In this document: one piece after another, positions 1 through 59,742 of the stretch | Layout: the number at the start of each line of letters is the position of its first letter | Position numbering within the stretch: position 1 is the first letter of the stretch | DNA from: a virus | Taxonomy: Duplodnaviria; Caudoviricetes | DNA length: 59,742 nt | IMG/VR virus record: IMGVR_UViG_3300008110_000054 | Coordinates: 1 to 59,742 of that record | Reading direction: 5' to 3' (one strand) | Program-made: the position numbers and the translations under genes | The notes under the pieces: generated by a model | Told to the model about the DNA's origin: nothing | The model's input: only the letters and a program-made list of their open reading frames with translations | The model's database searches: none

Positions 1-1
1 C

Positions 2-1312
2 ATACCCTACAATAGTGCATTCCCAATCCAGACTGGGAGCAGCCGTTGTTGTGGTTGTGGTAGTAGTGCTGGTGGTTGTGGTCGTGGTTGTTGTGGTAGT
101 AGTTGTACTGGTTGTAGTTGTGGTCGTAGTTGATGGACCTGCTGTAGACGTAGTTGTAGCGCCTGAACACATGGTCTGACAGGCCGCGTAAGTTACATAC
201 GGCCCTAACTCTGGTATAGACGGCGAATAAGGATTTTCATCAAAGTACGAGCAGCTAAAGCCTATGCAGTAATACCCAGCTTCTGGCGATACCGTAGTAG
301 TCGTGGTTGTTGGCTCTTCAGTAGTTGTAGTTGTAGTAGGTTCAGTAGTCGTAGTAGTTGTGCTAGGGCCTTCAGTAGTTGTCGTGGTTGTGTTTATGCA
401 AGCGCTTGCGCAGGCTTCGTAACTTTCGTGCCTCTGACTACTATTAGCAGGTGTGCTCATAAAGTAGTCACAGCCTACTGTCGTGTATCCCAGATCAGGG
501 TTGTAGAAGTTGTGGCAGTACCACCCAGGCCCTTGATTAATAAAGCACGTGTTTAGGCATTCCGCTTCTGTGTTGAAAACATTTTTACCGTTTGGAGGCT
601 GAGTATCTGATTGCACACAGCCGCCAGTAACGCACCACCAAGGTAGACCAGCAGATGTTCCGCAGGCTGAATTGCAATCAGCCATATTCGTGTATGGTCC
701 GCCAAGCACATCAGTTACGCCAGTTACTCCTGGGTAGTACCAGGAAGTAACACAACTCTGTTGAGACGTAGCCACATCTCTAACACACCAAGACGGCGGT
801 CTTCCTTGAGCCATACAATCCGCGTCAGTAAAACCACTCCAGCCAGTTATTTGAAACGGTAGACGGCACCCTATGCTCAAACCTATTGTGCCACTAGCTG
901 TGAATATGACATTTCCAGAAGACTTACTACATGACCCTTCAAAAAAAATGCTGTTAGTTACACCCCATACGTCAGTAAAAGCAGCGCCAGACAGCTCAGT
1001 TCCTTGGCATACTGGATAAAACCTGTTTGTGCTAGATTTGATAAATAAACCTAGGTGCTGCACGCCGACAGCCACATAGGATATTTGAGGGCACGGACCC
1101 ACTCTCCAAAACACAACTGGAACTTCAGTAGTAGGCCAGCCCGTAGCCGAAGTACATTGAGGCAAAGTAAAAGGACCCACAGAATAAGCTGGTCCTACAG
1201 TGCCAAAAAAGTACATTGGAAAATCGCAGCAAAATCCGCAACACATGTATGACTGAGGAGGTGTGGGCCTCCTTGCCAAAGGTTCTACGCAACTATAGCT
1301 GGCTGTAGGCAT
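2..1312 (-). CDS. Cys-rich, poly-Thr-linked putative tail fibre/adhesin (3'-partial, runs off the window)
   Basis: Absent from the ORF track. ATG at 1312 directly follows the stop of the upstream gene. Hand translation gives MPTASYSCVEPLARRPTPPQSYMCCGFCCDF..., repeated W/Y-C...C...PY..C...C modules and Thr tracts, with the same frame open at position 2 (...TTAAPSLDWECTIVGY). Confidence 0.8.
   Translation of the reverse strand, partial: MPTASYSCVEPLARRPTPPQSYMCCGFCCDFPMYFFGTVGPAYSVGPFTLPQCTSATGWPTTEVPVVFWRVGPCPQISYVAVGVQHLGLFIKSSTNRFYPVCQGTELSGAAFTDVWGVTNSIFFEGSCSKSSGNVIFTASGTIGLSIGCRLPFQITGWSGFTDADCMAQGRPPSWCVRDVATSQQSCVTSWYYPGVTGVTDVLGGPYTNMADCNSACGTSAGLPWWCVTGGCVQSDTQPPNGKNVFNTEAECLNTCFINQGPGWYCHNFYNPDLGYTTVGCDYFMSTPANSSQRHESYEACASACINTTTTTTEGPSTTTTTTEPTTTTTTEEPTTTTTTVSPEAGYYCIGFSCSYFDENPYSPSIPELGPYVTYAACQTMCSGATTTSTAGPSTTTTTTTSTTTTTTTTTTTTSTTTTTTTTAAPSLDWECTIVGY
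44..392 (-). repeat. Degenerate ACN-codon tracts encoding poly-Thr linkers (about 44-160 and 290-392)
   Basis: Runs of gtt/gtg/gta/gtc triplets on the + strand, in frame as TTTTT..., TEPTTTT, GPSTTTT. Confidence 0.85.
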
Positions 1313-1313
1313 T

Positions 1314-2096
1314 TTATGACTGATATTGAACCATTAATTGATTACCTTGACAGTATACACCAGTAACAATCGATGTATAGTTGGTTGCTGGGCAGCAAGG
1401 CATCATGCCGCTGGCTCCGTCTTCGCCCTTGATATTGGTTATAGGGCTGCCCCAAGAATTGTTTATTCTTCGGTATATGTCTCCGTTGCCTATTTCTAAC
1501 GGCGACCCGTCTCCAAGATTAAGGTAATAGTCTCCGTTACTGCCTAAACCGAGAGGCGGGGGACCTATTCCAGAACGCCATACGGCGGTGTGTGGCAATC
1601 CAAATTTAAATGTGATTACTTCTCCGCACTGTTCTGTTTCAGGAAATTTGTTTTTAGTTTCTAGCTCTAAAGTAGCGCTTGAATCTGTGTAGGGTAAAGT
1701 TACAAGAGAAGTGTCAAAGTCAAAATCTGGGCAAGGCAGAGAAAGATTGAATCTTGCTGTGAAATTATTTTCACATACTTGCGACGATATAGAAGGATCT
1801 AGAGACACTGGTAAAAACTGTAAATCAACTCGGGCCTGCGACACGCCTCTGTTATAAGCTATCGTGGCGCTTTCTACGGCTAAGCTCACAGCCGTACATG
1901 GCGCGTCTAACCCTTGCGCGCCTGCTGGACCTGCTGGTCCCATAGGTACCACTACTGGAAGGTCAAAGTCTAGAGAAGGGCAGTCGTATATTGGCGGCGG
2001 GGCATCGTCTATTTCACAGTTTTCAATAAACGTGAAATCACCAATAGACGGTATCGATGACAGACTGCATCTACTTGTATCAAATACAGAAGGCAT
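1314..2096 (-). CDS. Tail fibre-associated protein with short collagen-like segment
   Basis: GPAGPAGAQG; WRSGIGPP..G.NGDYYLN...GDIY....W...NIKG motif typical of phage fibre proteins; lies at the distal end of the baseplate cluster. Confidence 0.6.
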   Translation of the reverse strand: MPSVFDTSRCSLSSIPSIGDFTFIENCEIDDAPPPIYDCPSLDFDLPVVVPMGPAGPAGAQGLDAPCTAVSLAVESATIAYNRGVSQARVDLQFLPVSLDPSISSQVCENNFTARFNLSLPCPDFDFDTSLVTLPYTDSSATLELETKNKFPETEQCGEVITFKFGLPHTAVWRSGIGPPPLGLGSNGDYYLNLGDGSPLEIGNGDIYRRINNSWGSPITNIKGEDGASGMMPCCPATNYTSIVTGVYCQGNQLMVQYQS

Positions 2097-2106
2097 CTGA
2101 TACTCC

Positions 2107-3147
2107 CTAGCTTAAATTACTTGCGCAAAGCGCCAATCCGTGATGGTCTGGCGTAACTATAAGAGTATTTTCTAATAGCTCGCTGGCTTTAACGGTGACG
2201 CCTAAACCGCCTTTCAGTATCACATTTTTACCGCCGATCCCGTTTATGCTTTTAAGCGTCTCTCCGCACGACGGACCTCCAGACAGTAAAACACTTCCTT
2301 CTGGAGGCTGTTCGCTGGAGTATATTGGTATTTCTGAGCAAGGCTGTCCTTCGCCCCCTCCCACATCTCCACCAATAGTTATGGAATTGTCGGCAACGCT
2401 TACCGTTATATAGGAGTTGTAACCAGATTTAACTTTTACGTCGCCAACTATACACGTGACATTAACGTGGTTATTTTCTGGACCAGTCAAACTTTCTGTA
2501 CAGCCGACTGGCGCTGTAGCTTTAGTTCTTGGGGCGTTAGCCAAGTTAACACTGCTGACATAAGCACCAGACATTGATTGGATTAATGCTGGTTCTATGG
2601 TTCCACCTTCTGATCCAGAATTGTCTACTGAGGATTCTCCGCTTTGACTGTTGAATATTTGCTCCATTAAAAAAGCGTTGTTTTTCCACAGCATACCGTC
2701 AACAACGGTTTGCCAAACCAAAGCACCTCCTGGTATTTCAGATACAGCTGCGTACAAGGCGTAGTAGACTAATCCACACACCATGTAGCCTTCCCACACT
2801 ACTTCGTTTTCACAAGCATTGGGTGTGTAGGCTGCTGAACTTCCAGTGGCAACGTCGTCAGTAGAGAATCTGGTTGTAAACTCTGCGTCATTTACATTGA
2901 ATACAAACGTTAAGGACCTAGCGACTAGTCCTGGCGCATCAGTTTTAAATTCAAATCTAATTAGTTCGTCGTAATAGGAAACGCTGCTTAGCCATACTTT
3001 ATGAGTGCCTTGAACATAGCCAGAGCCAGCGCCCATGACACAGCCAAAATCAACAATAGCTTGAGTAGGCAGATTTACTACCTGCCCTCCCACTTGAAAC
3101 GGGTAGGCTCGAAGCTCGTTTGTGGCGTAAAACCCTGCACGGCTCAC
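2107..3147 (-). CDS. Baseplate/fibre structural protein, NxxRxYP paralog family
   Basis: N-terminal FYATNELRAYPF, C-terminal LKSINGI; overlapping start/stop with its neighbour. Confidence 0.6.
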   Translation of the reverse strand: MSRAGFYATNELRAYPFQVGGQVVNLPTQAIVDFGCVMGAGSGYVQGTHKVWLSSVSYYDELIRFEFKTDAPGLVARSLTFVFNVNDAEFTTRFSTDDVATGSSAAYTPNACENEVVWEGYMVCGLVYYALYAAVSEIPGGALVWQTVVDGMLWKNNAFLMEQIFNSQSGESSVDNSGSEGGTIEPALIQSMSGAYVSSVNLANAPRTKATAPVGCTESLTGPENNHVNVTCIVGDVKVKSGYNSYITVSVADNSITIGGDVGGGEGQPCSEIPIYSSEQPPEGSVLLSGGPSCGETLKSINGIGGKNVILKGGLGVTVKASELLENTLIVTPDHHGLALCASNLS

Positions 3148-3923
3148 TTAGTAGCCTCCAGCTTTTGTCCTACCAGTTCTATTTTAACAACATTTTCGGC
3201 TGAATTAGGATAGATTCTTAAAATAGAATCTCCAGCTAACTCGTTGTTTGCTGTTAGCAAAAAGTTTCCATAAACGTCTGCAGGTATTCCATTTATAGTT
3301 TTTATAAAATTTGGTGTTTCAAACAAAGATGTTTCGCTTTCAGTGTCGCACAGTTTTCGTTTGAATAAAGGGTCGCCTACAAAGTCAAAACGTATGGCAT
3401 CGTCTTCTTGTCTTACAACTATGCCGTTTTCTCCAAAAAACCACACTTCTCCAGTAACTACTGTGCCGTCTGGAAGGATAAATCCGCTAAGGTGGTTTTC
3501 TGGGACAGGCACCACAACAGAAGCAACAAACTGAGCAGTGTCTGCGAACGCCACAACAGTAGGCGGCCAGCCTTGCAGCCTTACAGCTCTTTCTGTGTCG
3601 TAGACCAATAAGCCAGCTGGCCTGCCGCTGGTATCAAATAACGGTACGCCCTTGTTGTTAGAAAATGTGTCAACTGTACCAACTATTTCATTTGAATTAG
3701 CTGTGTTATTTATCGTTACCTTAACTATGCCGCTGTCGTTTTGCACGCTGCGCAAGTAAAACGGACCCTCTCCACCAAGAACATATATGATCGCGTCTAG
3801 AAAAAGATCTTTGTCTAAAAAAAGGCCATTAGTACTTTCTAGCGACGAGCTGTCCGAAAAAGGGTAGCGAGAATCCTTGTTTTCATCTCGCCATTCTGGA
3901 ACCAGTATTCTTTGGCTAGCCAT
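3144..3923 (-). CDS. Baseplate/fibre structural protein, NxxRxYP paralog family
   Basis: EWRDENKDSRYPF and IKTINGIPADVYGNF motifs. Confidence 0.6.
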   Translation of the reverse strand: MASQRILVPEWRDENKDSRYPFSDSSSLESTNGLFLDKDLFLDAIIYVLGGEGPFYLRSVQNDSGIVKVTINNTANSNEIVGTVDTFSNNKGVPLFDTSGRPAGLLVYDTERAVRLQGWPPTVVAFADTAQFVASVVVPVPENHLSGFILPDGTVVTGEVWFFGENGIVVRQEDDAIRFDFVGDPLFKRKLCDTESETSLFETPNFIKTINGIPADVYGNFLLTANNELAGDSILRIYPNSAENVVKIELVGQKLEATK

Positions 3924-5605
3924 CAGACTATCTCCTCCATAGAGAAGAACGAGAACCTAGCTTCAGCTTTGTGAGAACCTATTCCTACTTTGCCCGTGGC
4001 TGGCAAATATAAATTTGTGCCTACCGAAAGGGTAGACATCAGTGTCATAGTGGCTCTGTCGTAAAGCCTTGCCGTTAAAGCCGTCAAAGATGGAGAGATA
4101 CCTGGAGTAACTTCTACTTGAATTCTGTACCAAGAGTCTTGAGCTATACCCAAGCTGCCGCTAGTAACAAGGGTTACAAACCCAGATCCGTTAAATTTTT
4201 TTATGCTGAAAGAAGCCGTGGGTTTGCTTATCTCTATGGCAAAAAATTCGTCTATGGTGTTTGAAGCGTTGGGTCTGTAGTTTAAAACCATAAACCCATT
4301 GCCGTATCCATTAATAAGTATCAGTTTTAAATCTAAAGTTATTCTTTTGTTTAAAGTGGTGCTGTAGTCGCCATTAAACCACAGTGATACGTTTAAATTT
4401 GTAGGTCCAGCGGCAGCGTACGACTCGTCTACTACTACGGTGCCTTCATTAAGTCCCTCGCTGTAGCCTATAGATATAGTTCCGTCTTCATTGGTCAGAG
4501 GAATTATGTCTGTAACATAATTAAACCAGCCCAGCACTGTTTGCCAGTAAGCAACAGATTCTGAGTTGAAAAAGATACTGGCTGGAAGAGGAATTATGTC
4601 TATGGTTGAGCTAGAAACTTCTGTAGGAGGCGGCAGCACAGGAGGTCTAGGGTCGCTGTTGGCGTCTGGATCTGGAAAACTGCTGGGGTTACATTCATCA
4701 TCGTTTGTATAGTCTGTTGGTAGTCTTCCCGTTGAATCTGGCAAGTTGTCTTTAGACACGCACGCGTCTATTAGACCAACTGGGTAATCTAAAGCTATGC
4801 CTCCAACATTTGATGGATAGATGGCCGTTCTAAATGGTTCTTCAAAAACTATATTTATGTTTCCTTGGCAGTCTGGGCCGACAGTGTTTATAAACTCTAT
4901 AGCCTCTCTGTCGCATGTTCTAGACTCAGGTCTTCCAGAGCACGGACTGGCGTAAAGTTGCAAAGCGTTTTGATTAGTTCTATCTTTTAAACTAAATACT
5001 ATAGCTTTTTTAGTTTCACCGTCTATTTCTCGTTCTCCTAGTGCTATATAGACGTCTCTACCTTCAACTAATTGAACTAACCCAGTTAAAACAGTGGTGG
5101 AATTTTTTTTACCAATACTTTGTACTGGGTAGTTCCTGTAATATCTACAAACTTTAGGGGCCAGGCTGGATTGTCTTAACGTTGAGAATTTACCGTTGTA
5201 AGTATTGTTTATTCCTTCTCCAAAAACTATCCAGCCAGCTACTCCGTCAGCAAAAGGAGTCAAAGGATAAGGCACGCCTATCTCTACAGGCTTTACCAAA
5301 GATACAGAACATAAAGGCGTGAAATTAGGCAGGCTAGCCGATGAAGACGAGTACTCGCTGGAGAAATACTCAACAGCTGGCTCGCTGGTAGCTAAAAAAG
5401 TAGCAGACACTAAATTGTTAGTTACAACCAGACTGCTAAGCATGCCTCCTATCCCTAGAGACATGGGCAGCCGTATATTTATGTCTGTTATTATCGTCGC
5501 TGGTAGAACGCGGCCTTCGTCGTCTATGCCTGTAGCCCCCTCGTCCAGAGGGTACTTTCTGGTTGAGTTGAGGTTGTACCAGTTGTTGTTAGTTATTGCA
5601 CTCAT
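3923..5605 (-). CDS. Baseplate/fibre structural protein, NxxRxYP family, with a C-terminal beta-sandwich (lectin/LamG-like) domain
   Basis: NWYNLNSTRKYPL, FINTVGPDCQGNI, Pro-rich linker, then a beta-rich domain ending WYRIQVEV...GKVGIGS...ARF. Confidence 0.6.
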   Translation of the reverse strand: MSAITNNNWYNLNSTRKYPLDEGATGIDDEGRVLPATIITDINIRLPMSLGIGGMLSSLVVTNNLVSATFLATSEPAVEYFSSEYSSSSASLPNFTPLCSVSLVKPVEIGVPYPLTPFADGVAGWIVFGEGINNTYNGKFSTLRQSSLAPKVCRYYRNYPVQSIGKKNSTTVLTGLVQLVEGRDVYIALGEREIDGETKKAIVFSLKDRTNQNALQLYASPCSGRPESRTCDREAIEFINTVGPDCQGNINIVFEEPFRTAIYPSNVGGIALDYPVGLIDACVSKDNLPDSTGRLPTDYTNDDECNPSSFPDPDANSDPRPPVLPPPTEVSSSTIDIIPLPASIFFNSESVAYWQTVLGWFNYVTDIIPLTNEDGTISIGYSEGLNEGTVVVDESYAAAGPTNLNVSLWFNGDYSTTLNKRITLDLKLILINGYGNGFMVLNYRPNASNTIDEFFAIEISKPTASFSIKKFNGSGFVTLVTSGSLGIAQDSWYRIQVEVTPGISPSLTALTARLYDRATMTLMSTLSVGTNLYLPATGKVGIGSHKAEARFSFFSMEEIV

Positions 5606-7437
5606 GGCAGCTTCAGACCCACGGTTTCAGATAGCGTGCCGTAAGCCACAGTTTGACCGTTAAGCTTGGCTTCTATATCGAGTGTAACATAATCGCCTGG
5701 GTTTACCTTCGATACGAATATTGGATTGACCAAAGTATCGGCGTAAAGCCTTCCAGTGTACACAACAATATCTTCATTTGTGTTTGGATCTTTTATAATC
5801 CAATCACCGCTGGCGTCGTGTTTTAGCTTTATGGTGTAAGGTTTAACAGTTATAGAAGTAGGCTGAGCAAGCATTAGCCAATTCCAACTTCCTAGATTTC
5901 TAAAACCACCAGTAAGCATACTTGCCATAGAAACATTGCTTACAGTTGATTTGTGAACCAGCCGCTCTACTCTCACGCCTCTCTTTGCTGTTTCAGCCAC
6001 GTCGGTCCAGAATATGGTGGCCATTATCGTGTATGAAGCTGCGCCGTCTAACATTACTAGGTATTTGCCAGTCATTACTGGCTTACCGTTGGGGCCGTCC
6101 AGCAAGCTAAAATTGCTATCCCACAAAGGCTCTGGAGATCTCGTAAACGACATGTCGAACTTAAGTTTGGCTAGGCTTTGCTTTTCTAGTACTGGCCATT
6201 TGGCTTTAAAGTTAGGCCAGGCTCCTTCAAGAATGTAGTTGTCTGCGCTATACCCAGAAGAGTCGTAGGCGTACACGGTCTCTGGGTTTATAAAACCTTT
6301 TAAACCTGCTGGTGTATTGAAACTTATGTCTATCTCGTATTCGCCTCTGCAAGACTCGTAAGTATTGCACACGCCCATGGCTACCTTGATGCAAGAATCG
6401 TCTTTTACCGTATAAGGCATCATCGACAATTTTATTGGAGAAGCTTCTCTGCAGTCTTTTTGAGCCAGCCACCTGTCTATATTGTCTTGATGCGTGTTTC
6501 TTACAGCGTTTGCTCTAGCTCCTAGCACTTTAAACTTTTCGTACAGCCTTCTAATTCCTCTGTACGTATTCATGAAGTCATCGCATGAGCAACACGGCAG
6601 GCAGTTATTAGTTATGTGTATTGCGTTGGGATTGTTAAAAGTTATGTTCCGTACTCCACCGACTTGCGCTGTGGTGCCTTTTCGGTTCAACCATATGCAG
6701 TCAGTAGCTGTAAATATGAAAGAACCAGAATCTTCTGGAGCTATTTGATTTATTCTTTTTACAGTTATTTCAGACTGCTCTGGGCATCCAGGAAACTGAC
6801 CTTCACCTGCGCCTGCTTCGGCAGCCATAAAAATAGAGTTGACCCTTCTAGACCCGTTAGTAAGAGTTGTTGAAGATAATGTGGTTACAAAGTTGTAACC
6901 GCCATAAAAAGCCACATCTCCAGTCACTTCAGTGTTGTTTACTTTAAATCTATTTATCTTTTTCGGCCATATTTCACTAACGCGTTCGTCTAACACGGCG
7001 TTGTTTAAAGTCTGGGAGTATGGATACGCTGCCACATCTTCAAGATCATTTTGCCCAATGTGTTGCACAACACGGCATATAGCTGTATCTGTGCGCCACT
7101 CATGTATTCCAAAACGGTCGGACCAAAGTTCGTATCTGTAGTCTCCAAGAGTTGAATCGAACACCACTGCGTTGGTCGCGTCTAGTATAAAAACCTCAGC
7201 CCGAGATCCAGCCTCAGAAGATTCTGACGGAACAACTTCAGAAGATGAAAACGAAGAGGGCTGCGTGAAACCTCGTATTTGGGAAATTCTTAACGGTAAG
7301 ACAACATCGACTTTGCTGTGCCCCAGATACATGTCTGCAAATAGCTTATGCACTCCGCTGACTTCTCTTATGAAAGGGAAGTGCGTGCCTTTAGGGTTTA
7401 CGCTTACCCCGTATCCTCCCTCAGGCACTACTGGCAT
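5602..7437 (-). CDS. Baseplate/fibre structural protein (diverged family member)
   Basis: THFPF, VKRINQIAPEDSGSF, and CLPCCSCDDF followed by a coiled-coil-like helix, as in 7917-8870. Confidence 0.55.
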   Translation of the reverse strand: MPVVPEGGYGVSVNPKGTHFPFIREVSGVHKLFADMYLGHSKVDVVLPLRISQIRGFTQPSSFSSSEVVPSESSEAGSRAEVFILDATNAVVFDSTLGDYRYELWSDRFGIHEWRTDTAICRVVQHIGQNDLEDVAAYPYSQTLNNAVLDERVSEIWPKKINRFKVNNTEVTGDVAFYGGYNFVTTLSSTTLTNGSRRVNSIFMAAEAGAGEGQFPGCPEQSEITVKRINQIAPEDSGSFIFTATDCIWLNRKGTTAQVGGVRNITFNNPNAIHITNNCLPCCSCDDFMNTYRGIRRLYEKFKVLGARANAVRNTHQDNIDRWLAQKDCREASPIKLSMMPYTVKDDSCIKVAMGVCNTYESCRGEYEIDISFNTPAGLKGFINPETVYAYDSSGYSADNYILEGAWPNFKAKWPVLEKQSLAKLKFDMSFTRSPEPLWDSNFSLLDGPNGKPVMTGKYLVMLDGAASYTIMATIFWTDVAETAKRGVRVERLVHKSTVSNVSMASMLTGGFRNLGSWNWLMLAQPTSITVKPYTIKLKHDASGDWIIKDPNTNEDIVVYTGRLYADTLVNPIFVSKVNPGDYVTLDIEAKLNGQTVAYGTLSETVGLKLP

Positions 7438-7438
7438 T

Positions 7439-7954
7439 TCAAAGCTCCTTATTCAAATACTTTTTTCTAGTATTGCAGTTAGCGCATAGAAGCTGGTACT
7501 GGTCTTTGTTTTTTATCACGTGTTTGCACCTGTCTAGCGCATTCATTCTTTTCCTTTGTTTGCTTCCGCCTCCGTTTACATGGTCTACTTGCAAAACCAA
7601 AGGATCTTTTTCTCCGCAACCGTTGCATTTGTTTTTAAACATGTCAAAAATTTGCTTTTTGTATTCATAGTATTTGGTGTTGAATTTTTTACTGCAATAA
7701 ACTTTTCTGCTTTTCTTTATTGGTACTTTGCTGACAGCGTACTTGGTCATAACAACGATGTCAGATTTTTTTCTCCTTTTTTTAGGCTTGGCCTTGCTGT
7801 TTAAAATATTAACTCTTTCATAGTGACACTCGTTACACGTAGAGTTTTTGCCTTTTCTGTTCTTTACAAGGAATGCTGAAAGTTTTTTTACCTTTCTGCA
7901 CTCGCGGCATTTTAAACTAGGGGACGCATGGGACATCGCTGAGCTTACTCCCAA
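7439..7954 (-). CDS. HNH endonuclease (free-standing, homing type); start may be the second Met at 7936
   Basis: CRECRK...CNEC N-terminal Zn finger; CNGCGE..P.VLQVDHVNGGG...LLCANCN HNH core; Lys-rich, AT-rich. Confidence 0.88.
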   Translation of the reverse strand: MGVSSAMSHASPSLKCRECRKVKKLSAFLVKNRKGKNSTCNECHYERVNILNSKAKPKKRRKKSDIVVMTKYAVSKVPIKKSRKVYCSKKFNTKYYEYKKQIFDMFKNKCNGCGEKDPLVLQVDHVNGGGSKQRKRMNALDRCKHVIKNKDQYQLLCANCNTRKKYLNKEL

Positions 7955-8870
7955 GGACAGTCATATTCATTCTGTTAACGCTGCCTTCTAGCCTGCTCAA
8001 ATAATTTTGGAAAGTCAGGGCAGCGTCACCAAAACGAGTAAGTTCTTTTGTAACGGCTTCCAGCTCTGTACAGCCGCAACACGGCTGGGAGCTAGAGTCT
8101 TCTAACTTAATACCGTTAGCTATGGGAGTAATCGTCAAACCTTCATCGCTGAGGACTGAAAAATCACCAGCAAGAGTAGGCGCGATTCCGTTTATCGTTT
8201 TTATGCAAGGAGCTTGCTCGTTGTCGTCGGTACATACGCAATCTTTTGACAAACCTTCACCAGATATCGCATCAAATCTGACAGTAGTCGTATCGTTCGC
8301 GGCTCCTATGACAGTCAGCCTCATGTTTGTTCCAGCTACTAACTCTATTTCTCCATACAGCTTGCTTGACCTGTCGTTTCCGTTCACAAGAGTAAGGGAG
8401 GTGACTCCGCGAAGCGCAGGCCTGACACAATCTGTGTCTAGTTTTCCGTCTTCATAGGCAAAGTTATAGGCACCAGCTGGTAATGCTTTGAGGTCTTTTA
8501 AATTACCAAGTACGATTTTGCCTATCGAATCAGAAAAGTTGCCCTGCCCAACTAACGGATAACTTTTGTACTCATAATGGTTGCTGAACGAAGCAGAAGT
8601 TTTCGCTACCAAGGGAGGGTCTTCTGAGCCGTCGCTATAGCTGAGACTTACTGTGATCCCAGAAGAAAATACTACCAAACTGCTTATGTAAAAATTTTCA
8701 GCCTGTATGTTAACTCCAGCATTTACAGGTATATACAGGCTCAGTATGACTGAGTCTGGAATCCTGAAAGACCCAGATATGTCAGTTTTCGTAGCCGAAT
8801 CTGATAGGGGGTAGCTTCTTACAGAGTTGGCGTTTAGCCATTCAAAACCCCAAACATTTGTCGCTGGCAT
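7917..8870 (-). CDS. Baseplate/fibre structural protein, NxxRxYP paralog family
   Basis: FEWLNANSVRSYPL, IKTINGIAPTLAGDF, QPCCGCTELE plus coiled coil. Confidence 0.6.
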   Translation of the reverse strand: MPATNVWGFEWLNANSVRSYPLSDSATKTDISGSFRIPDSVILSLYIPVNAGVNIQAENFYISSLVVFSSGITVSLSYSDGSEDPPLVAKTSASFSNHYEYKSYPLVGQGNFSDSIGKIVLGNLKDLKALPAGAYNFAYEDGKLDTDCVRPALRGVTSLTLVNGNDRSSKLYGEIELVAGTNMRLTVIGAANDTTTVRFDAISGEGLSKDCVCTDDNEQAPCIKTINGIAPTLAGDFSVLSDEGLTITPIANGIKLEDSSSQPCCGCTELEAVTKELTRFGDAALTFQNYLSRLEGSVNRMNMTVLGSKLSDVPCVP

Positions 8871-8885
8871 GAGCTACTCTCCAAG

Positions 8886-10679
8886 TTATGCCCCTGGAGA
8901 CAATACGGCTACCGCGTCTAGTATTCCTATTTCTCCAAGATAGCCGTCGCTAGCTGATCTGCTGATGGTGAACAGAACAACGTCGGATTCGGATACCGAG
9001 AAAGATGCGCTGGTCTTTTCTATGTAGTTGTCAGTAGACAGGGCCATACCAGTAGTGAAAGACAGGTAGGTGTCAGAAGAAGGTATGGCTGCTTGAGTTG
9101 TAGCCCTGGGCAATCTTCTGTAGCTGACAACCAAAGCTGGGAAGTTAGTGGTAGTAGCGTCTCCAGTCAACCAAAGACGCAACTTCAGTGTTGGAGAGCT
9201 AGGTAAACCGCCAGAGCCTGGCAGTTTAAACTTGTACCTTACTGAAGACGCTATTCCAGAAGGCATACCTAAATACATTATGTCGTCTTCGTATCTTTCC
9301 TTGACGTCTACTAGACGAACTACTTGCGGCACTAACAGACGCTCGACGCCTTCAAAGTTAGCCTCGATAGTCACTATGCCTTGGTGTATAGTCTGACCGC
9401 TTTCAACTCTTGAAGCCGTGCTGGTTATGCTGACAGAGTCGTTTGCAGCTTTGATTCCGCCTACTACGTATCCTCTCGTAAACGTAGTTCCAGACAAACT
9501 TTTCAAAGCTTTAGTGCTTACATGATCTTCAGTAGAGGAGATCATGAAATTGCTGTTCAATTTGATTTTTAGGTCGCCAGACACCGCTGCATTATTGTCT
9601 AGATTAGTCACAACAAGAGGAGAGTCTGCCCTCAGCGAACTGACGATGCTCACACCAGCAGCGTACCTGACTTTAGAAAAATACAGGACCAGGTCTCTGT
9701 AGCTGCTTGGCAAAGAACATGACGATGTGTTTGAAACTATTTCAGAAACGGCTTCGCCATAGCTGGTGTCAATATCCCAAGGAGCAGAGCCGTAGCAATC
9801 AGCCATCCACCATATGCCGTTCCTGTCAATTACGGCTATGCCGCCGTCACCTACAGGTATTTCTTGGCCAAAATTTCTAACGCCGCCAAATATAACCAAA
9901 CAGGCAGACGATTCTGGAATAGGAGGCCAGTTGCTTTGCAGCTCTGGATGCTCTGGCAAGTTGTAGCCAAAAGCAGCGCCTACTGGGGCCAAGTCATTGA
10001 ACGATGCGTGATCTGCTGGCAGCCAACCCTGAAGACTGGGGTCAGCAGACGTTATAGTGTAACGCTCGCCTATGCTTGGAGAATTTATAGCGCCTGCTGG
10101 ATCAGTTGATAGCGCAATTCTGTAATGGCTGTGGCTGTCTGTTAAATTCTTTGCCTGAATTTGCACATAGACAGTATCGACACCGTCGTAGTAAAGAACG
10201 GGCACAGAAACACTAGACGATTGTTTTACAAGTTTGCCTGGCTCTAAACCTGACAAATAGTATCGTCCGTCTTCAGGTGTTCCTACAGTAGCTGCGGATA
10301 TGTCTAAGGTAATGCGCCCAGCCGTAATTAAAGTGGCTACTGTGCTTGACGTTTTTTCGTATACCACACCGATAACTTCAGCTGACGGAGCGTTAGTTAA
10401 AATATTGTCTTGGCTCTGCTCAACCACGGCCAAAGCTTTTTCAAATCTTTGATTGTCTGCGTTCCAATAGACGGCGTTACCGACAACAACGTCGGCAGAC
10501 ACATTAACATCAAATGCAAATATGGCTTGTCCTGCTCCGTCAGCAGCCAAAGCGTCAATTCTGTCTTTTAGATATTGTGTGCGATCAGTAAGAGCGCGAT
10601 CTGGACGGCCAGAAACTGTGGCGTCTACGCGTTCTCCGTCCTGAATGAAGTTTATGTTTGCATTCCAGCTTCCAGCCAT
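8886..10679 (-). CDS. Baseplate/tail fibre-associated structural protein
   Basis: N-terminal DGERVDA...RP...L.DRTQYLKDRI fibre-anchor-like motif; beta-rich; context. Confidence 0.55.
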   Translation of the reverse strand: MAGSWNANINFIQDGERVDATVSGRPDRALTDRTQYLKDRIDALAADGAGQAIFAFDVNVSADVVVGNAVYWNADNQRFEKALAVVEQSQDNILTNAPSAEVIGVVYEKTSSTVATLITAGRITLDISAATVGTPEDGRYYLSGLEPGKLVKQSSSVSVPVLYYDGVDTVYVQIQAKNLTDSHSHYRIALSTDPAGAINSPSIGERYTITSADPSLQGWLPADHASFNDLAPVGAAFGYNLPEHPELQSNWPPIPESSACLVIFGGVRNFGQEIPVGDGGIAVIDRNGIWWMADCYGSAPWDIDTSYGEAVSEIVSNTSSCSLPSSYRDLVLYFSKVRYAAGVSIVSSLRADSPLVVTNLDNNAAVSGDLKIKLNSNFMISSTEDHVSTKALKSLSGTTFTRGYVVGGIKAANDSVSITSTASRVESGQTIHQGIVTIEANFEGVERLLVPQVVRLVDVKERYEDDIMYLGMPSGIASSVRYKFKLPGSGGLPSSPTLKLRLWLTGDATTTNFPALVVSYRRLPRATTQAAIPSSDTYLSFTTGMALSTDNYIEKTSASFSVSESDVVLFTISRSASDGYLGEIGILDAVAVLSPGA

Positions 10680-10758
10680 CTAGCAGCCCTCTGGTCGGTT
10701 GAATTTTTGTGCTAGCTGCATGTATGTACGTCTGTAAGTATTCTACTAAAAATTAGCT

Positions 10759-11328
10759 TTACTTGAAACGTTCAACCCAGCTCACGCCTATTTGGCTAGA
10801 AGCCTGTTTAGCGACCATATTCGCAGTGCTGTAGTATTTCCTGGCGAATACTACATCTTGAGTTCTGTCGCTCCAAACAGGGGTGGCTACCAAAGCCACA
10901 CCATAAACTTTGCTGTTGACTGTGTCAGAAAACGTCTTGCCGTTAACGCCCAAAACGCCAGAAGTTTGAGCTATAAACGTTAACTGATTGAAACTGATGT
11001 TTGAGTAGCCTGGAGCAACGGCTTTGGCTGGAGCCGACAGCATCGGTACTCTGAGATAGTCTTTGGTCAGAGAGGAAGCTAGGTTTGTGTAATATTCCAA
11101 ACCTTCGCTGCGAGCGTAGGTTGGGACAGACGGAGTGCCAGAAGTGTTTTCAAACTCGATGTACATCGCTGACAGCTTATACGCTGGGTTGCCGTCTCCA
11201 AATAAATGGCAAGCTATCTCTCCCCAACTCCATTGAATTTGGTTGGCGCAAGTAGACAAAAGTTTCCACTCACCGCTTTCAACGCTGTAAGTAGATACTT
11301 CACCTTTTACTGCTGGGCTATTGTCCAT
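10759..11328 (-). CDS. Putative baseplate protein
   Basis: 189-aa beta-rich ORF with RBS in the baseplate cluster; VFARKY...K....I.VSW C-terminus resembles fibre-attachment domains. Confidence 0.45.
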   Translation of the reverse strand: MDNSPAVKGEVSTYSVESGEWKLLSTCANQIQWSWGEIACHLFGDGNPAYKLSAMYIEFENTSGTPSVPTYARSEGLEYYTNLASSLTKDYLRVPMLSAPAKAVAPGYSNISFNQLTFIAQTSGVLGVNGKTFSDTVNSKVYGVALVATPVWSDRTQDVVFARKYYSTANMVAKQASSQIGVSWVERFK

Positions 11329-11335
11329 GGCTTCC

Positions 11336-12817
11336 TCACACGATGTAACCGCGAACTAATCTACTGGTGATTATTTCTTGCGTGTTGTTTTCGTTATTGT
11401 TTTCCAAAGTGTTGGCAGTTCGGAAATTGGTTATAGTGTTATCTTCGTCTATTGTGCTGTTTTCTTCAATAGACGGCAACTCAACGAAAAGCAACAAAGT
11501 AGAATGCGGAGGCATAAGCTTTTTAACATAAGAAAGCTTATTTATTCCAACTGCGTCTGGATCGACCGCTTCCGCTTTCAAGCTGACAAGCAAAGCGCCG
11601 TATCTAAACAAGTTATCTACTAAAAACCCAAACGGATTTATTTCAGTTGGTAGGTTGTCGGCAGTAGGTTGGCCTACCTTTGTTGTCCTACTGTCTAAAG
11701 TTTCAGCTAGTGTTTTTCCACTAGCTATGCCAGCGGCATGAACTCTGTCCCAAAAAGCTTCCACATCAAACGGGTGGCCGCCGACTGGAAAAGTAATTAT
11801 TGTCTTACCGTTAAGATCGGAAGTTACTGTGGTAGGAAGGTTTTTATTTTCAAAACCTATCTCTCCAGAGTAGCCTCCTGGCAATAAGTCCTTGTACAGG
11901 CCTATGCCGCTTATATCAGCTGGCACTTCGCCTCTGTTAAACTCGTAATATTTAAAAGCTGACGTTATTGACTGATCTTCTTTTAATTCGTCACCAATTG
12001 ACACAGTCACGTCTGCGTTAAGAGACAGCTTGTAAATGTTTTTGTCTGTCACTACCAGTTTATTTCTAGAATCTTGCGATATGTCTGTTACCGTCTCATT
12101 GCCTTTGGCTAGAGGTATGCCTGTGGCTATGGATATGGCGTCTAGAGTTCTACCAGCGGAGGTGCCTAACACCAAGGAGTCAAACACGCTGTTTACTAAA
12201 TCTTTGTAGCTCTGCGTAGTCTGAGCCCACAAAGAAACTACATACCCAAAATGGGTGTACACATACTGCTTGTCGATACTGGGTCTACACAGCCAAAGTA
12301 TTGACTCTAAATCTCCATCATCTAATGTTTGTTGAGAAAACCCAGAAATAGTCAAAGGGTTTTGCCTGAATTGAATTACCTTGTAAGTTTTATTTATTAC
12401 AAAGTCTATTCCACTAACCCATACTATCGACGGGTCAGTTATTCTATTTGTTATTATTTTGCAGTCTAAAAGGTCTTCGGATATAGGATAAACAAACGGA
12501 AGAGTCGCTGACCTTTTACCGTATATGGAACCGTCGCCGTAAGAAGTGTCTTCGCCGTACAGGTTGGGAAAGTCAGAAACAACAGACTGTTTAACAGAAA
12601 GAAACCTCCAGTATTCCTTTTTGTATAAAGGAACACCTATTCTGCTTCTACAGTCTATGGCTTCTTGTAGTCTGTCAAAGGTTTGTTTGGTAAGAGTCGA
12701 TCTGGCTAGAAGAGCTTCGGCCAAAAAATTCTGACCTTGATACGTGTCGCTCCAAAATCCTCCCAACAGACGTAGGAGCTGTTCCCTGTCGTCTAGCTGG
12801 GTTGGAAAAGCGTCCAT
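11336..12817 (-). CDS. Putative baseplate wedge protein
   Basis: Downstream of the baseplate J-like gene; LGGFWS N-terminus and YVKKLMPPHS C-terminal motif resembling P2 gpI/T4 gp7-like wedge proteins. Confidence 0.55.
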   Translation of the reverse strand: MDAFPTQLDDREQLLRLLGGFWSDTYQGQNFLAEALLARSTLTKQTFDRLQEAIDCRSRIGVPLYKKEYWRFLSVKQSVVSDFPNLYGEDTSYGDGSIYGKRSATLPFVYPISEDLLDCKIITNRITDPSIVWVSGIDFVINKTYKVIQFRQNPLTISGFSQQTLDDGDLESILWLCRPSIDKQYVYTHFGYVVSLWAQTTQSYKDLVNSVFDSLVLGTSAGRTLDAISIATGIPLAKGNETVTDISQDSRNKLVVTDKNIYKLSLNADVTVSIGDELKEDQSITSAFKYYEFNRGEVPADISGIGLYKDLLPGGYSGEIGFENKNLPTTVTSDLNGKTIITFPVGGHPFDVEAFWDRVHAAGIASGKTLAETLDSRTTKVGQPTADNLPTEINPFGFLVDNLFRYGALLVSLKAEAVDPDAVGINKLSYVKKLMPPHSTLLLFVELPSIEENSTIDEDNTITNFRTANTLENNNENNTQEIITSRLVRGYIV

Positions 12818-13926
12818 TAGGACTTCTTACCTTTTTTTGTAGAGTTCAAATCAAACTCAAACGTCATGCTTTGGATTTCTCCAAAGACTTGTCTGAATTT
12901 GGCTTTACCCTTTGTTGTGAAATCTTCTTGGTCAATCGTTATGTAGACATTGCTGTGCTTCTTGGCTGACAAAATGCTGTTGGCGCTGTTTGAATCTTTG
13001 CAGCCCATCACAAAAGCTGGAGGGTTGATAAGACCCCATCCGTAATCTTGATCAAAACCTGCTTGCCCTGCGTCAAACGCAGTCGCCTGAAGCTGCTTGA
13101 GTATTGAATCATGGCTTAGGTCTGGCGGCGTCTTAGTCTTTTTGGCCTTTTCATAAGCCAACTTTAAAGCCACAACACCAGACACAAAAGGAGCGGCCAT
13201 GGAAGTTCCAGACAGCTTTGCAAAGTTTTTTGGAGGATAAGTCGATAGGATGTCTACTCCAGGCGCGGCGATGTCAACTTCAGCGCCCCTGCTGGAGAAC
13301 TTAGCTATTCTTCTTTGAAAGTCTACAGCTGCCACAGAAATTACTTCTGAATATTTACCTGGGTAACCTACAGTTTGAGGTCCAGGCCCTTCGTTACCAG
13401 CAGCAGCTACCATCAACACGCCTTTGCTGTAAGCATGTTTGACGGCTTTTCTTATTTTTGGATCATCCACAGGAGCGCCGAAGCTCATTGAGATGATGTC
13501 TGCTTTTTTCTCTACAGCCCACAGTATGCCTTTGGCTATGGAATCTGGACTGCCGACTCCGTAGTCATTAAGAACCTTACCGACTAAAAGCTTGGAGTTG
13601 TGAGCAACGCCCACAACTCCAACATCGTTTCTTTCTGCGGCTATTACACCGCAGCAGTGGGTGCCGTGGCCGTTAGTGTCGCCTGGACCTACTTTGCTAT
13701 TGGTAAAATCCGTAGCATCTTCGATCTGGTTTTTTAGATCTGGATGCAGAATGGCGCAACCAGTATCCAGAACCGCTACCTTTATTCCCCTGCCTGTAGT
13801 TTTTTTCCATATGCTAGGAATCCCAAGTTCTTTGAGACTCCAGTCCATGGATTCAGAGCAGGTCACCACAAGCTGGTGAACAGTGAAGTCAGGTATGCGG
13901 AAATCTGGATGCCTGGTTTTAGCCAT
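12817..13926 (-). CDS. Subtilisin-family (S8) serine protease, intracellular-subtilisin-like
   Basis: Catalytic motifs VAVLDTG, GHGTHCCG, AAAGNEG, SGTSMAAP; no signal peptide or I9 prodomain; short N-terminal FRIPDF extension. Confidence 0.96.
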   Translation of the reverse strand: MAKTRHPDFRIPDFTVHQLVVTCSESMDWSLKELGIPSIWKKTTGRGIKVAVLDTGCAILHPDLKNQIEDATDFTNSKVGPGDTNGHGTHCCGVIAAERNDVGVVGVAHNSKLLVGKVLNDYGVGSPDSIAKGILWAVEKKADIISMSFGAPVDDPKIRKAVKHAYSKGVLMVAAAGNEGPGPQTVGYPGKYSEVISVAAVDFQRRIAKFSSRGAEVDIAAPGVDILSTYPPKNFAKLSGTSMAAPFVSGVVALKLAYEKAKKTKTPPDLSHDSILKQLQATAFDAGQAGFDQDYGWGLINPPAFVMGCKDSNSANSILSAKKHSNVYITIDQEDFTTKGKAKFRQVFGEIQSMTFEFDLNSTKKGKKS

Positions 13927-13938
13927 CACAAACGCCTC

Positions 13939-14259
13939 TTACTTGGCAAGCCACTTGATAACCAGCTTGATGATTACAGGCAGCAGCCACATTGGAATAG
14001 CGGCCTTAGCTACAGGCTGGTCCGTGCTGACCAAAGCAGAAAGAGCCTCGGCAACCTTCTTCTTGGTCACGCGACCTTCTGGAACATTTGCAGAAACTGT
14101 TACAGCCGATCCAGCAAACGTCTCTACCAACCATTGAGCTACCTTTAGCCCAAGGGTAATAGCCTTCCACTTATCAAAGTTTTTCTTATCGCTAAGAAGT
14201 TGAACAAACTCCTGGATAAGCTCTGTAGGAAGGGCCACACTAGCATTGAAATCCGACAT
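13939..14259 (-). CDS. Small amphipathic/membrane-associated protein
   Basis: Strong RBS (AAGGAGG); helices WKAITLGLKVAQWLV and IPMWLLPVIIKLVIKWLAK. Confidence 0.6.
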   Translation of the reverse strand: MSDFNASVALPTELIQEFVQLLSDKKNFDKWKAITLGLKVAQWLVETFAGSAVTVSANVPEGRVTKKKVAEALSALVSTDQPVAKAAIPMWLLPVIIKLVIKWLAK

Positions 14260-14338
14260 AGAGAACCTCCTTATCGCAACAGAACTGTTGCACGGTCATA
14301 TTACCAGACTTCCTGTCAGATTTCGACTGCTAATTTAA

Positions 14339-15991
14339 TTAACTGGTCAAATCGTCTACATTCTGCACAGAAAGGCCTACGTCTGCAGAGTCTAATATAA
14401 ATATAGCTGTTTTTGGCGAAACCATAGCACTTGGTTCGTTAGGAATTTCAAGGATGTCGAAATCCCTTATGAATTTAAGGGTGCCGTCAGGCTTTCTGAT
14501 TTTGCCAAACATTTCTATGCTACTTGCTGTTTGGGTCGAATTAAGGAATTCATGAATAACAGAATGCAGAGTAGAAGCAGCCAATCTTCCCACAAATCCC
14601 ATATTGTTTACTTTATCTGCTAGAGCTTTTTTTATAGCGTCAGTATCTATAGCTGCATCAGTTAGCTTTTTGTAGATAACAAAAGACAATCTTAGATCAC
14701 AGGGTACTGGTGCTTTTACAAGGACATCACCAGCTGTGGGCCTAACATCCCTACCTGCTACAAAGTCTTGCAGAGCACGAATTTGAGGCATGCCTCTTAA
14801 AAAGAGGTCGTAACTAGCGGTGCTGCCTACAGATAGCTGAGGATCTGTTGTAGTGTCGATAAACCTGACGACAGACGTTTGAAAACAGGAATAAGCAGCT
14901 TCAGCCGCGTTGGTTATGTCAGGTAGAAAAGTTGTGCTTTCTCCAGACAAATCAAAACTTCTAGCGTCTTGGTCTATTTCCAAACCTGTTTGGGTGTCGC
15001 TGTCCACAACATCTGACTTTAAAATTTTATTGATGTCATAGAATCCTGGCAGATCGTTTTTTAGTATCGCTACCTGCCACAGCCCTCCACCGTTCTTCCT
15101 TCCGACAAGGGTAGCGGTCTTGGTGACTTTTACTGTGCTAGGCACTGGTTGTACTTGGGTGTATATGTCCAACCGATTACCAGAAGCTATGGGGAACAAG
15201 CTGTGATACCTAACTTGTTCAGCGTCCCCAAAGCCTATGCTGGAAATGTCTAAAATTGACTTAAACGCCGCTTGATCTCTAATCATGGCGTTTATAGTTT
15301 TTCTGTTTGAAACATTCTTAGACGAGATGCCTTCTTGAAGCCTTGTAACAAAGGCTTCGTTGTTTTCGTAGTCCGCGCCGCTGGTAAAACTGCTTTCAGC
15401 ATAAGCAGTAACAAAATAAGGAATAGAAGTAGATGGGGTAAGCTTTGTATTTCTTTTTATGTTACCGTCTGCGCCCACAGCGTCAGCTGTAAGTTGAATA
15501 GTGTAATAAAAAGTACCGTCGCCAACAGGTTTTATCAAAGAATCTGTAGAGTTGACTATCTGACTTTGCGATGTTCTTCCAAAAAATGTAGCTGTTGGAG
15601 TAAAAGTTTTACCGTCTGCGGAAAAAGTAGTGGCTATGGACACAGACGACGGTATGAATTGGTTGATTACTATTACAGCTCTTCCTGTAGCGTTGCTGCC
15701 AGGGTACCTTGTGGCTCTAAAGTTTGAAGCTATTTCATCTAAAACTTCGTCAGTAGCCAGAGTAGGATCTTGGCTAACAGCTAAAAGTGAGCCAGATTTT
15801 CTCAACACATCTGCGTATTGATCCTGACCTGTTTGAAGTATCGCTTCTAAATGAAACAAGATGTCGTACAGTACGCCTCGTCTAGTTTCCACATTTGGTG
15901 AATATTCCGAGACGCGCTGTACTATGTAAGCGTGCGCTTGGTCAACAGCTTCAGAATTTAAAGTAGTTAGATCGGGTAGTTCGATAGCCAT
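14339..15991 (-). CDS. Baseplate J-like wedge protein
   Basis: LDEIASNF..TR..G..ATG, A..VG.DGNI, SG.D.E.NE.FV.RL signature segments; follows the gp25-like gene. Confidence 0.85.
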   Translation of the reverse strand: MAIELPDLTTLNSEAVDQAHAYIVQRVSEYSPNVETRRGVLYDILFHLEAILQTGQDQYADVLRKSGSLLAVSQDPTLATDEVLDEIASNFRATRYPGSNATGRAVIVINQFIPSSVSIATTFSADGKTFTPTATFFGRTSQSQIVNSTDSLIKPVGDGTFYYTIQLTADAVGADGNIKRNTKLTPSTSIPYFVTAYAESSFTSGADYENNEAFVTRLQEGISSKNVSNRKTINAMIRDQAAFKSILDISSIGFGDAEQVRYHSLFPIASGNRLDIYTQVQPVPSTVKVTKTATLVGRKNGGGLWQVAILKNDLPGFYDINKILKSDVVDSDTQTGLEIDQDARSFDLSGESTTFLPDITNAAEAAYSCFQTSVVRFIDTTTDPQLSVGSTASYDLFLRGMPQIRALQDFVAGRDVRPTAGDVLVKAPVPCDLRLSFVIYKKLTDAAIDTDAIKKALADKVNNMGFVGRLAASTLHSVIHEFLNSTQTASSIEMFGKIRKPDGTLKFIRDFDILEIPNEPSAMVSPKTAIFILDSADVGLSVQNVDDLTS

Positions 15992-15992
15992 T

Positions 15993-16469
15993 TTAGATTA
16001 ACCCTGCTGTGACGCTTATAGGTAAGATCACGGTTCTAGAAGTCCCAGCAACGCTGAGCACGGTTACTTCTAGTATTAATTTACCATCATCTGTCAGAGA
16101 AAACCCGTCCAAAGTAGCTGTGGAATACCTCTCATCTTCTGGATCGGTTGATTTATCTTCGTTTTTTAAATTAGTGCCTACTTCTGATTCTGCTGCAGAA
16201 AAATACGCTACCACGTCTACGTTGTTTTGGATGCTTCCTGACCTGACGTTCGTGATAAACGAGCTACCTCTTTCAAGTTTGTAAGGAATAGAGCCAGTAG
16301 GAGTAAGAAACTCAAGCACCCACCTCTGAGCTAACTTCTGCACGCCAGTACAGATAAGTCCGCCATTATCGTCAGACACTAGTGACTGACTTAATTCTGT
16401 AACGCCTTTATTAGGCTGGAAAGCCAGTATGTCAAACTTTCTGCCTTGGTAGTCAGCTATGGTTGCCAT
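15993..16469 (-). CDS. gp25-like baseplate wedge/sheath initiator
   Basis: GVQKLAQRWVLEFLTPTGS......GS motif, 158 aa, immediately upstream of baseplate J. Confidence 0.75.
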   Translation of the reverse strand: MATIADYQGRKFDILAFQPNKGVTELSQSLVSDDNGGLICTGVQKLAQRWVLEFLTPTGSIPYKLERGSSFITNVRSGSIQNNVDVVAYFSAAESEVGTNLKNEDKSTDPEDERYSTATLDGFSLTDDGKLILEVTVLSVAGTSRTVILPISVTAGLI

Positions 16470-16915
16470 TATTGGCCTCTAGATATTACATTCTGCAAGT
16501 TATTGATCGACCAATTCTCAAGGTTTCCTTCACCTTGTAGAAATCGCCTATCAGCAGCGAACAGTTCTGAACGTATTGTCCCAGCGTGCCTAGTTCTAAA
16601 AGCTCTGTCCATGGCTGCTAGGTAATCGCTTTGAAATTTCATAGCTATCTTGTCGGATACGGTGCCTGGGTCTTCTTGATTCATTATTTCGTTAAAGGTG
16701 TCTACTATTTCTGATCGGTCAAAGGCTTGCTTCATACCAGTCAGATCAGTCACATCCCCGTCCCAGCCTCCCGTGCTTGTGGCTCCAAGCATCCAAACCC
16801 TGCCTACGCCGTATTCTTTGGCAGCCTCTGAGCACTTTTTATTTTGTTCAGACAAAGCCTTAACCTGGTCCTGCATGGACGCCACGATCTTGGCTTTGCT
16901 TTTACCTTCAGCCAT
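16469..16915 (-). CDS. Hypothetical protein
   Basis: ORF with RBS, translationally coupled to the next gene. Confidence 0.6.
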   Translation of the reverse strand: MAEGKSKAKIVASMQDQVKALSEQNKKCSEAAKEYGVGRVWMLGATSTGGWDGDVTDLTGMKQAFDRSEIVDTFNEIMNQEDPGTVSDKIAMKFQSDYLAAMDRAFRTRHAGTIRSELFAADRRFLQGEGNLENWSINNLQNVISRGQ

Positions 16916-16922
16916 GTGTCAC

Positions 16923-17753
16923 CTATAACAAATTGAGGTTGTCGCGCTTATCCAGTTCTTGTTGGATTTTATTTTTGCGAATACTAATAGCAGCAGGGCT
17001 AACGCGTAACTTTGCGGCTATCTGTTGATTAGAAAGTTGTTTCTTACCGTTAAGACCAAAAGAATGTTCCATAATTAGCTTGTCTACATCACCAAGACTG
17101 TCGTAGACAAATGAATGCCATGCAGACATTTCTCTTGAACCGCCTTGCGCTCTAACTTCTGGGTCATTGAAATCTGTGTTGTCTGATCCTACCATCGGTT
17201 TTAAAACAGAACCTTCGCTAGAAGGCATTTGCAGCTTACGAACGTAAGCTATTCTTTTCAAAGACAGAGAAGTAGCGTCAGCCAATTCTGTGTCTGTTGG
17301 ATCTCTCCCTAAATCGTCTTTAAGTTGATTTTCGGTTTTAGACAGGTTTGCGTAGTCTAATTGAACCTGCTCGGGAATGCTTATTATCTGTGACTGCTGT
17401 AAAGAAAATCTTTTTAATCCCTGCAGTTGATTGAAAGCGTAAGTTTTAAGTTTAGTGGCTGTAGGGTCATATTTAGGCAGGGTATCTATGAGTATTTTTT
17501 TAGCCCTACTTCTGATAATAGGGTTATTAGATCCTCCGTAAGTTTTAACAGCGTTATCGATAACTGGGTTTAAAACTTTAAGAAGCTCGTCGTTAGTTTG
17601 TGGGGTTGGAGACTTTTTCCAGTTATCAAACGCTTGAGCGTACTCTGGCTCTATGGCCATAGGAGTAGCCTGCTCAGGAGCCTTAGGTGGCCTGGGACCA
17701 CCAGTTGGCTGAGTAGGTTCAGTTACTCCTGGCAATTTATAATATCCAGCCAT
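16923..17753 (-). CDS. Sigma-70 family RNA polymerase sigma factor (regions 2-3-4)
   Basis: KYDP...KLKTYAFNQLQG (region 2.3-2.4), LGRDPTDTELADATSLS (region 3), LSNQQIAAKLRVSPAAISIRKNKI (region 4 HTH); start placed at MAGYY to avoid overlap. Confidence 0.9.
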   Translation of the reverse strand: MAGYYKLPGVTEPTQPTGGPRPPKAPEQATPMAIEPEYAQAFDNWKKSPTPQTNDELLKVLNPVIDNAVKTYGGSNNPIIRSRAKKILIDTLPKYDPTATKLKTYAFNQLQGLKRFSLQQSQIISIPEQVQLDYANLSKTENQLKDDLGRDPTDTELADATSLSLKRIAYVRKLQMPSSEGSVLKPMVGSDNTDFNDPEVRAQGGSREMSAWHSFVYDSLGDVDKLIMEHSFGLNGKKQLSNQQIAAKLRVSPAAISIRKNKIQQELDKRDNLNLL

Positions 17754-17758
17754 AGTTA

Positions 17759-19432
17759 TTAACCTGTATGGAGTGGAGAGCCTAGCCAAACTGTATCATA
17801 TAGAGGATTGCTGACTGATGTTATATCTGCGTCTTTGTTTTCAATTTCGCTACGTATATTAGATAGTGTAAAGCTAGTTGTAGCTTGAGAAGCTATTGCG
17901 TCTATGCTAAAAGACACCTGGTCAACCATTGCGTATACAGGGTAATCAAAAGCATCTTTATTAAGTCTGTTTTCGCCAGCGGTTTCTACTTTAACCGTAG
18001 CTCCTGGAGCTATGTCCAATCTGAATTTTCCAGTTATGCTTCCATTTCTGTGCTTGAGGACCTCATTAGAGTACACGACTTTTGCATAAGCCGTGGCTAT
18101 CTGCAAATACCCTTCAGCTTTTTCTCTGAGGTTAAAATTTTTAGCTTTGTCTTTAACTTCGGCTACGGCTCTGGCCATGGTGCCTTGCTGCCCGTCAAAT
18201 CTTTCAGAAGGCAAACCTGCGGACAACCAATCAGGAGCGCGTTGTATTACTATCATCCCTGGAGATTTTTCATGTCGGCTAGATAGGTAAACAGCTGAAT
18301 TTAACCACTCAAATTCTCTGCCGTTGCCTTCTTCTGGCACTCCGTTGATGGCATTGACTAAACCTGAACCCGTGGACATCGCTACTTTCAAAGCAGCTCC
18401 ACTAACGAATTTTGGCATAGCCGTAGTAATGTCGTAGCTTACTACTTCTGTGGCGTATACGGTCTTGTACGGCCTGTAATAATTATTCAACACAGGTGCT
18501 ACCCAAGCTCTGGTTATTCCAGGTATTATTTGAAACATAAAAGAAGCGGCAAAACCTACTAAGTTATCCCAAAACGTAGTGCCGTCGAATGTAACTAAAG
18601 TTTTTGACTTTAAAACATTGACTATGTTTTGTCCTATTATCGGTGTAGAGGCTGTTTTTCTAAATTTTATTACTGGATAGTCAGCAGCTCCTGGAGACGC
18701 AAACCTAGCAAACGCCGCTAGAGCTGCATTGTTTTTAGCCGACTTAAATATATTGGGAATAAGACTCTGATCTTTTAAAGTCAGTACAGCTAGTTGTTCC
18801 ATACTTATGGTGTTAGTGCCTGCTATGGCTATAAAATATTTTTTAATATTTTCCCACATGTCTTGGATAATTTCTTCAGCGTTAATTAACTTATCCGCCA
18901 AAGTAGTGTGTATACCTATGGCACTTTGGGAGACTTCCCCTGTAGTGCCTGTAGCTGGGAAGTACATGTTAAACGGAGTGCCAGGCTGTAAGTCTGGTGA
19001 CAGAGCTGTTGAGTTGTTCAAATCTGACAACCAATGCTCCATAGAAATGATGTACTCAAGTCCAGACCCAGACTTTCTGTAACCAGACCCAGACGTATAA
19101 CCTTCAAATAGTAAAAATGGCTTTCCATTAAACGCATCGTCTTCGTTTATTTGAAGACCTGGAGGCAGGGCTTCATAGCCGTTTGTTATTTGCGCCCAAA
19201 CTTTGGCTTTGGTTCTGTATACGATTTTGTCAACGATGAAGTGTATGTTTGAAGTAAGAGCTGTGTTGGGCACAGCGCTTCCCAGCGCTATAGCAAAATT
19301 TGCCTGAGGTATGGCGTTTCTGCCAAACTGAGCTGAGCCTCTAGTAATGTCTAAAGCAACATCGCCAATACCTGGGACGGTTATTTCCATCCAGGCTCTT
19401 ACGCTTTTTTGCTTAAAACCTCTAGAACTCAC
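17759..19432 (-). CDS. Baseplate hub protein (gp27/gp44-like)
   Basis: LLFEGY, C-terminal RNGSITGKFRLDIAPGATVKV...VDQVSFSI hub-like pattern; position after the tape measure. Confidence 0.6.
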   Translation of the reverse strand: MSSRGFKQKSVRAWMEITVPGIGDVALDITRGSAQFGRNAIPQANFAIALGSAVPNTALTSNIHFIVDKIVYRTKAKVWAQITNGYEALPPGLQINEDDAFNGKPFLLFEGYTSGSGYRKSGSGLEYIISMEHWLSDLNNSTALSPDLQPGTPFNMYFPATGTTGEVSQSAIGIHTTLADKLINAEEIIQDMWENIKKYFIAIAGTNTISMEQLAVLTLKDQSLIPNIFKSAKNNAALAAFARFASPGAADYPVIKFRKTASTPIIGQNIVNVLKSKTLVTFDGTTFWDNLVGFAASFMFQIIPGITRAWVAPVLNNYYRPYKTVYATEVVSYDITTAMPKFVSGAALKVAMSTGSGLVNAINGVPEEGNGREFEWLNSAVYLSSRHEKSPGMIVIQRAPDWLSAGLPSERFDGQQGTMARAVAEVKDKAKNFNLREKAEGYLQIATAYAKVVYSNEVLKHRNGSITGKFRLDIAPGATVKVETAGENRLNKDAFDYPVYAMVDQVSFSIDAIASQATTSFTLSNIRSEIENKDADITSVSNPLYDTVWLGSPLHTG

Positions 19433-20280
19433 GATTTGATTCTCGCTTCTTCTATTTTGTAGGCTAGCCCTAACACCACAGCAGTAACGCGATCCACCAA
19501 ATCAGTGCCTCTGTGCCAGTAGTCTTTAAATTTTTTATACTCTGGCAAGTCTCCAGAGAATAAAAAGTCTATGTCTATGTCGGCTAGATTTTTAAGATTA
19601 GCCAGCACTACTCCAAGGTCTAAAGCAGGCCTGCTTACGTACTCTACATACCATTCGCCTACTGAGTCACTGCTCAGGTATATATTTGCGTTTAGTTCAG
19701 ATATGTATTTAACTGGAGGTCTGTACCCGTTAGAGCTTGAGCCGACCTGAGTAAATTGCGTGAAACTACCGTTAGCCAAATTAGTTGCGGTTATCTGTGT
19801 GTTGTTTGTTTTGAGGCTATACAGTCCGTAACATACGCCTTTATTGTCATCCGATGACAAGCTGCCAGCTAAAAAAGCTTTTACGTCTTCAGAAGAATCG
19901 CCCGAAGCTGTTTGTAAAGTCGATCCTTGCTGAACATAAGTAGAGCTAAGCCTATTTGTTACGTTGGTTATTATCAGCTTTCCGTAACTGCCGTCTACAG
20001 TCTTATCGTTAAGACCGAAAACCGTGCTTCGGGAATCGAACTTCAGGCATTCTTTAAATAAGCTAGAGACCTCAGCCGCTCTAAGCAGCTGGTGCAGTCT
20101 CCAGTTCTTATAGGCTCTGTCTGGATTCAACCCAAACAAAACACACCAAACTTTTTTTAATTCAAACGGCAGTTTGATAGCTTGAAAGTCTGGAGGCACA
20201 TACTCTTCTAATGGGTACCCAGCTCCAGGTTTATTGGAACCGTTTTCGTTTAGAAGTAGGGTTCTGATATGGTTTATCAT
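19429..20280 (-). CDS. Hypothetical tail/baseplate protein
   Basis: 283-aa coupled ORF in the tail operon. Confidence 0.5.
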   Translation of the reverse strand: MINHIRTLLLNENGSNKPGAGYPLEEYVPPDFQAIKLPFELKKVWCVLFGLNPDRAYKNWRLHQLLRAAEVSSLFKECLKFDSRSTVFGLNDKTVDGSYGKLIITNVTNRLSSTYVQQGSTLQTASGDSSEDVKAFLAGSLSSDDNKGVCYGLYSLKTNNTQITATNLANGSFTQFTQVGSSSNGYRPPVKYISELNANIYLSSDSVGEWYVEYVSRPALDLGVVLANLKNLADIDIDFLFSGDLPEYKKFKDYWHRGTDLVDRVTAVVLGLAYKIEEARIKS

Positions 20281-20282
20281 TG

Positions 20283-20807
20283 TTATGTCCCTGGCATGTA
20301 ATAGAGCTTCAGGGAAAAGGCCGCAAACATAGCCGCTGGATCCGTGATTGCCACGTTAAAAGAAGCTAGGAAAGTTTTAAACGTTCTAGTCCTGGCTGCT
20401 GCGCCTCTAGAAAACGATACCCAAGTAAATGTTATAGGCTTCAAACTGTTAGACACTTTGTTTCTTGAAAAAAAGTCGTATATGGCGTGTACGCCTGACG
20501 CGCCGTCACATTCAGGGTTAAGAAATGAAATACCTCCTACATCTAGTTCCGACATCTTGTCGCCAAAGGTATATAGGTAAGTAAAATTACGCAACGTGGT
20601 TAAAAATTGAAAATTACTTGATTCATTAACAGTAGTTGAAGTTACGATGCATCTCATTGAATCGTAAGCTTTGCCAGAGGACAGTTCGTCTCCAGCAACG
20701 GCTCCTTGAAGCCTAACATAAAATCCACTATCGACGGATTTATACATCACCATAACTGAACCTGGTGTGCTCATAAATACGTCAGGAGTTATGGCCGCTG
20801 TTTTCAC
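20283..20807 (-). CDS. Tail tube initiator-like protein
   Basis: NFQFLTTLRNFTYLYTFGDKMSELDVGG tube-fold-like pattern directly after the tape measure. Confidence 0.55.
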   Translation of the reverse strand: MKTAAITPDVFMSTPGSVMVMYKSVDSGFYVRLQGAVAGDELSSGKAYDSMRCIVTSTTVNESSNFQFLTTLRNFTYLYTFGDKMSELDVGGISFLNPECDGASGVHAIYDFFSRNKVSNSLKPITFTWVSFSRGAAARTRTFKTFLASFNVAITDPAAMFAAFSLKLYYMPGT

Positions 20808-20819
20808 AGCTTATACCTC

Positions 20820-23800
20820 TTACGGGTTTTGTGCGGTAAGAACCATCGCGCCAGTAGTCAGTTCCATGGTTCCGCTGAACTGAGTACCGTCTGCGAATCT
20901 GACTACTTGAGGTTTAGCCTCGGTAGAACTCTCAGCTTTCTTGTCTTGCGATTTTATAAACTTGTCCATATCCAAAAACCCAGTTTTACGGAAATTCATA
21001 ATGTTAGTATCTAAACCTTTTACTAACCTCTTGGTTTCGTCGGTCTGGTTGTCTAGGTTTTTGCCCTCAAACATTTCTTGAATTTGAGCTTGGTTGAATC
21101 CAAGCTTGGTTAAAGTGTCCAGAGAGGCTGTGGTTTTTGCCACAGCTGCTTTCACACCAGGACCAGCTTCTGAAATTCTCTTTACGTCTGTGTCTGATAA
21201 GGTCTTGCTTGGATCCAGTTGTTTTAGCAGTTTGTTTAGCTGGTTGCCTGGATCTGCAACTATTTCTTTTAGCCTGCCTATTCTTTCCTCTTCTTTTTTC
21301 ATTTCTTCTGGCGTCATAACCTGAAGACCGTATCTAGTAGCTTCACCAAGCTCCATACCTAAGTTACGAGCTACGTCTTTTATCATTTCAGACGCGGCTC
21401 CTGAAGAATCTCCCATAACGTCGGCTACAGTAAAAGTGCCGCCGCTAGCTTCAGCTATTCTTGTAGCCCTGCTGAACATGTCTAATGACTGTTTGTCTAA
21501 ATCTTTTTGTTTTGAAAGAAGCTTTCTGGCTTCGGCTTGCTGGTTGGCAGTCAGATTGCTCTTGAAGTCGCCCATTACACTTTCGACAGCATAACCCCGC
21601 GACTGAGCATGCCTGGCTATCTTTGCTTTGACAGCGCCTAGTTTTTTAAGAGCTGCTTCTTTAGCTTTAGGATCATTACCTGCTGCTGCCAGCTCAGCTC
21701 TGGCGTCCTGTAGTTCTTTTGTGATGCCTAGTCTGTCCAAGTCTGCGATGTCAGCAGCTGATGCACCGACGTTCTTCAAAATGTCTTTGTATTCTATTTT
21801 CCCGTCTTTAGCCAAAGTCATTAAGCCTTTTTCTACTTCATCTCGGCTCTTTCCTAGATTTAGCGCCTCTCTTCTAATAGCGTCTACACCAGCTACCCTG
21901 CCAGCAGCGGCTAATCCAGCTGCCGTGGTGCCAGCGTCCATACCTTCAGACATTTTACCTACGTCTGTCAGACCTCTAGTGATGTAGTCAGCCGTTTCTT
22001 TGCCCATCATGCTGAGCATGCCTACATCACTTTGTAGAGCCTCGGCCATAGACATGGCCAAGCTGCCTGCTTGCTTAGCGGTACCGCTAATAGCAGCAGA
22101 AGTCATAGAACCGATTGTGCCTCTATCAAAATCTGTTTTTGCTTGACCAAGCCCCATCAGACGCATGCCGCTGGAAGCGTGTACACCAAGTGAAGTAATG
22201 CGGTCAGTTCTGAGGGTATTTAGTTTGCTTATAATATCTTTTTCGCTGAGTGGTTTTCCGTCTTTATCCCGCATAATAGTATCAAGCTGACCTGGTGTTA
22301 ACCCGTACGCTGTCTCTATCTCTCGCATTTCAGCAGCTAAATTTTTATTTCCTTTTAAGTACGCAGTAATTTTACCTTCGTCTTGAGCCACTGCTCTTTT
22401 GTTGAGCATTTTTGCTGATTCTAGATCTCCTCTTATGCCAGCAGCCTCTGCCATCTCTAGATCGGCAGTGCCAACGCCTCCCAGCATCTGGAACAAGGCG
22501 TCTTCAATGGTCGTGTCTTTATTAGCACCCAAAAGAACATCGGCAAACCTTTGCATAGGTGTGCCTCTGTTAAGCTTGGCGAAAGCGCTCTGTTGTCTTG
22601 AGTCAGCTTCAGCCTGTGCTCTATTTCTAGCCGCTTGAGCCCTATTCTCCGTGTTAACTAAAGCAAGTACTTCGTTGCCTTTGCCTTTGGCCCTCTCACC
22701 GAACGACCCTGCGCCCTTAGAGACAGCAAGCCTAATCTGGTTTTCGTCAATTCCTGGGAACTTGTCTTTTATTTTCTTAACCAAGAACTCGTAGTTTCCT
22801 GTAGAAAACTGACCAGCCTCATCGCCAGTCATGTTCATAAGGCCTTCTGTGATGACCTTACGCATGTCTCCAGCTTGATTTATATTCAACCCAAACTCAG
22901 TAACCATGTTTGGCACAAAGCTAGACGCGATCATGCCTTCAGCTTCAGCTACTTGTCCAGCTTCGGACATGGCAGCCAAGCCTGGAGTTCTGAACATCAC
23001 GGCTTGATTGGCGTTTCTTTGAGACGTCATAGTGAAGAAATCGGCAGCTCTTATGCCGTTCCTGTTCAACATAGCGCCGATCTCTTCTGGGCGCATGTGC
23101 TTGGCTGTGCCAGCTTTTACTTGCTCGATGTAATCAGCTACTTCTTTATGCTTATTGGGGTCTATTACGCCTGCTTCTGACATTCTTATCAAAGCAGCAT
23201 AAGAGTTTGCAAAAGGACTGTTCAGCCCAGCAGCCTGAGCTTCTCGGCTAAAAGCCAAGGCTTTTTCCTTATCCATAAGGTTAAAGCCAGTAGCACCTCC
23301 GAAGTTGGTCGCATACGCCTGCGCGAAAGCAGCTGAGTTAGTTGCAATTCCAGTAGCAAATGCTCTGTTTAGTCCATACCTGTCCCCAGCCTGCCCAGCC
23401 ATGCCGATGTTTGCCATCATGGCGTCTAGACCCATGCCAGTCATCTTCGACATATTGGCAGCATTTCGTACCATGCGCTCTACATCAGCGGGGTTCATGC
23501 TGCTTAAATTGTTTTGGGTAATAGCCTGCAGGGCATTGAAAAGTTCTGCCATAGGCGCGTCTGAGCGCCCGTTCTCACCAAATATGTCTTTCATGGCGGC
23601 TACTGCGCCAGACATGGCTTTGATTTTGTCTGTAATTCTGTTGGCTTCAAACTGCTGTACTTTGTCGTTAAAGTCTGGCGCTTCAACAAGATCCTGCATT
23701 GTTCTTTCTAGCTCGCCTGGTCCTGCTGGACCTACGCGTCTATTCAGCTGGTCTTGAGCGATTTGTCTAATAGACCTAGGAGCAGACCCTAGTATGCCTC

Positions 23801-24461
23801 TACGCGCCATCTCGTCAAACATAGAGCCAGCCTGTCCAGCTGTAACTCCACGCATTTCGCCTATGTCTCTTCCTTCAGCGAACAAGTTATTAAATACTTG
23901 TTCTGTTATTGTCTTTACAGTATCTCCGCGCATACCCACGGTGCCAGTGACAGGATCTGACACGTATCTTGAGCCAGCCGCCATTCTCTGAGCCATTACC
24001 GCCGCCGACCCTCTTGAGCCGTGCATGCGGTCAACAAAGTCTGGTGCTATCTGTGTAAGCATTGGCATAAACATGGCCATGTCGCCAGCCATTGTCTGAG
24101 CAGCCATTTGCTCACGCATACCGAAAGGAGTGCCCGCTAGGTTGGCGAAACCCCTAAACATTTGTTCGTATGTTTTTTGATCCAGAGCCGAGCCTCTGGC
24201 CATGGCTTGTTGCTGCATATCAAAAGCAGCGCGCTGCCTGAACTGATCGTATAGATTCATCTGGGGCATAAACTGGCCAAATTGCCCCATGTTACTGCCA
24301 AAAATATTAGGCAGTATGCTCTGCATTAGCCCGTTGACTAACATGGCAGAACCGCCAGACAGACCTAATGCCTGGGCTACATTAAAAGTCTGGGCTGGTG
24401 TGATCGGGGAACCTGAAAATACGGTCCCTGGTCCACCAAACATTTGTTGAATGTTATTCAC
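20820..24461 (-). CDS. Tape measure protein
   Basis: 1213 aa, Ala/Gly/Met/Gln-rich and helical, no Cys or Trp seen, directly after the chaperone pair. Confidence 0.85.
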   Translation of the reverse strand: MNNIQQMFGGPGTVFSGSPITPAQTFNVAQALGLSGGSAMLVNGLMQSILPNIFGSNMGQFGQFMPQMNLYDQFRQRAAFDMQQQAMARGSALDQKTYEQMFRGFANLAGTPFGMREQMAAQTMAGDMAMFMPMLTQIAPDFVDRMHGSRGSAAVMAQRMAAGSRYVSDPVTGTVGMRGDTVKTITEQVFNNLFAEGRDIGEMRGVTAGQAGSMFDEMARRGILGSAPRSIRQIAQDQLNRRVGPAGPGELERTMQDLVEAPDFNDKVQQFEANRITDKIKAMSGAVAAMKDIFGENGRSDAPMAELFNALQAITQNNLSSMNPADVERMVRNAANMSKMTGMGLDAMMANIGMAGQAGDRYGLNRAFATGIATNSAAFAQAYATNFGGATGFNLMDKEKALAFSREAQAAGLNSPFANSYAALIRMSEAGVIDPNKHKEVADYIEQVKAGTAKHMRPEEIGAMLNRNGIRAADFFTMTSQRNANQAVMFRTPGLAAMSEAGQVAEAEGMIASSFVPNMVTEFGLNINQAGDMRKVITEGLMNMTGDEAGQFSTGNYEFLVKKIKDKFPGIDENQIRLAVSKGAGSFGERAKGKGNEVLALVNTENRAQAARNRAQAEADSRQQSAFAKLNRGTPMQRFADVLLGANKDTTIEDALFQMLGGVGTADLEMAEAAGIRGDLESAKMLNKRAVAQDEGKITAYLKGNKNLAAEMREIETAYGLTPGQLDTIMRDKDGKPLSEKDIISKLNTLRTDRITSLGVHASSGMRLMGLGQAKTDFDRGTIGSMTSAAISGTAKQAGSLAMSMAEALQSDVGMLSMMGKETADYITRGLTDVGKMSEGMDAGTTAAGLAAAGRVAGVDAIRREALNLGKSRDEVEKGLMTLAKDGKIEYKDILKNVGASAADIADLDRLGITKELQDARAELAAAGNDPKAKEAALKKLGAVKAKIARHAQSRGYAVESVMGDFKSNLTANQQAEARKLLSKQKDLDKQSLDMFSRATRIAEASGGTFTVADVMGDSSGAASEMIKDVARNLGMELGEATRYGLQVMTPEEMKKEEERIGRLKEIVADPGNQLNKLLKQLDPSKTLSDTDVKRISEAGPGVKAAVAKTTASLDTLTKLGFNQAQIQEMFEGKNLDNQTDETKRLVKGLDTNIMNFRKTGFLDMDKFIKSQDKKAESSTEAKPQVVRFADGTQFSGTMELTTGAMVLTAQNP

Positions 24462-24891
24462 CTTTCCAAATCCCCAGACGTTTTTGTCTTGCTTCTTCTA
24501 CCTCTGCCTCTACTTTCTTTCTGAACTCTGGGTCGTTCCAATCGCCAAATTCTTCTTTATAAGCGTCTATCAGCTCTCTATATGCATCATAATTCTTTCT
24601 AGGTTTCGTGTCTCTAGCAAGCCAAGGCTGCGATAGCTCGTCTATCACGTCAGCCATTTGGTCAAAACTGGAATAAGCAGACTTTACTAGCTCTAAATGG
24701 GGACTGCTGCAAATAGCTGAAGTTTTAAGCAACCTGAGTTTTAACAACTCAATCTGCTTAGTGTCTTGATACGCTCTAGCTATCCACAGCAGCCTTAATT
24801 TCCAACGGCGATCAAGTAGAGCGGCTTTTGAGAAGTCAAAACCGTCTGCTGCCATCCTTACAAGTAAGGATGCTACTTGGTCGCCTTCCAA
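24454..24891 (-). CDS. Tail assembly chaperone, frameshift (gpT-like) portion
   Basis: Lies in the -1 frame relative to 24873-25958; only a TTG start, located at the slippery site. Confidence 0.7.
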   Translation of the reverse strand: MEGDQVASLLVRMAADGFDFSKAALLDRRWKLRLLWIARAYQDTKQIELLKLRLLKTSAICSSPHLELVKSAYSSFDQMADVIDELSQPWLARDTKPRKNYDAYRELIDAYKEEFGDWNDPEFRKKVEAEVEEARQKRLGIWKGE

Positions 24892-25958
24892 AAATCCTTT
24901 GATTCTGCCATAGCCTGCAGTTTTTCACACAACGAATTAAACTCTGTGTAAAGATGCGTAATTGTGTTACGCATGGCTTCTGTAGGCATAATTTGACTAA
25001 CTAAATCATCGAATAGCGCAAACAACTTGGTGTTAGGTTTCTTGTATGAAGCCTCATCTACATCGATGTCATTAATCGGCGGAATTTCTATTATGTTGTC
25101 AGTACTTTCAATTTTTTCTATACCCATAACAGCTCTATAGGCCATAAGCGTACGCCAGTAAAAACTGGTATCGCTAAGTATTTTGGATTGCAGGTCGTTT
25201 TGGGCGTCAACAATCAACTGTTTATAAGCCGTATCTGACTCTGCTGTGGTAAGAGCGCGAAAAGTTATGTTTAACCTTCCACCAAACACAGAATAGACTT
25301 TCTTAAAGCGTATACCTCCAAGTATCGACTGGACGAAGTCTAGTTTGTCCTCATCAGACACTTCTGTAAGTTCTGTCTTTGTAGTGTCCCATCCGCAGTG
25401 GGGACACATAACTGGCCCAGGTGACACCAGACCAGAACCAACACCTTCGGCTATGGGCGCAGCCGTAGCTGTTTCTGAAGTTTTTTGTTCTTCTGGTTTT
25501 TTGGTAGAAGCAGGCAACAAGTCATCAATGATTTCTGGTTCTTTAAATATTTTTGGATCTAAAGGTGGATCAACATAAGCAGGTTTGTTGACTTGTTCTT
25601 TTTTCCTTTCTTCAACAGCTTCTTTGATAAAACCAACGATTTCCTTTTTCTTGTCGTCTGGTAGTTGACTGAAGTCAACAGGCTCTGGGATATGCAAAGG
25701 CTTATCAACCTTTGGCATTTCAACCTTAGACGTTTCCTTTACAACGTTGTGAATCTTTTCAGCAATATTAGCTGGAAGATTCTCAGGGTTGTCTACAATA
25801 CCCAACTGTTTTAGCCCTTCTCGTTCTACTTCTGTAAGGACGGTGCCTGGGCGCATCATGCCAGGCAACCCAGCATTTGACGGTATGGTAGGCTTTGCTG
25901 GAGCTGGAGGAGCAGGCAGCTTTCTAAACGAATCTAACTTTCTGACAGGCTTATCCAT
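24873..25958 (-). CDS. Tail assembly chaperone (gpG-like) with a long Pro/charged N-terminal extension
   Basis: Position upstream of the tape measure; ITFRALTTAE motif; CPHCG; ends just after the slippery site. Confidence 0.7.
   Translation of the reverse strand: MDKPVRKLDSFRKLPAPPAPAKPTIPSNAGLPGMMRPGTVLTEVEREGLKQLGIVDNPENLPANIAEKIHNVVKETSKVEMPKVDKPLHIPEPVDFSQLPDDKKKEIVGFIKEAVEERKKEQVNKPAYVDPPLDPKIFKEPEIIDDLLPASTKKPEEQKTSETATAAPIAEGVGSGLVSPGPVMCPHCGWDTTKTELTEVSDEDKLDFVQSILGGIRFKKVYSVFGGRLNITFRALTTAESDTAYKQLIVDAQNDLQSKILSDTSFYWRTLMAYRAVMGIEKIESTDNIIEIPPINDIDVDEASYKKPNTKLFALFDDLVSQIMPTEAMRNTITHLYTEFNSLCEKLQAMAESKDFWKATK
24891..24897 (-). other. Putative -1 programmed ribosomal frameshift heptamer G GAT TTT
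   Basis: Minus strand AAG GAT TTT TGG; a -1 slip continues TTG GAA GGC GAC into the 24454-24891 frame. Confidence 0.7.
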
Positions 25959-25970
25959 GACAGTCCTTTC

Positions 25971-26156
25971 TTAGACTTGTACGGTGGCTACGGCTTCAGG
26001 GCATTCGATAAACCTTTGATCAACAATAGTTATTTGTTGAGAAACAATAACTATTGGTTCTTCTTTAACTTCTGGAGGAGGTACTACGATTTCATTTCCG
26101 TCTTTGTCGTAGTAGGTTACTTGTTGAGCTTGCTCAGTCATTACTGTCCCTTTCAA
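25971..26156 (-). CDS. Small hypothetical protein (start may be 26141)
   Basis: Fills the gap between spike and chaperone; AAAGGGA upstream of an internal Met. Confidence 0.5.
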   Translation of the reverse strand: MKGTVMTEQAQQVTYYDKDGNEIVVPPPEVKEEPIVIVSQQITIVDQRFIECPEAVATVQV

Positions 26157-28816
26157 GCTATGACAGGATAGTTGCCATCAGCGGTTACAGCCTCTGGCAG
26201 TTCAGCCAGCGATGCCTGTTCATAATCTGGGCCTGCTGGTATCGGCCCCAGACCATTATTACCTTTAACATACAGACTGGTGTTAATTTTTCTATAGCTC
26301 TGCCCAGTCCAAGCGTCTTCTCCTGGAAATGGATATGTTTTGTTTTCGTTTGCTTGTACTGGTTTTTCAACCCAAACGTTAGTGGACTGATTGTTCATCC
26401 TAGCCCGTTGAGCCCAACGGCTTTCATAAAGCATAAAGTCAGATACTCTGCTTTGCGCAGTGCTTCTGAACGAAAATCCCATAGTTTTAATTACAGTGTC
26501 GTTTCCTACACGCTGTTTAGCGTACAGATAGTCAGTGAATACGCTTTTATATACTTTTGTACCTTCCTTGCTTGTTTCTTTGTTTTTCTCTTTGATGTCT
26601 TCATACACCTTCCCGATAATTTTTTTACCTTCTTCGTTTATGTTTGGCACCAACCCTTCAGAAAATTCAGCAATTATATTACCATTCGCTATAATCACAT
26701 CCCTGTTAAAAACGGATCCACCGCCAAATACTGAGTAGTCAGAACTCAAAGAAACAAACCGACCAGAAATTATTGTTTGTGCTTTTGTAAATACGTTAGA
26801 AGCCGTTACATCACCTGGCTGTCCGAAATAGGTTACAGTTGAATTAGTAACGTAATTCATCAGCTCTCTTGAGCTGGTGGTTATGGTGCCTTTGCCTTTT
26901 GCTGCGTCTAGAACTATTGAGCCGTAGTCCGAGCCTGCACCTGAGCGCAAATACAAGTCGCTACCCATGCAAGAAACCATGGATGACGATTTTATGATTA
27001 CTCCGTTAGATATTACTTCAGATCCTGTCTTGCTGTAGTCTTGGTCTGGCTGTCGGCTCTTGCTTTCTAGAAGCAAAGCTCCAGTTCCAGAATTGCCAGC
27101 CAGTATTTGAGCATGCCTTTCTGCTTTGATCCTCACATCTTCATTAGTCGCGGATATTTCTACGTTACCGTTGGCTTTCAGTATGGCATCTCTACCAGCC
27201 AGGCTAATGAGGCTTCTGCCTGGACGCAGCACTACGTCTCCTGGGCAGCTTATTTCTATGCTGCCGCCTCCCATTCTTATTTCTTCGCCAGCAGGCCCAG
27301 ATATTACGACAGTCCCGTCTCGAAGAATACCTACCATGCTCAAAGTATGGTGGTAGTTAGCTTGCTCTCTGTGATCTACGGTTAAAGGTGTAGCCTGAGG
27401 CTTTGTTAGGTATTGGGAAGAAGAAAGTTCGTTGTATCCCTGTGGTAATTCTTTCAAAGAACCAGGAAGAGTGGTCCAGTCTCTTGTGTGATAGTGGAAA
27501 GGATGCTCAGACCGCCACCTAACGCCGTAAGCAAGCTCATCGTCGGCTACAGAGGCCATGTGAGGGCCGACCAGCGTGGTAGCACCTGCTGGTCCTTCTT
27601 TTATTTTTTGATTTGATTCTGAAGAGCCAGCTGTGTAACCAGCTGGCGAATACCCGTCTTCTCTGTTGTCGCCTGTTTTGTCTTCTGGAAGTCGTATCTG
27701 TACAGGGCTTACAAACGGAGGCACGTGCGCGAATAGCAGTCCCTGAGCAGATACCATGTGGTAATTGCCGTCCATAGCCAAATGTTCTTCCCACACAGTT
27801 AGTGGGTTAGCTGGATTTGGCAAAGAGTAGGCAGTACCTGTAGTTATTTGTGGAGGTATTACAAGCTGCTGTTTAAAGCCTTGACCCAAGAATCCGTCAA
27901 ATCTTTTAAGTCTATGAAACGGTATCTGTCCCTGGACCAGCAGATCAGTAGTAGCAAACTCAGACTGAGTCAGCTGTACTATGGTCGAGTCTCTGTTTAG
28001 GGACAGTTTTCCTGGAGTGAGTCCTCCAAGAGACTCCCACAGATAAGGGCTATACCCTGTTATTACAGACAACTCGTCTTCATCGTCTAAAGAGTATAAA
28101 TCCATAGCTGCAGATCTGATCTGCAAATTATGGCCGTGCATTCTTACAAGCTGGTCATGCCAGAAAGCCCAAAACCCAGCGTTTTCATCTGCACGCATGA
28201 AGGCCATGAAAGGATCGGAAAAGAATCCGACGCCCGTCTCGGCCATCTTGCCCCATTCGCCTATAGCAGTTTCATCTATAGGCGATCCGCGAGAAAACCT
28301 AAGCAGCTGAGGCAAACGTTGAGAATAGTGTTTAAGAAAACCGTCAACGCCTAAAGTGTTAACGGCGGCTTGGCTTATGTAGTCGTGTACGTCTTTTTCT
28401 ATTCCTAAGGAATAACCATTAAAAGAACCCAGAATTACGCCAGAACTGCTTGAAGTGTTTAGTATGGCGTACACTCTGGTGCCTGGAGCCATTGCGCCTA
28501 TGGTGCGCACACCAACTATGGCAGCAGAGGTTTCTGCAAGAAGCTCGCAGGCCACATAGCCAGAATCGTCTATTTGAACGTTGTACCAGCCGTAAACCGA
28601 CAGGCTGTCTATTACGGTTCCAGTTACAAGTCTTAAATTGCTATTTGTAGTCTGTAGATTAGACGACAACGTCCCGAAGCTGTCGCTCTTCGGGACGTTG
28701 TAATCTGTGTACCCTACTGAAGCTACTTTAGTTTCTAGATGTCTGATTCTTTCCTGCATCGACTGCAGATAAGCTACCAGATTGAAACTAGTACCCCCAG
28801 TTTTTGCTACTGCCAT
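26153..28816 (-). CDS. Baseplate central spike (gp5/VgrG-like)
   Basis: N-terminal OB-fold-like segment (VTGTVID...PGTRVY...GVILG) and beta-helix-like strands (GTVVISG..GEEIRM.GGSIEISCPGDVVL...NVEISA...VRIKAE). Confidence 0.7.
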   Translation of the reverse strand: MAVAKTGGTSFNLVAYLQSMQERIRHLETKVASVGYTDYNVPKSDSFGTLSSNLQTTNSNLRLVTGTVIDSLSVYGWYNVQIDDSGYVACELLAETSAAIVGVRTIGAMAPGTRVYAILNTSSSSGVILGSFNGYSLGIEKDVHDYISQAAVNTLGVDGFLKHYSQRLPQLLRFSRGSPIDETAIGEWGKMAETGVGFFSDPFMAFMRADENAGFWAFWHDQLVRMHGHNLQIRSAAMDLYSLDDEDELSVITGYSPYLWESLGGLTPGKLSLNRDSTIVQLTQSEFATTDLLVQGQIPFHRLKRFDGFLGQGFKQQLVIPPQITTGTAYSLPNPANPLTVWEEHLAMDGNYHMVSAQGLLFAHVPPFVSPVQIRLPEDKTGDNREDGYSPAGYTAGSSESNQKIKEGPAGATTLVGPHMASVADDELAYGVRWRSEHPFHYHTRDWTTLPGSLKELPQGYNELSSSQYLTKPQATPLTVDHREQANYHHTLSMVGILRDGTVVISGPAGEEIRMGGGSIEISCPGDVVLRPGRSLISLAGRDAILKANGNVEISATNEDVRIKAERHAQILAGNSGTGALLLESKSRQPDQDYSKTGSEVISNGVIIKSSSMVSCMGSDLYLRSGAGSDYGSIVLDAAKGKGTITTSSRELMNYVTNSTVTYFGQPGDVTASNVFTKAQTIISGRFVSLSSDYSVFGGGSVFNRDVIIANGNIIAEFSEGLVPNINEEGKKIIGKVYEDIKEKNKETSKEGTKVYKSVFTDYLYAKQRVGNDTVIKTMGFSFRSTAQSRVSDFMLYESRWAQRARMNNQSTNVWVEKPVQANENKTYPFPGEDAWTGQSYRKINTSLYVKGNNGLGPIPAGPDYEQASLAELPEAVTADGNYPVIA

Positions 28817-28831
28817 CACACCCTCATCGGG

Positions 28832-29320
28832 TTAGTTCGACCTCGACACCTGACCGCACATGCACTGAACATTCTCGTTGATGAGCATGTCCTGAGCTGC
28901 AACGGAGTAGCCTACAGAAGTTGCCACTACGGCGTCAGCGATAATTTCAATATTAGCGCCAACAGCCCCACCAGCGTCCTTCCAGTTACAGGCCGAAGAG
29001 CCCATAGTGAACTTGAGGCGGTGAGAAGCTGCGTCACCTTGGCACACGTTACCAAGACGCTGCAGCAGCTCCAAGGCCACAACCTTAGGACCAACGATTC
29101 TACCGAAGCCGATAGAGCCGTTGGTGCGGCCAACCACATAGTACCTGTTGGAGCTACCAACTTCAAATACCTGGTTGACCTGCTGGTTATAGTTCACAGT
29201 CAGGTTCTGGACTAGAGAACCTGCTGCGTTTCCTCCCATGTCCCCAAGCTGGAGCTTGGACCTGTCTGCCGCGAAAGCGCCAGCAAAGGGAGAATCTTCG
29301 CGACCAAATACATCAGCCAT
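28832..29320 (-). CDS. Tail tube protein
   Basis: 162 aa directly after the sheath; LVQNLTVNYNQQVNQVFEVGS...Y.V.GR..GSI...RIVGP. Confidence 0.82.
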   Translation of the reverse strand: MADVFGREDSPFAGAFAADRSKLQLGDMGGNAAGSLVQNLTVNYNQQVNQVFEVGSSNRYYVVGRTNGSIGFGRIVGPKVVALELLQRLGNVCQGDAASHRLKFTMGSSACNWKDAGGAVGANIEIIADAVVATSVGYSVAAQDMLINENVQCMCGQVSRSN

Positions 29321-29341
29321 CGATATAACCTCCTCAGGTTA

Positions 29342-32104
29342 TCAGATCACAAGCTTAAGCTCGATGTTGTTGAGAGGATAGGGGATAGACAAGTCAGCTT
29401 CGATCACAACGCGATCCTTGTACAGAGCGTGCTGACGGATCTGGATTACAGTACCGTCGATTAGCTGAGGACCAGTTCGGGTTGTGCCGTTTGACTTGAG
29501 GACCAAAGTCACTGTTTCAAACAGGGACTTCAGGATTATGAGCATATCGTCGGTCACGTTGGAACGACCGATGTATGGCTCGTATACGTTCTTGTACTGG
29601 TAGGAGATGGAGTCCACGTTAACGCGGACCATTTCCTCACGGCTGTTAAGGTCGGTTGGATCGCTGGTTACAGCGTGACGGTTGAAGATGTTACCGTCAA
29701 CATCCTTGTGGATGATCCAGCCGCCAGACTCAGCGATTTGGTTTAGCTGGCTGCCGTTAAGACCGCTGATCAAAGCGCCAGTGTCGTCTATACCAGACAA
29801 GGTGACGTGGGTCAGACCTTGCTGAGGAAGGACACCAGAACGAAGACCAGCAACAGCGGCTGCTGCGAAGTAGCCTGGGAACACTGCGCCGTCCAGACCA
29901 ACGGTGCTGTTGGCTACTACGACGATACGGCGGTCCTTGTGCTGAGCTACCTGAGCCTTGGCCTCTAGAACCTTGTCAGCACGGTTCAAGGTGCGCCAGA
30001 TTTCCACACGCTGGGCCACGGTGATGGCAGAGGTGTGGCCAGTGGCCAACCTTACTGAACCTTCAGACAGCACTTCGTCAATGACGAACTCGCTGTAGGT
30101 CTCGTTGCCGAAACCGTCAGTGCTGAACAGGAAGCGAGCCTTGTCGCCTGCGCGTACACCGTTGGTGACGAACTTGGCGTTGTTAGCTGGTACGAACAGC
30201 AAGGTGTACTGAGTGCCAGAGGTGGTTGGGTCGTCAGACAGCTTGGCCAGAACAACTCCGTCATCAGAGCTGGTGGCTGGGCTTACTACGGCCTTCTGGT
30301 CAGGTACGTCGATGCTGAACACGCCAGCCTTGTAGTTGCCAACTTCTGGGGAGGACTCTGAAAGAATCAGAGACTTCCAAGCAGCCAACACAGTGCCGTT
30401 GGTGGTCAGAGGTACTAGGTTGTAGATCTGGGTCTGGCCGTCCAGAATTTCCAGAACGTCCAACCAGCTGTCTACGTCGTTAGGATCGGCAACAGCTGAG
30501 AAGTACACAGGCTGGTCGTTGGCGTTGACCAGAGCTTCGTAGACGCCCCAGTATAGGGGGTTGTCTGGGCTGGCCTGACCGAGCAGGGTGCCGATTTCAG
30601 AAATGTTGGCCACGCTCTCAAAGGCGTTGACGTAGTCAGCCAACCAAGCGCGATACTCTACGAAGAGAGTGCCGCCCTTCAGAGGAAGAGGCTGGGGAAC
30701 GCCGCTGTCAGTCCAGCTATCGTCGTACAGAAGGATGCCAGACTGTACGGTGATCTCGGTGTCTGAAGTTGTATAAGCTACGTTTGGAACGTCAGCGTCT
30801 AGATTCTTTTCAATCTGCAAGTTCTTGCGGATTGAAAGTTTCAGGTCGAGATCGGTAGCGGCAGCCAAAGCTTCTGGAAGGTCGTCAGCCAGGATTAGCG
30901 TCTTGACAGCGCCAGTCGAAGCAGCTGTAGCAGTGATGTAGTATTTGTCGCCCTTGCACAGAGCGGTCTGGTTGAGCGAAATGGTTACGCCGTAATTGCC
31001 TACAGGGAAAGCAGTGCTAGCTGCTGAAATCACTGTAGGACCGCTGAGGTCATAACCAGTTGTGGTGGTCACAGTTACTTCAGGGGAAGCAGCGTAAGCG
31101 CCGCCCTTGGTAACTTCCACGATATAAGTGGTTGTGGAAGTACCGCTGTAGGTACCAGCAGCTGTAGCCGTTGGAGCGGTGAAAGCCTGGTTAGCTACAA
31201 CACGCCACTTCTGGCCTACAACCAAGTCATCTGGGCTGATGCCTTCTTCTTCAGCGATAGATGAAGCAGAGGTAGCGGCTCCACCAGTCAGTTCGCTAAA
31301 GGTTACTCTCAGACCCCTTGTACCAATCGAAGTAGCAACGCCTTTTGCTGAAGGCGTAATGCTGGCTTGGTTGTCTCTGCCAGAGGCGCTAGTCACGCGC
31401 AATCTAGCAGTGGTGTGGTTACCACCAACCGAGCTGTTGATAACTTCGATGGTGTAAGTTTCAGTGATGTCGCCAGATTCTCTGCCGTCATAGCTTGAGG
31501 CGTCGGCAGAAGCTCTGATAGCGTTGACCAAACCTAGGCTGGTCACGGTCACTGACAGGGTTTGAGTAGTCTTGTTGGTAGAAGCGCCTGAGGCAGAGCC
31601 GACAGAAGCGGCTACAGTCTCGCCAACAAAACCGCGAACTGAAGTATTGAGAACGTATTCGGTTCCGCTGACAACTCCGCGAACATAAGCGTGGTCGCCA
31701 ATTTGCACATCTCTGTCTAGAAGAGATGCGGAGCGAGCATAGGAGCCGTTGGTCTTGAAGCTGGTACCAGCGTCACGCACGCGGTTCTTGTAGCCAGCTA
31801 CTGGAGCTACTAGAGAACCTACACTGGCGGCGTTGCTGAAGTACTCAAGCAGAGCGTCTTCTGCAAACAGCTTTACGTAGCCGAAGTCAACCTGGGAGCC
31901 GACAGGGCGCTCTGGCCAAGCGTAAGCTTGGTCAGCAACGTCGTCGTATTCGCCTAGGTTGATAATTTGTTTTTCGTCTGAGTTGGCATAGCGGAACAGC
32001 TTGGCGTGACCGCCAGTGATGTGAGCACTACGGGGTGCTGCAGCAGCTGCTGTGGTTACGCTGAACTCTTGGAATACAGTTACTTGAGGAAGAACGTAAG
32101 CCAT
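29342..32104 (-). CDS. Tail sheath protein
   Basis: MAYVLPQVTVFQEF N-terminus; AAAAVAGL, NRHAVT, E..RVNVD, YPLNNIELKLVI C-terminus; 920 aa. Confidence 0.9.
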   Translation of the reverse strand: MAYVLPQVTVFQEFSVTTAAAAAPRSAHITGGHAKLFRYANSDEKQIINLGEYDDVADQAYAWPERPVGSQVDFGYVKLFAEDALLEYFSNAASVGSLVAPVAGYKNRVRDAGTSFKTNGSYARSASLLDRDVQIGDHAYVRGVVSGTEYVLNTSVRGFVGETVAASVGSASGASTNKTTQTLSVTVTSLGLVNAIRASADASSYDGRESGDITETYTIEVINSSVGGNHTTARLRVTSASGRDNQASITPSAKGVATSIGTRGLRVTFSELTGGAATSASSIAEEEGISPDDLVVGQKWRVVANQAFTAPTATAAGTYSGTSTTTYIVEVTKGGAYAASPEVTVTTTTGYDLSGPTVISAASTAFPVGNYGVTISLNQTALCKGDKYYITATAASTGAVKTLILADDLPEALAAATDLDLKLSIRKNLQIEKNLDADVPNVAYTTSDTEITVQSGILLYDDSWTDSGVPQPLPLKGGTLFVEYRAWLADYVNAFESVANISEIGTLLGQASPDNPLYWGVYEALVNANDQPVYFSAVADPNDVDSWLDVLEILDGQTQIYNLVPLTTNGTVLAAWKSLILSESSPEVGNYKAGVFSIDVPDQKAVVSPATSSDDGVVLAKLSDDPTTSGTQYTLLFVPANNAKFVTNGVRAGDKARFLFSTDGFGNETYSEFVIDEVLSEGSVRLATGHTSAITVAQRVEIWRTLNRADKVLEAKAQVAQHKDRRIVVVANSTVGLDGAVFPGYFAAAAVAGLRSGVLPQQGLTHVTLSGIDDTGALISGLNGSQLNQIAESGGWIIHKDVDGNIFNRHAVTSDPTDLNSREEMVRVNVDSISYQYKNVYEPYIGRSNVTDDMLIILKSLFETVTLVLKSNGTTRTGPQLIDGTVIQIRQHALYKDRVVIEADLSIPYPLNNIELKLVI

Positions 32105-32148
32105 GATGCCCTCCGTAGTGTCTTATGACACACTTGCTAGCTTTTAGT

Positions 32149-32778
32149 TTAAGGCATGAACTTCGACAACACAATACGCTTTAACACAGGTGCTTGAGGT
32201 ACCAATGTCCAATTCTCGTCTGCAACGTAGGACACAGTTACTGGAACACCGTATGTTTCTTTCCATTCTTCTAGTTCAAACAAGGAGCCTACAGAAACCA
32301 GAGAAAAGCGCTTTAAGTCCAGCTCGTCTCTGATAATTGGTCCAAACTGCATCATCTCCCTGTATACTTCTGCTGCTAGAATCTCCGCTTCTGTACCTTT
32401 TCCAGCTAAGCAGAAAAATGTATGGCTACCTGCTACTAGGATCGAATGTTCCCTGTTAGCAGAAGTGGGCAAACCCCCGTGAAGTCTGTCGTCTATGCTT
32501 ATTCGCTGAGGCTGCCAATCATTTCTTTTAATTATGATTGCTAGCTTTTTTTGCGTCAAGTCAGGACGCCACTGTGTTATAGATTCAATAACTATATCAG
32601 TTGATGCTACTGCTCTCCACAATTTTCCTCTAAGTTCTTTAGCTTCAATGTTATCGGCGTTAGCAAAATGATTGATAAACCATTCCCTGAAGAATCCTGT
32701 CATCAGATGCGGTTTTGGGGCTATTGAGCACCAATTACTGTATTTTCCAGGGTCACTTACTTGAGGCTGGTCGCTCAT
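32149..32778 (-). CDS. Tail terminator/completion protein
   Basis: Size and position immediately upstream of the sheath; AIIIKR, EAEILA.EV. Confidence 0.6.
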   Translation of the reverse strand: MSDQPQVSDPGKYSNWCSIAPKPHLMTGFFREWFINHFANADNIEAKELRGKLWRAVASTDIVIESITQWRPDLTQKKLAIIIKRNDWQPQRISIDDRLHGGLPTSANREHSILVAGSHTFFCLAGKGTEAEILAAEVYREMMQFGPIIRDELDLKRFSLVSVGSLFELEEWKETYGVPVTVSYVADENWTLVPQAPVLKRIVLSKFMP

Positions 32779-32914
32779 TATACTTCTCCAAGCCCCATGA
32801 TTTGACTATTTGCTCTTTAAGATCGTCACTAGGCTCCCAGTTTCTAATACTGGTGGTTGGCAGCAGCTTTTTGTTTTTTGTCTTATCGTTAAGACTGGGA
32901 TCTGGTTTTTCCAT
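32753..32914 (-). CDS. Small hypothetical protein (53 aa, below the ORF-track cutoff)
   Basis: TAATG stop/start coupling with 32914-33720; MEKPDPSLNDKTKNKKLLPTTSIRNWEPSDDLKEQIVKSWGLEKYNERPASSK. Confidence 0.45.
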   Translation of the reverse strand: MEKPDPSLNDKTKNKKLLPTTSIRNWEPSDDLKEQIVKSWGLEKYNERPASSK

Positions 32915-33720
32915 TACACTCCACCCATTGGAATGTTGTAAACCACGTCTGAAAAATTTGCTTGTCTAGCAGAAACGTTGGTGACTACTGGGTAGCCTCT
33001 CATCTCTGCAGCTGAAATTATCTCATGGATAATAAACCGTCTATCACTGCCAGAGTCCACAAACACATCATAACTGTCAGGCACAGGATCTCCAAGCATT
33101 CTACAGTTGCCAAATATGACGTCTTTTTTAGTTCCAACTGCTTGAACGTTGTCCATCTCTTCTCTGTGCTGGTGCAGAGCTAGCTCCATATTTGCTGGTA
33201 TAGCTGCAAAATACCCTTGAATAATTCCAGTTCCTTTACAAACGGTGCAATCGCTGTTTGTTACTTCGTCTGTTAAGTAATCTGTACAAGCGGTACAGCG
33301 AGTACCGTATCTTTTTCTTTTGAGCAAAAAGCCTTTAAGTGAAGTGTACTTTGAATGCCTAAGTTTTTCTTTTCTTAGGACATCTCTAGCCAGTCTCCAG
33401 TCTCTAAATTGAAGATTCTTTACAGCTGAAACTATTTCTGAGTAGTAGGTCCTCAAAGCTGTTTGTAGCTTTACTCTGTAGTAAAAATCCTGGCTTTGAG
33501 CGTATATTCTTTTTTCGTCGTCTTCGGCAAAGTAGACATTTTGTACAGGCAGACCTATATTCGCAAATTCCGTAGTAGGAACCGACGAAGCAGCGCCTTG
33601 TAGCGTAAATACGTGCGGACCTGGATCTGTAAATAGTCTAGAAATTACCCACTCTACTCTACTGCCTCCTGAGACAGAGTATTTGACGAAAGCCCTTTCA
33701 AAAGGGTTAATCATCGCCAA
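32914..33720 (-). CDS. Neck/head-closure protein with Zn-ribbon
   Basis: RCTAC...CTVCKGTG motif, FN3-like N-terminus (YYRVK), position between adaptor and terminator. Confidence 0.6.
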   Translation of the reverse strand: MAMINPFERAFVKYSVSGGSRVEWVISRLFTDPGPHVFTLQGAASSVPTTEFANIGLPVQNVYFAEDDEKRIYAQSQDFYYRVKLQTALRTYYSEIVSAVKNLQFRDWRLARDVLRKEKLRHSKYTSLKGFLLKRKRYGTRCTACTDYLTDEVTNSDCTVCKGTGIIQGYFAAIPANMELALHQHREEMDNVQAVGTKKDVIFGNCRMLGDPVPDSYDVFVDSGSDRRFIIHEIISAAEMRGYPVVTNVSARQANFSDVVYNIPMGGV

Positions 33721-34640
33721 CGACCTCCGTACTCGTAGCCAGACCCGAATGTACCATTCCAGTTTTGAGCGTTAAACTGGGCTTTCTTATTTTTAACCCA
33801 TTGGTTGAATTCACCAACCATCATAGCGCCAAGTTGCTCATACTCGCTGGCTTTGTTTTTATCGTCTACTTGGATACCGCCTGCGCTATACGGCAGATGG
33901 TTACGACGATAGTGTTTTGCAGCTATCTGATACAAGTAACCCATTACGCCGTTTAGCAGAATAACTGGGTTGGGAAAGTTAGAAGTATCAAATTTCTGAG
34001 GAATAGGAGGTTGAGCTGAATTAAAGTGCTCAACGCAGCGCAGCGTACACTCAACTATTTCTGTGAGGTCAAATTCAAGTTCTGATAGCAAGTAGTTATC
34101 TTCTGGCGCACTGTCTCTTAAAAACACTCTTACATCGTTGGGGCTAGGCACGCCTACGTTGCGGTTCTCTAAGCCAAACTCGCCCCTGTCTACGAATAGG
34201 TAAAAAGGATAGGTAAATAGTATAGCGCCGTCTATGTCACGAAAGGCCCACTGCCCTCTGTAGATACCGTTTAGAGCTGTGACCTCAGGTTGTAGTCTGC
34301 AGCGTATAGTTCCAGAAGGCGCATCCCAGATTACGGCGTCTAGATCGTACGGCAGTTTGCTGTCAGATATATTTACAGCCTCTCTAAGCCTTCCAATAAT
34401 TGAAGGCTCAAGGGTTCCAGAGCTTGAGCTGTTTGCTGAGCTACTGCTGGCTAGACTGCAATTACTTAAGTTTATAGGCCTGCCTTCTGAATCTCTTAAC
34501 ACCATTTCCATCACAGGACTTACGTTACGAACTGTGTAAACTGACGGAATCTTTGCCAAGATCGGATTATTCTCGACCTTGGTTATTCTTGGTCTAATTA
34601 TTACTTGTTCTGAACAATCTACACTTGATGGGTCAGGCAT
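33711..34640 (-). CDS. Head-tail adaptor/neck protein
   Basis: VRVFLRD..PEDNYLL...EF, RNHLPYSAGGIQVDDKNK; first gene after the capsid block. Confidence 0.65.
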   Translation of the reverse strand: MPDPSSVDCSEQVIIRPRITKVENNPILAKIPSVYTVRNVSPVMEMVLRDSEGRPINLSNCSLASSSSANSSSSGTLEPSIIGRLREAVNISDSKLPYDLDAVIWDAPSGTIRCRLQPEVTALNGIYRGQWAFRDIDGAILFTYPFYLFVDRGEFGLENRNVGVPSPNDVRVFLRDSAPEDNYLLSELEFDLTEIVECTLRCVEHFNSAQPPIPQKFDTSNFPNPVILLNGVMGYLYQIAAKHYRRNHLPYSAGGIQVDDKNKASEYEQLGAMMVGEFNQWVKNKKAQFNAQNWNGTFGSGYEYGGRWR

Positions 34641-34667
34641 AGCTAATCCTCTGTAGAAGTTTGGTTC

Positions 34668-34694
34668 ATCTTATCACAGCTACAGAGCTGTCTG
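34668..34694 (-). promoter_or_regulatory. Candidate promoter CAGACA-N15-TAAGAT (TG-extended)
   Basis: In the intergenic gap just after the terminator, upstream of the neck/tail operon. Confidence 0.4.
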
Positions 34695-34720
34695 GTAGTT
34701 TAAATTAAAAGCCTTAACGT

Positions 34721-34757
34721 GCAAAAACCCACCCTCTAATTTGAGGGTGGGTTTTGC
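34721..34757 (-). terminator. Intrinsic terminator ending the capsid block (possibly bidirectional)
   Basis: AAAACCCACCCTC-loop-GAGGGTGGGTTTT inverted repeat with T-tracts on both strands. Confidence 0.85.
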
Positions 34758-34774
34758 TTCCCAAGGCTGTCTTA

Positions 34775-35125
34775 TTAGACGGTGTGGGGATCAGTGATAG
34801 AGCTGGAGTAGTCACCCCAGCAAGGATCGACATCGTTGACCACGCTGTTTTGCACAGCGAGAATCTTCGTGACATCCAGAGTAGTGTCGTAATAGTGCGG
34901 AGTTGGGGTCTGCACAATTACAAGCTTGCCGTTGTTGACAGCGTTCTGGAGCGCAGTACGATGACGCTTCTTGGTGATGGAAGAGTAAAGAGTGTCAACG
35001 CCACCGAAGTAGCTATACTCTTCACCTGACGCTAGGCGCTTGCCGTGAGGAGGTAGAAAGCCAAAAAAGGCTTCCTTTCCGCTCATGTTACGCACCTTCG
35101 TCTGAAGGCAGGTAATTTCAGCCAT
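34775..35125 (-). CDS. Small capsid-associated protein
   Basis: GGAGG RBS, C/G-ending codon style like the capsid gene, within the capsid block. Confidence 0.6.
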   Translation of the reverse strand: MAEITCLQTKVRNMSGKEAFFGFLPPHGKRLASGEEYSYFGGVDTLYSSITKKRHRTALQNAVNNGKLVIVQTPTPHYYDTTLDVTKILAVQNSVVNDVDPCWGDYSSSITDPHTV

Positions 35126-35136
35126 GTTAACCTCCG

Positions 35137-35523
35137 TTAGTTAGCCACATGCTGGGCTAGAGCATTGTGGTAAACAGCAAGTGCTGCTTGGACAGATGGA
35201 TTAGCTGCAAGGTTCTCAGAAGCAGCCTTTACCAGGGCCTCTTCCTGTGCAACTTGTGGATTGCCGAAACCCATGGAACCCATGGCGTTTTCCAAGCTGG
35301 ACGAAGCAGCGCCGATCAAAGATCCGCGAGCCTGGGCCTGCTTGATTTGCTCTTGTTCCTTGGCAGCTTCCAAGTGACTTGCGATCTTGAGAAGTTCTGC
35401 AACTTCCCCTTCGTTCTGGGGAACGATACCGAAGTCGTTTGCCAGCTTTTCGAGGAACACAGGCACGTAAACGTTCTGCATCAGAAAGCCGTGTGCCTGC
35501 TCTGGTGTGATCTGCTCTGACAT
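35137..35523 (-). CDS. Head-associated helical protein with KxA motifs
   Basis: AAGGAG RBS; EKLA, KIAS, KQA, KAAS. Confidence 0.6.
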   Translation of the reverse strand: MSEQITPEQAHGFLMQNVYVPVFLEKLANDFGIVPQNEGEVAELLKIASHLEAAKEQEQIKQAQARGSLIGAASSSLENAMGSMGFGNPQVAQEEALVKAASENLAANPSVQAALAVYHNALAQHVAN

Positions 35524-35548
35524 TTAGATACTCCTTGTTAAGTAGGAC

Positions 35549-35578
35549 CAAGGTAGCCGTGTTGCCACGGCTACCTTG
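35549..35578 (-). other. Perfect 13-bp RNA hairpin with GCAA tetraloop after the capsid gene stop
   Basis: Minus strand CAAGGTAGCCGTG-GCAA-CACGGCTACCTTG, with no U-tract following. Confidence 0.8.
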
Positions 35579-35588
35579 AAGTACCTTA

Positions 35589-36527
35589 TCATGCAAAGTC
35601 TGCACGGGCCAGAGAGTTGGTGTTGCCGATGGCTCCACCGAGGGTCTCATAGGCAAAGAACTCCAACATGTAAGCCTTGCGCTCGATGTACATGGTGGTG
35701 TCTTCGAGCAAGTAGCTCTTGCCCATGAACTTGGGATCAGCAAACAGGTACATCGAGTCGCTGGGGACCAGATCCTGCTTGATGGTGACGATCCAGTTGG
35801 CGTTCATGAAGTTCTGCTCGGACCAGCCATTCTTGAAGAGGTCCTGGCTGAAGTCGCCACCCATTTCTTCACGACCAAACTTCATGATCTCGCGGATCGT
35901 GAGGTTGTTCAGAAGAACGGTACCAGTCTCTAGACGAGAGATGGTGCGGGGCAGAATCTTGAAAGCGTCCTGGAGGGTATCACGGGTGATACCGCCGTAC
36001 AGGGTTTCCCACTGAACGGTGCCAGAGTTGGGGTTAACGGTGTCGGCAGAGCCGCCGAGGCCAGCGTTAACAGCAGCCAAGAACTTGCGGTCTTCTTCAG
36101 CCAGCATGTCCTTGATTGAGTTGTCGCTTAGAACCTGACGGATGTCGATGTAATAAGTACGCAGTTCGTCAACGTCCTTCGTGAAACGAGGGGTGACGAT
36201 ACGGTCGAAGCTAACGCGGTAGCGCTGGCCACGAATGTACAGGCTCATCGGCAAGGTAGCGAAGGGAATGCTGACAGCGGCAGGGGAGTCTGGCTCGCGG
36301 TCAACAATCTTCACTGGCTTGTCGGTATCAACCTGACGATCAAGATCGTCATTGCTGATCTGGACAGGGGGTAGAATGCGGCGATAGAAGCCTTCTTCAC
36401 GCATTCTGTAACGGGTGAAGTCATTCACTGCGTCAAGCGCACGCTTCTCCATGCCTGGGGTCTCCAGGTAGGAGATAAAGGTCTCGTTGCGTAGCTTGAC
36501 ATCGTCATTAACGGATGCCATGTTCAA
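35589..36527 (-). CDS. Major capsid protein (compact HK97-fold); start may be 36521
   Basis: Follows protease, scaffold and decoration genes; strong codon bias; IKDMLAEEDRKFL spine helix and C-terminal FFAYETLGGAIGN...ARADF. Confidence 0.82.
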   Translation of the reverse strand: MNMASVNDDVKLRNETFISYLETPGMEKRALDAVNDFTRYRMREEGFYRRILPPVQISNDDLDRQVDTDKPVKIVDREPDSPAAVSIPFATLPMSLYIRGQRYRVSFDRIVTPRFTKDVDELRTYYIDIRQVLSDNSIKDMLAEEDRKFLAAVNAGLGGSADTVNPNSGTVQWETLYGGITRDTLQDAFKILPRTISRLETGTVLLNNLTIREIMKFGREEMGGDFSQDLFKNGWSEQNFMNANWIVTIKQDLVPSDSMYLFADPKFMGKSYLLEDTTMYIERKAYMLEFFAYETLGGAIGNTNSLARADFA

Positions 36528-36558
36528 AAACCTCCACGATTACCTTAGGGTTAAAAAC

Positions 36559-37119
36559 TTAGTAGCCAGTCTTGCCAGGCTTGTAGACTGGCCAGAAGGA
36601 CAACACGTAGTTACGGTCGCTCTGACGCTTGCGCTTTGCACGGCTCACAACGCCAACAACGGCGGTTGGGTTGGTGCTACCGCTTAGCGAGGTAGAGTTT
36701 TCCAAGGTGGTAATTCCCTGGTTGGTTAGCTTACCCTTGGTGATGGCTGCGGTGTTGTCAGCCTTCAGGTAATCGTTGGGGTTGTAGGTTTGAGCGGTAT
36801 CGAACTCGGTGGTTTCGAGTTCGTAAGCGCCCTTAGCCACTAGACCAGTGAGGTTACCGTCTGGTCCGATTGGATACCAGAGGCTACCGCCGCTGTTGGT
36901 GACGTCGCTATCTGCGTTGTTTTGCAACAAGAAGATAGGCATCTGGCTGCCAGAGCAGCCAAGACGGAATTCACCGTTTGAGTCTAGATAAACTACGCGA
37001 CCTGCGAAAGCATAAGCAGCGTAGGTTTCGCTTGCGCTGAGCTTGGCGGTGAAGTCAAGCGCAGCCATGTGGAACCAACCCTTGACAGCGTCTAGGGTGT
37101 GATCAAACATCTGAGCCAT
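36559..37119 (-). CDS. Capsid decoration/cement protein
   Basis: Directly upstream of the MCP; G.YELET.EFD...Y.PND.L and VVGVV beta-tulip-like pattern; CAGGAGG RBS before MAQMF. Confidence 0.65.
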   Translation of the reverse strand: MAQMFDHTLDAVKGWFHMAALDFTAKLSASETYAAYAFAGRVVYLDSNGEFRLGCSGSQMPIFLLQNNADSDVTNSGGSLWYPIGPDGNLTGLVAKGAYELETTEFDTAQTYNPNDYLKADNTAAITKGKLTNQGITTLENSTSLSGSTNPTAVVGVVSRAKRKRQSDRNYVLSFWPVYKPGKTGY

Positions 37120-37156
37120 GGAAAAAACCTCCTGTGTCATTTAGACACAAATAAAA

Positions 37157-37543
37157 TTAACCCTTTAGCCCCAGAACCTCGTCAAACCGCAGATCACTGG
37201 CTCGCGCCTGGGAAGTGCGCGCTCCAACGTAAGGAGGATTGGCCGAAGCCTTCTTCTCCTGGACGGCGTGACCAAGCTGACGAGGACGAATCGTACGATT
37301 CGTGTCAGCAGTCTTTTCAAGGATTTCCAGTACCTTGACTGGATCCTTTAGCATGGCAGCGCACTTTTCACGATCTTTAGGATCGATGCGCTCATGCGCG
37401 ATTAGGGCGTCAACAACAGCTGGAATCAGCGCAGCAGCTTTGTGCTGAGCAGCTTCAGCTTGTTTGACCAGCTTTTCAGCTGCGTCAAGGGCAGCAGCGC
37501 TGCACTCGACATAGTCAACAACGTCTACAAGATCACTAGCCAT
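37157..37543 (-). CDS. Head assembly protein (scaffold-associated)
   Basis: Helical, CAGGAGG RBS, KQA/KTA/KKAS motifs. Confidence 0.55.
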   Translation of the reverse strand: MASDLVDVVDYVECSAAALDAAEKLVKQAEAAQHKAAALIPAVVDALIAHERIDPKDREKCAAMLKDPVKVLEILEKTADTNRTIRPRQLGHAVQEKKASANPPYVGARTSQARASDLRFDEVLGLKG

Positions 37544-37564
37544 TTAAAGGCCTCCTGTTAAGGG

Positions 37565-38836
37565 TCAACCAACGATTTCGGCAATGCACTTCTTGATTTC
37601 GTCGCGAAGCTTGCGCTGTCCAGCGGTCTTTGCGGATGAAATCTGAAACTTGCCACTACGAGCGCGAGCCTTGGCAGCCTTCATCAGACCAAAAATCTGA
37701 TTGTTGCTGGCTTTAGCGGAAGCCATTTTTGGAGCCTCCATACCAGCCATAGCCGCTTCAGGAGGCATGGCAGCAGCTTCAGGAGCCATGCCCATGTCGC
37801 CACCTTCGGCGCTTAGAGCTGCCATGACTTCGTCAGGGCTTACGCCCATTTCAGCCAAAGCACCGAGAAGTTCGTCAATGGAACCAGCGTCGCCAGCTGG
37901 AGCGGCTTCGCCGCCCATAGCTGCTAGGTCGCCTTCGGTAGCGCCGATGTCGCCACCAGAAGCCATACCTTCATCGCCTTCTTCCTTTTCGCCCTTCTCT
38001 TCGCCTTCTTCCTTCTCGCCTTCTTCTTCAGCAGCCTTTTGAAGCTGTGATGTGAAGGCAGTCAGGTACTGGCCAGTAGCCGTAGCAGCGTCTAGAGCGC
38101 TACGAAGCATGTTTTCAGAAGCAACTTTGAAGAAAGCAGCGGTATCTTCTTCAGAAAACTCGCCACTCTGTACGGCTTGGTCGTAGCCGATAGCAGCAGC
38201 CTTCTTCTCATCTTCGTGCTTTTCTTCTTCCTTGCTTTCTTCTTTCTTGCCGTGGGTGGTTTCGCCCTTGTTAGAACGCAGTGCGGCAAGATCAGAACCA
38301 GTGATCTTGCCGTCCTTAGGGTTTACGTCAAGCTTCTCCTGATTACCGTGGAGTTCAGCTTGCTTAATGATGTTAGAGATCTTGGCGAGTAGGGCGTTAG
38401 CCTTCTTCTCGGTAAGACCCTTGAGCTTATTGAAGCCCATGGAGCTGTACTTTTCGCCATCTTCGGTCTTTGCTGGATGGCTGGTACCTGGATCGTCCTT
38501 GGTACCCTTGTAGTTGTCTTCGTTGGCTGGGTCTTCACCAGTAGCGGTGGAAGTGATGCCAACGTCTAGCTGCTGATCTTCCTGGGAAGGAGGATTGTCA
38601 GTAGCTGAGTCAACGCCGCCAGCTGGTACTTGCTTCTTAACGTCAGCGGTGTTCTCAGCGGAACGAGCGCCTTCGTTAGCATCGCCAGTCTGGTCGTCAA
38701 CATTCTTTACTGGGTGGCTAGTGTCGCCACCACGGCTTCCAGCTTCGGTGTTAGCCTCAGCCTTCTTTGAAGAGGCAGCTTTAACCTGCTGTACTTCAGC
38801 TAGGAAGCTACGCAACTCATCGTACATGCTCGACAT
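37565..38836 (-). CDS. Scaffolding/prohead core protein
   Basis: Acidic, low-complexity, many KxA motifs, between protease and capsid genes. Confidence 0.7.
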   Translation of the reverse strand: MSSMYDELRSFLAEVQQVKAASSKKAEANTEAGSRGGDTSHPVKNVDDQTGDANEGARSAENTADVKKQVPAGGVDSATDNPPSQEDQQLDVGITSTATGEDPANEDNYKGTKDDPGTSHPAKTEDGEKYSSMGFNKLKGLTEKKANALLAKISNIIKQAELHGNQEKLDVNPKDGKITGSDLAALRSNKGETTHGKKEESKEEEKHEDEKKAAAIGYDQAVQSGEFSEEDTAAFFKVASENMLRSALDAATATGQYLTAFTSQLQKAAEEEGEKEEGEEKGEKEEGDEGMASGGDIGATEGDLAAMGGEAAPAGDAGSIDELLGALAEMGVSPDEVMAALSAEGGDMGMAPEAAAMPPEAAMAGMEAPKMASAKASNNQIFGLMKAAKARARSGKFQISSAKTAGQRKLRDEIKKCIAEIVG

Positions 38837-38930
38837 GGTTTAAACTCCTTGGAAAAAACAATCGTACAAAACCCTGCCGTGAGGCTGTTGCACTACACCT
38901 AAGTTTAATTGTCCAGATAGCAAACTAAGT

Positions 38931-38950
38931 CTGCAAGACTAATCTTGCAG
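38931..38950. other. Short inverted repeat after the protease stop codon
   Basis: CTGCAAGA-CTAA-TCTTGCAG, 8-bp stem. Confidence 0.45.
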
Positions 38951-38953
38951 AAT

Positions 38954-40432
38954 TTAAGCTAGGTAGTTGGAGCGTACGGCATGCTCTTTATACCAGCCAA
39001 AATTCGAGTCATTCTTGAGTTCGTTCAAGAAATATAACTGATACGTAGCATAACGTCTAGCTAACTGCTCTGCCTCGTCAGCCGAAGCTGTCTTGATCAG
39101 ATCATTAGCTCTGCCTCTAAAACTGGCAGTTTTTACACCGCCAGCTTTTACGAACTGAGACATAACTCTTCGTTCAAAGTTGTTTGTGGCTATAGACTTA
39201 GCTTCTGCAGTCTTCTTAGCCCAGCTGCTGATATTTTCTGATGGAAAAGCAGCAGAAGGATCACAAACGCTTTCTGCGATGCAGTGCTCAAGGCTGCTGT
39301 GTTCAGAAATCATTCTGCTGAACACGCCAGGAAGTTTAGCCTCTATATCGGCTGCGCTGGCTGACTTAAGAACACCATTATCGAATCCAGAAGCAGCTAC
39401 TACAGCCAGCCAGTCTTTTACGCTCAGGGCAACTTTTTCTCTGGCTAGGGCTCTCCACACCTGCATGTTGGTGAGTACACCAGTAGGTATGTTGGACACG
39501 CTGGCAGTCTTATCGTTAAGAATGACCGCGTCTTTCATAGACGTTCCAAATTTTCCGTTTTCTAGATCTGATTCCAGATCGGCTAGCTCATAAGCAATTT
39601 TTACAAGCTGAGCTGTTTTTGGATCCATACTGTCAAATCGAAGACTGTAAGGCATCGTTACGCCCATTTCTTCGGCAAGAAGGGCACCACCAACAGGCTG
39701 ATTAGACGCAGCTTTAAGATGACCAAAGACATAAGCTATGCGGTCAGCTGGACGATACACGTCGCTAATGTCGAACCATCTGGGTTCTGGATTATCAACA
39801 TGCAGCACATGTCCGTCTTCAGCAACCTTGGTTAGGTTGTCCATGCAACCGCCGTACTTACATGTTCTGTCTGTGCAGTACTGCGCACGGCTGGGAGCTT
39901 TGTTTCCACAGCCAGAGCATACGTCGTAAGGAACGGAACAGGCCATGCTTACAGCTAGCTCTTTGTTGTTAGCCAGCTTTTCCATTTCTTTGTCGGCTAT
40001 CAGACCGCCGTTACGGTCTGCAGCTTCTTTTGTAGCGTTTAGAGCTACCAGCAATTCAACGCGCTTCATCGCCTCGTTGAACGCCGACATCTTGATAACG
40101 CCATAACTTTTCGCTTGATCTTTATTTTGGTGGTTGCGGTACCAGCGCGCGTGCTTGACGAACGTAGGATGGTACTTGCGACAAGTCGCAGACTTGAAGC
40201 CATCTCCGTTACGGTTTGGGCCATAGGCCTCCGTAGATCCAATAGCAATAAGATGCACGAGCTGCTCACCTGGCGCGACGTGGACATCGCGAAGTTTATC
40301 AGCGAATTCATGGCCTGCTCTTTTTACGAATGAGCGAAGGTCGTCTCCGCGTAGACCTTTATTAGACACCTTGACCATTTCGGTCTGTGCTATATCAAGG
40401 TTCTGCGCGCCAGGGGTGATGATCTTTATCAT
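38954..40432 (-). CDS. Prohead maturation protease (HK97/assemblin-like) with Cys-rich insertion
   Basis: PNRNGDGF, YRNH (His), AVSMAC (Ser), CSGCG..C..C..C insert, FDISDV.RPAD.IA. Confidence 0.82.
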   Translation of the reverse strand: MIKIITPGAQNLDIAQTEMVKVSNKGLRGDDLRSFVKRAGHEFADKLRDVHVAPGEQLVHLIAIGSTEAYGPNRNGDGFKSATCRKYHPTFVKHARWYRNHQNKDQAKSYGVIKMSAFNEAMKRVELLVALNATKEAADRNGGLIADKEMEKLANNKELAVSMACSVPYDVCSGCGNKAPSRAQYCTDRTCKYGGCMDNLTKVAEDGHVLHVDNPEPRWFDISDVYRPADRIAYVFGHLKAASNQPVGGALLAEEMGVTMPYSLRFDSMDPKTAQLVKIAYELADLESDLENGKFGTSMKDAVILNDKTASVSNIPTGVLTNMQVWRALAREKVALSVKDWLAVVAASGFDNGVLKSASAADIEAKLPGVFSRMISEHSSLEHCIAESVCDPSAAFPSENISSWAKKTAEAKSIATNNFERRVMSQFVKAGGVKTASFRGRANDLIKTASADEAEQLARRYATYQLYFLNELKNDSNFGWYKEHAVRSNYLA

Positions 40433-40441
40433 TCGTCACCT

Positions 40442-41344
40442 TTACTGTGGGAAGTCTGTGTTTAGCTGATCGATTATCTGATTGGCTCGCTGGTTGGATA
40501 CGCCACCAGCAAAGCGCCTTAGGACAGGCACATAGCTAGCCCATCCAGGAGTGGTTTCCTTACTTAAATCTTTTAGTTTAGCCAGCAGCTGTGGGTTGTC
40601 TGCGCCAAGCCCTCTGTCTCGCATGCTTTGAATTACTGGATTAAGCTCTGCAGACGTCTGTCCAGGGGTTTTGCCAGAGAACATAGCGTCAGCTGTTCCA
40701 GCGGCTAAACCAGTAAGCCCACCTACTCGCTTACTAAGTCGGTTTGGCACGTATTTAAATAGACTAGCTGCGGTAGGTCCTGTGAACCTAGCCAGCAATC
40801 TGTCCCTTAAACCTTTTCCGCCAGGAGTGCCGATACCTAAGGCTTTGTCGGCTAGAAGACTAGCCCCTACGCCAGCAGCCCCAGTACCTGCTAAATGGGC
40901 TGCGCCGCCATAAGAACGGTTGGCTAATCCAGTAGCATTCACTCTGTCTCGCAGCTCAGCCATGGCTTTGCTGTCGCCAGAAGGTCTGCCAGTAATCTGC
41001 TCTATGGCTTTAGGGTCCATGACTAAAGTTCCAGCAGCGCCTAGACCAGCGCCGCCAAGAGCCCCTAACAAACCATGCGAAAGCATATTCTTAAATTTTT
41101 TCTTTTTCGAAAACAATCCACTTAGTGCGCCTGCGCCTAAACCTATACCTCCCCCCAAGATCGCATTCTGCGCAAGGCTTGGAAGAGCATTGTAGGAAGA
41201 TTTCAAGTCAGCGTAATGTTTTTCAGCTGTGTCTTTAAGACTTTTAGCCCATTCAGGGTACTCGCCAGCCTTGATGACTCCACCAAGGCTACGAGAAACA
41301 ACAGCCTTCTGAGCCAAATCTTTAGAAATGTCAGATAGTTGCAT
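40442..41344 (-). CDS. Glycine-zipper candidate ejection/internal head protein
   Basis: GGGIGLGAGALSG, GLLGALGGAGLGAAG hydrophobic Gly zippers; Cys-free. Confidence 0.55.
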   Translation of the reverse strand: MQLSDISKDLAQKAVVSRSLGGVIKAGEYPEWAKSLKDTAEKHYADLKSSYNALPSLAQNAILGGGIGLGAGALSGLFSKKKKFKNMLSHGLLGALGGAGLGAAGTLVMDPKAIEQITGRPSGDSKAMAELRDRVNATGLANRSYGGAAHLAGTGAAGVGASLLADKALGIGTPGGKGLRDRLLARFTGPTAASLFKYVPNRLSKRVGGLTGLAAGTADAMFSGKTPGQTSAELNPVIQSMRDRGLGADNPQLLAKLKDLSKETTPGWASYVPVLRRFAGGVSNQRANQIIDQLNTDFPQ

Positions 41345-41355
41345 GATTATTTCCC

Positions 41356-42717
41356 TTACAGGCCTTTACGACGATATGGGTCAATGTCACGTTCTTTGAT
41401 TTTGTTTTCCATGTCTAGAAGCTGGCTTACTTCAAATGGGTCAATAGCGCTTTGACCGCCAGCCAGTCTTTTACGTAGAACAGCTCTTACAATGCCTTCT
41501 TGCCCAGAAGCTCTGGGAGCAATTTGGCTGATCTCGTTGTAATGATGAATTACTTCTTCTGGATCGTACGAGCTGATGATCTCGTCGTTTGCCATAAGAT
41601 CCGTAAGCAAAGCAGAAGTCTGCATATTACGCAGCTTTGCGGTATGCCCTGGATCTTGCAAGGCCTTCATAGCTTTGTTTTCAGCCACTTCTTTATCGAA
41701 AGTGGTCATTCCAGCTATGTCTTTAAAAATACCTTTAGAAGCTTCGTCTCTAGCCTTGGTCATTTCGCTAAGAGGGTTTAAAAAGCTTCTTTTTTCAACA
41801 GACTCCAGAACCCCATATGTTACTTGGGGGTTCTGGGCTTCGCCAAAAGGGAGGATCAGTTTCTCCATTTCAGCTTTAGTCTTTTTTTCAAAATCTTCAA
41901 ACGAGGCTTTTTTCTCAAGATACTTGGCTGCTACATCCATGCAGTTGCGAACCAAGTTGTAAGGCTCTTGTTGAAAATTAACCAGAGAAAAGTACTCTCT
42001 GTCGGAGCTGGCTTGTTTAGCTAATTGTCTGTTCTTAGATTCAAGAATGTTGAACAACATGGAGGCCTGTTTGCCGAAAGTCCTCACCATATTATTCTTA
42101 ACGCTAAGAAAAGGCTCACAGCCTGGCCTCTTAAAATACTCGGCAAGTTTGGTGATAGATTCCAGAAGAGTGTCGTGTAGGTTTGATACCTCGCCTCTTC
42201 TATTTTCTATTTCACGCTGCCTGTCTTTCATACCTGCATGAGCTTTCTTCATTACGCTCATGGGATCTACAGGCAGAGGAGCTACTTCTGTAACTACTTT
42301 GCCAGACTTGGTTTGCAAAGGAGGCAGAGTTTGATTAAACGTAGCTTTCTTTACCAGATCGCGGTGCCATACTGGAGGCAGACCGTATTCTGGAGAAACA
42401 ACGCTTTCTGTTCTAGCTTCTGCAGCTGTCTTAACAGAGTCTGGATACATTTCTTTGAGAATGCTCTCAGCGTCTGCCAGATCAAACTCTGCAGCTTTTT
42501 CAAACACGTCATCGCAAACTTTTCGCTGAGTTTCGGTTCGCCCTGTGTTGAAAGCACTAACCATTAGGTTAATGTGCCCAGCAGGGATACCCTCAGCTGA
42601 TGCGATTTTGACAATAGCGTCGTTTGGATTAACGCCATCAGCTACCAACTCAGCTACTTTTTCAAGGGCAGCTGTAAGGCGTTGCTCTGCTTGCTTGTTC
42701 AGTTTATTAATTGCCAT
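41356..42717 (-). CDS. Helical head-associated protein rich in KxA motifs
   Basis: About ten K-x-A motifs (KQA, KIAS, KTAA, KKA, KQAS). Confidence 0.55.
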   Translation of the reverse strand: MAINKLNKQAEQRLTAALEKVAELVADGVNPNDAIVKIASAEGIPAGHINLMVSAFNTGRTETQRKVCDDVFEKAAEFDLADAESILKEMYPDSVKTAAEARTESVVSPEYGLPPVWHRDLVKKATFNQTLPPLQTKSGKVVTEVAPLPVDPMSVMKKAHAGMKDRQREIENRRGEVSNLHDTLLESITKLAEYFKRPGCEPFLSVKNNMVRTFGKQASMLFNILESKNRQLAKQASSDREYFSLVNFQQEPYNLVRNCMDVAAKYLEKKASFEDFEKKTKAEMEKLILPFGEAQNPQVTYGVLESVEKRSFLNPLSEMTKARDEASKGIFKDIAGMTTFDKEVAENKAMKALQDPGHTAKLRNMQTSALLTDLMANDEIISSYDPEEVIHHYNEISQIAPRASGQEGIVRAVLRKRLAGGQSAIDPFEVSQLLDMENKIKERDIDPYRRKGL

Positions 42718-42731
42718 TTGCCATAAACCCC

Positions 42732-43679
42732 CTATTCGTCTGTAGTCTGTTCTGGTTCTGGCAGGGTATACCCTTCAAAGTCATTTTGAACTGTTTGGCC
42801 TGTTGCGGCTAGTAGCATTTCACTAGCCCTTAATTCTACTGGTTGGCTATCTACATCTTTCATAAGAGGAAGAGTTCGATGCTTCATCGTACCAGAACCA
42901 GTAGACCAATACAAACTGTTAAACACCTTACCCAACCCTGCTGTAATTACTTCTATACCACCACCAGCAGCGGAATCTTTTTCTATCTGTCGATAAGTTT
43001 GCTCGACTGTCATAGCGCTTACAGCAGTAAAGTTATTAATCGGGTTAATTACCATGGCTTTAGAAGCATTCATATTAGCTTGAACAGGTAGAGCCGAAGC
43101 CAACAAGCCGTTTGCCTCGTCTTCCGACTCAGCGTGTTGCTTTTTGATACCTATTCTTCTAATAACCATGTCTAACATCACAGGACCGCCAAAATAACCG
43201 TACATCTTCCAAAGAAGATCAAAGTCTCTTTCAGTCAGCCCCACGTGAATAGACCTACCCACCACACTGTGAATAATCCAGCTAACGTTCTCCAATCTGT
43301 CACTAACGTTAAAAAATATCTTCTCGTATGTGTTTATTGTTTCTATGTCCAAGCTCATTTTTTGAGCTATGCTGCTGTAGCTTTCTCTTGCTAACAGTCG
43401 TGCTTCTAATTCCCACCTGTGGCTGTTTTTTGAATTATCACTATAAAAAGTATGAGCGTCGAATATGTGTTCGTTTTGCTCACATAATTCGACGCTGTCC
43501 ATTTCGTCTTCTACTTCATCTAATTTTTCAGCAAAACAATATGCCTCAAATAGATGAGCGTCTATTTTAAACCTAGACAGCCTAGACCCAAGTCTTCTGT
43601 ACGCTTTTACTTTGAGCCAGCGCCAATCGACTGGTCTAAACGGGCTTTTAGGTCTGAGATGGACTAACTGCATACTCAC
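42732..43679 (-). CDS. Hypothetical protein
   Basis: 315-aa coupled ORF with no recognised motif. Confidence 0.6.
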   Translation of the reverse strand: MSMQLVHLRPKSPFRPVDWRWLKVKAYRRLGSRLSRFKIDAHLFEAYCFAEKLDEVEDEMDSVELCEQNEHIFDAHTFYSDNSKNSHRWELEARLLARESYSSIAQKMSLDIETINTYEKIFFNVSDRLENVSWIIHSVVGRSIHVGLTERDFDLLWKMYGYFGGPVMLDMVIRRIGIKKQHAESEDEANGLLASALPVQANMNASKAMVINPINNFTAVSAMTVEQTYRQIEKDSAAGGGIEVITAGLGKVFNSLYWSTGSGTMKHRTLPLMKDVDSQPVELRASEMLLAATGQTVQNDFEGYTLPEPEQTTDE

Positions 43680-44113
43680 CCGACGTCAGTGTCGCCACCA
43701 ATAAGCACATCCCAAGTAGAATCGCCAGATCCTTCTGGTGTAATTTGAATGTATATCTTTCTAACAGGGTTGGTGTAGGTGCCGTCCTGGTTACGGAACG
43801 AACGACCTACGCTGTCAGAAATTTTGAGAAGAGTTCCAGCTGTACCAGACTGCTCTTCAAAAACAACATACATTTCTGGCGAAGACACGCACTTCAAAGG
43901 GCCTGAGCCGTCTACATCACCGATAGATGATGACGGCTCTCCACAGCCTTTGATTGAGTTGTAAACTGTGACCTTGAAATTAACCAAGGTTCCGCCAGTC
44001 TGCTGAATTAGAAGACGCTTGATATGGGCTTCTGGAGGAAAGCCGATTTCCCAGCAGTTAGCCTGGCCTTTGGTGGCATGCAGACTGCACAGTCTTCTTT
44101 CATAGATACGCAT
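43676..44113 (-). CDS. Hypothetical beta-rich protein
   Basis: AGGAG RBS, 145 aa. Confidence 0.6.
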   Translation of the reverse strand: MRIYERRLCSLHATKGQANCWEIGFPPEAHIKRLLIQQTGGTLVNFKVTVYNSIKGCGEPSSSIGDVDGSGPLKCVSSPEMYVVFEEQSGTAGTLLKISDSVGRSFRNQDGTYTNPVRKIYIQITPEGSGDSTWDVLIGGDTDVG

Positions 44114-44125
44114 TGGTGTCTCCTA

Positions 44126-46573
44126 TTAGTCAGCTGTGTCGCTGAGGTCACCGCTGAAGCCTTCTTCTGGGAATGGCTCAACAGTCTTCTGCTTAAGGAA
44201 CAGTACAACGTCGCCCACAGCTTCAAAAGCGTTTCTCAGAGACTCTTCCAGTTCTGGCATGTCGCGCTTGCCGTAGCGCTCTTGCATTTCATCTCCGTGC
44301 CAGTAGAAGCTGAACAGAATTCTACCAAGCCTGTCTACGCCTTTCATCAAGTCGCCAAGATACTTGTCCACGACAGAGTCACTACGAACGTTCTTTAGTA
44401 GTGAGCCGATCATGGTAGTGTCAAATACTTCCTTCTGGCCAGACTGTGCAGCTTGGTAGCCAAGAGCCATAGTCCTTGGGTCAGGCAACCGAGGGTCATA
44501 GATCTGCTCGTTACCTACCAAGTTAGCCGAAGTTGGAAGAACTGGCAGAGCTTCTTGCTGTGGGTAGATGGACTGAACGCTACCAAGCATGGTCTGCTCA
44601 AGACCAGAAGGAGGCGATGGGAAAGGAGGAGAGCCAGTGATTGACTGCATGGTCTGGTCGATTGGATCGCCAGGAGCAGCTTGCTTGGCAAACTCTACTA
44701 CATATTCAGGGAAGGCCACGCGGTAGTTGACTACCTTCTTGGCCTCTGCGTTGGCGATTACAGCCTTGGCCTGCTTCTCACGCAGCATGAAGTTCTGAAT
44801 CAGATGGGTCAGAGCGGCAATCTTGTCCATAGCCTTGCCGTTAATGCTGACTTCTGAGCCAGTATGGCGAACTTCCAAGCTGGAAGTCTTCTCAAAAATA
44901 GCCTTGTGTAGGTCTAGCTTGTTGCCATACTCCACAGCTGGCTTTTCGCTACGGTCGCCATGACCTTCGTAGTCCTTGGCTAGCTCGATTACCTTCATGC
45001 CCTTTGGCACATAAAACTCACCATGAAGGTTACGCATGCGCCCACCTTCTTTATTGGTGAAGTGCATAATGTCGGAGCAGCCGCAGCCGTAGCCTTCGCA
45101 GTCTACGCCATAACCCCAGTAAGTTTCCTTGTTACGATCTTCCAACTTAGGCAGGTGAGCTGGACGGTCTGCTGAGGACCAGTCCTTGAACTCTACCTTG
45201 AAGCTGGTTGAGGCGTCGTCTTCCTGAATCTTCTCTTTAACAAGGAAAGGAGTGGTTCCTTCCTTGCCAGGAGCGATAAGGATATACAGACCACCTTCTT
45301 TCATGGCGCTTGGTTCAGCGTCCTTGAGGCTGTCAAACAGCTCTTTGTATTCGTCCTTGTCTACGGCTTTTTCTCTGGTGACTAGGTTACCAGGATGGAT
45401 GTTAGTCCATTTCTTCTGGGAATCGTCTAGGTCGATAACAGTGGCAAAGTTTTTTGTGCCCTTGTTACCAACTGGTCCGTTGATTACCAGAGACTTGCAG
45501 AACGAACTGGGACGACAGAGTACGTCGTATATTCCAGTTTCTGTAGGACTTACTAGCTTAAGAGGCGTTTGGACCTCGTAAGCTATTGCGGTCTCTGGCC
45601 TTTCGTCGCGAACAGATATTCCGTCTGTAAGCAGCTCTTCTTTTTCTTTATCGGTTGGCTCAAAGCCAATACCACGCTGAGCCACAGTCTTAACGGTAAG
45701 AACGGCTACAGCTGCAGCCTTCTCACGCATGACTTTCTTTTCAACGTTGCCGTTGTAGGCTTCCATTACGCCCTTAGCGCGCTTTGGTGATTCGTCTTCT
45801 TCCTCTTCTCTATTTACTTGCTTCTGCTTTAGCCACTTAGGAGCCTTAGCTTCCTTTTGAGCAGCTTCAGCCATAGCTTGCTTGATGGTGTTCAGGTCGT
45901 AGAACTTGGAAATGGCTTCCCCGATAGCTGGGAACTGCTCAATACCCTTAAGCAGGCTGTGGACTACTTCCATACCAGCTTCTTTGAGGAAGTTAGGAAG
46001 AGTCAGGCCTTCTTCTGCTAGTGGGTTGCTAAGAGCGCAATAAGCAAAGGCAGCTTCGCCAGCTTCCATACCAGTAGCTGATGCAAACTTGGCTGGAGGA
46101 CGAGAGAAGGCCTGCAGGTCTGGAGACAGCACACCCAGACGCTGAAGGTTACGGTCAGTCTTGTCGCCCATTACGTTGGGACGACGCTGAAGGATGTAGT
46201 TCAGCCAGTTCTCTTTGAGAGGAACGAACTGATCCTGGTCTTTTAGATACAGAAGCTCTGTACCCTTCATGTCGCCATTAAGGAAAAAGACAGGAGCATA
46301 CAGCCACTGTCCACCAACCTTAAACCCAAAGATACCAATAGCTTTGGTGTTGTCTTCGTTACGATCCATCAGCTGGAAACCGACCTCATAGTCCAGCAGT
46401 GATGGAGCTTTGTCTTTAACAAAGGCGTGAGCCAAGTTAGAGAAAGCTTGTTCAAACTGAGTGTCGTTACCGTCGCCGCCTAGAGTAGCCTTTTTCTCGA
46501 AGATGGAAATACCATCATTCATCAAGGAACGGCACTCGTTTAGATGGCGTTGTGTTTCTTTTGAAAGGGGCAT
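44126..46573 (-). CDS. Large head-associated protein of unknown function
   Basis: 815 aa; GAGGTG RBS; N-terminal leader ending EKKA and internal KFAS/EKAA/EKTS/KQAA. Confidence 0.6.
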   Translation of the reverse strand: MPLSKETQRHLNECRSLMNDGISIFEKKATLGGDGNDTQFEQAFSNLAHAFVKDKAPSLLDYEVGFQLMDRNEDNTKAIGIFGFKVGGQWLYAPVFFLNGDMKGTELLYLKDQDQFVPLKENWLNYILQRRPNVMGDKTDRNLQRLGVLSPDLQAFSRPPAKFASATGMEAGEAAFAYCALSNPLAEEGLTLPNFLKEAGMEVVHSLLKGIEQFPAIGEAISKFYDLNTIKQAMAEAAQKEAKAPKWLKQKQVNREEEEDESPKRAKGVMEAYNGNVEKKVMREKAAAVAVLTVKTVAQRGIGFEPTDKEKEELLTDGISVRDERPETAIAYEVQTPLKLVSPTETGIYDVLCRPSSFCKSLVINGPVGNKGTKNFATVIDLDDSQKKWTNIHPGNLVTREKAVDKDEYKELFDSLKDAEPSAMKEGGLYILIAPGKEGTTPFLVKEKIQEDDASTSFKVEFKDWSSADRPAHLPKLEDRNKETYWGYGVDCEGYGCGCSDIMHFTNKEGGRMRNLHGEFYVPKGMKVIELAKDYEGHGDRSEKPAVEYGNKLDLHKAIFEKTSSLEVRHTGSEVSINGKAMDKIAALTHLIQNFMLREKQAKAVIANAEAKKVVNYRVAFPEYVVEFAKQAAPGDPIDQTMQSITGSPPFPSPPSGLEQTMLGSVQSIYPQQEALPVLPTSANLVGNEQIYDPRLPDPRTMALGYQAAQSGQKEVFDTTMIGSLLKNVRSDSVVDKYLGDLMKGVDRLGRILFSFYWHGDEMQERYGKRDMPELEESLRNAFEAVGDVVLFLKQKTVEPFPEEGFSGDLSDTAD

Positions 46574-46606
46574 AGCCGCACCTCAGATTAGTTGTTCCTA
46601 TTTAAA

Positions 46607-46635
46607 ACTCTATCGCTAATCAAAAATTGTGTCTA
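46607..46635 (-). promoter_or_regulatory. Candidate promoter TAGACA-N17-TAGAGT
   Basis: Intergenic, sigma70-like spacing, upstream of 44126-46573. Confidence 0.45.
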
Positions 46636-46645
46636 TACCGCAGCC

Positions 46646-47086
46646 TTAACCTACTTTAGCGTTAGCAGTGCTATTAGCAGGTGGTTGTATAGCAGGTGTT
46701 GGCGTATTAGGCTGTATAGGCGCGTTAGTAGGAGCTGGAGTAGCTTGAGGAGCTACTTGCCCAGGCCCTGCAGGCTGAGCTGGCGGTTTAGCTTGCTGGT
46801 TGTAGTTACCGAATCCTCCAGCAGTTAACGTCTGAAGGTTTTCACCACCTCTAAACATATCAAGCATTCCAGCCATACCTGGAATGCCTGCTACAGCACC
46901 CACACCTTTGAACAAAGGAGCTGCCATGCCCATGTAAGGCATCATGGACTTCATGTCCATGCCCTTAAACATGCCAGACCCTTGGTCGTACAAGTACTTT
47001 ATTATGGACATCAGATCGAACTCTGATGTCTTAACAAAGTTAGCAGCTGCTTCCTTTGCTAGTCTGTCTATTAACTGCTTGTCCAT
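46646..47086 (-). CDS. Candidate internal head protein (Met/Gly-rich, Pro/Gln tail)
   Basis: Leader ending KEAAANFVKTS; Cys-free; low complexity. Confidence 0.55.
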   Translation of the reverse strand: MDKQLIDRLAKEAAANFVKTSEFDLMSIIKYLYDQGSGMFKGMDMKSMMPYMGMAAPLFKGVGAVAGIPGMAGMLDMFRGGENLQTLTAGGFGNYNQQAKPPAQPAGPGQVAPQATPAPTNAPIQPNTPTPAIQPPANSTANAKVG

Positions 47087-47088
47087 GG

Positions 47089-49983
47089 TTACTTCTTTGA
47101 CTCTTTCTTTTTTGTTTCAGTTTCGCCAGCTGGCTTGCAGCTGTCTTCGCTGTATGGCTTCTTACCAGGAACTGGAACATAGCCTTTCCAGCAGCGAGCT
47201 TCTTTAAGTACGTTAGCCAATTTCTCAGAAGCGCTTCCGCATTTCCATTTGCGTAGAGCCTTGTTGATGCGGCTATCTGGATCGTTAGCGGTCTCCTCCG
47301 AAGTCAGCTTGGCCTTCATGCCTTTCATACGAGCGCAGAAGCTGTCTTTACGAGGACCGCCTTCAGGCTGAGGGCGCTTGATGTCGTGGCCTTGAGCTTT
47401 CAGGCTGGCTCTGCCCTTGTCGTTCAAGCCGCCAGACTCACTCTTGCCTTCAGAAGTCTGCCAGGCTGGAGCTGCTGTCTTCTCAGACTCTTCAGTTACC
47501 TTCTTCCAGTTCTTAGCGTCTGGGTAGTCCTTGTCTCCAGGCTTGGCTGGGGATTCTCCCCTTTGCCTTTTAGCATGAATATTTGCCCACAGCCCTGGCT
47601 TAGCAGCTGCGGCCTTTTCCTTTTTATCCTTAGTATCCTTTTTGGTTTCTTCTTTAGCCGTTTCCTCTTCTTCGGTAAACAGCTCTGGATAACTAGCGCG
47701 AATAGCGTCTTCTTTGGTGCGTCCTCGTAGCTTGTCATAGATTACTTCTGGCAATCCTCTAGGAAAGCTTCTAGTAATTCCTGTTCTGCGAGGATGGTTC
47801 CATCTAAAGCCCAGATAGGGGTTTACGCCAATTTCTGATCCAGGATCAGCGTTCACTCCTATTTGAAAACCTTTGTTAGGGCCTCCGATGTCTAGGCCTC
47901 CAATAGGAATAGGTAGAACGCCTAGCAGGTTTGTATACCCAAGCTCGCCACCCACACCTAGGCCTTTGGGATGTAGACCCAAGCTGCCGCCGCCCCAAGC
48001 AAGAAAAGCTTTTTTATCAGCAGCAGTCTTATCGCTAATTAGGGGTAGAGACTTCTTCAGGTCGCCTGAAGTAAGGATGCCGTAGTCTCTAAGCAGGTTA
48101 GCTGTAGCGAGAAGCTTCTTGTTTTTTTCTCTGGCAGACAGACCGCCTATAGCTGCGCCAGCGCCACCGCCAGCCAGAGCGCTGGTAGCGATGGTAGCTG
48201 GAGATCCTCCAGTTAGGTAGCTAAGAAGTCCCATTGGTACAGCACCAGCGAGGCCGTAGCCGATGGCTCGTCCTTTAGGGCTGGCTTTTACTTTGGCAAG
48301 ATTTAACTTGCCAGCTGGGTCTTCGTCGGATTTGCTAGCTATTTCGGAAGCTAGGTTCTCAAAGCCACCCCTGTCTACGCCGTACATTTTCAAATCTTCG
48401 TTGGTAGGTCTGGCAATAGCTCTAGCCTGCATAAGCATGTTTAGAGCGTGCCCCATAAGAGCACCTCTGCCACCTTGGGAAATGTCAGCCATAGAAGACA
48501 GATTCAAGTTGCGAGCTTGCTTTTGAGACGCAGCCTTACGAATTTTTGGCTTTTCTTGGCTGTCTGATTCTTCTTTGGCTTTTCTTTCTGCTTCTTGGTC
48601 TTCGAGCTCTTGACCCTTACCAGCTGCCATGCCCAAGACTTTACCAGCCACCAAGCCAGGAAGCGGCATTCCCATGGTCAGACCGCCAAGATAGCTGCCG
48701 AAACCTGCTGGTAGCACTTCCCAACGTCTCTTAACTCGTTCCTTGTATTCTGGCGAGTCTTTGCCTAGAACTTCTTCAAGTGCTCTGTGACTTAGCTGGT
48801 TAGCCCTGGCTTCCTGTAAAAGCATAGACACTGGATTAAGCCCGTAGCTTACGGAATACAAATCGTGAGCTAAGCCTTTGGCTTGCCTTTTCAAAAACCC
48901 ATCATCTTTAGAGCCTGGCCTTATGCCGTACAGCCTGTTGTGGTCCAAAGCGTGGCCTAGTTCGTGCTGTAGGATAGCGTGTTCGTTTGCGTATTCGCTG
49001 ATAGTATCGGTAACTGGGTTGTAGTGAGAACCTCTAACCAACGGAGTAGTCAACGACGCTGCAAGAACACCAGGAGCGCCTAGCAGTTTAGAAATTAAAC
49101 CTGTTTTCTTATTGTGAAAAGTTCTACCACCAACTCTCTTGTACCAAGGGTCGTTTTCGCCTCTGTTCTTCTTCCAAATCAAATCATCAATTAAATTGGT
49201 ACCGCCTAACCTGACTACGGTGTCAGAAAGAGCTTCTGGATCATACTTAGCTATAGTTTCTGCTTCTTCTTTGTTTTTATTGAATTTTTCTTCATCTTTC
49301 CAGAAAATGCCTTTTCTAGAAGGGTCTACATAAGTGTTCTTTGAAAGAAGAAGGTTAGGCAAAGACCCAGGATTAACACGACCAACTGTGCTGGCTACCA
49401 ATCTGCTAATTGGGCCGCCTTCTTCTACATACAAAGCTTTTTTCTGCAACTCAGCTGCCTTTTTACCCATGAATCCAGCGATAGTGTTGTATACAGGATC
49501 GATACCGCCAGCGGCTGCGCCCAGACCACCACCGAGTAGACCGCCAGTTAGAGCGCTTGAGAGCAGCCCACGCTTCTTTTTCTTGTTGCCTTCTTCGTCT
49601 TCGTCACTACCGAACATGCTGCTAAGAGCACCAATGCCTGCTCCACCTAGCATGCCAATACCCGCGCCGCCCAGTGCTCTAAGGGCGCGCAATCTGTTTT
49701 CTCTGCTTAGATTGTTAGTCATGAAGTTAGTAGCTGCTTGTGGGAGCATACCAGCTACAGTGCCTTCAAAGCTGTCTAACTTCAAAGGACGTGCGTCAAT
49801 GGCTTTGGCTTTGTCAGCAATGCTTTTACCGAAACCCTTAATGTTGTCAAGCAAGCCTTGAGTTACTTGTGGCCCTAACTTGCTTGCGTTATTCGCAATG
49901 TTAGTGCCAGTCTGCACAGCTTTAGTAATGGCTGGGATGCCTAGGCTAACGGCTGCTGGAAACAAAGCTTGCTTGTCGTTCAT
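47089..49983 (-). CDS. Modular internal head polyprotein: Gly zippers, HExxH zincin-like domain, small C-terminal modules
   Basis: ILQHELGHALDH plus downstream EARAN; GLWANIHAKR, SFCARM..KALRKWKC and CWKGY modules; KxA linkers. Confidence 0.7.
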   Translation of the reverse strand: MNDKQALFPAAVSLGIPAITKAVQTGTNIANNASKLGPQVTQGLLDNIKGFGKSIADKAKAIDARPLKLDSFEGTVAGMLPQAATNFMTNNLSRENRLRALRALGGAGIGMLGGAGIGALSSMFGSDEDEEGNKKKKRGLLSSALTGGLLGGGLGAAAGGIDPVYNTIAGFMGKKAAELQKKALYVEEGGPISRLVASTVGRVNPGSLPNLLLSKNTYVDPSRKGIFWKDEEKFNKNKEEAETIAKYDPEALSDTVVRLGGTNLIDDLIWKKNRGENDPWYKRVGGRTFHNKKTGLISKLLGAPGVLAASLTTPLVRGSHYNPVTDTISEYANEHAILQHELGHALDHNRLYGIRPGSKDDGFLKRQAKGLAHDLYSVSYGLNPVSMLLQEARANQLSHRALEEVLGKDSPEYKERVKRRWEVLPAGFGSYLGGLTMGMPLPGLVAGKVLGMAAGKGQELEDQEAERKAKEESDSQEKPKIRKAASQKQARNLNLSSMADISQGGRGALMGHALNMLMQARAIARPTNEDLKMYGVDRGGFENLASEIASKSDEDPAGKLNLAKVKASPKGRAIGYGLAGAVPMGLLSYLTGGSPATIATSALAGGGAGAAIGGLSAREKNKKLLATANLLRDYGILTSGDLKKSLPLISDKTAADKKAFLAWGGGSLGLHPKGLGVGGELGYTNLLGVLPIPIGGLDIGGPNKGFQIGVNADPGSEIGVNPYLGFRWNHPRRTGITRSFPRGLPEVIYDKLRGRTKEDAIRASYPELFTEEEETAKEETKKDTKDKKEKAAAAKPGLWANIHAKRQRGESPAKPGDKDYPDAKNWKKVTEESEKTAAPAWQTSEGKSESGGLNDKGRASLKAQGHDIKRPQPEGGPRKDSFCARMKGMKAKLTSEETANDPDSRINKALRKWKCGSASEKLANVLKEARCWKGYVPVPGKKPYSEDSCKPAGETETKKKESKK

Positions 49984-50008
49984 GGTTAAACTCCAAATGT
50001 ATTCCTAT

Positions 50009-50038
50009 ATCTTAGCAGTGAGTTAAACTATCTATCAA
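50009..50038 (-). promoter_or_regulatory. Candidate promoter TTGATA-N18 (or TAGATA-N14)-TAAGAT, TG-extended
   Basis: AT-rich intergenic gap upstream of the polyprotein gene. Confidence 0.4.
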
Positions 50039-50045
50039 TTGTTAA

Positions 50046-51953
50046 TCAAAGAACGCCAGTGCTCTCGTTAGGCTTAGCTATTTCTTTAGGGTCAAAGCCT
50101 TTTATTTTTCCGCTTTGACCGAAACCTACAGACTTGGCTAGAGAAGGTACAAAAGATGTACCAGACTCATCAGCTATGCCTCCAGCCCACACGCTTTTTA
50201 GCGTGCCCTTCTGTAGATTGGACCCCAACATTCTTGTCATCCAATCTGGATCATACTGCAAATTGTCCAAACCTCGCAAGAAGTGAGGCTCAAATGGAGG
50301 AGGCTCTTGGTGAGCTGTAACCTCCTTAATGCCAAACTCATCTAGTTCCTTGATTACTGACGGCGTAAGCCTGGTACCTACGCTGTAGTGAAGAGTAGGT
50401 CGTTCTAGGTATCGGTTACGAAGATTCTTGGGTGCGCCAACTTGATAACCGTCTCTAGGCTTCCAGCTGCGCTCAAACATGTCATAAGGAATCACATCTT
50501 CTGGCATGTTCTCCCCAACTTCGTCAGTAAGACGAATATGGTTGATAAGCCCTCTGGAGAGAACTTCTATATTACGTCTGTTAGCTCCAAGCCCAGCATC
50601 TTGCATGGACTTCCTGAAAGCATTAACAAACTGCCTTCGGCCTTCGCCTAGTCCTTTGTGTCTTACGAACTCCGCTGGGTTTGGTACACCGTCAGTCAAT
50701 ATGTCCCCAGCTTCTACCTCATCTCCAACTTTGTAATTTATTGCAGCGTCAGGGTTTACGTAATGCTGCATGCCTTTGATAGTTAAAAAATAGCCGCCTG
50801 TTGGAGCTGGCTTGATCTCGTCAATCTTGCCGTCTGCCTGAGCGTGGGTAGCCCAGTACGGAGATTGCTTTGGAGATTGAATTAGCTGGTTAAGGACTTT
50901 AAACCCAGAGATGGACTTACCACCAGCCACGCCACCTGAGTGTTTGGAAGATAGAGTGCCTTGGCTGATAGGCTCGCCTAGCGCTTGCGCTGCAGCGATG
51001 CCAACAAAGTCGCCAGTCCCAGGAAGGCCGCCACGTTCACGTATTCCCACATCTCTCGCATACAGCCCACCGTCTGGTGATCCCATAGCTACAGGACTTC
51101 TGACAGCTATTCTCTTAACGCCAAGGTCTTGAATAGCCTTCATTACCTTGGGAGTAAGAACTGTATTTCTTTTATAGGGACCCACTGGAATAGCTAAAAG
51201 AGCGCCTTCGTTATCTGGGTCGTCTACGTCTACTGGCATGCCTCTGGTAGCCGCGTACTCGTCATCTTCAGCGTCCCTGCCTGTGACGATTAGTCTGTGG
51301 CCTAGCTGGTTAAGTTGTTTGGAGAAAAACCCAGAGTGCTGTACAGCAAACTTGGTATCTACCACACCCTTACGAGCGCCGAAGCTGCCAGCAAAGTACT
51401 CAGCTGGAGTAAGCCCAGAGCTAAACGAGTTAAGCACTGGAATAGGAATGGCTCTATCACGGTGATCGGTGTAGAGCAGGTCACCGCCACGTAGAGACTT
51501 GAGGTTACCAGGTTTACCTCTAGAGCCTGACAATACCTGAAGAGCCAAGGGGTTCTGCTCAGCCTTGGACTCTTCCATAATGTCTTTTTCTAGCTTTGAC
51601 TGGTAGCCGAGCACAGTCTCGATAATTTTGTCGTTTTTAGCCTTATCGTCAAGAAGTGGGTTGCGCTGAATGTCTCGAACTTTAGCTTTTATTTCTAAAT
51701 TAGCTTTCTTAGCTGACACAGCTGTGCTGAGAGAGTCCAAACCAAACGAGAAGCCACCAGTTGTATAGGCTACATCTCTGCCTACATCAAACATTTTCTT
51801 TAGAACTGGTCTGTAGTTGTCTGGATCGTTCTCTGCTATGTCCTGAAGAATTTTCTGTACGGTCTTACCGTCCATAACGCGATTGTAATCGCGGTACTTC
51901 TCTGGAAGCGCCTCGTTTACAAGGAGTTGTCCTATGGTGGCTTTAACTGGCAT
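50046..51953 (-). CDS. rpoC: RNA polymerase beta' subunit, C-terminal half (bridge helix, trigger loop, jaw)
   Basis: ATIGQLLVN, SGSRG, F.SGLTPAEYF.GS.GARKGVVDT, VRSP, GIAAAQALGEPISQGTLSSKHSGG, V.AGD.LTDG, RNIEV. Confidence 0.96.
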   Translation of the reverse strand: MPVKATIGQLLVNEALPEKYRDYNRVMDGKTVQKILQDIAENDPDNYRPVLKKMFDVGRDVAYTTGGFSFGLDSLSTAVSAKKANLEIKAKVRDIQRNPLLDDKAKNDKIIETVLGYQSKLEKDIMEESKAEQNPLALQVLSGSRGKPGNLKSLRGGDLLYTDHRDRAIPIPVLNSFSSGLTPAEYFAGSFGARKGVVDTKFAVQHSGFFSKQLNQLGHRLIVTGRDAEDDEYAATRGMPVDVDDPDNEGALLAIPVGPYKRNTVLTPKVMKAIQDLGVKRIAVRSPVAMGSPDGGLYARDVGIRERGGLPGTGDFVGIAAAQALGEPISQGTLSSKHSGGVAGGKSISGFKVLNQLIQSPKQSPYWATHAQADGKIDEIKPAPTGGYFLTIKGMQHYVNPDAAINYKVGDEVEAGDILTDGVPNPAEFVRHKGLGEGRRQFVNAFRKSMQDAGLGANRRNIEVLSRGLINHIRLTDEVGENMPEDVIPYDMFERSWKPRDGYQVGAPKNLRNRYLERPTLHYSVGTRLTPSVIKELDEFGIKEVTAHQEPPPFEPHFLRGLDNLQYDPDWMTRMLGSNLQKGTLKSVWAGGIADESGTSFVPSLAKSVGFGQSGKIKGFDPKEIAKPNESTGVL

Positions 51954-51976
51954 ATCTGTGTACCCGCGTGTAGTAT

Positions 51977-52387
51977 TTAAGCCAGAGCTTGAGCAGCTTC
52001 TTTTTTACTTATTATGCCAAGAGCAACCATAGCCTGAACACCAGCAATTGTTCTTGGATCTGTTAGAACAATCTCGTCAGCTGCCAACATCTTGTCATAC
52101 CACAATTTAACTAAGTCGTTTGATTTGGTGGCTGTAACTACTTTTAGTTGAGTTTCTTGGCTAAACCTTTCCATAAACTGCAGTGAAGACAGCTTCTCTA
52201 CCCCACTAGACGGTGGGGCAGGAAAGTCTAGACCTAGCAAGTCTATTTGCGCTTCGCACTCTTCTTCGGTAGCAGCTTCAAAAATGCTATGTATCGATTC
52301 AGTCAACCCTTCTGACTCAAATAGTGATATAACAGTGCTGCCGTCGTGAACAAGACGCCAACTTTTTGCTGGACCAACTACAGGCAT
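51977..52387 (-). CDS. Fibre-associated small protein (chaperone-like)
   Basis: LS.LQF.ERF......I.L.DPRT..G...L...GI pattern commonly seen after phage fibre genes. Confidence 0.5.
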   Translation of the reverse strand: MPVVGPAKSWRLVHDGSTVISLFESEGLTESIHSIFEAATEEECEAQIDLLGLDFPAPPSSGVEKLSSLQFMERFSQETQLKVVTATKSNDLVKLWYDKMLAADEIVLTDPRTIAGVQAMVALGIISKKEAAQALA

Positions 52388-52402
52388 CGCTAATACTCCG
52401 TA

Positions 52403-53980
52403 CTAGTTGTGCGTTACAGTACAGCCTCTTGCCACCAGCGTCGCCTTGGCAGCAAGACCTGTGGCTGAAGGGGTAGCGCTTGTACCACCAGATAGGTTAA
52501 CCGTTCTGCTGCTATAGGCAGGGTATGGAGCGTTGTTAGTTCCATCCATATAAGCCAACGCTACGAGAATGCCATCGACAGAAGCTTGGTTAAGCGCAGC
52601 TCCTGTGCATATAAAATTACCGCCATAATTCATTGGAGTTTGTTTAACTGTAAAAGTCGTCAGGGCAGCGCAGTTTGTTACATTGAAAGAAATGCTATTA
52701 GACGCGCCAGCAAATTCTAAGTTAGGCAGGTTTATAGTTGTCAACATAGGTGAGTTTGTTACAGCGAACTGGCCTCCGTCAGTAGTGTAGCCAGTTGGAG
52801 TAGTTGAAGAATTGTTTGCCCAAGTAGGCTTCACCAGACCCCATTTTGTAAAGCTAGGTAAGCTTATAGTGGTTAAAACATTAAACGTTATTGGACTGTT
52901 CTGCCCTGCGCCAAAAGGCGAATTAAGTGTTTTTTTCAATAATGGAAAATTCATAGAAGTGAGGTAAGGCGCACTTGCCCAAAACCCTGTTGTGTAGTTA
53001 GCAATGCTGCCAGTGTACAGCAACTTAGGAAAGTTTAGAGTTTGAGCATAGACATGGTTAAGAATCATACCTCCAAAATTATGTAAAAGCTCAGGAAAAG
53101 AAATGCTTACAAGAGAAGAAGACGCGCCGAGGTAAATTGAATCTGCTGCTTTTAACTTAGGAAAATTAACAGTAGTTAAAGACGGAAATAGATCCGCTGT
53201 GCCTGCAAAATTGGTAATTTGAATTTCGCCTAATTCGGCTTCTGGTGCTGAAACCGACTGCACTACAGAATACGTGTTATACAAGTATACTTTGCAAAAT
53301 TTTGCTTTTGGAATACTTATGTTTTGAATAAATTTTCCAGTATTATTACCAGTTCCAGCGTATAAAAATACTTCCTCGGCTTCTGGAATACTTATTGACG
53401 CAAGCCTAGGACAGTTATTGTTGTTTAGATATATTTTTTTGGCGTTTGGAAAAGAAAGAGATGTTAGGTTATAAAATTCATAAAAATTTCCTGAAAATTG
53501 GTCTAATAGCCAAGTAATGCTTGTAGTATTTGAAGTTTGATCGTGATCTGGTTGTGCTTGAAAAGTAACATTTCCGCCAATTTTTCCGTTAAGACTATTT
53601 TGCTGTAATTGTTGAAGCCCGTACAAAGGCTGATTCCAACCGCTATATGAAAGCTGCCCATTGTAATAGCATCTGAATAATTCTATGTTTGGATTAGTTA
53701 TGGCTGGAGTGATTTGAAAAGCTCCAGAGCTGCCAAAACTAGATACTCCGTTACTTATAACCTCAGCAATAGACGCTTTACCAGCCACGCCAGTCGTAGC
53801 GTCGTTTACTATCAAGGTGTCTTGAGGTACAGGCGTTTTAGTTGTCAGCTGAGATCCAGTGTTTAGTATTTGAGCTGCCGTGCTTTTGCCAGTCTGCCCA
53901 TTAAACGGATCAGCCACTGCCAACACATCTGTAGATGATGGTGTTCTGGGAGCCAACTCATTAATTGGTTTTACTGCCAC
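52403..53980 (-). CDS. Beta-solenoid (LRR-like xFPxL repeats) fibre/receptor-binding-like protein
   Basis: Repeats SLSFPNA, TVNFPKL, SISFPEL, LNFPKL, MNFPLL, INLPNL; duplicated N-terminal anchor; C-terminal LNQASVDGIL...LVARGCTV. Confidence 0.65.
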   Translation of the reverse strand: MAVKPINELAPRTPSSTDVLAVADPFNGQTGKSTAAQILNTGSQLTTKTPVPQDTLIVNDATTGVAGKASIAEVISNGVSSFGSSGAFQITPAITNPNIELFRCYYNGQLSYSGWNQPLYGLQQLQQNSLNGKIGGNVTFQAQPDHDQTSNTTSITWLLDQFSGNFYEFYNLTSLSFPNAKKIYLNNNNCPRLASISIPEAEEVFLYAGTGNNTGKFIQNISIPKAKFCKVYLYNTYSVVQSVSAPEAELGEIQITNFAGTADLFPSLTTVNFPKLKAADSIYLGASSSLVSISFPELLHNFGGMILNHVYAQTLNFPKLLYTGSIANYTTGFWASAPYLTSMNFPLLKKTLNSPFGAGQNSPITFNVLTTISLPSFTKWGLVKPTWANNSSTTPTGYTTDGGQFAVTNSPMLTTINLPNLEFAGASNSISFNVTNCAALTTFTVKQTPMNYGGNFICTGAALNQASVDGILVALAYMDGTNNAPYPAYSSRTVNLSGGTSATPSATGLAAKATLVARGCTVTHN

Positions 53981-53990
53981 GGCACAATCC

Positions 53991-54215
53991 TCAGATTGTT
54001 ATTTCTTTGACTTCATTGCGTTGTTCTATGCCGAACTGCTTGAGAAGTCTTTTAAATTCTTCGTTCTCACCAGGCTTAGCTTTATAGACAGCTATGGTGT
54101 TGTTGTCGTATTCAATAGCCAAAAGAATAGGCTGGCCAAAGTTATCCTTTATGACCAGCCTATTCGCTTCTACTGATACTGAGTTGAACAAGCCATTGTT
54201 AAACTCAAGTTTCAC
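53991..54215 (-). CDS. Small hypothetical protein
   Basis: GAGGT RBS, GTG start, fills the gap. Confidence 0.55.
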   Translation of the reverse strand: MKLEFNNGLFNSVSVEANRLVIKDNFGQPILLAIEYDNNTIAVYKAKPGENEEFKRLLKQFGIEQRNEVKEITI

Positions 54216-54217
54216 GT

Positions 54218-54925
54218 TTACCTCTTTCTGCTTAGAGCATTCAGCATGTGACGAGCAGCTTCTGCCTTCTCTGACAAGCTAGCCTGTTTTCCACCAATCG
54301 GCTCAATTGGCTTGATTGGAGAAATGCCAGAGATGTCAGAAGCTGTAGGAGGAGCTTCTTGCTTGCCTTCTCCACCTTCAGCGCCTTCTTCAGGAGCTGC
54401 TGGCTTGTCAAGAATGTTGTAAGGAAGGCTTAGGCCCAGACTTTCGTACAGATTGATAAGCAGCTTCTGCTGCCTTTCCATGTACTCAAGCAACTGAGCT
54501 GGGTCCACCTTGGCAGAGCCTTTGCTCTTAGGCTTGCCACCGTTCTCACCACCGCCAGTCATAGCCTTCTGGATTTCTTCCTGAATCAGCTGCTTGATCA
54601 TAGCTGGATCAGTGCCAGAAGGAGGAGCTGGGGGTGCGCCACCCATAAGGGATGGGTCCATGGGAGGCATGGGAGGCGCACCACCCATAGCGGCTGGATC
54701 CATTGGAGGAGCCCCACCCATCATTGCTGGGTCCATGGGAGGAGCGCCGCCCAGCATAGCTGGATCCATAGGAGGAGCGCCGCCTGGAGACATTCCACCC
54801 ATAGCTGCTGGATCCATGGGAGGCGCACCACCTGCTGGAGGAGCGCCACCGCCTGGAGGAACAAAAGCTTGCTTGGAGGCCAGAGCTTGCTTTACGTTCC
54901 TAATCAGAATTGAGTTAAGAGGCAT
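54218..54925 (-). CDS. Pro/Gly/Met low-complexity candidate head protein
   Basis: Leader MPLNSILIRNVKQALASKQA followed by GGAPPMDPA repeats. Confidence 0.65.
   Translation of the reverse strand: MPLNSILIRNVKQALASKQAFVPPGGGAPPAGGAPPMDPAAMGGMSPGGAPPMDPAMLGGAPPMDPAMMGGAPPMDPAAMGGAPPMPPMDPSLMGGAPPAPPSGTDPAMIKQLIQEEIQKAMTGGGENGGKPKSKGSAKVDPAQLLEYMERQQKLLINLYESLGLSLPYNILDKPAAPEEGAEGGEGKQEAPPTASDISGISPIKPIEPIGGKQASLSEKAEAARHMLNALSRKR
54620..54853 (-). repeat. Degenerate coding tandem repeat GGAPPMDPA(A)M, about 33-36 bp unit, 5-6 copies
   Basis: Repeated ggatccat/gggtccat-ggga-ggcgc elements; peptide repeat visible in translation. Confidence 0.85.
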
Positions 54926-54939
54926 GTGTTTCACCCTTC

Positions 54940-56055
54940 TTAGTAGTTGCGACCGCCTGAAGTCCTAGCTGGAGGCACAGCCAAAGAACCAGCGTTACTT
55001 GGAATTACCGCATTAGTGACATTTTTCAAAACGTTAACAGGCGGCGCTGCTGGTCTGCCAGGAGCATTACGATTGTAGCTAAAACCGCCTGCGCCCATGC
55101 CGCCAGTCGCTTGGCCTACTGCTTTTGCTATAGGTGAGTTTATAGCGTCAAGAGTAACACGCTTACCTTGGTCGGCTGCGTTACCTGCTGTAAAAGCAGC
55201 AGCGTCGTAGGCATTGCTAGCGGCATTTTGAATACCCACTCCAACGTTGCCAGCAGCGTTTACTACGTTATTGGCAGCGTTAGAAACTAGGTTTCTAGGG
55301 TTGATTGAATAAGGGTCAGTGTTTGACCCAAAGCTAGGACCAACGCTGCCTGCAGTAAGCGGCACAGTGCCTTCTGTCAGCGATCTAAACTGAGGAGCTG
55401 GTCTGAATGGAATACCTCTGTCGTAAGGCTTGGGGGTTGGCGCTGAGGGAGCTGCTTTAGGGGTTTGCGCAGCTGCCATCTGAGCGCGAATATTTCTAGC
55501 TTCTTCAATAGCCTTGTCCATTGGAGAAGGGCCTTGAGGAATTTTTGCTCTAGAAGCAGCCATCTGCTGTTCTTGATGCTGCCTATAGGCCGTAGGACTA
55601 ACTGGTTGAGTAGCTGGAGCTGCAGGGGCTACGCGCTGTCCAGGTTTAATGCCTAGCGACCCAGCGTCTCCACCAGCTACATAAGCAGAAGCTGCGTTTT
55701 GGTCTGGGGCGTAGAACACTTCGCCAGTCTGAGAGTGGCGGAAGCGCTGCATGCCTGCTGGAGCTGGCTGATACATAGCTCTGCTGGCTGCAGTATCTTC
55801 AGAAGGCAAAGGACCTTGGTCATATGGACTTGAAGGAGCCTGGACTGGAGCCTGCGCTGGAGCTTGAGCTGGAGCAGCGGCTCTTTGTTGATTAGCGTAA
55901 TAAGCCTGCCTTCTACCAGGAAGAATAGGCACACCTCTTGGACTTATAATCCCAAAAGGACCAGCCAACTTTATTAAGCCTATCTCTGTGCCTGCTCTCT
56001 TAGCGTTAAGACAAGCTTGTTTTACATGACCAATTAGCTTTTTGTCGATTGCCAT
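54940..56055 (-). CDS. Ala/Pro/Gln-rich candidate internal protein ending GGRNY
   Basis: CAGGAG RBS before MAIDKKLIGHVKQA; disordered composition. Confidence 0.65.
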   Translation of the reverse strand: MAIDKKLIGHVKQACLNAKRAGTEIGLIKLAGPFGIISPRGVPILPGRRQAYYANQQRAAAPAQAPAQAPVQAPSSPYDQGPLPSEDTAASRAMYQPAPAGMQRFRHSQTGEVFYAPDQNAASAYVAGGDAGSLGIKPGQRVAPAAPATQPVSPTAYRQHQEQQMAASRAKIPQGPSPMDKAIEEARNIRAQMAAAQTPKAAPSAPTPKPYDRGIPFRPAPQFRSLTEGTVPLTAGSVGPSFGSNTDPYSINPRNLVSNAANNVVNAAGNVGVGIQNAASNAYDAAAFTAGNAADQGKRVTLDAINSPIAKAVGQATGGMGAGGFSYNRNAPGRPAAPPVNVLKNVTNAVIPSNAGSLAVPPARTSGGRNY

Positions 56056-56083
56056 CGTAGTCTCCTGTGTAAGGCGTGAATAC

Positions 56084-56112
56084 ATTATTGCTCAGAAGTA
56101 CCTAGCTGTCTA
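56084..56112 (-). promoter_or_regulatory. Candidate promoter TAGACA-N17-AATAAT
   Basis: Intergenic; shares AGACAGCT with the candidate at 34668-34694. Confidence 0.4.
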
Positions 56113-56124
56113 TAACGCTTGATG

Positions 56125-57246
56125 CTAGTAGTTTCTGCCACCGCCTACTGGCTTGGCTGTAGAAACAGCAGGCAAATTAGGAGTTACAGGCTTGGGAGCA
56201 GACTGCTGAACAGGAGCAGCTGGCTTAGCTGCGTTAACGTCAGTTCTGCTAAACCTTCTGTCCAACATAGGTGCGCCTGCGTCCATATGGGAAGCTGGGC
56301 TGTATGGGATGTTAGGTTTGGTAGCAGGCTTGTTTGGGTCTACCCGTGGGTAGAAGCCTCCGTATCCTCTGTCAGCGTATGGAAACGCTTTTAAAGAATT
56401 AGCCGCTGTTTGCCCTAAGGTCGTTGGTAGTGAGTTTGTTACTACAGGCTTAGAGGGCGTAGCGTAACCCATTACTGCTCTTAATGGCAAAGACGAGGCC
56501 CAGGCTGTAGGGCCGTAACCCCATCTTCCTTCAGAATTTCGCAATTTTTCAATATTGTCTCTATAGTTTTTAAACTTGCTATGCGCTTCTTCATAGGTAA
56601 CGTTGGGGTTTTTTCTCATATAATGAGTTGCTGCGTCTATTCCACTAATATATAACTTTTGACCTATTGCGTTGTTTACTTCTTTCAAGGTTTGTGGAAT
56701 TTCTTGTAACTTTTTCTTAAAAGGGTAAAAAGTATTATTGTACCATTCGTTGTCTCTCATCATATTAGTAGCATTACGCCAGTCTGTGCCTCTAGGAGCA
56801 TCCCCAGTTTGGTATTCGTAATAGCGTTCTGCTAGGTCTTGTGGGTCAATAAGATTAGCGTCACGCATTAAAAAGTCTAAATTACGTTCTGGTTTTATTG
56901 TTTCTTCGTATTCTTTCATAGCCTCAGGTACGTCGTTAAAATCTTGGCGAGGTCTGAGGTTGTATTTTTCCCTAAGATTTCTCATTAACGAGTAAGGATT
57001 AGGCTGGGTGATTGGTACGTCTTTCCAGTCTGCCTCCAGCTTGTCCTTAGCCCTATCTTTTAAAAGACGTTCAGTAACGTCTCTGCGCATGCCGCTTTGA
57101 GGATCAATAGCAGCTGGCTGCTCTGGCTCCAAATACTCAGGCCTAACATAAGGCTTTTCTCCTGTTACTTCTTCTGGAGGCACAGGAGCAGCTAGCTTGT
57201 GCATGGCTTTTTTAATTTGACCAATAAGCTTGTAGTTAAAAGCCAT
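56125..57246 (-). CDS. Candidate internal protein ending GGRNY
   Basis: MAFNYKLIGQIKKAMHKLA leader; Cys-free; Pro-rich tail. Confidence 0.65.
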   Translation of the reverse strand: MAFNYKLIGQIKKAMHKLAAPVPPEEVTGEKPYVRPEYLEPEQPAAIDPQSGMRRDVTERLLKDRAKDKLEADWKDVPITQPNPYSLMRNLREKYNLRPRQDFNDVPEAMKEYEETIKPERNLDFLMRDANLIDPQDLAERYYEYQTGDAPRGTDWRNATNMMRDNEWYNNTFYPFKKKLQEIPQTLKEVNNAIGQKLYISGIDAATHYMRKNPNVTYEEAHSKFKNYRDNIEKLRNSEGRWGYGPTAWASSLPLRAVMGYATPSKPVVTNSLPTTLGQTAANSLKAFPYADRGYGGFYPRVDPNKPATKPNIPYSPASHMDAGAPMLDRRFSRTDVNAAKPAAPVQQSAPKPVTPNLPAVSTAKPVGGGRNY

Positions 57247-57256
57247 AACCAAGTCC

Positions 57257-59742
57257 TCAATTCAATATCACTACTTTCTGGTCTGACTCAATTTCACCGT
57301 TCTTATAAGCTCTTATTGCGTCAGCCTTTGTAGCAAAGTATCTCTCTGGTTTATTAGACACGAAAGCTGTGGCGTGATACAGACCACCTTGGTACTCGTT
57401 CTTAGGCAGCTGGTGAGCCTTGAAGTTCTTGGTGCTCAGCAGGTTCTTGCTGGGCAGCATCTTCTCAAGAGCGTCCTTAACAGCTCCGTCAGAGACAGGA
57501 ACGTGATAGTTCATCGTGTCTCCATCGAAGTCTGCACCAAAGCCAGTAACGATAGCTGGAGGAATCTGTAGAGTCTCAGCCTTGGTCAGCTGGGGCCTGA
57601 ATGCCATTACGCCATACCTGTGAAGCACAGGTGCGCGAGTGATGATAACTGGACGCTCGTCCATCTCCTGTAGCAGAGCGTCCTTAGCTGCCTTATCCTT
57701 CTGCTCTACTAGCTCAGCAGCTCTAATAGGGGCAACGCCTCTACGCGCCAACCTTCGTACGATGAATGGCTTGTAGATTTCCCAAGCCTTGCTCTCAGGC
57801 AGACCTACTTGGTCCATGTCCAAGTCTGGGTTAGGTGTAATAACACCTCTACCCACCACGTCTACAGTCGTACTAAGCAGCTTGCGCTGCATGGTGGAGA
57901 ACTTGGGGTTATCTCCAAAGATGTACTTGAGTACGCCTTTGACCTGCCTCTCCTGGTTCTTGGGGCTTACTGGATCCCCCAACCCAGTAACAGCCTTGAA
58001 GCTCTTATAGAGCGCAGTACGCTCATCGCTTAAGTTGTTGCTGAAACCTGAAGTTTCTTTTAGCGCTTCGTTAGCCTCAAACGCCTCTTTGTACAGATAG
58101 TTGGCATCTGCTACGAGGGGCCTGCCTGTAGCTCCCATGACGGACACAGGCCTGAAAGCTGGAGGAAGAACAGGAATCTTGTCCATCATCCATTCCGATG
58201 GGCTTAGTCCAAGCTTGGCCGAATGCTTGAGCACAGACCAACGCTTGAGGGCAGCATCCTTTGTGGACTTTCTGCCATTACGCCATTCGTACTCAGCTTC
58301 TCTGGTAGCTTTCTCTAGGTTTATATTACTAAGCGCGTTCTTGATGGCTTGTGGGCCAGTCTGGTCGCCAATCGTGTCCTTACCAGCAAGAATATCCATG
58401 AACTTGTTCTTGGTAAGGCCCAGCACTCTGCGGATAGGCTCTTCCATTACTGGATTAGGCATGGGCTCATGAAGCTTGATGTAGCTCCATTGATTGCCTC
58501 CATGCCCACCAGTAAGGGATGGATCAAACAGACCACCCTTGATTGGCTTCAAGCCTTCTTTCCAATCAACAGTCTCAGCAGATGTGATCTCTCTGCCTTT
58601 GGCTAGTTCATCAATGTCTTTATTAGTTAAGGCCATGATCTGAATACGAGGTCCGTTTCTTACTGGGTTGATACCAGCAGAGCGAAGCTGATTGAAGAAC
58701 TTGCCATACACCAAAGGAATCTTTGGTGGTGGGGGAGTCTTGCCAGCCATGAAGCTAGCCCAGTAATCCTGGTTCTTCTGCCCACGAATAGACTTGGCGT
58801 CTGTAATGACTTCCAGAGCGCCGTGGCTGAGCAGAGCATTCGTATCAGCAAGAGATACTCTCTTACTGCCCTGAGGCCCACCCTTGGCTGGAGTGTCTTC
58901 TGCTGTATAAGAACCAAGACCACGGCCAGAGCCTTTGCTCTCAGCCATGTGGTGTAGCTTCATGAAGAAGCGATTGCCTGTGAATACGTTCTTTATCTTT
59001 CTATTGCTGTCTGGGTCTTCTACATCTTCAAGGTCTTTCAGGCCGTGCTTCTTGAGTTCGTCTTTTGCGAACTGCACCATGTCCTTGATGTCAGAGAAAT
59101 CTTTGACAGCGTATCGTTTGCCAGTCTTCTCCGCGATCTTACCTAGAGCAGCCTCGACCATTTGGCTTGGATTAGTTCTGGAAATGATACCAAGGGGGTT
59201 GACCAACACTTCAAAAGGCCTGCCTTCTGAATCCTTGGGCATCTTGTCATCTGGAATGATGTCAGCGATAACGCCCTTGTCGCCATAACGACCAGATAGC
59301 TTGTCAGCTACCTTCATTTCTGAGTAGCCTTTGACAGTAACAAGCATACCTTTTTTGGTTTTTTCTACGTCTGTAACTACGCCTGGGTCATCGTGCTCCC
59401 AAGTGATGCTGGAATCGTTGTATAGTTGACCTCTCGACCTACCAATCTGATTGTGCGCTCTTTCTTTTTCTTTTATCTGAAGAATAAGAGGCATATCTTT
59501 GTGTACTACAGTTCCTGGCTTAACAACGCCATCGTCGTCTAGTGTCTCAAGAACTTTTCGGTCATATGAGCTTGGGAACATGGAAATGTAGTTCTTCTTT
59601 CCGTGCTTTAGGCCCTCTTCGAACTCAGTGTCATGTTGATACATGTGCTCAGAAGCTAGCTTTTTAGCTGCTGACTGAGAGATGACAATAGCGTCTTCAA
59701 AGTTAGCGCCCTTGTATGGCACATAAGCCGTACGCAAGTTTA
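57257..59742 (-). CDS. rpoBC: RNA polymerase beta (C-terminal part) fused to beta' (N-terminal catalytic half); 5'-partial
   Basis: Beta motifs GANFEDAIVIS, DKLSGRYGDKGV, NPLGIISRTNPSQ, FMKLHH; in the same frame beta' motifs ET...KP..GGLF, PVLPP.FRP, RAPVLH, GADFDGD; frame stays open to the window edge (..N-L-R-T-A-Y). Confidence 0.97.
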   Translation of the reverse strand, partial: NLRTAYVPYKGANFEDAIVISQSAAKKLASEHMYQHDTEFEEGLKHGKKNYISMFPSSYDRKVLETLDDDGVVKPGTVVHKDMPLILQIKEKERAHNQIGRSRGQLYNDSSITWEHDDPGVVTDVEKTKKGMLVTVKGYSEMKVADKLSGRYGDKGVIADIIPDDKMPKDSEGRPFEVLVNPLGIISRTNPSQMVEAALGKIAEKTGKRYAVKDFSDIKDMVQFAKDELKKHGLKDLEDVEDPDSNRKIKNVFTGNRFFMKLHHMAESKGSGRGLGSYTAEDTPAKGGPQGSKRVSLADTNALLSHGALEVITDAKSIRGQKNQDYWASFMAGKTPPPPKIPLVYGKFFNQLRSAGINPVRNGPRIQIMALTNKDIDELAKGREITSAETVDWKEGLKPIKGGLFDPSLTGGHGGNQWSYIKLHEPMPNPVMEEPIRRVLGLTKNKFMDILAGKDTIGDQTGPQAIKNALSNINLEKATREAEYEWRNGRKSTKDAALKRWSVLKHSAKLGLSPSEWMMDKIPVLPPAFRPVSVMGATGRPLVADANYLYKEAFEANEALKETSGFSNNLSDERTALYKSFKAVTGLGDPVSPKNQERQVKGVLKYIFGDNPKFSTMQRKLLSTTVDVVGRGVITPNPDLDMDQVGLPESKAWEIYKPFIVRRLARRGVAPIRAAELVEQKDKAAKDALLQEMDERPVIITRAPVLHRYGVMAFRPQLTKAETLQIPPAIVTGFGADFDGDTMNYHVPVSDGAVKDALEKMLPSKNLLSTKNFKAHQLPKNEYQGGLYHATAFVSNKPERYFATKADAIRAYKNGEIESDQKVVILN

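Follow-up and report, generated by a model that had tools for sequence, protein, structure and literature searches.

A cysteine-free and zinc-free RNA polymerase encoded, together with a sigma factor, among the structural genes of a large uncultured relative of Salmonella phage Arash

RNA polymerases of described phages

The N4 virion RNA polymerase (gp50, Schitoviridae) is delivered with the virion and is cysteine-free; as the first-pass annotation of the DNA studied here had stated, it contains no cysteine in 3,500 amino acid residues, against 13 in the 673 residues of N4 RNAPII. That annotation also held that ejected proteins are commonly cysteine-depleted, which is supported by the Schitoviridae, where cysteine suppression in ejected proteins has already been published and is conserved family-wide according to passages of PMC11445570. 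Being a single-subunit, T7-like enzyme of a podovirus, also named in PMC11445570, gp50 is not homologous to the RNA polymerase (RNAP) analyzed here, which is likewise cysteine-free. RNAPII is a separate, non-virion enzyme of N4; in the present phage only one RNAP was detectable.

The virion RNAP of phiKZ, which we take to be formed by gp178, gp149, gp180 and gp80, is a multisubunit, beta/beta′-like enzyme annotated as structural head protein. It contains 16 cysteines in 2,614 residues (0.61%), compared with 1.16% in the non-virion enzyme. Both zinc motifs are kept in the non-virion beta′, whereas the zinc-binding-domain motif is absent from the virion beta′N; a second zinc site with four cysteines is probable in the virion enzyme. 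At least four polypeptides make up this enzyme, against two for the RNAP described below, and phiKZ did not appear among the hits when the proteins studied here were used in tblastn. Unlike our phage, phiKZ encodes two RNAPs and lacks a sigma factor, as stated in passages of PMC7824862. The AR9 non-virion RNAP is multisubunit and, by its published description in PMC7618050, lacks the beta′ N-terminal zinc-binding domain, as does the beta′ analyzed here; the AR9 enzyme is non-virion, so loss of the domain is not tied to packaging. Metagenomic tailed-phage contigs encoding beta and beta′, some of them >200 kb, have been described as the RNAP-encoding "mReC" lineage of Caudovirales (PMC7481178). 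By that description they can be likened to the clade studied here, both being large, environmental and RNAP-encoding; the words virion, zinc, packaged and sigma are all absent from that paper.

Salmonella phage Arash is the nearest cultured relative, and its virion proteome has been published (PMC10585845). Gp206 (beta-beta′N) was the top protein, with 128 unique peptides and 3,516 spectra (Table 2 of that paper), and Gp216 (beta′C) was the fifth most-detected (40 peptides, 1,210 spectra); the SNF2 helicase Gp217 (38 peptides, 1,148 spectra) and the sigma factor Gp10 (24 peptides, 467 spectra) were also detected. For comparison, the portal gave 32 peptides (877 spectra) and the major capsid protein 30 (1,333 spectra), whereas the likely carry-over proteins that were checked, Gp197 and Gp27, gave 2 and 11 unique peptides, respectively. 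The particle preparation contained 116 proteins, ribonucleotide reductases and kinases among them, and the authors considered carry-over of abundant intracellular enzymes possible. Gp206 contains one cysteine, Gp216 four (exactly the ligands of the second zinc site), and Gp217 and Gp10 none. A further Arash sigma factor, gp196, contains three and is mentioned in neither the text nor the table of PMC10585845.

Genes of the RNA polymerase and the sigma factor

The window, that is, the whole stretch of 59,742 nt that was analyzed, corresponds to the structural region of a ~190-kb relative of Arash, a large uncultured phage that encodes an RNAP of bacterial type and a sigma factor. The ORF at 57257-59740(-) has lost its 5′ end at the window edge; 827 residues are visible, and full-length relatives have ~1,480–1,490. 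It matched Pfam Rpb2_6 (E 1.4e-44), Rpb1_2 (E 1.4e-22) and, weakly, Rpb1_1, and was therefore assigned as a fusion that joins the C-terminal half of RNAP beta with the N-terminal part of beta′. Matches to beta′ chains in the PDB reached E 1e-50, and identity to a 1,486-aa ORF of G001, a near-complete (93%) 192-kb relative, was 80%. HMMER alignments to Thermus beta′ showed that the catalytic ADFDGD (in GADFDGD; 57518-57535(-)), the Mg-binding aspartate triad of beta′, is intact. The C-terminal part of beta′, with the bridge helix and trigger-loop region, is encoded at 50046-51953(-) (635 aa; Pfam Rpb1_5, E 2.6e-19; PDB beta′, E 2e-34). One beta′ active-site domain per genome was found by Pfam search in 5/5 genomes, a search that a very divergent second RNAP could escape, so this RNAP is the only detectable one of the phage.

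Several ORFs lie between the two RNAP genes. Relatives keep only the one at 54218-54934(-), which encodes a Met/Pro/Gly-repeat protein of 238 residues lacking Cys and Trp and was matched in 7 loci; its identity to the G001 ORF at 111739-112518 is 60%. Two low-complexity, Pro/Ala/Gln-rich ORFs (54940-57252(-); 381 and 375 aa, with 1 and 0 Cys), for which no relatives were found, share a KLIGxxKxA-like N-terminus and GGRNY at the C-terminal end. A window-specific insert at 51977-53980(-), comprising a repeat-rich ORF of 525 aa (6 Cys; leucine-rich-repeat-like by eye) and one of 136 aa (1 Cys), had no match among 25 related loci and matched phrog_34853 weakly.

The RNAP genes lie among structural genes in an order collinear with Arash. 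Downstream, in the head module, lies the gene of the major capsid protein (MCP; 35589-36527(-), phrog_2522), with 96% identity to G001 and 32% to the Arash MCP, gp226. A tape-measure candidate (20820-24461(-); 1,213 aa, 6.3% Met) was proposed from position and composition; it has no family match and is situated between the sheath gene (29342-32104, phrog_279) and a baseplate wedge gene (14339-15991, phrog_6). The location of the RNAP genes in the structural region thus agrees with the first-pass annotation, which had placed them in a late head operon; the late operon itself found no promoter or terminator support, as promoter-like and terminator-like sites in the window were no commoner than in shuffled sequence.

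A sigma-70-family factor is encoded in the tail/baseplate module at 16923-17789(-) (288 aa as listed; 276 aa from an internal Met start in its database cluster). It matched Pfam Sigma70_r3 at 25.7 bits (cut-off 25.3) and the sigma factor family phrog_351 (E 8.5e-11), and it is homologous to Arash gp10 (E 2e-15); a syntenic r3 match was present in 5/5 genomes.

Arash shares the two-gene split of the RNAP, the beta-beta′ fusion, the order of the RNAP genes relative to the capsid gene and the position of the sigma gene in the tail module, with only 23–32% identity between the RNAP proteins. The portal gene is followed by an RNAP gene in Arash, whereas in G001 a distance of 60 kb separates it from the portal homologue, and the SNF2 helicase found at the RNAP position in Arash (Gp217) is absent there from the window.

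Loss of cysteine and of both zinc sites

Alignment to residues 1-560 of E. coli beta′ showed that the segment with C70/C72/C85/C88 is missing from the window protein. The scar of this deleted N-terminal zinc-binding domain (GLFD..TGGHGG..WSYIKL; GLFDPSLTGGHGGNQWSYIKL) lies at 58472-58534(-), in keeping with the deletion first annotated at about 58470-58537. Ten of 25 homologous loci could be placed in the alignment, and the segment was missing in all 10, including Arash and D181. The second site has been replaced as well, as had been annotated: C814, C888, C895 and C898 of E. coli correspond to A/M/Y/D, the first in VTGRDAEDDE (51258-51287(-)) and the other three in VRSPVAMGSPDGGLYARDVG (51045-51104(-)). 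Among 117 relatives, the C888 position holds residues such as G, S, T or M, the C895 position Y (109), F (5), L (2) or W (1), and the C898 position D in all 117. Both zinc sites of beta′ are thus gone and the catalytic ADFDGD is retained. Arash Gp206/Gp216 resemble the window RNAP in the deleted zinc-binding domain and in being almost cysteine-free, whereas the second site, replaced in the window clade, has all four cysteines in Arash and in D181.

The RNAP had been annotated as cysteine-free over 826 + 635 visible residues, and the case proved stronger than claimed. There is no cysteine in 827 + 635 = 1,462 residues, the probability of which is 2.2e-6 at the rate of the whole window (0.887%; 172 of 19,396 residues) and 2.7e-9 at the 1.34% of G001. 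Cysteine is absent from 12 of the 50 ORFs in the window, among them those of the sigma factor, the MCP and the tape-measure candidate, all three as annotated before, and ORF 17759-19432, which has no family match and is a candidate for the hub protein named in that annotation. The sheath has one cysteine in 920 residues. The baseplate/fibre proteins are cysteine-rich, as had also been noted: the 12 ORFs at 2-13929 contain 96 in 4,610 residues (2.1%), against 76 in 14,786 (0.51%) in the rest of the window. Two further homologues of Arash structural proteins contain cysteine (44126-46573, 7; 38954-40432, 9).

The cysteine-free, zinc-free state is common to hundreds of relatives. The clade, an environmental one, comprises 4,345 representatives at E<=0.001 on contigs of up to 231 kb. 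No cysteine was present in 97/106 intein-free representatives of beta-beta′N (10 in 156,200 residues overall), in 200/206 insert-free representatives of beta′C (counted where they align with the protein of the window) or in 120/120 sigma homologues (0 in 31,554 residues). Inserts in the RNAP genes, identified by Pfam as inteins in the listed cases, have 434 cysteines in 23,453 residues (1.85%) and 94 in 5,488 (1.7%). The inteins lie in the same genes and have normal cysteine content, and therefore the mature protein, rather than gene composition, is the target of selection; strong selection keeps the mature RNAP cysteine-free.

Cysteine depletion is limited, not genome-wide. Non-structural genes of G001 have ~1.8% cysteine; its left arm has 1.87%, and none of the 17 ORFs of at least 300 aa there is cysteine-free, against 8/14 such ORFs in the RNAP/head module. 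The collagen-like fibres of G001 are depleted, and its portal homologue has 7 cysteines. The cysteine-free state is restricted to the mature protein and to genes of the structural region.

Virion delivery and other explanations

In the virion proteome of Arash, both RNAP subunits are abundant, as are the sigma homologue and the SNF2 helicase. Packaging of the RNAP is therefore likely in the window phage, by analogy with this relative, in which these transcription proteins have been seen in particles. We consider it rather probable that the window holoenzyme is a virion component delivered with the DNA, and that the loss of cysteine and zinc is explained thereby. The holoenzyme would consist of beta-beta′N, beta′C and sigma, all three purged of cysteine; it would be made late, packaged in the head, stored for long in the particle outside any cell, and ejected with the DNA, whereupon it may transcribe the earliest phage genes. 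An enzyme with neither thiols nor metal would be safe in the particle from inactivation through oxidation or loss of zinc and, if unfolded for the narrow tail channel, could refold without zinc. Against this reading speak the breadth of the Arash preparation and the cysteines in homologues of Arash structural proteins (44126-46573, 38954-40432 and the G001 portal homologue). The first-pass annotation had read the loss as a signature of packaging. This is contradicted by phiKZ, with 16 cysteines in its virion enzyme, by the retained second site of Arash and D181 and by the non-virion AR9 enzyme, because of which the loss is no strict signature; packaging neither requires the loss of cysteine or zinc nor follows from it.

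It is possible, with a lower probability than delivery-driven loss, that the RNAP is packaged and that long oxidising exposure outside the cell removed cysteine and zinc, passage through the tail unfolded or through the periplasm playing no role. Thiolate-zinc sites oxidise and release their metal, and proteins that are never ejected are depleted too (MCP, sheath, the G001 collagen-like fibres). The virion RNAPs of Arash and phiKZ have a four-cysteine site, and hence delivery is not precluded by a zinc site; moreover, a contractile tail would keep ejected proteins inside the tube, which would weaken the argument from periplasmic disulphides made for podoviruses in passages of PMC11445570. Against this, the most exposed proteins, those of the baseplate and fibres, have 2.1% cysteine, and therefore exposure by itself does not purge it; the purge is fullest in the RNAP, sigma and the tape-measure candidate, which are expected to lie within the head or the lumen of the tail. 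That the RNAP is instead an ordinary, unpackaged intracellular enzyme, shaped for example by zinc scarcity, by host defence aimed at thiols or zinc or by assembly without host factors, seems unlikely. The breadth of the Arash preparation and the missing domain of AR9 would fit, and with one RNAP per genome the enzyme must work within the cell too. Other intracellular enzymes, however, have normal cysteine, both in the G001 left arm (1.87%, which also answers whether depletion is general in non-virion genes) and in Arash (RNR alpha 11, helicases 9 (gp197) and 5, TerL 13); the RNAP genes lie amid structural genes, and the Arash transcription proteins gave 24–128 unique peptides, comparable to the portal and capsid proteins, against 2–11 for the carry-over proteins checked.

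A cysteine-free, zinc-free state inherited as an ancestral or neutral, non-adaptive trait of a deep-branching RNAP lineage is highly improbable, even though the Caudovirales lineage encoding beta and beta′ is called deeply branching in passages of PMC7481178. Arash and D181 have exactly four cysteines at the second site and hardly any elsewhere, a pattern that points to stepwise loss. Near-zero cysteine over >300,000 aligned residues, at 45–100% identity, needs purifying selection and the inteins are undepleted; sigma, an unrelated protein, has been purged likewise.

RNA polymerase genes and their setting

All 50 long ORFs of the window lie on the minus strand. The C-terminal half of the RNA polymerase (RNAP) beta subunit, in an in-frame fusion with the N-terminal part of beta' (beta-beta'N), is encoded by an 827-aa ORF at 57257-59740(-) that runs off the window end, and the rest of beta' (beta'C, 635 aa) is encoded at 50046-51953(-). 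Pfam matches to Rpb2_6 (153 bits, above the cut-off), Rpb1_2 (81 bits against a cut-off of 25.3) and, weakly, Rpb1_1 were found for the fusion, and to Rpb1_5 (70 bits, also above the cut-off) for beta'C; the two ORFs matched solved bacterial beta' chains with E values of 1e-50 and 2e-34, respectively. The beta' active site is intact: GADFDGD (residues 735-741; ADFDGD at 57518-57535) was aligned to the Thermus beta' active site. Two features that mark a bacterial-type RNAP, the NADFDGD aspartate triad of the double-psi beta-barrel and the presence of beta Rpb2 domain 6 with beta' Rpb1 domain 5, were found in the window enzyme.

The RNAP genes, separated from each other by five ORFs without clear family, are embedded among structural genes. 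They share the orientation of the capsid, sheath, tail and baseplate genes and lie upstream of them, in an order collinear with that of G001 (a 192-kb near-complete relative), Salmonella phage Arash (the nearest cultured relative) and Vibrio phage D181. By PHROG and Pfam searches the major capsid protein was located at 35589-36527(-) and the sheath at 29342-32104(-), followed further downstream by a tape-measure candidate, a baseplate wedge protein and Cys-rich fibre-like ORFs. Most head-module ORFs had no family in PHROGs or Pfam, and a promoter and terminator scan of the window returned nothing above shuffled sequence.

An ORF in the tail/baseplate module, 16923-17789(-), is a predicted sigma-70-family factor on the basis of a Sigma70_r3 match just above the Pfam cut-off, a match to a PHROG sigma family and homology to Arash gp10 (E 2e-15). 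The Sigma70_r3 match was syntenic in all five genomes searched, and the homologues carry r3, r4 or HTH_24 domains; no match to sigma r2 or r4 was obtained in the window, G001 or G002. The partnership of this initiation factor with the window RNAP is putative. A search for the alpha subunit (PF01193) gave no match in 5/5 genomes, including the window (29% of its genome), and matched 14/14 control genomes; the host alpha subunit is possibly used by the phage enzyme. An SNF2-family helicase is encoded directly after beta'C in G001 (118635-120113; locus L038:635-2113) and Arash (gp217; locus L001:21262-22680), with no Cys in 492 and 472 aa, respectively, and none was found at this position in the window. 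It may be an RNAP-associated ATPase of the RapA-like kind, an idea raised for jumbo phages (PMC7824862).

Loss of cysteines and zinc sites

The first-pass annotation had described the RNAP as Cys-free and devoid of both zinc sites, and on each count the description was correct. Neither RNAP ORF contains a Cys (total 1,462 residues; P = 2.2e-6 at the window average of 0.887%). When aligned with E. coli beta', the window protein lacked the segment of the N-terminal zinc-binding domain that holds C70/C72/C85/C88, with TGGHGG bridging the gap, and had A/M/Y/D in place of the second-site ligands C814/C888/C895/C898; the coordinates in the first-pass annotation were correct to within a few bases. 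The window enzyme thus lacks two features of bacterial-type RNAPs, the four-Cys zinc-binding domain and the second zinc site. The same domain deletion was observed in all 10 relatives aligned (of 25 homologous loci), Arash and D181 among them. The second-site columns were read in 117 relatives against Arash, with the correspondence to E. coli taken from separate beta' alignments and three intein-bearing proteins (P0002, P0016 and P0104) left out of the 120 sequences. The first two columns were variable (A/D/S/E/H and others; G/S/T/M and others), the third was Y in 109 and the fourth D in 117/117. Such columns are not a plausible metal site, and the conserved Y and D suggest a replacement contact.

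Searches of phage records by tblastn returned Arash and the Vibrio phages D181, D148 and D69 (23-32% identity), with the two-gene layout of the window. In D181 (L003, 9072-14586) the beta-beta'N gene is split into 533-aa and 1,014-aa pieces by a region with a homing endonuclease gene. In IMG/VR, 23 related loci were found (44-80% identity, contigs up to 192 kb). The beta-beta'N frame had no Cys inside the protein in 21 of the 23, with one in L004 and two in L020; in a few frames Cys was confined to the initial 18 residues of the stop-to-stop reading, before the likely start. For beta'C, whose frame was present in 17/23, any Cys fell within the first 7 stop-to-stop residues. The most distant of these relatives (L019, L020 and L021; beta-beta'N 44-45% identity) showed no beta'C homologue in the 10 kb downstream of beta-beta'N. 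In both Arash and D181, beta-beta'N contains a single Cys and beta'C exactly four, which align with the E. coli second-site ligands. Since the zinc-binding domain is deleted in the window clade as well as in Arash and D181, and the four-Cys second site is kept in the latter two, the domain was lost before the groups split and the second site later, in the window lineage.

Large protein searches with beta'C covered two databases, with 1,271 matches (E<=1e-10) in the first and 4,345 representatives (E<=0.001) in the second. Across the 270 sequences returned, 84 Cys were counted in 168,981 residues aligned to the window protein. Aligned-part Cys occurred in 64 proteins, 58 of which have internal inserts with the Cys at the insert junction; among insert-free proteins it occurred in only 6/206, one each. 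Insert-free beta-beta'N representatives had no Cys in 97/106 cases (10 Cys in 156,200 residues in total). The homologues are accordingly Cys-free in their great majority (97/106 for beta-beta'N and, in the part aligned to the window protein, 200/206 for beta'C among insert-free relatives), as the first-pass annotation had proposed to check. Sigma homologues had no Cys in 120/120 sequences returned (31,554 residues). The inserts themselves held 434 Cys in 23,453 residues (1.85%) in beta'C, where the Pfam families listed were intein or homing-endonuclease families, and 94 Cys in 5,488 residues in beta-beta'N. Because inteins are removed before the protein matures, they serve as a within-gene control: they keep Cys while the RNAP is purged, which makes the mature polypeptide, rather than base composition or codon use, the target of the purge. 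Judged from these sequences, selection against Cys has acted on mature proteins only. An alternative genetic code or a general avoidance of Cys codons was considered and rejected, as table 11 leaves the frames open and Cys usage is normal in the inteins and in the genes nearby.

Inserts of >100 aa were present in 64/270 beta'C and 14/120 beta-beta'N relatives (e.g. P0002, P0016, P0104, P0123; P0393, P0394). Every RNAP-gene insert starts with Cys, and the beta'C hot spots lie near residues 201-210 and 334-335, the latter in the trigger-loop region.

Cys content by region was counted on G001 (192 kb, 93% complete by CheckV, ORFs called on the rebuilt sequence), since CheckV rates the window itself at 29% completeness. 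G001 is 78-80% identical to the window in RNAP and 96% in the capsid protein, with collinear gene order. Its overall Cys content was 1.34%. The RNAP/head module stood at 0.45%, with 8/14 ORFs of at least 300 aa free of Cys, against 1.87% (0/17) in the left arm, 1.75% (1/8) at 71.7-101.3 kb, 1.39% (2/20) in the tail/baseplate region and 1.59% (0/6) at the right end. A general depletion across non-virion genes, which had been named as evidence against packaging, was therefore not seen, a result that holds for the relative G001 and not for the window's phage itself. Depletion relative to the intracellular proteins of the phage is a correlate of packaging, not its definition. The only other Cys-poor block of G001 consists of collagen-repeat fibre genes. 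This block (57791-71670; L037) lies far from the main tail module and comprises nearly Cys-free collagen-triple-helix-repeat fibre genes of 516, 853 and 2,032 aa and a 1,031-aa ORF.

Evidence for virion packaging

Mass spectrometry of Arash particles (PMC10585845, Table 2) had detected beta-beta'N (Gp206) as the top protein (128 unique peptides, 3,516 spectra), together with beta'C (Gp216; 40 peptides, 1,210 spectra), the helicase Gp217 (38 peptides, 1,148 spectra) and the sigma factor Gp10 (24 peptides, 467 spectra); for comparison, the portal gave 32 peptides and 877 spectra and the capsid protein 30 and 1,333. A second Arash sigma, gp196, has 3 Cys, and it is mentioned neither in the table nor in the text of that paper. 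The preparation contained 116 proteins, including ribonucleotide reductases, and its authors allow for carry-over of abundant intracellular enzymes (PMC10585845). On this evidence, packaging of the RNAP in Arash particles is regarded as probable. Homology, synteny and the Cys purge common to both make packaging fairly likely in the window's phage as well.

The first-pass annotation had taken the loss of Cys and zinc as the signature of a virion-packaged, injected polymerase. This claim stood as an indication that raises the likelihood of packaging, but not as proof: N4 fits fully, whereas phiKZ fits in part, AR9 provides a non-virion case and Arash keeps a zinc site. Like the window RNAP, the N4 virion RNAP is Cys-free (0 in 3,500 aa), compared with 13 Cys in the 673 aa of N4 RNAPII. 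In phiKZ, 16 Cys were counted in the 2,614 aa of the virion RNAP (0.61%) and 33 in the 2,850 aa of the non-virion RNAP (1.16%), the genes being divided into what we take to be the virion and non-virion enzymes from the 'structural head protein' notes of the phiKZ record and from general background. The non-virion enzyme keeps a CxCx12CxxC motif in beta'N and a Cx8CxxC motif in beta'C; the virion enzyme has only two scattered Cys in beta'N and four Cys in second-site-like spacing in beta'C. Packaging of an enzyme and a four-Cys site within it are compatible. Cys suppression has been described across Schitoviridae ejection proteins, and selection against Cys during transit of the periplasm is cited there as an idea (PMC11445570). 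The zinc-binding domain has been described as a shared feature of all multisubunit RNAPs, kept in the phiKZ non-virion RNAP and absent in the AR9 non-virion RNAP (PMC7618050), and a zinc ribbon has been reported for non-virion phage RNAPs (PMC7824862). Loss of this domain accompanies virion enzymes in two lineages, yet it occurs in a non-virion enzyme too. The phiKZ-like jumbo-phage RNAPs comprise two paralogous sets without sigma, with beta and beta' each in several polypeptides, whereas the window clade has a single beta' active-site domain per genome (5/5 genomes searched), a sigma factor, and a beta' that is split at a single point and joined to beta. With one RNAP, a sigma factor and a different split pattern, the window enzyme does not belong to the phiKZ-like set.

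As predicted from its genes, the enzyme is a two-polypeptide, alpha-less RNAP with intact catalytic residues and an encoded sigma factor, and without thiols or zinc sites. The holoenzyme would be packaged and delivered, and the absence of thiols and metal would protect it from oxidation in the particle and allow unaided refolding; the beta-beta' fusion may stand in for the alpha platform during assembly. Beta-beta' fusions, natural and engineered, are functional in bacteria. Oxidative storage and unfolding during ejection are both candidate drivers of the Cys and zinc loss. Exposure alone is disfavoured because the fibres are Cys-rich, and a strict need for a metal-free enzyme is disfavoured because Arash keeps the zinc site. 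That the whole sigma-dependent machine (beta-beta'N, beta'C and sigma, joined in some members by the SNF2 ATPase) evolved to be free of thiols and structural zinc, enabling particle storage, tail passage and cofactor-free reactivation, is proposed tentatively, at somewhat below an even chance.

Classification, implications and associated features

By all sequence criteria except the two zinc sites and alpha, the window enzyme is of the bacterial-type beta/beta' family, and its membership in the RNAP-encoding Caudovirales lineage described in PMC7481178, a paper that makes no mention of virions, zinc or sigma, is probable. Among the article texts searched, none was found to describe a multisubunit phage RNAP that has no Cys at all or lacks both zinc sites, and the enzyme was classed as a Cys-free, zinc-site-free variant among virion-type phage RNAPs and bacterial-type multisubunit RNAPs.

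To our knowledge, structural zinc in beta' is treated as universal among multisubunit RNAPs and regarded as important for assembly. If the proposal of a thiol- and zinc-free machine is true, this would be the first natural multisubunit RNAP without structural zinc, a large environmental clade of RNAP-encoding tailed phages would carry its own holoenzyme into the cell, and the 'deep branching' of the RNAP could partly reflect unusual constraints, not age alone; these constraints bear on the use of the clade's RNAP as a deep phylogenetic marker. Packaging of the enzyme would mean that widespread environmental phages of about 180-230 kb begin infection with their own sigma-RNAP holoenzyme, a start that we know so far from N4-like, crAss-like and phiKZ-like phages, with quite different enzymes. 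The clade-wide replacement of both zinc sites, the second by an invariant Asp and a near-invariant Tyr, would show a metal-free way to hold the fold, and the clade is a natural source of Cys-less RNAP for use in labelling and refolding work. The complete purge, with intein-borne Cys as control, could serve as an inexpensive way to predict, from sequence alone, which proteins leave the cytoplasm in a particle.

The window beta'C is a short form. A C-terminal extension of 200 to >1,000 aa is carried by 111/270 relatives (e.g. L016, L022, L023; P0121-P0270); it is low-complexity (Pro/Ala/Gly/Met/Asn-rich) with a coiled-coil-like end, and 45 Cys were counted in 68,100 aa. No informative Pfam family was found in the 6 tested of the 111 extension-bearing proteins, one of which had DUF5661/DUF4269, and no window ORF matches the extensions. 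A few relatives have NUDIX or zinc-ribbon-like additions instead.

Between the RNAP genes of the window, a repeat-rich 525-aa ORF (52403-53980; 6 Cys, leucine-rich-repeat-like by eye) is inserted that is absent from all 25 related loci. Met/Pro/Gly-rich low-complexity proteins, without Trp and with 0-1 Cys each, adjoin the RNAP genes at 54218-54934 (with APPMDPA(A/M)MGG repeats), 46646-47086 and 54940-57252. Two of them end in GGRNY, which was found in no ORF of the related loci, and a family search with these proteins gave no match; an internal head or ejection role is possible. A similar amphipathic N-terminus of the ..L..(I/L)..(V/A)KQA..A.. type, recognized by eye only, recurs on many head-module ORFs (window 40442-57252; G001 110612-128321) and could be a shared targeting or cleavage signal. 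At the other end of the window, a subtilase (12817-13929; Peptidase_S8, E 9e-59; phrog_3677) lies amid the baseplate and fibre genes of 2-13929, where the ORFs 3144-3923, 3923-5605 and 7917-8870 have a common YPF/YPL-containing N-terminus, weak mutual similarity and a Cys content of up to 6.4%.
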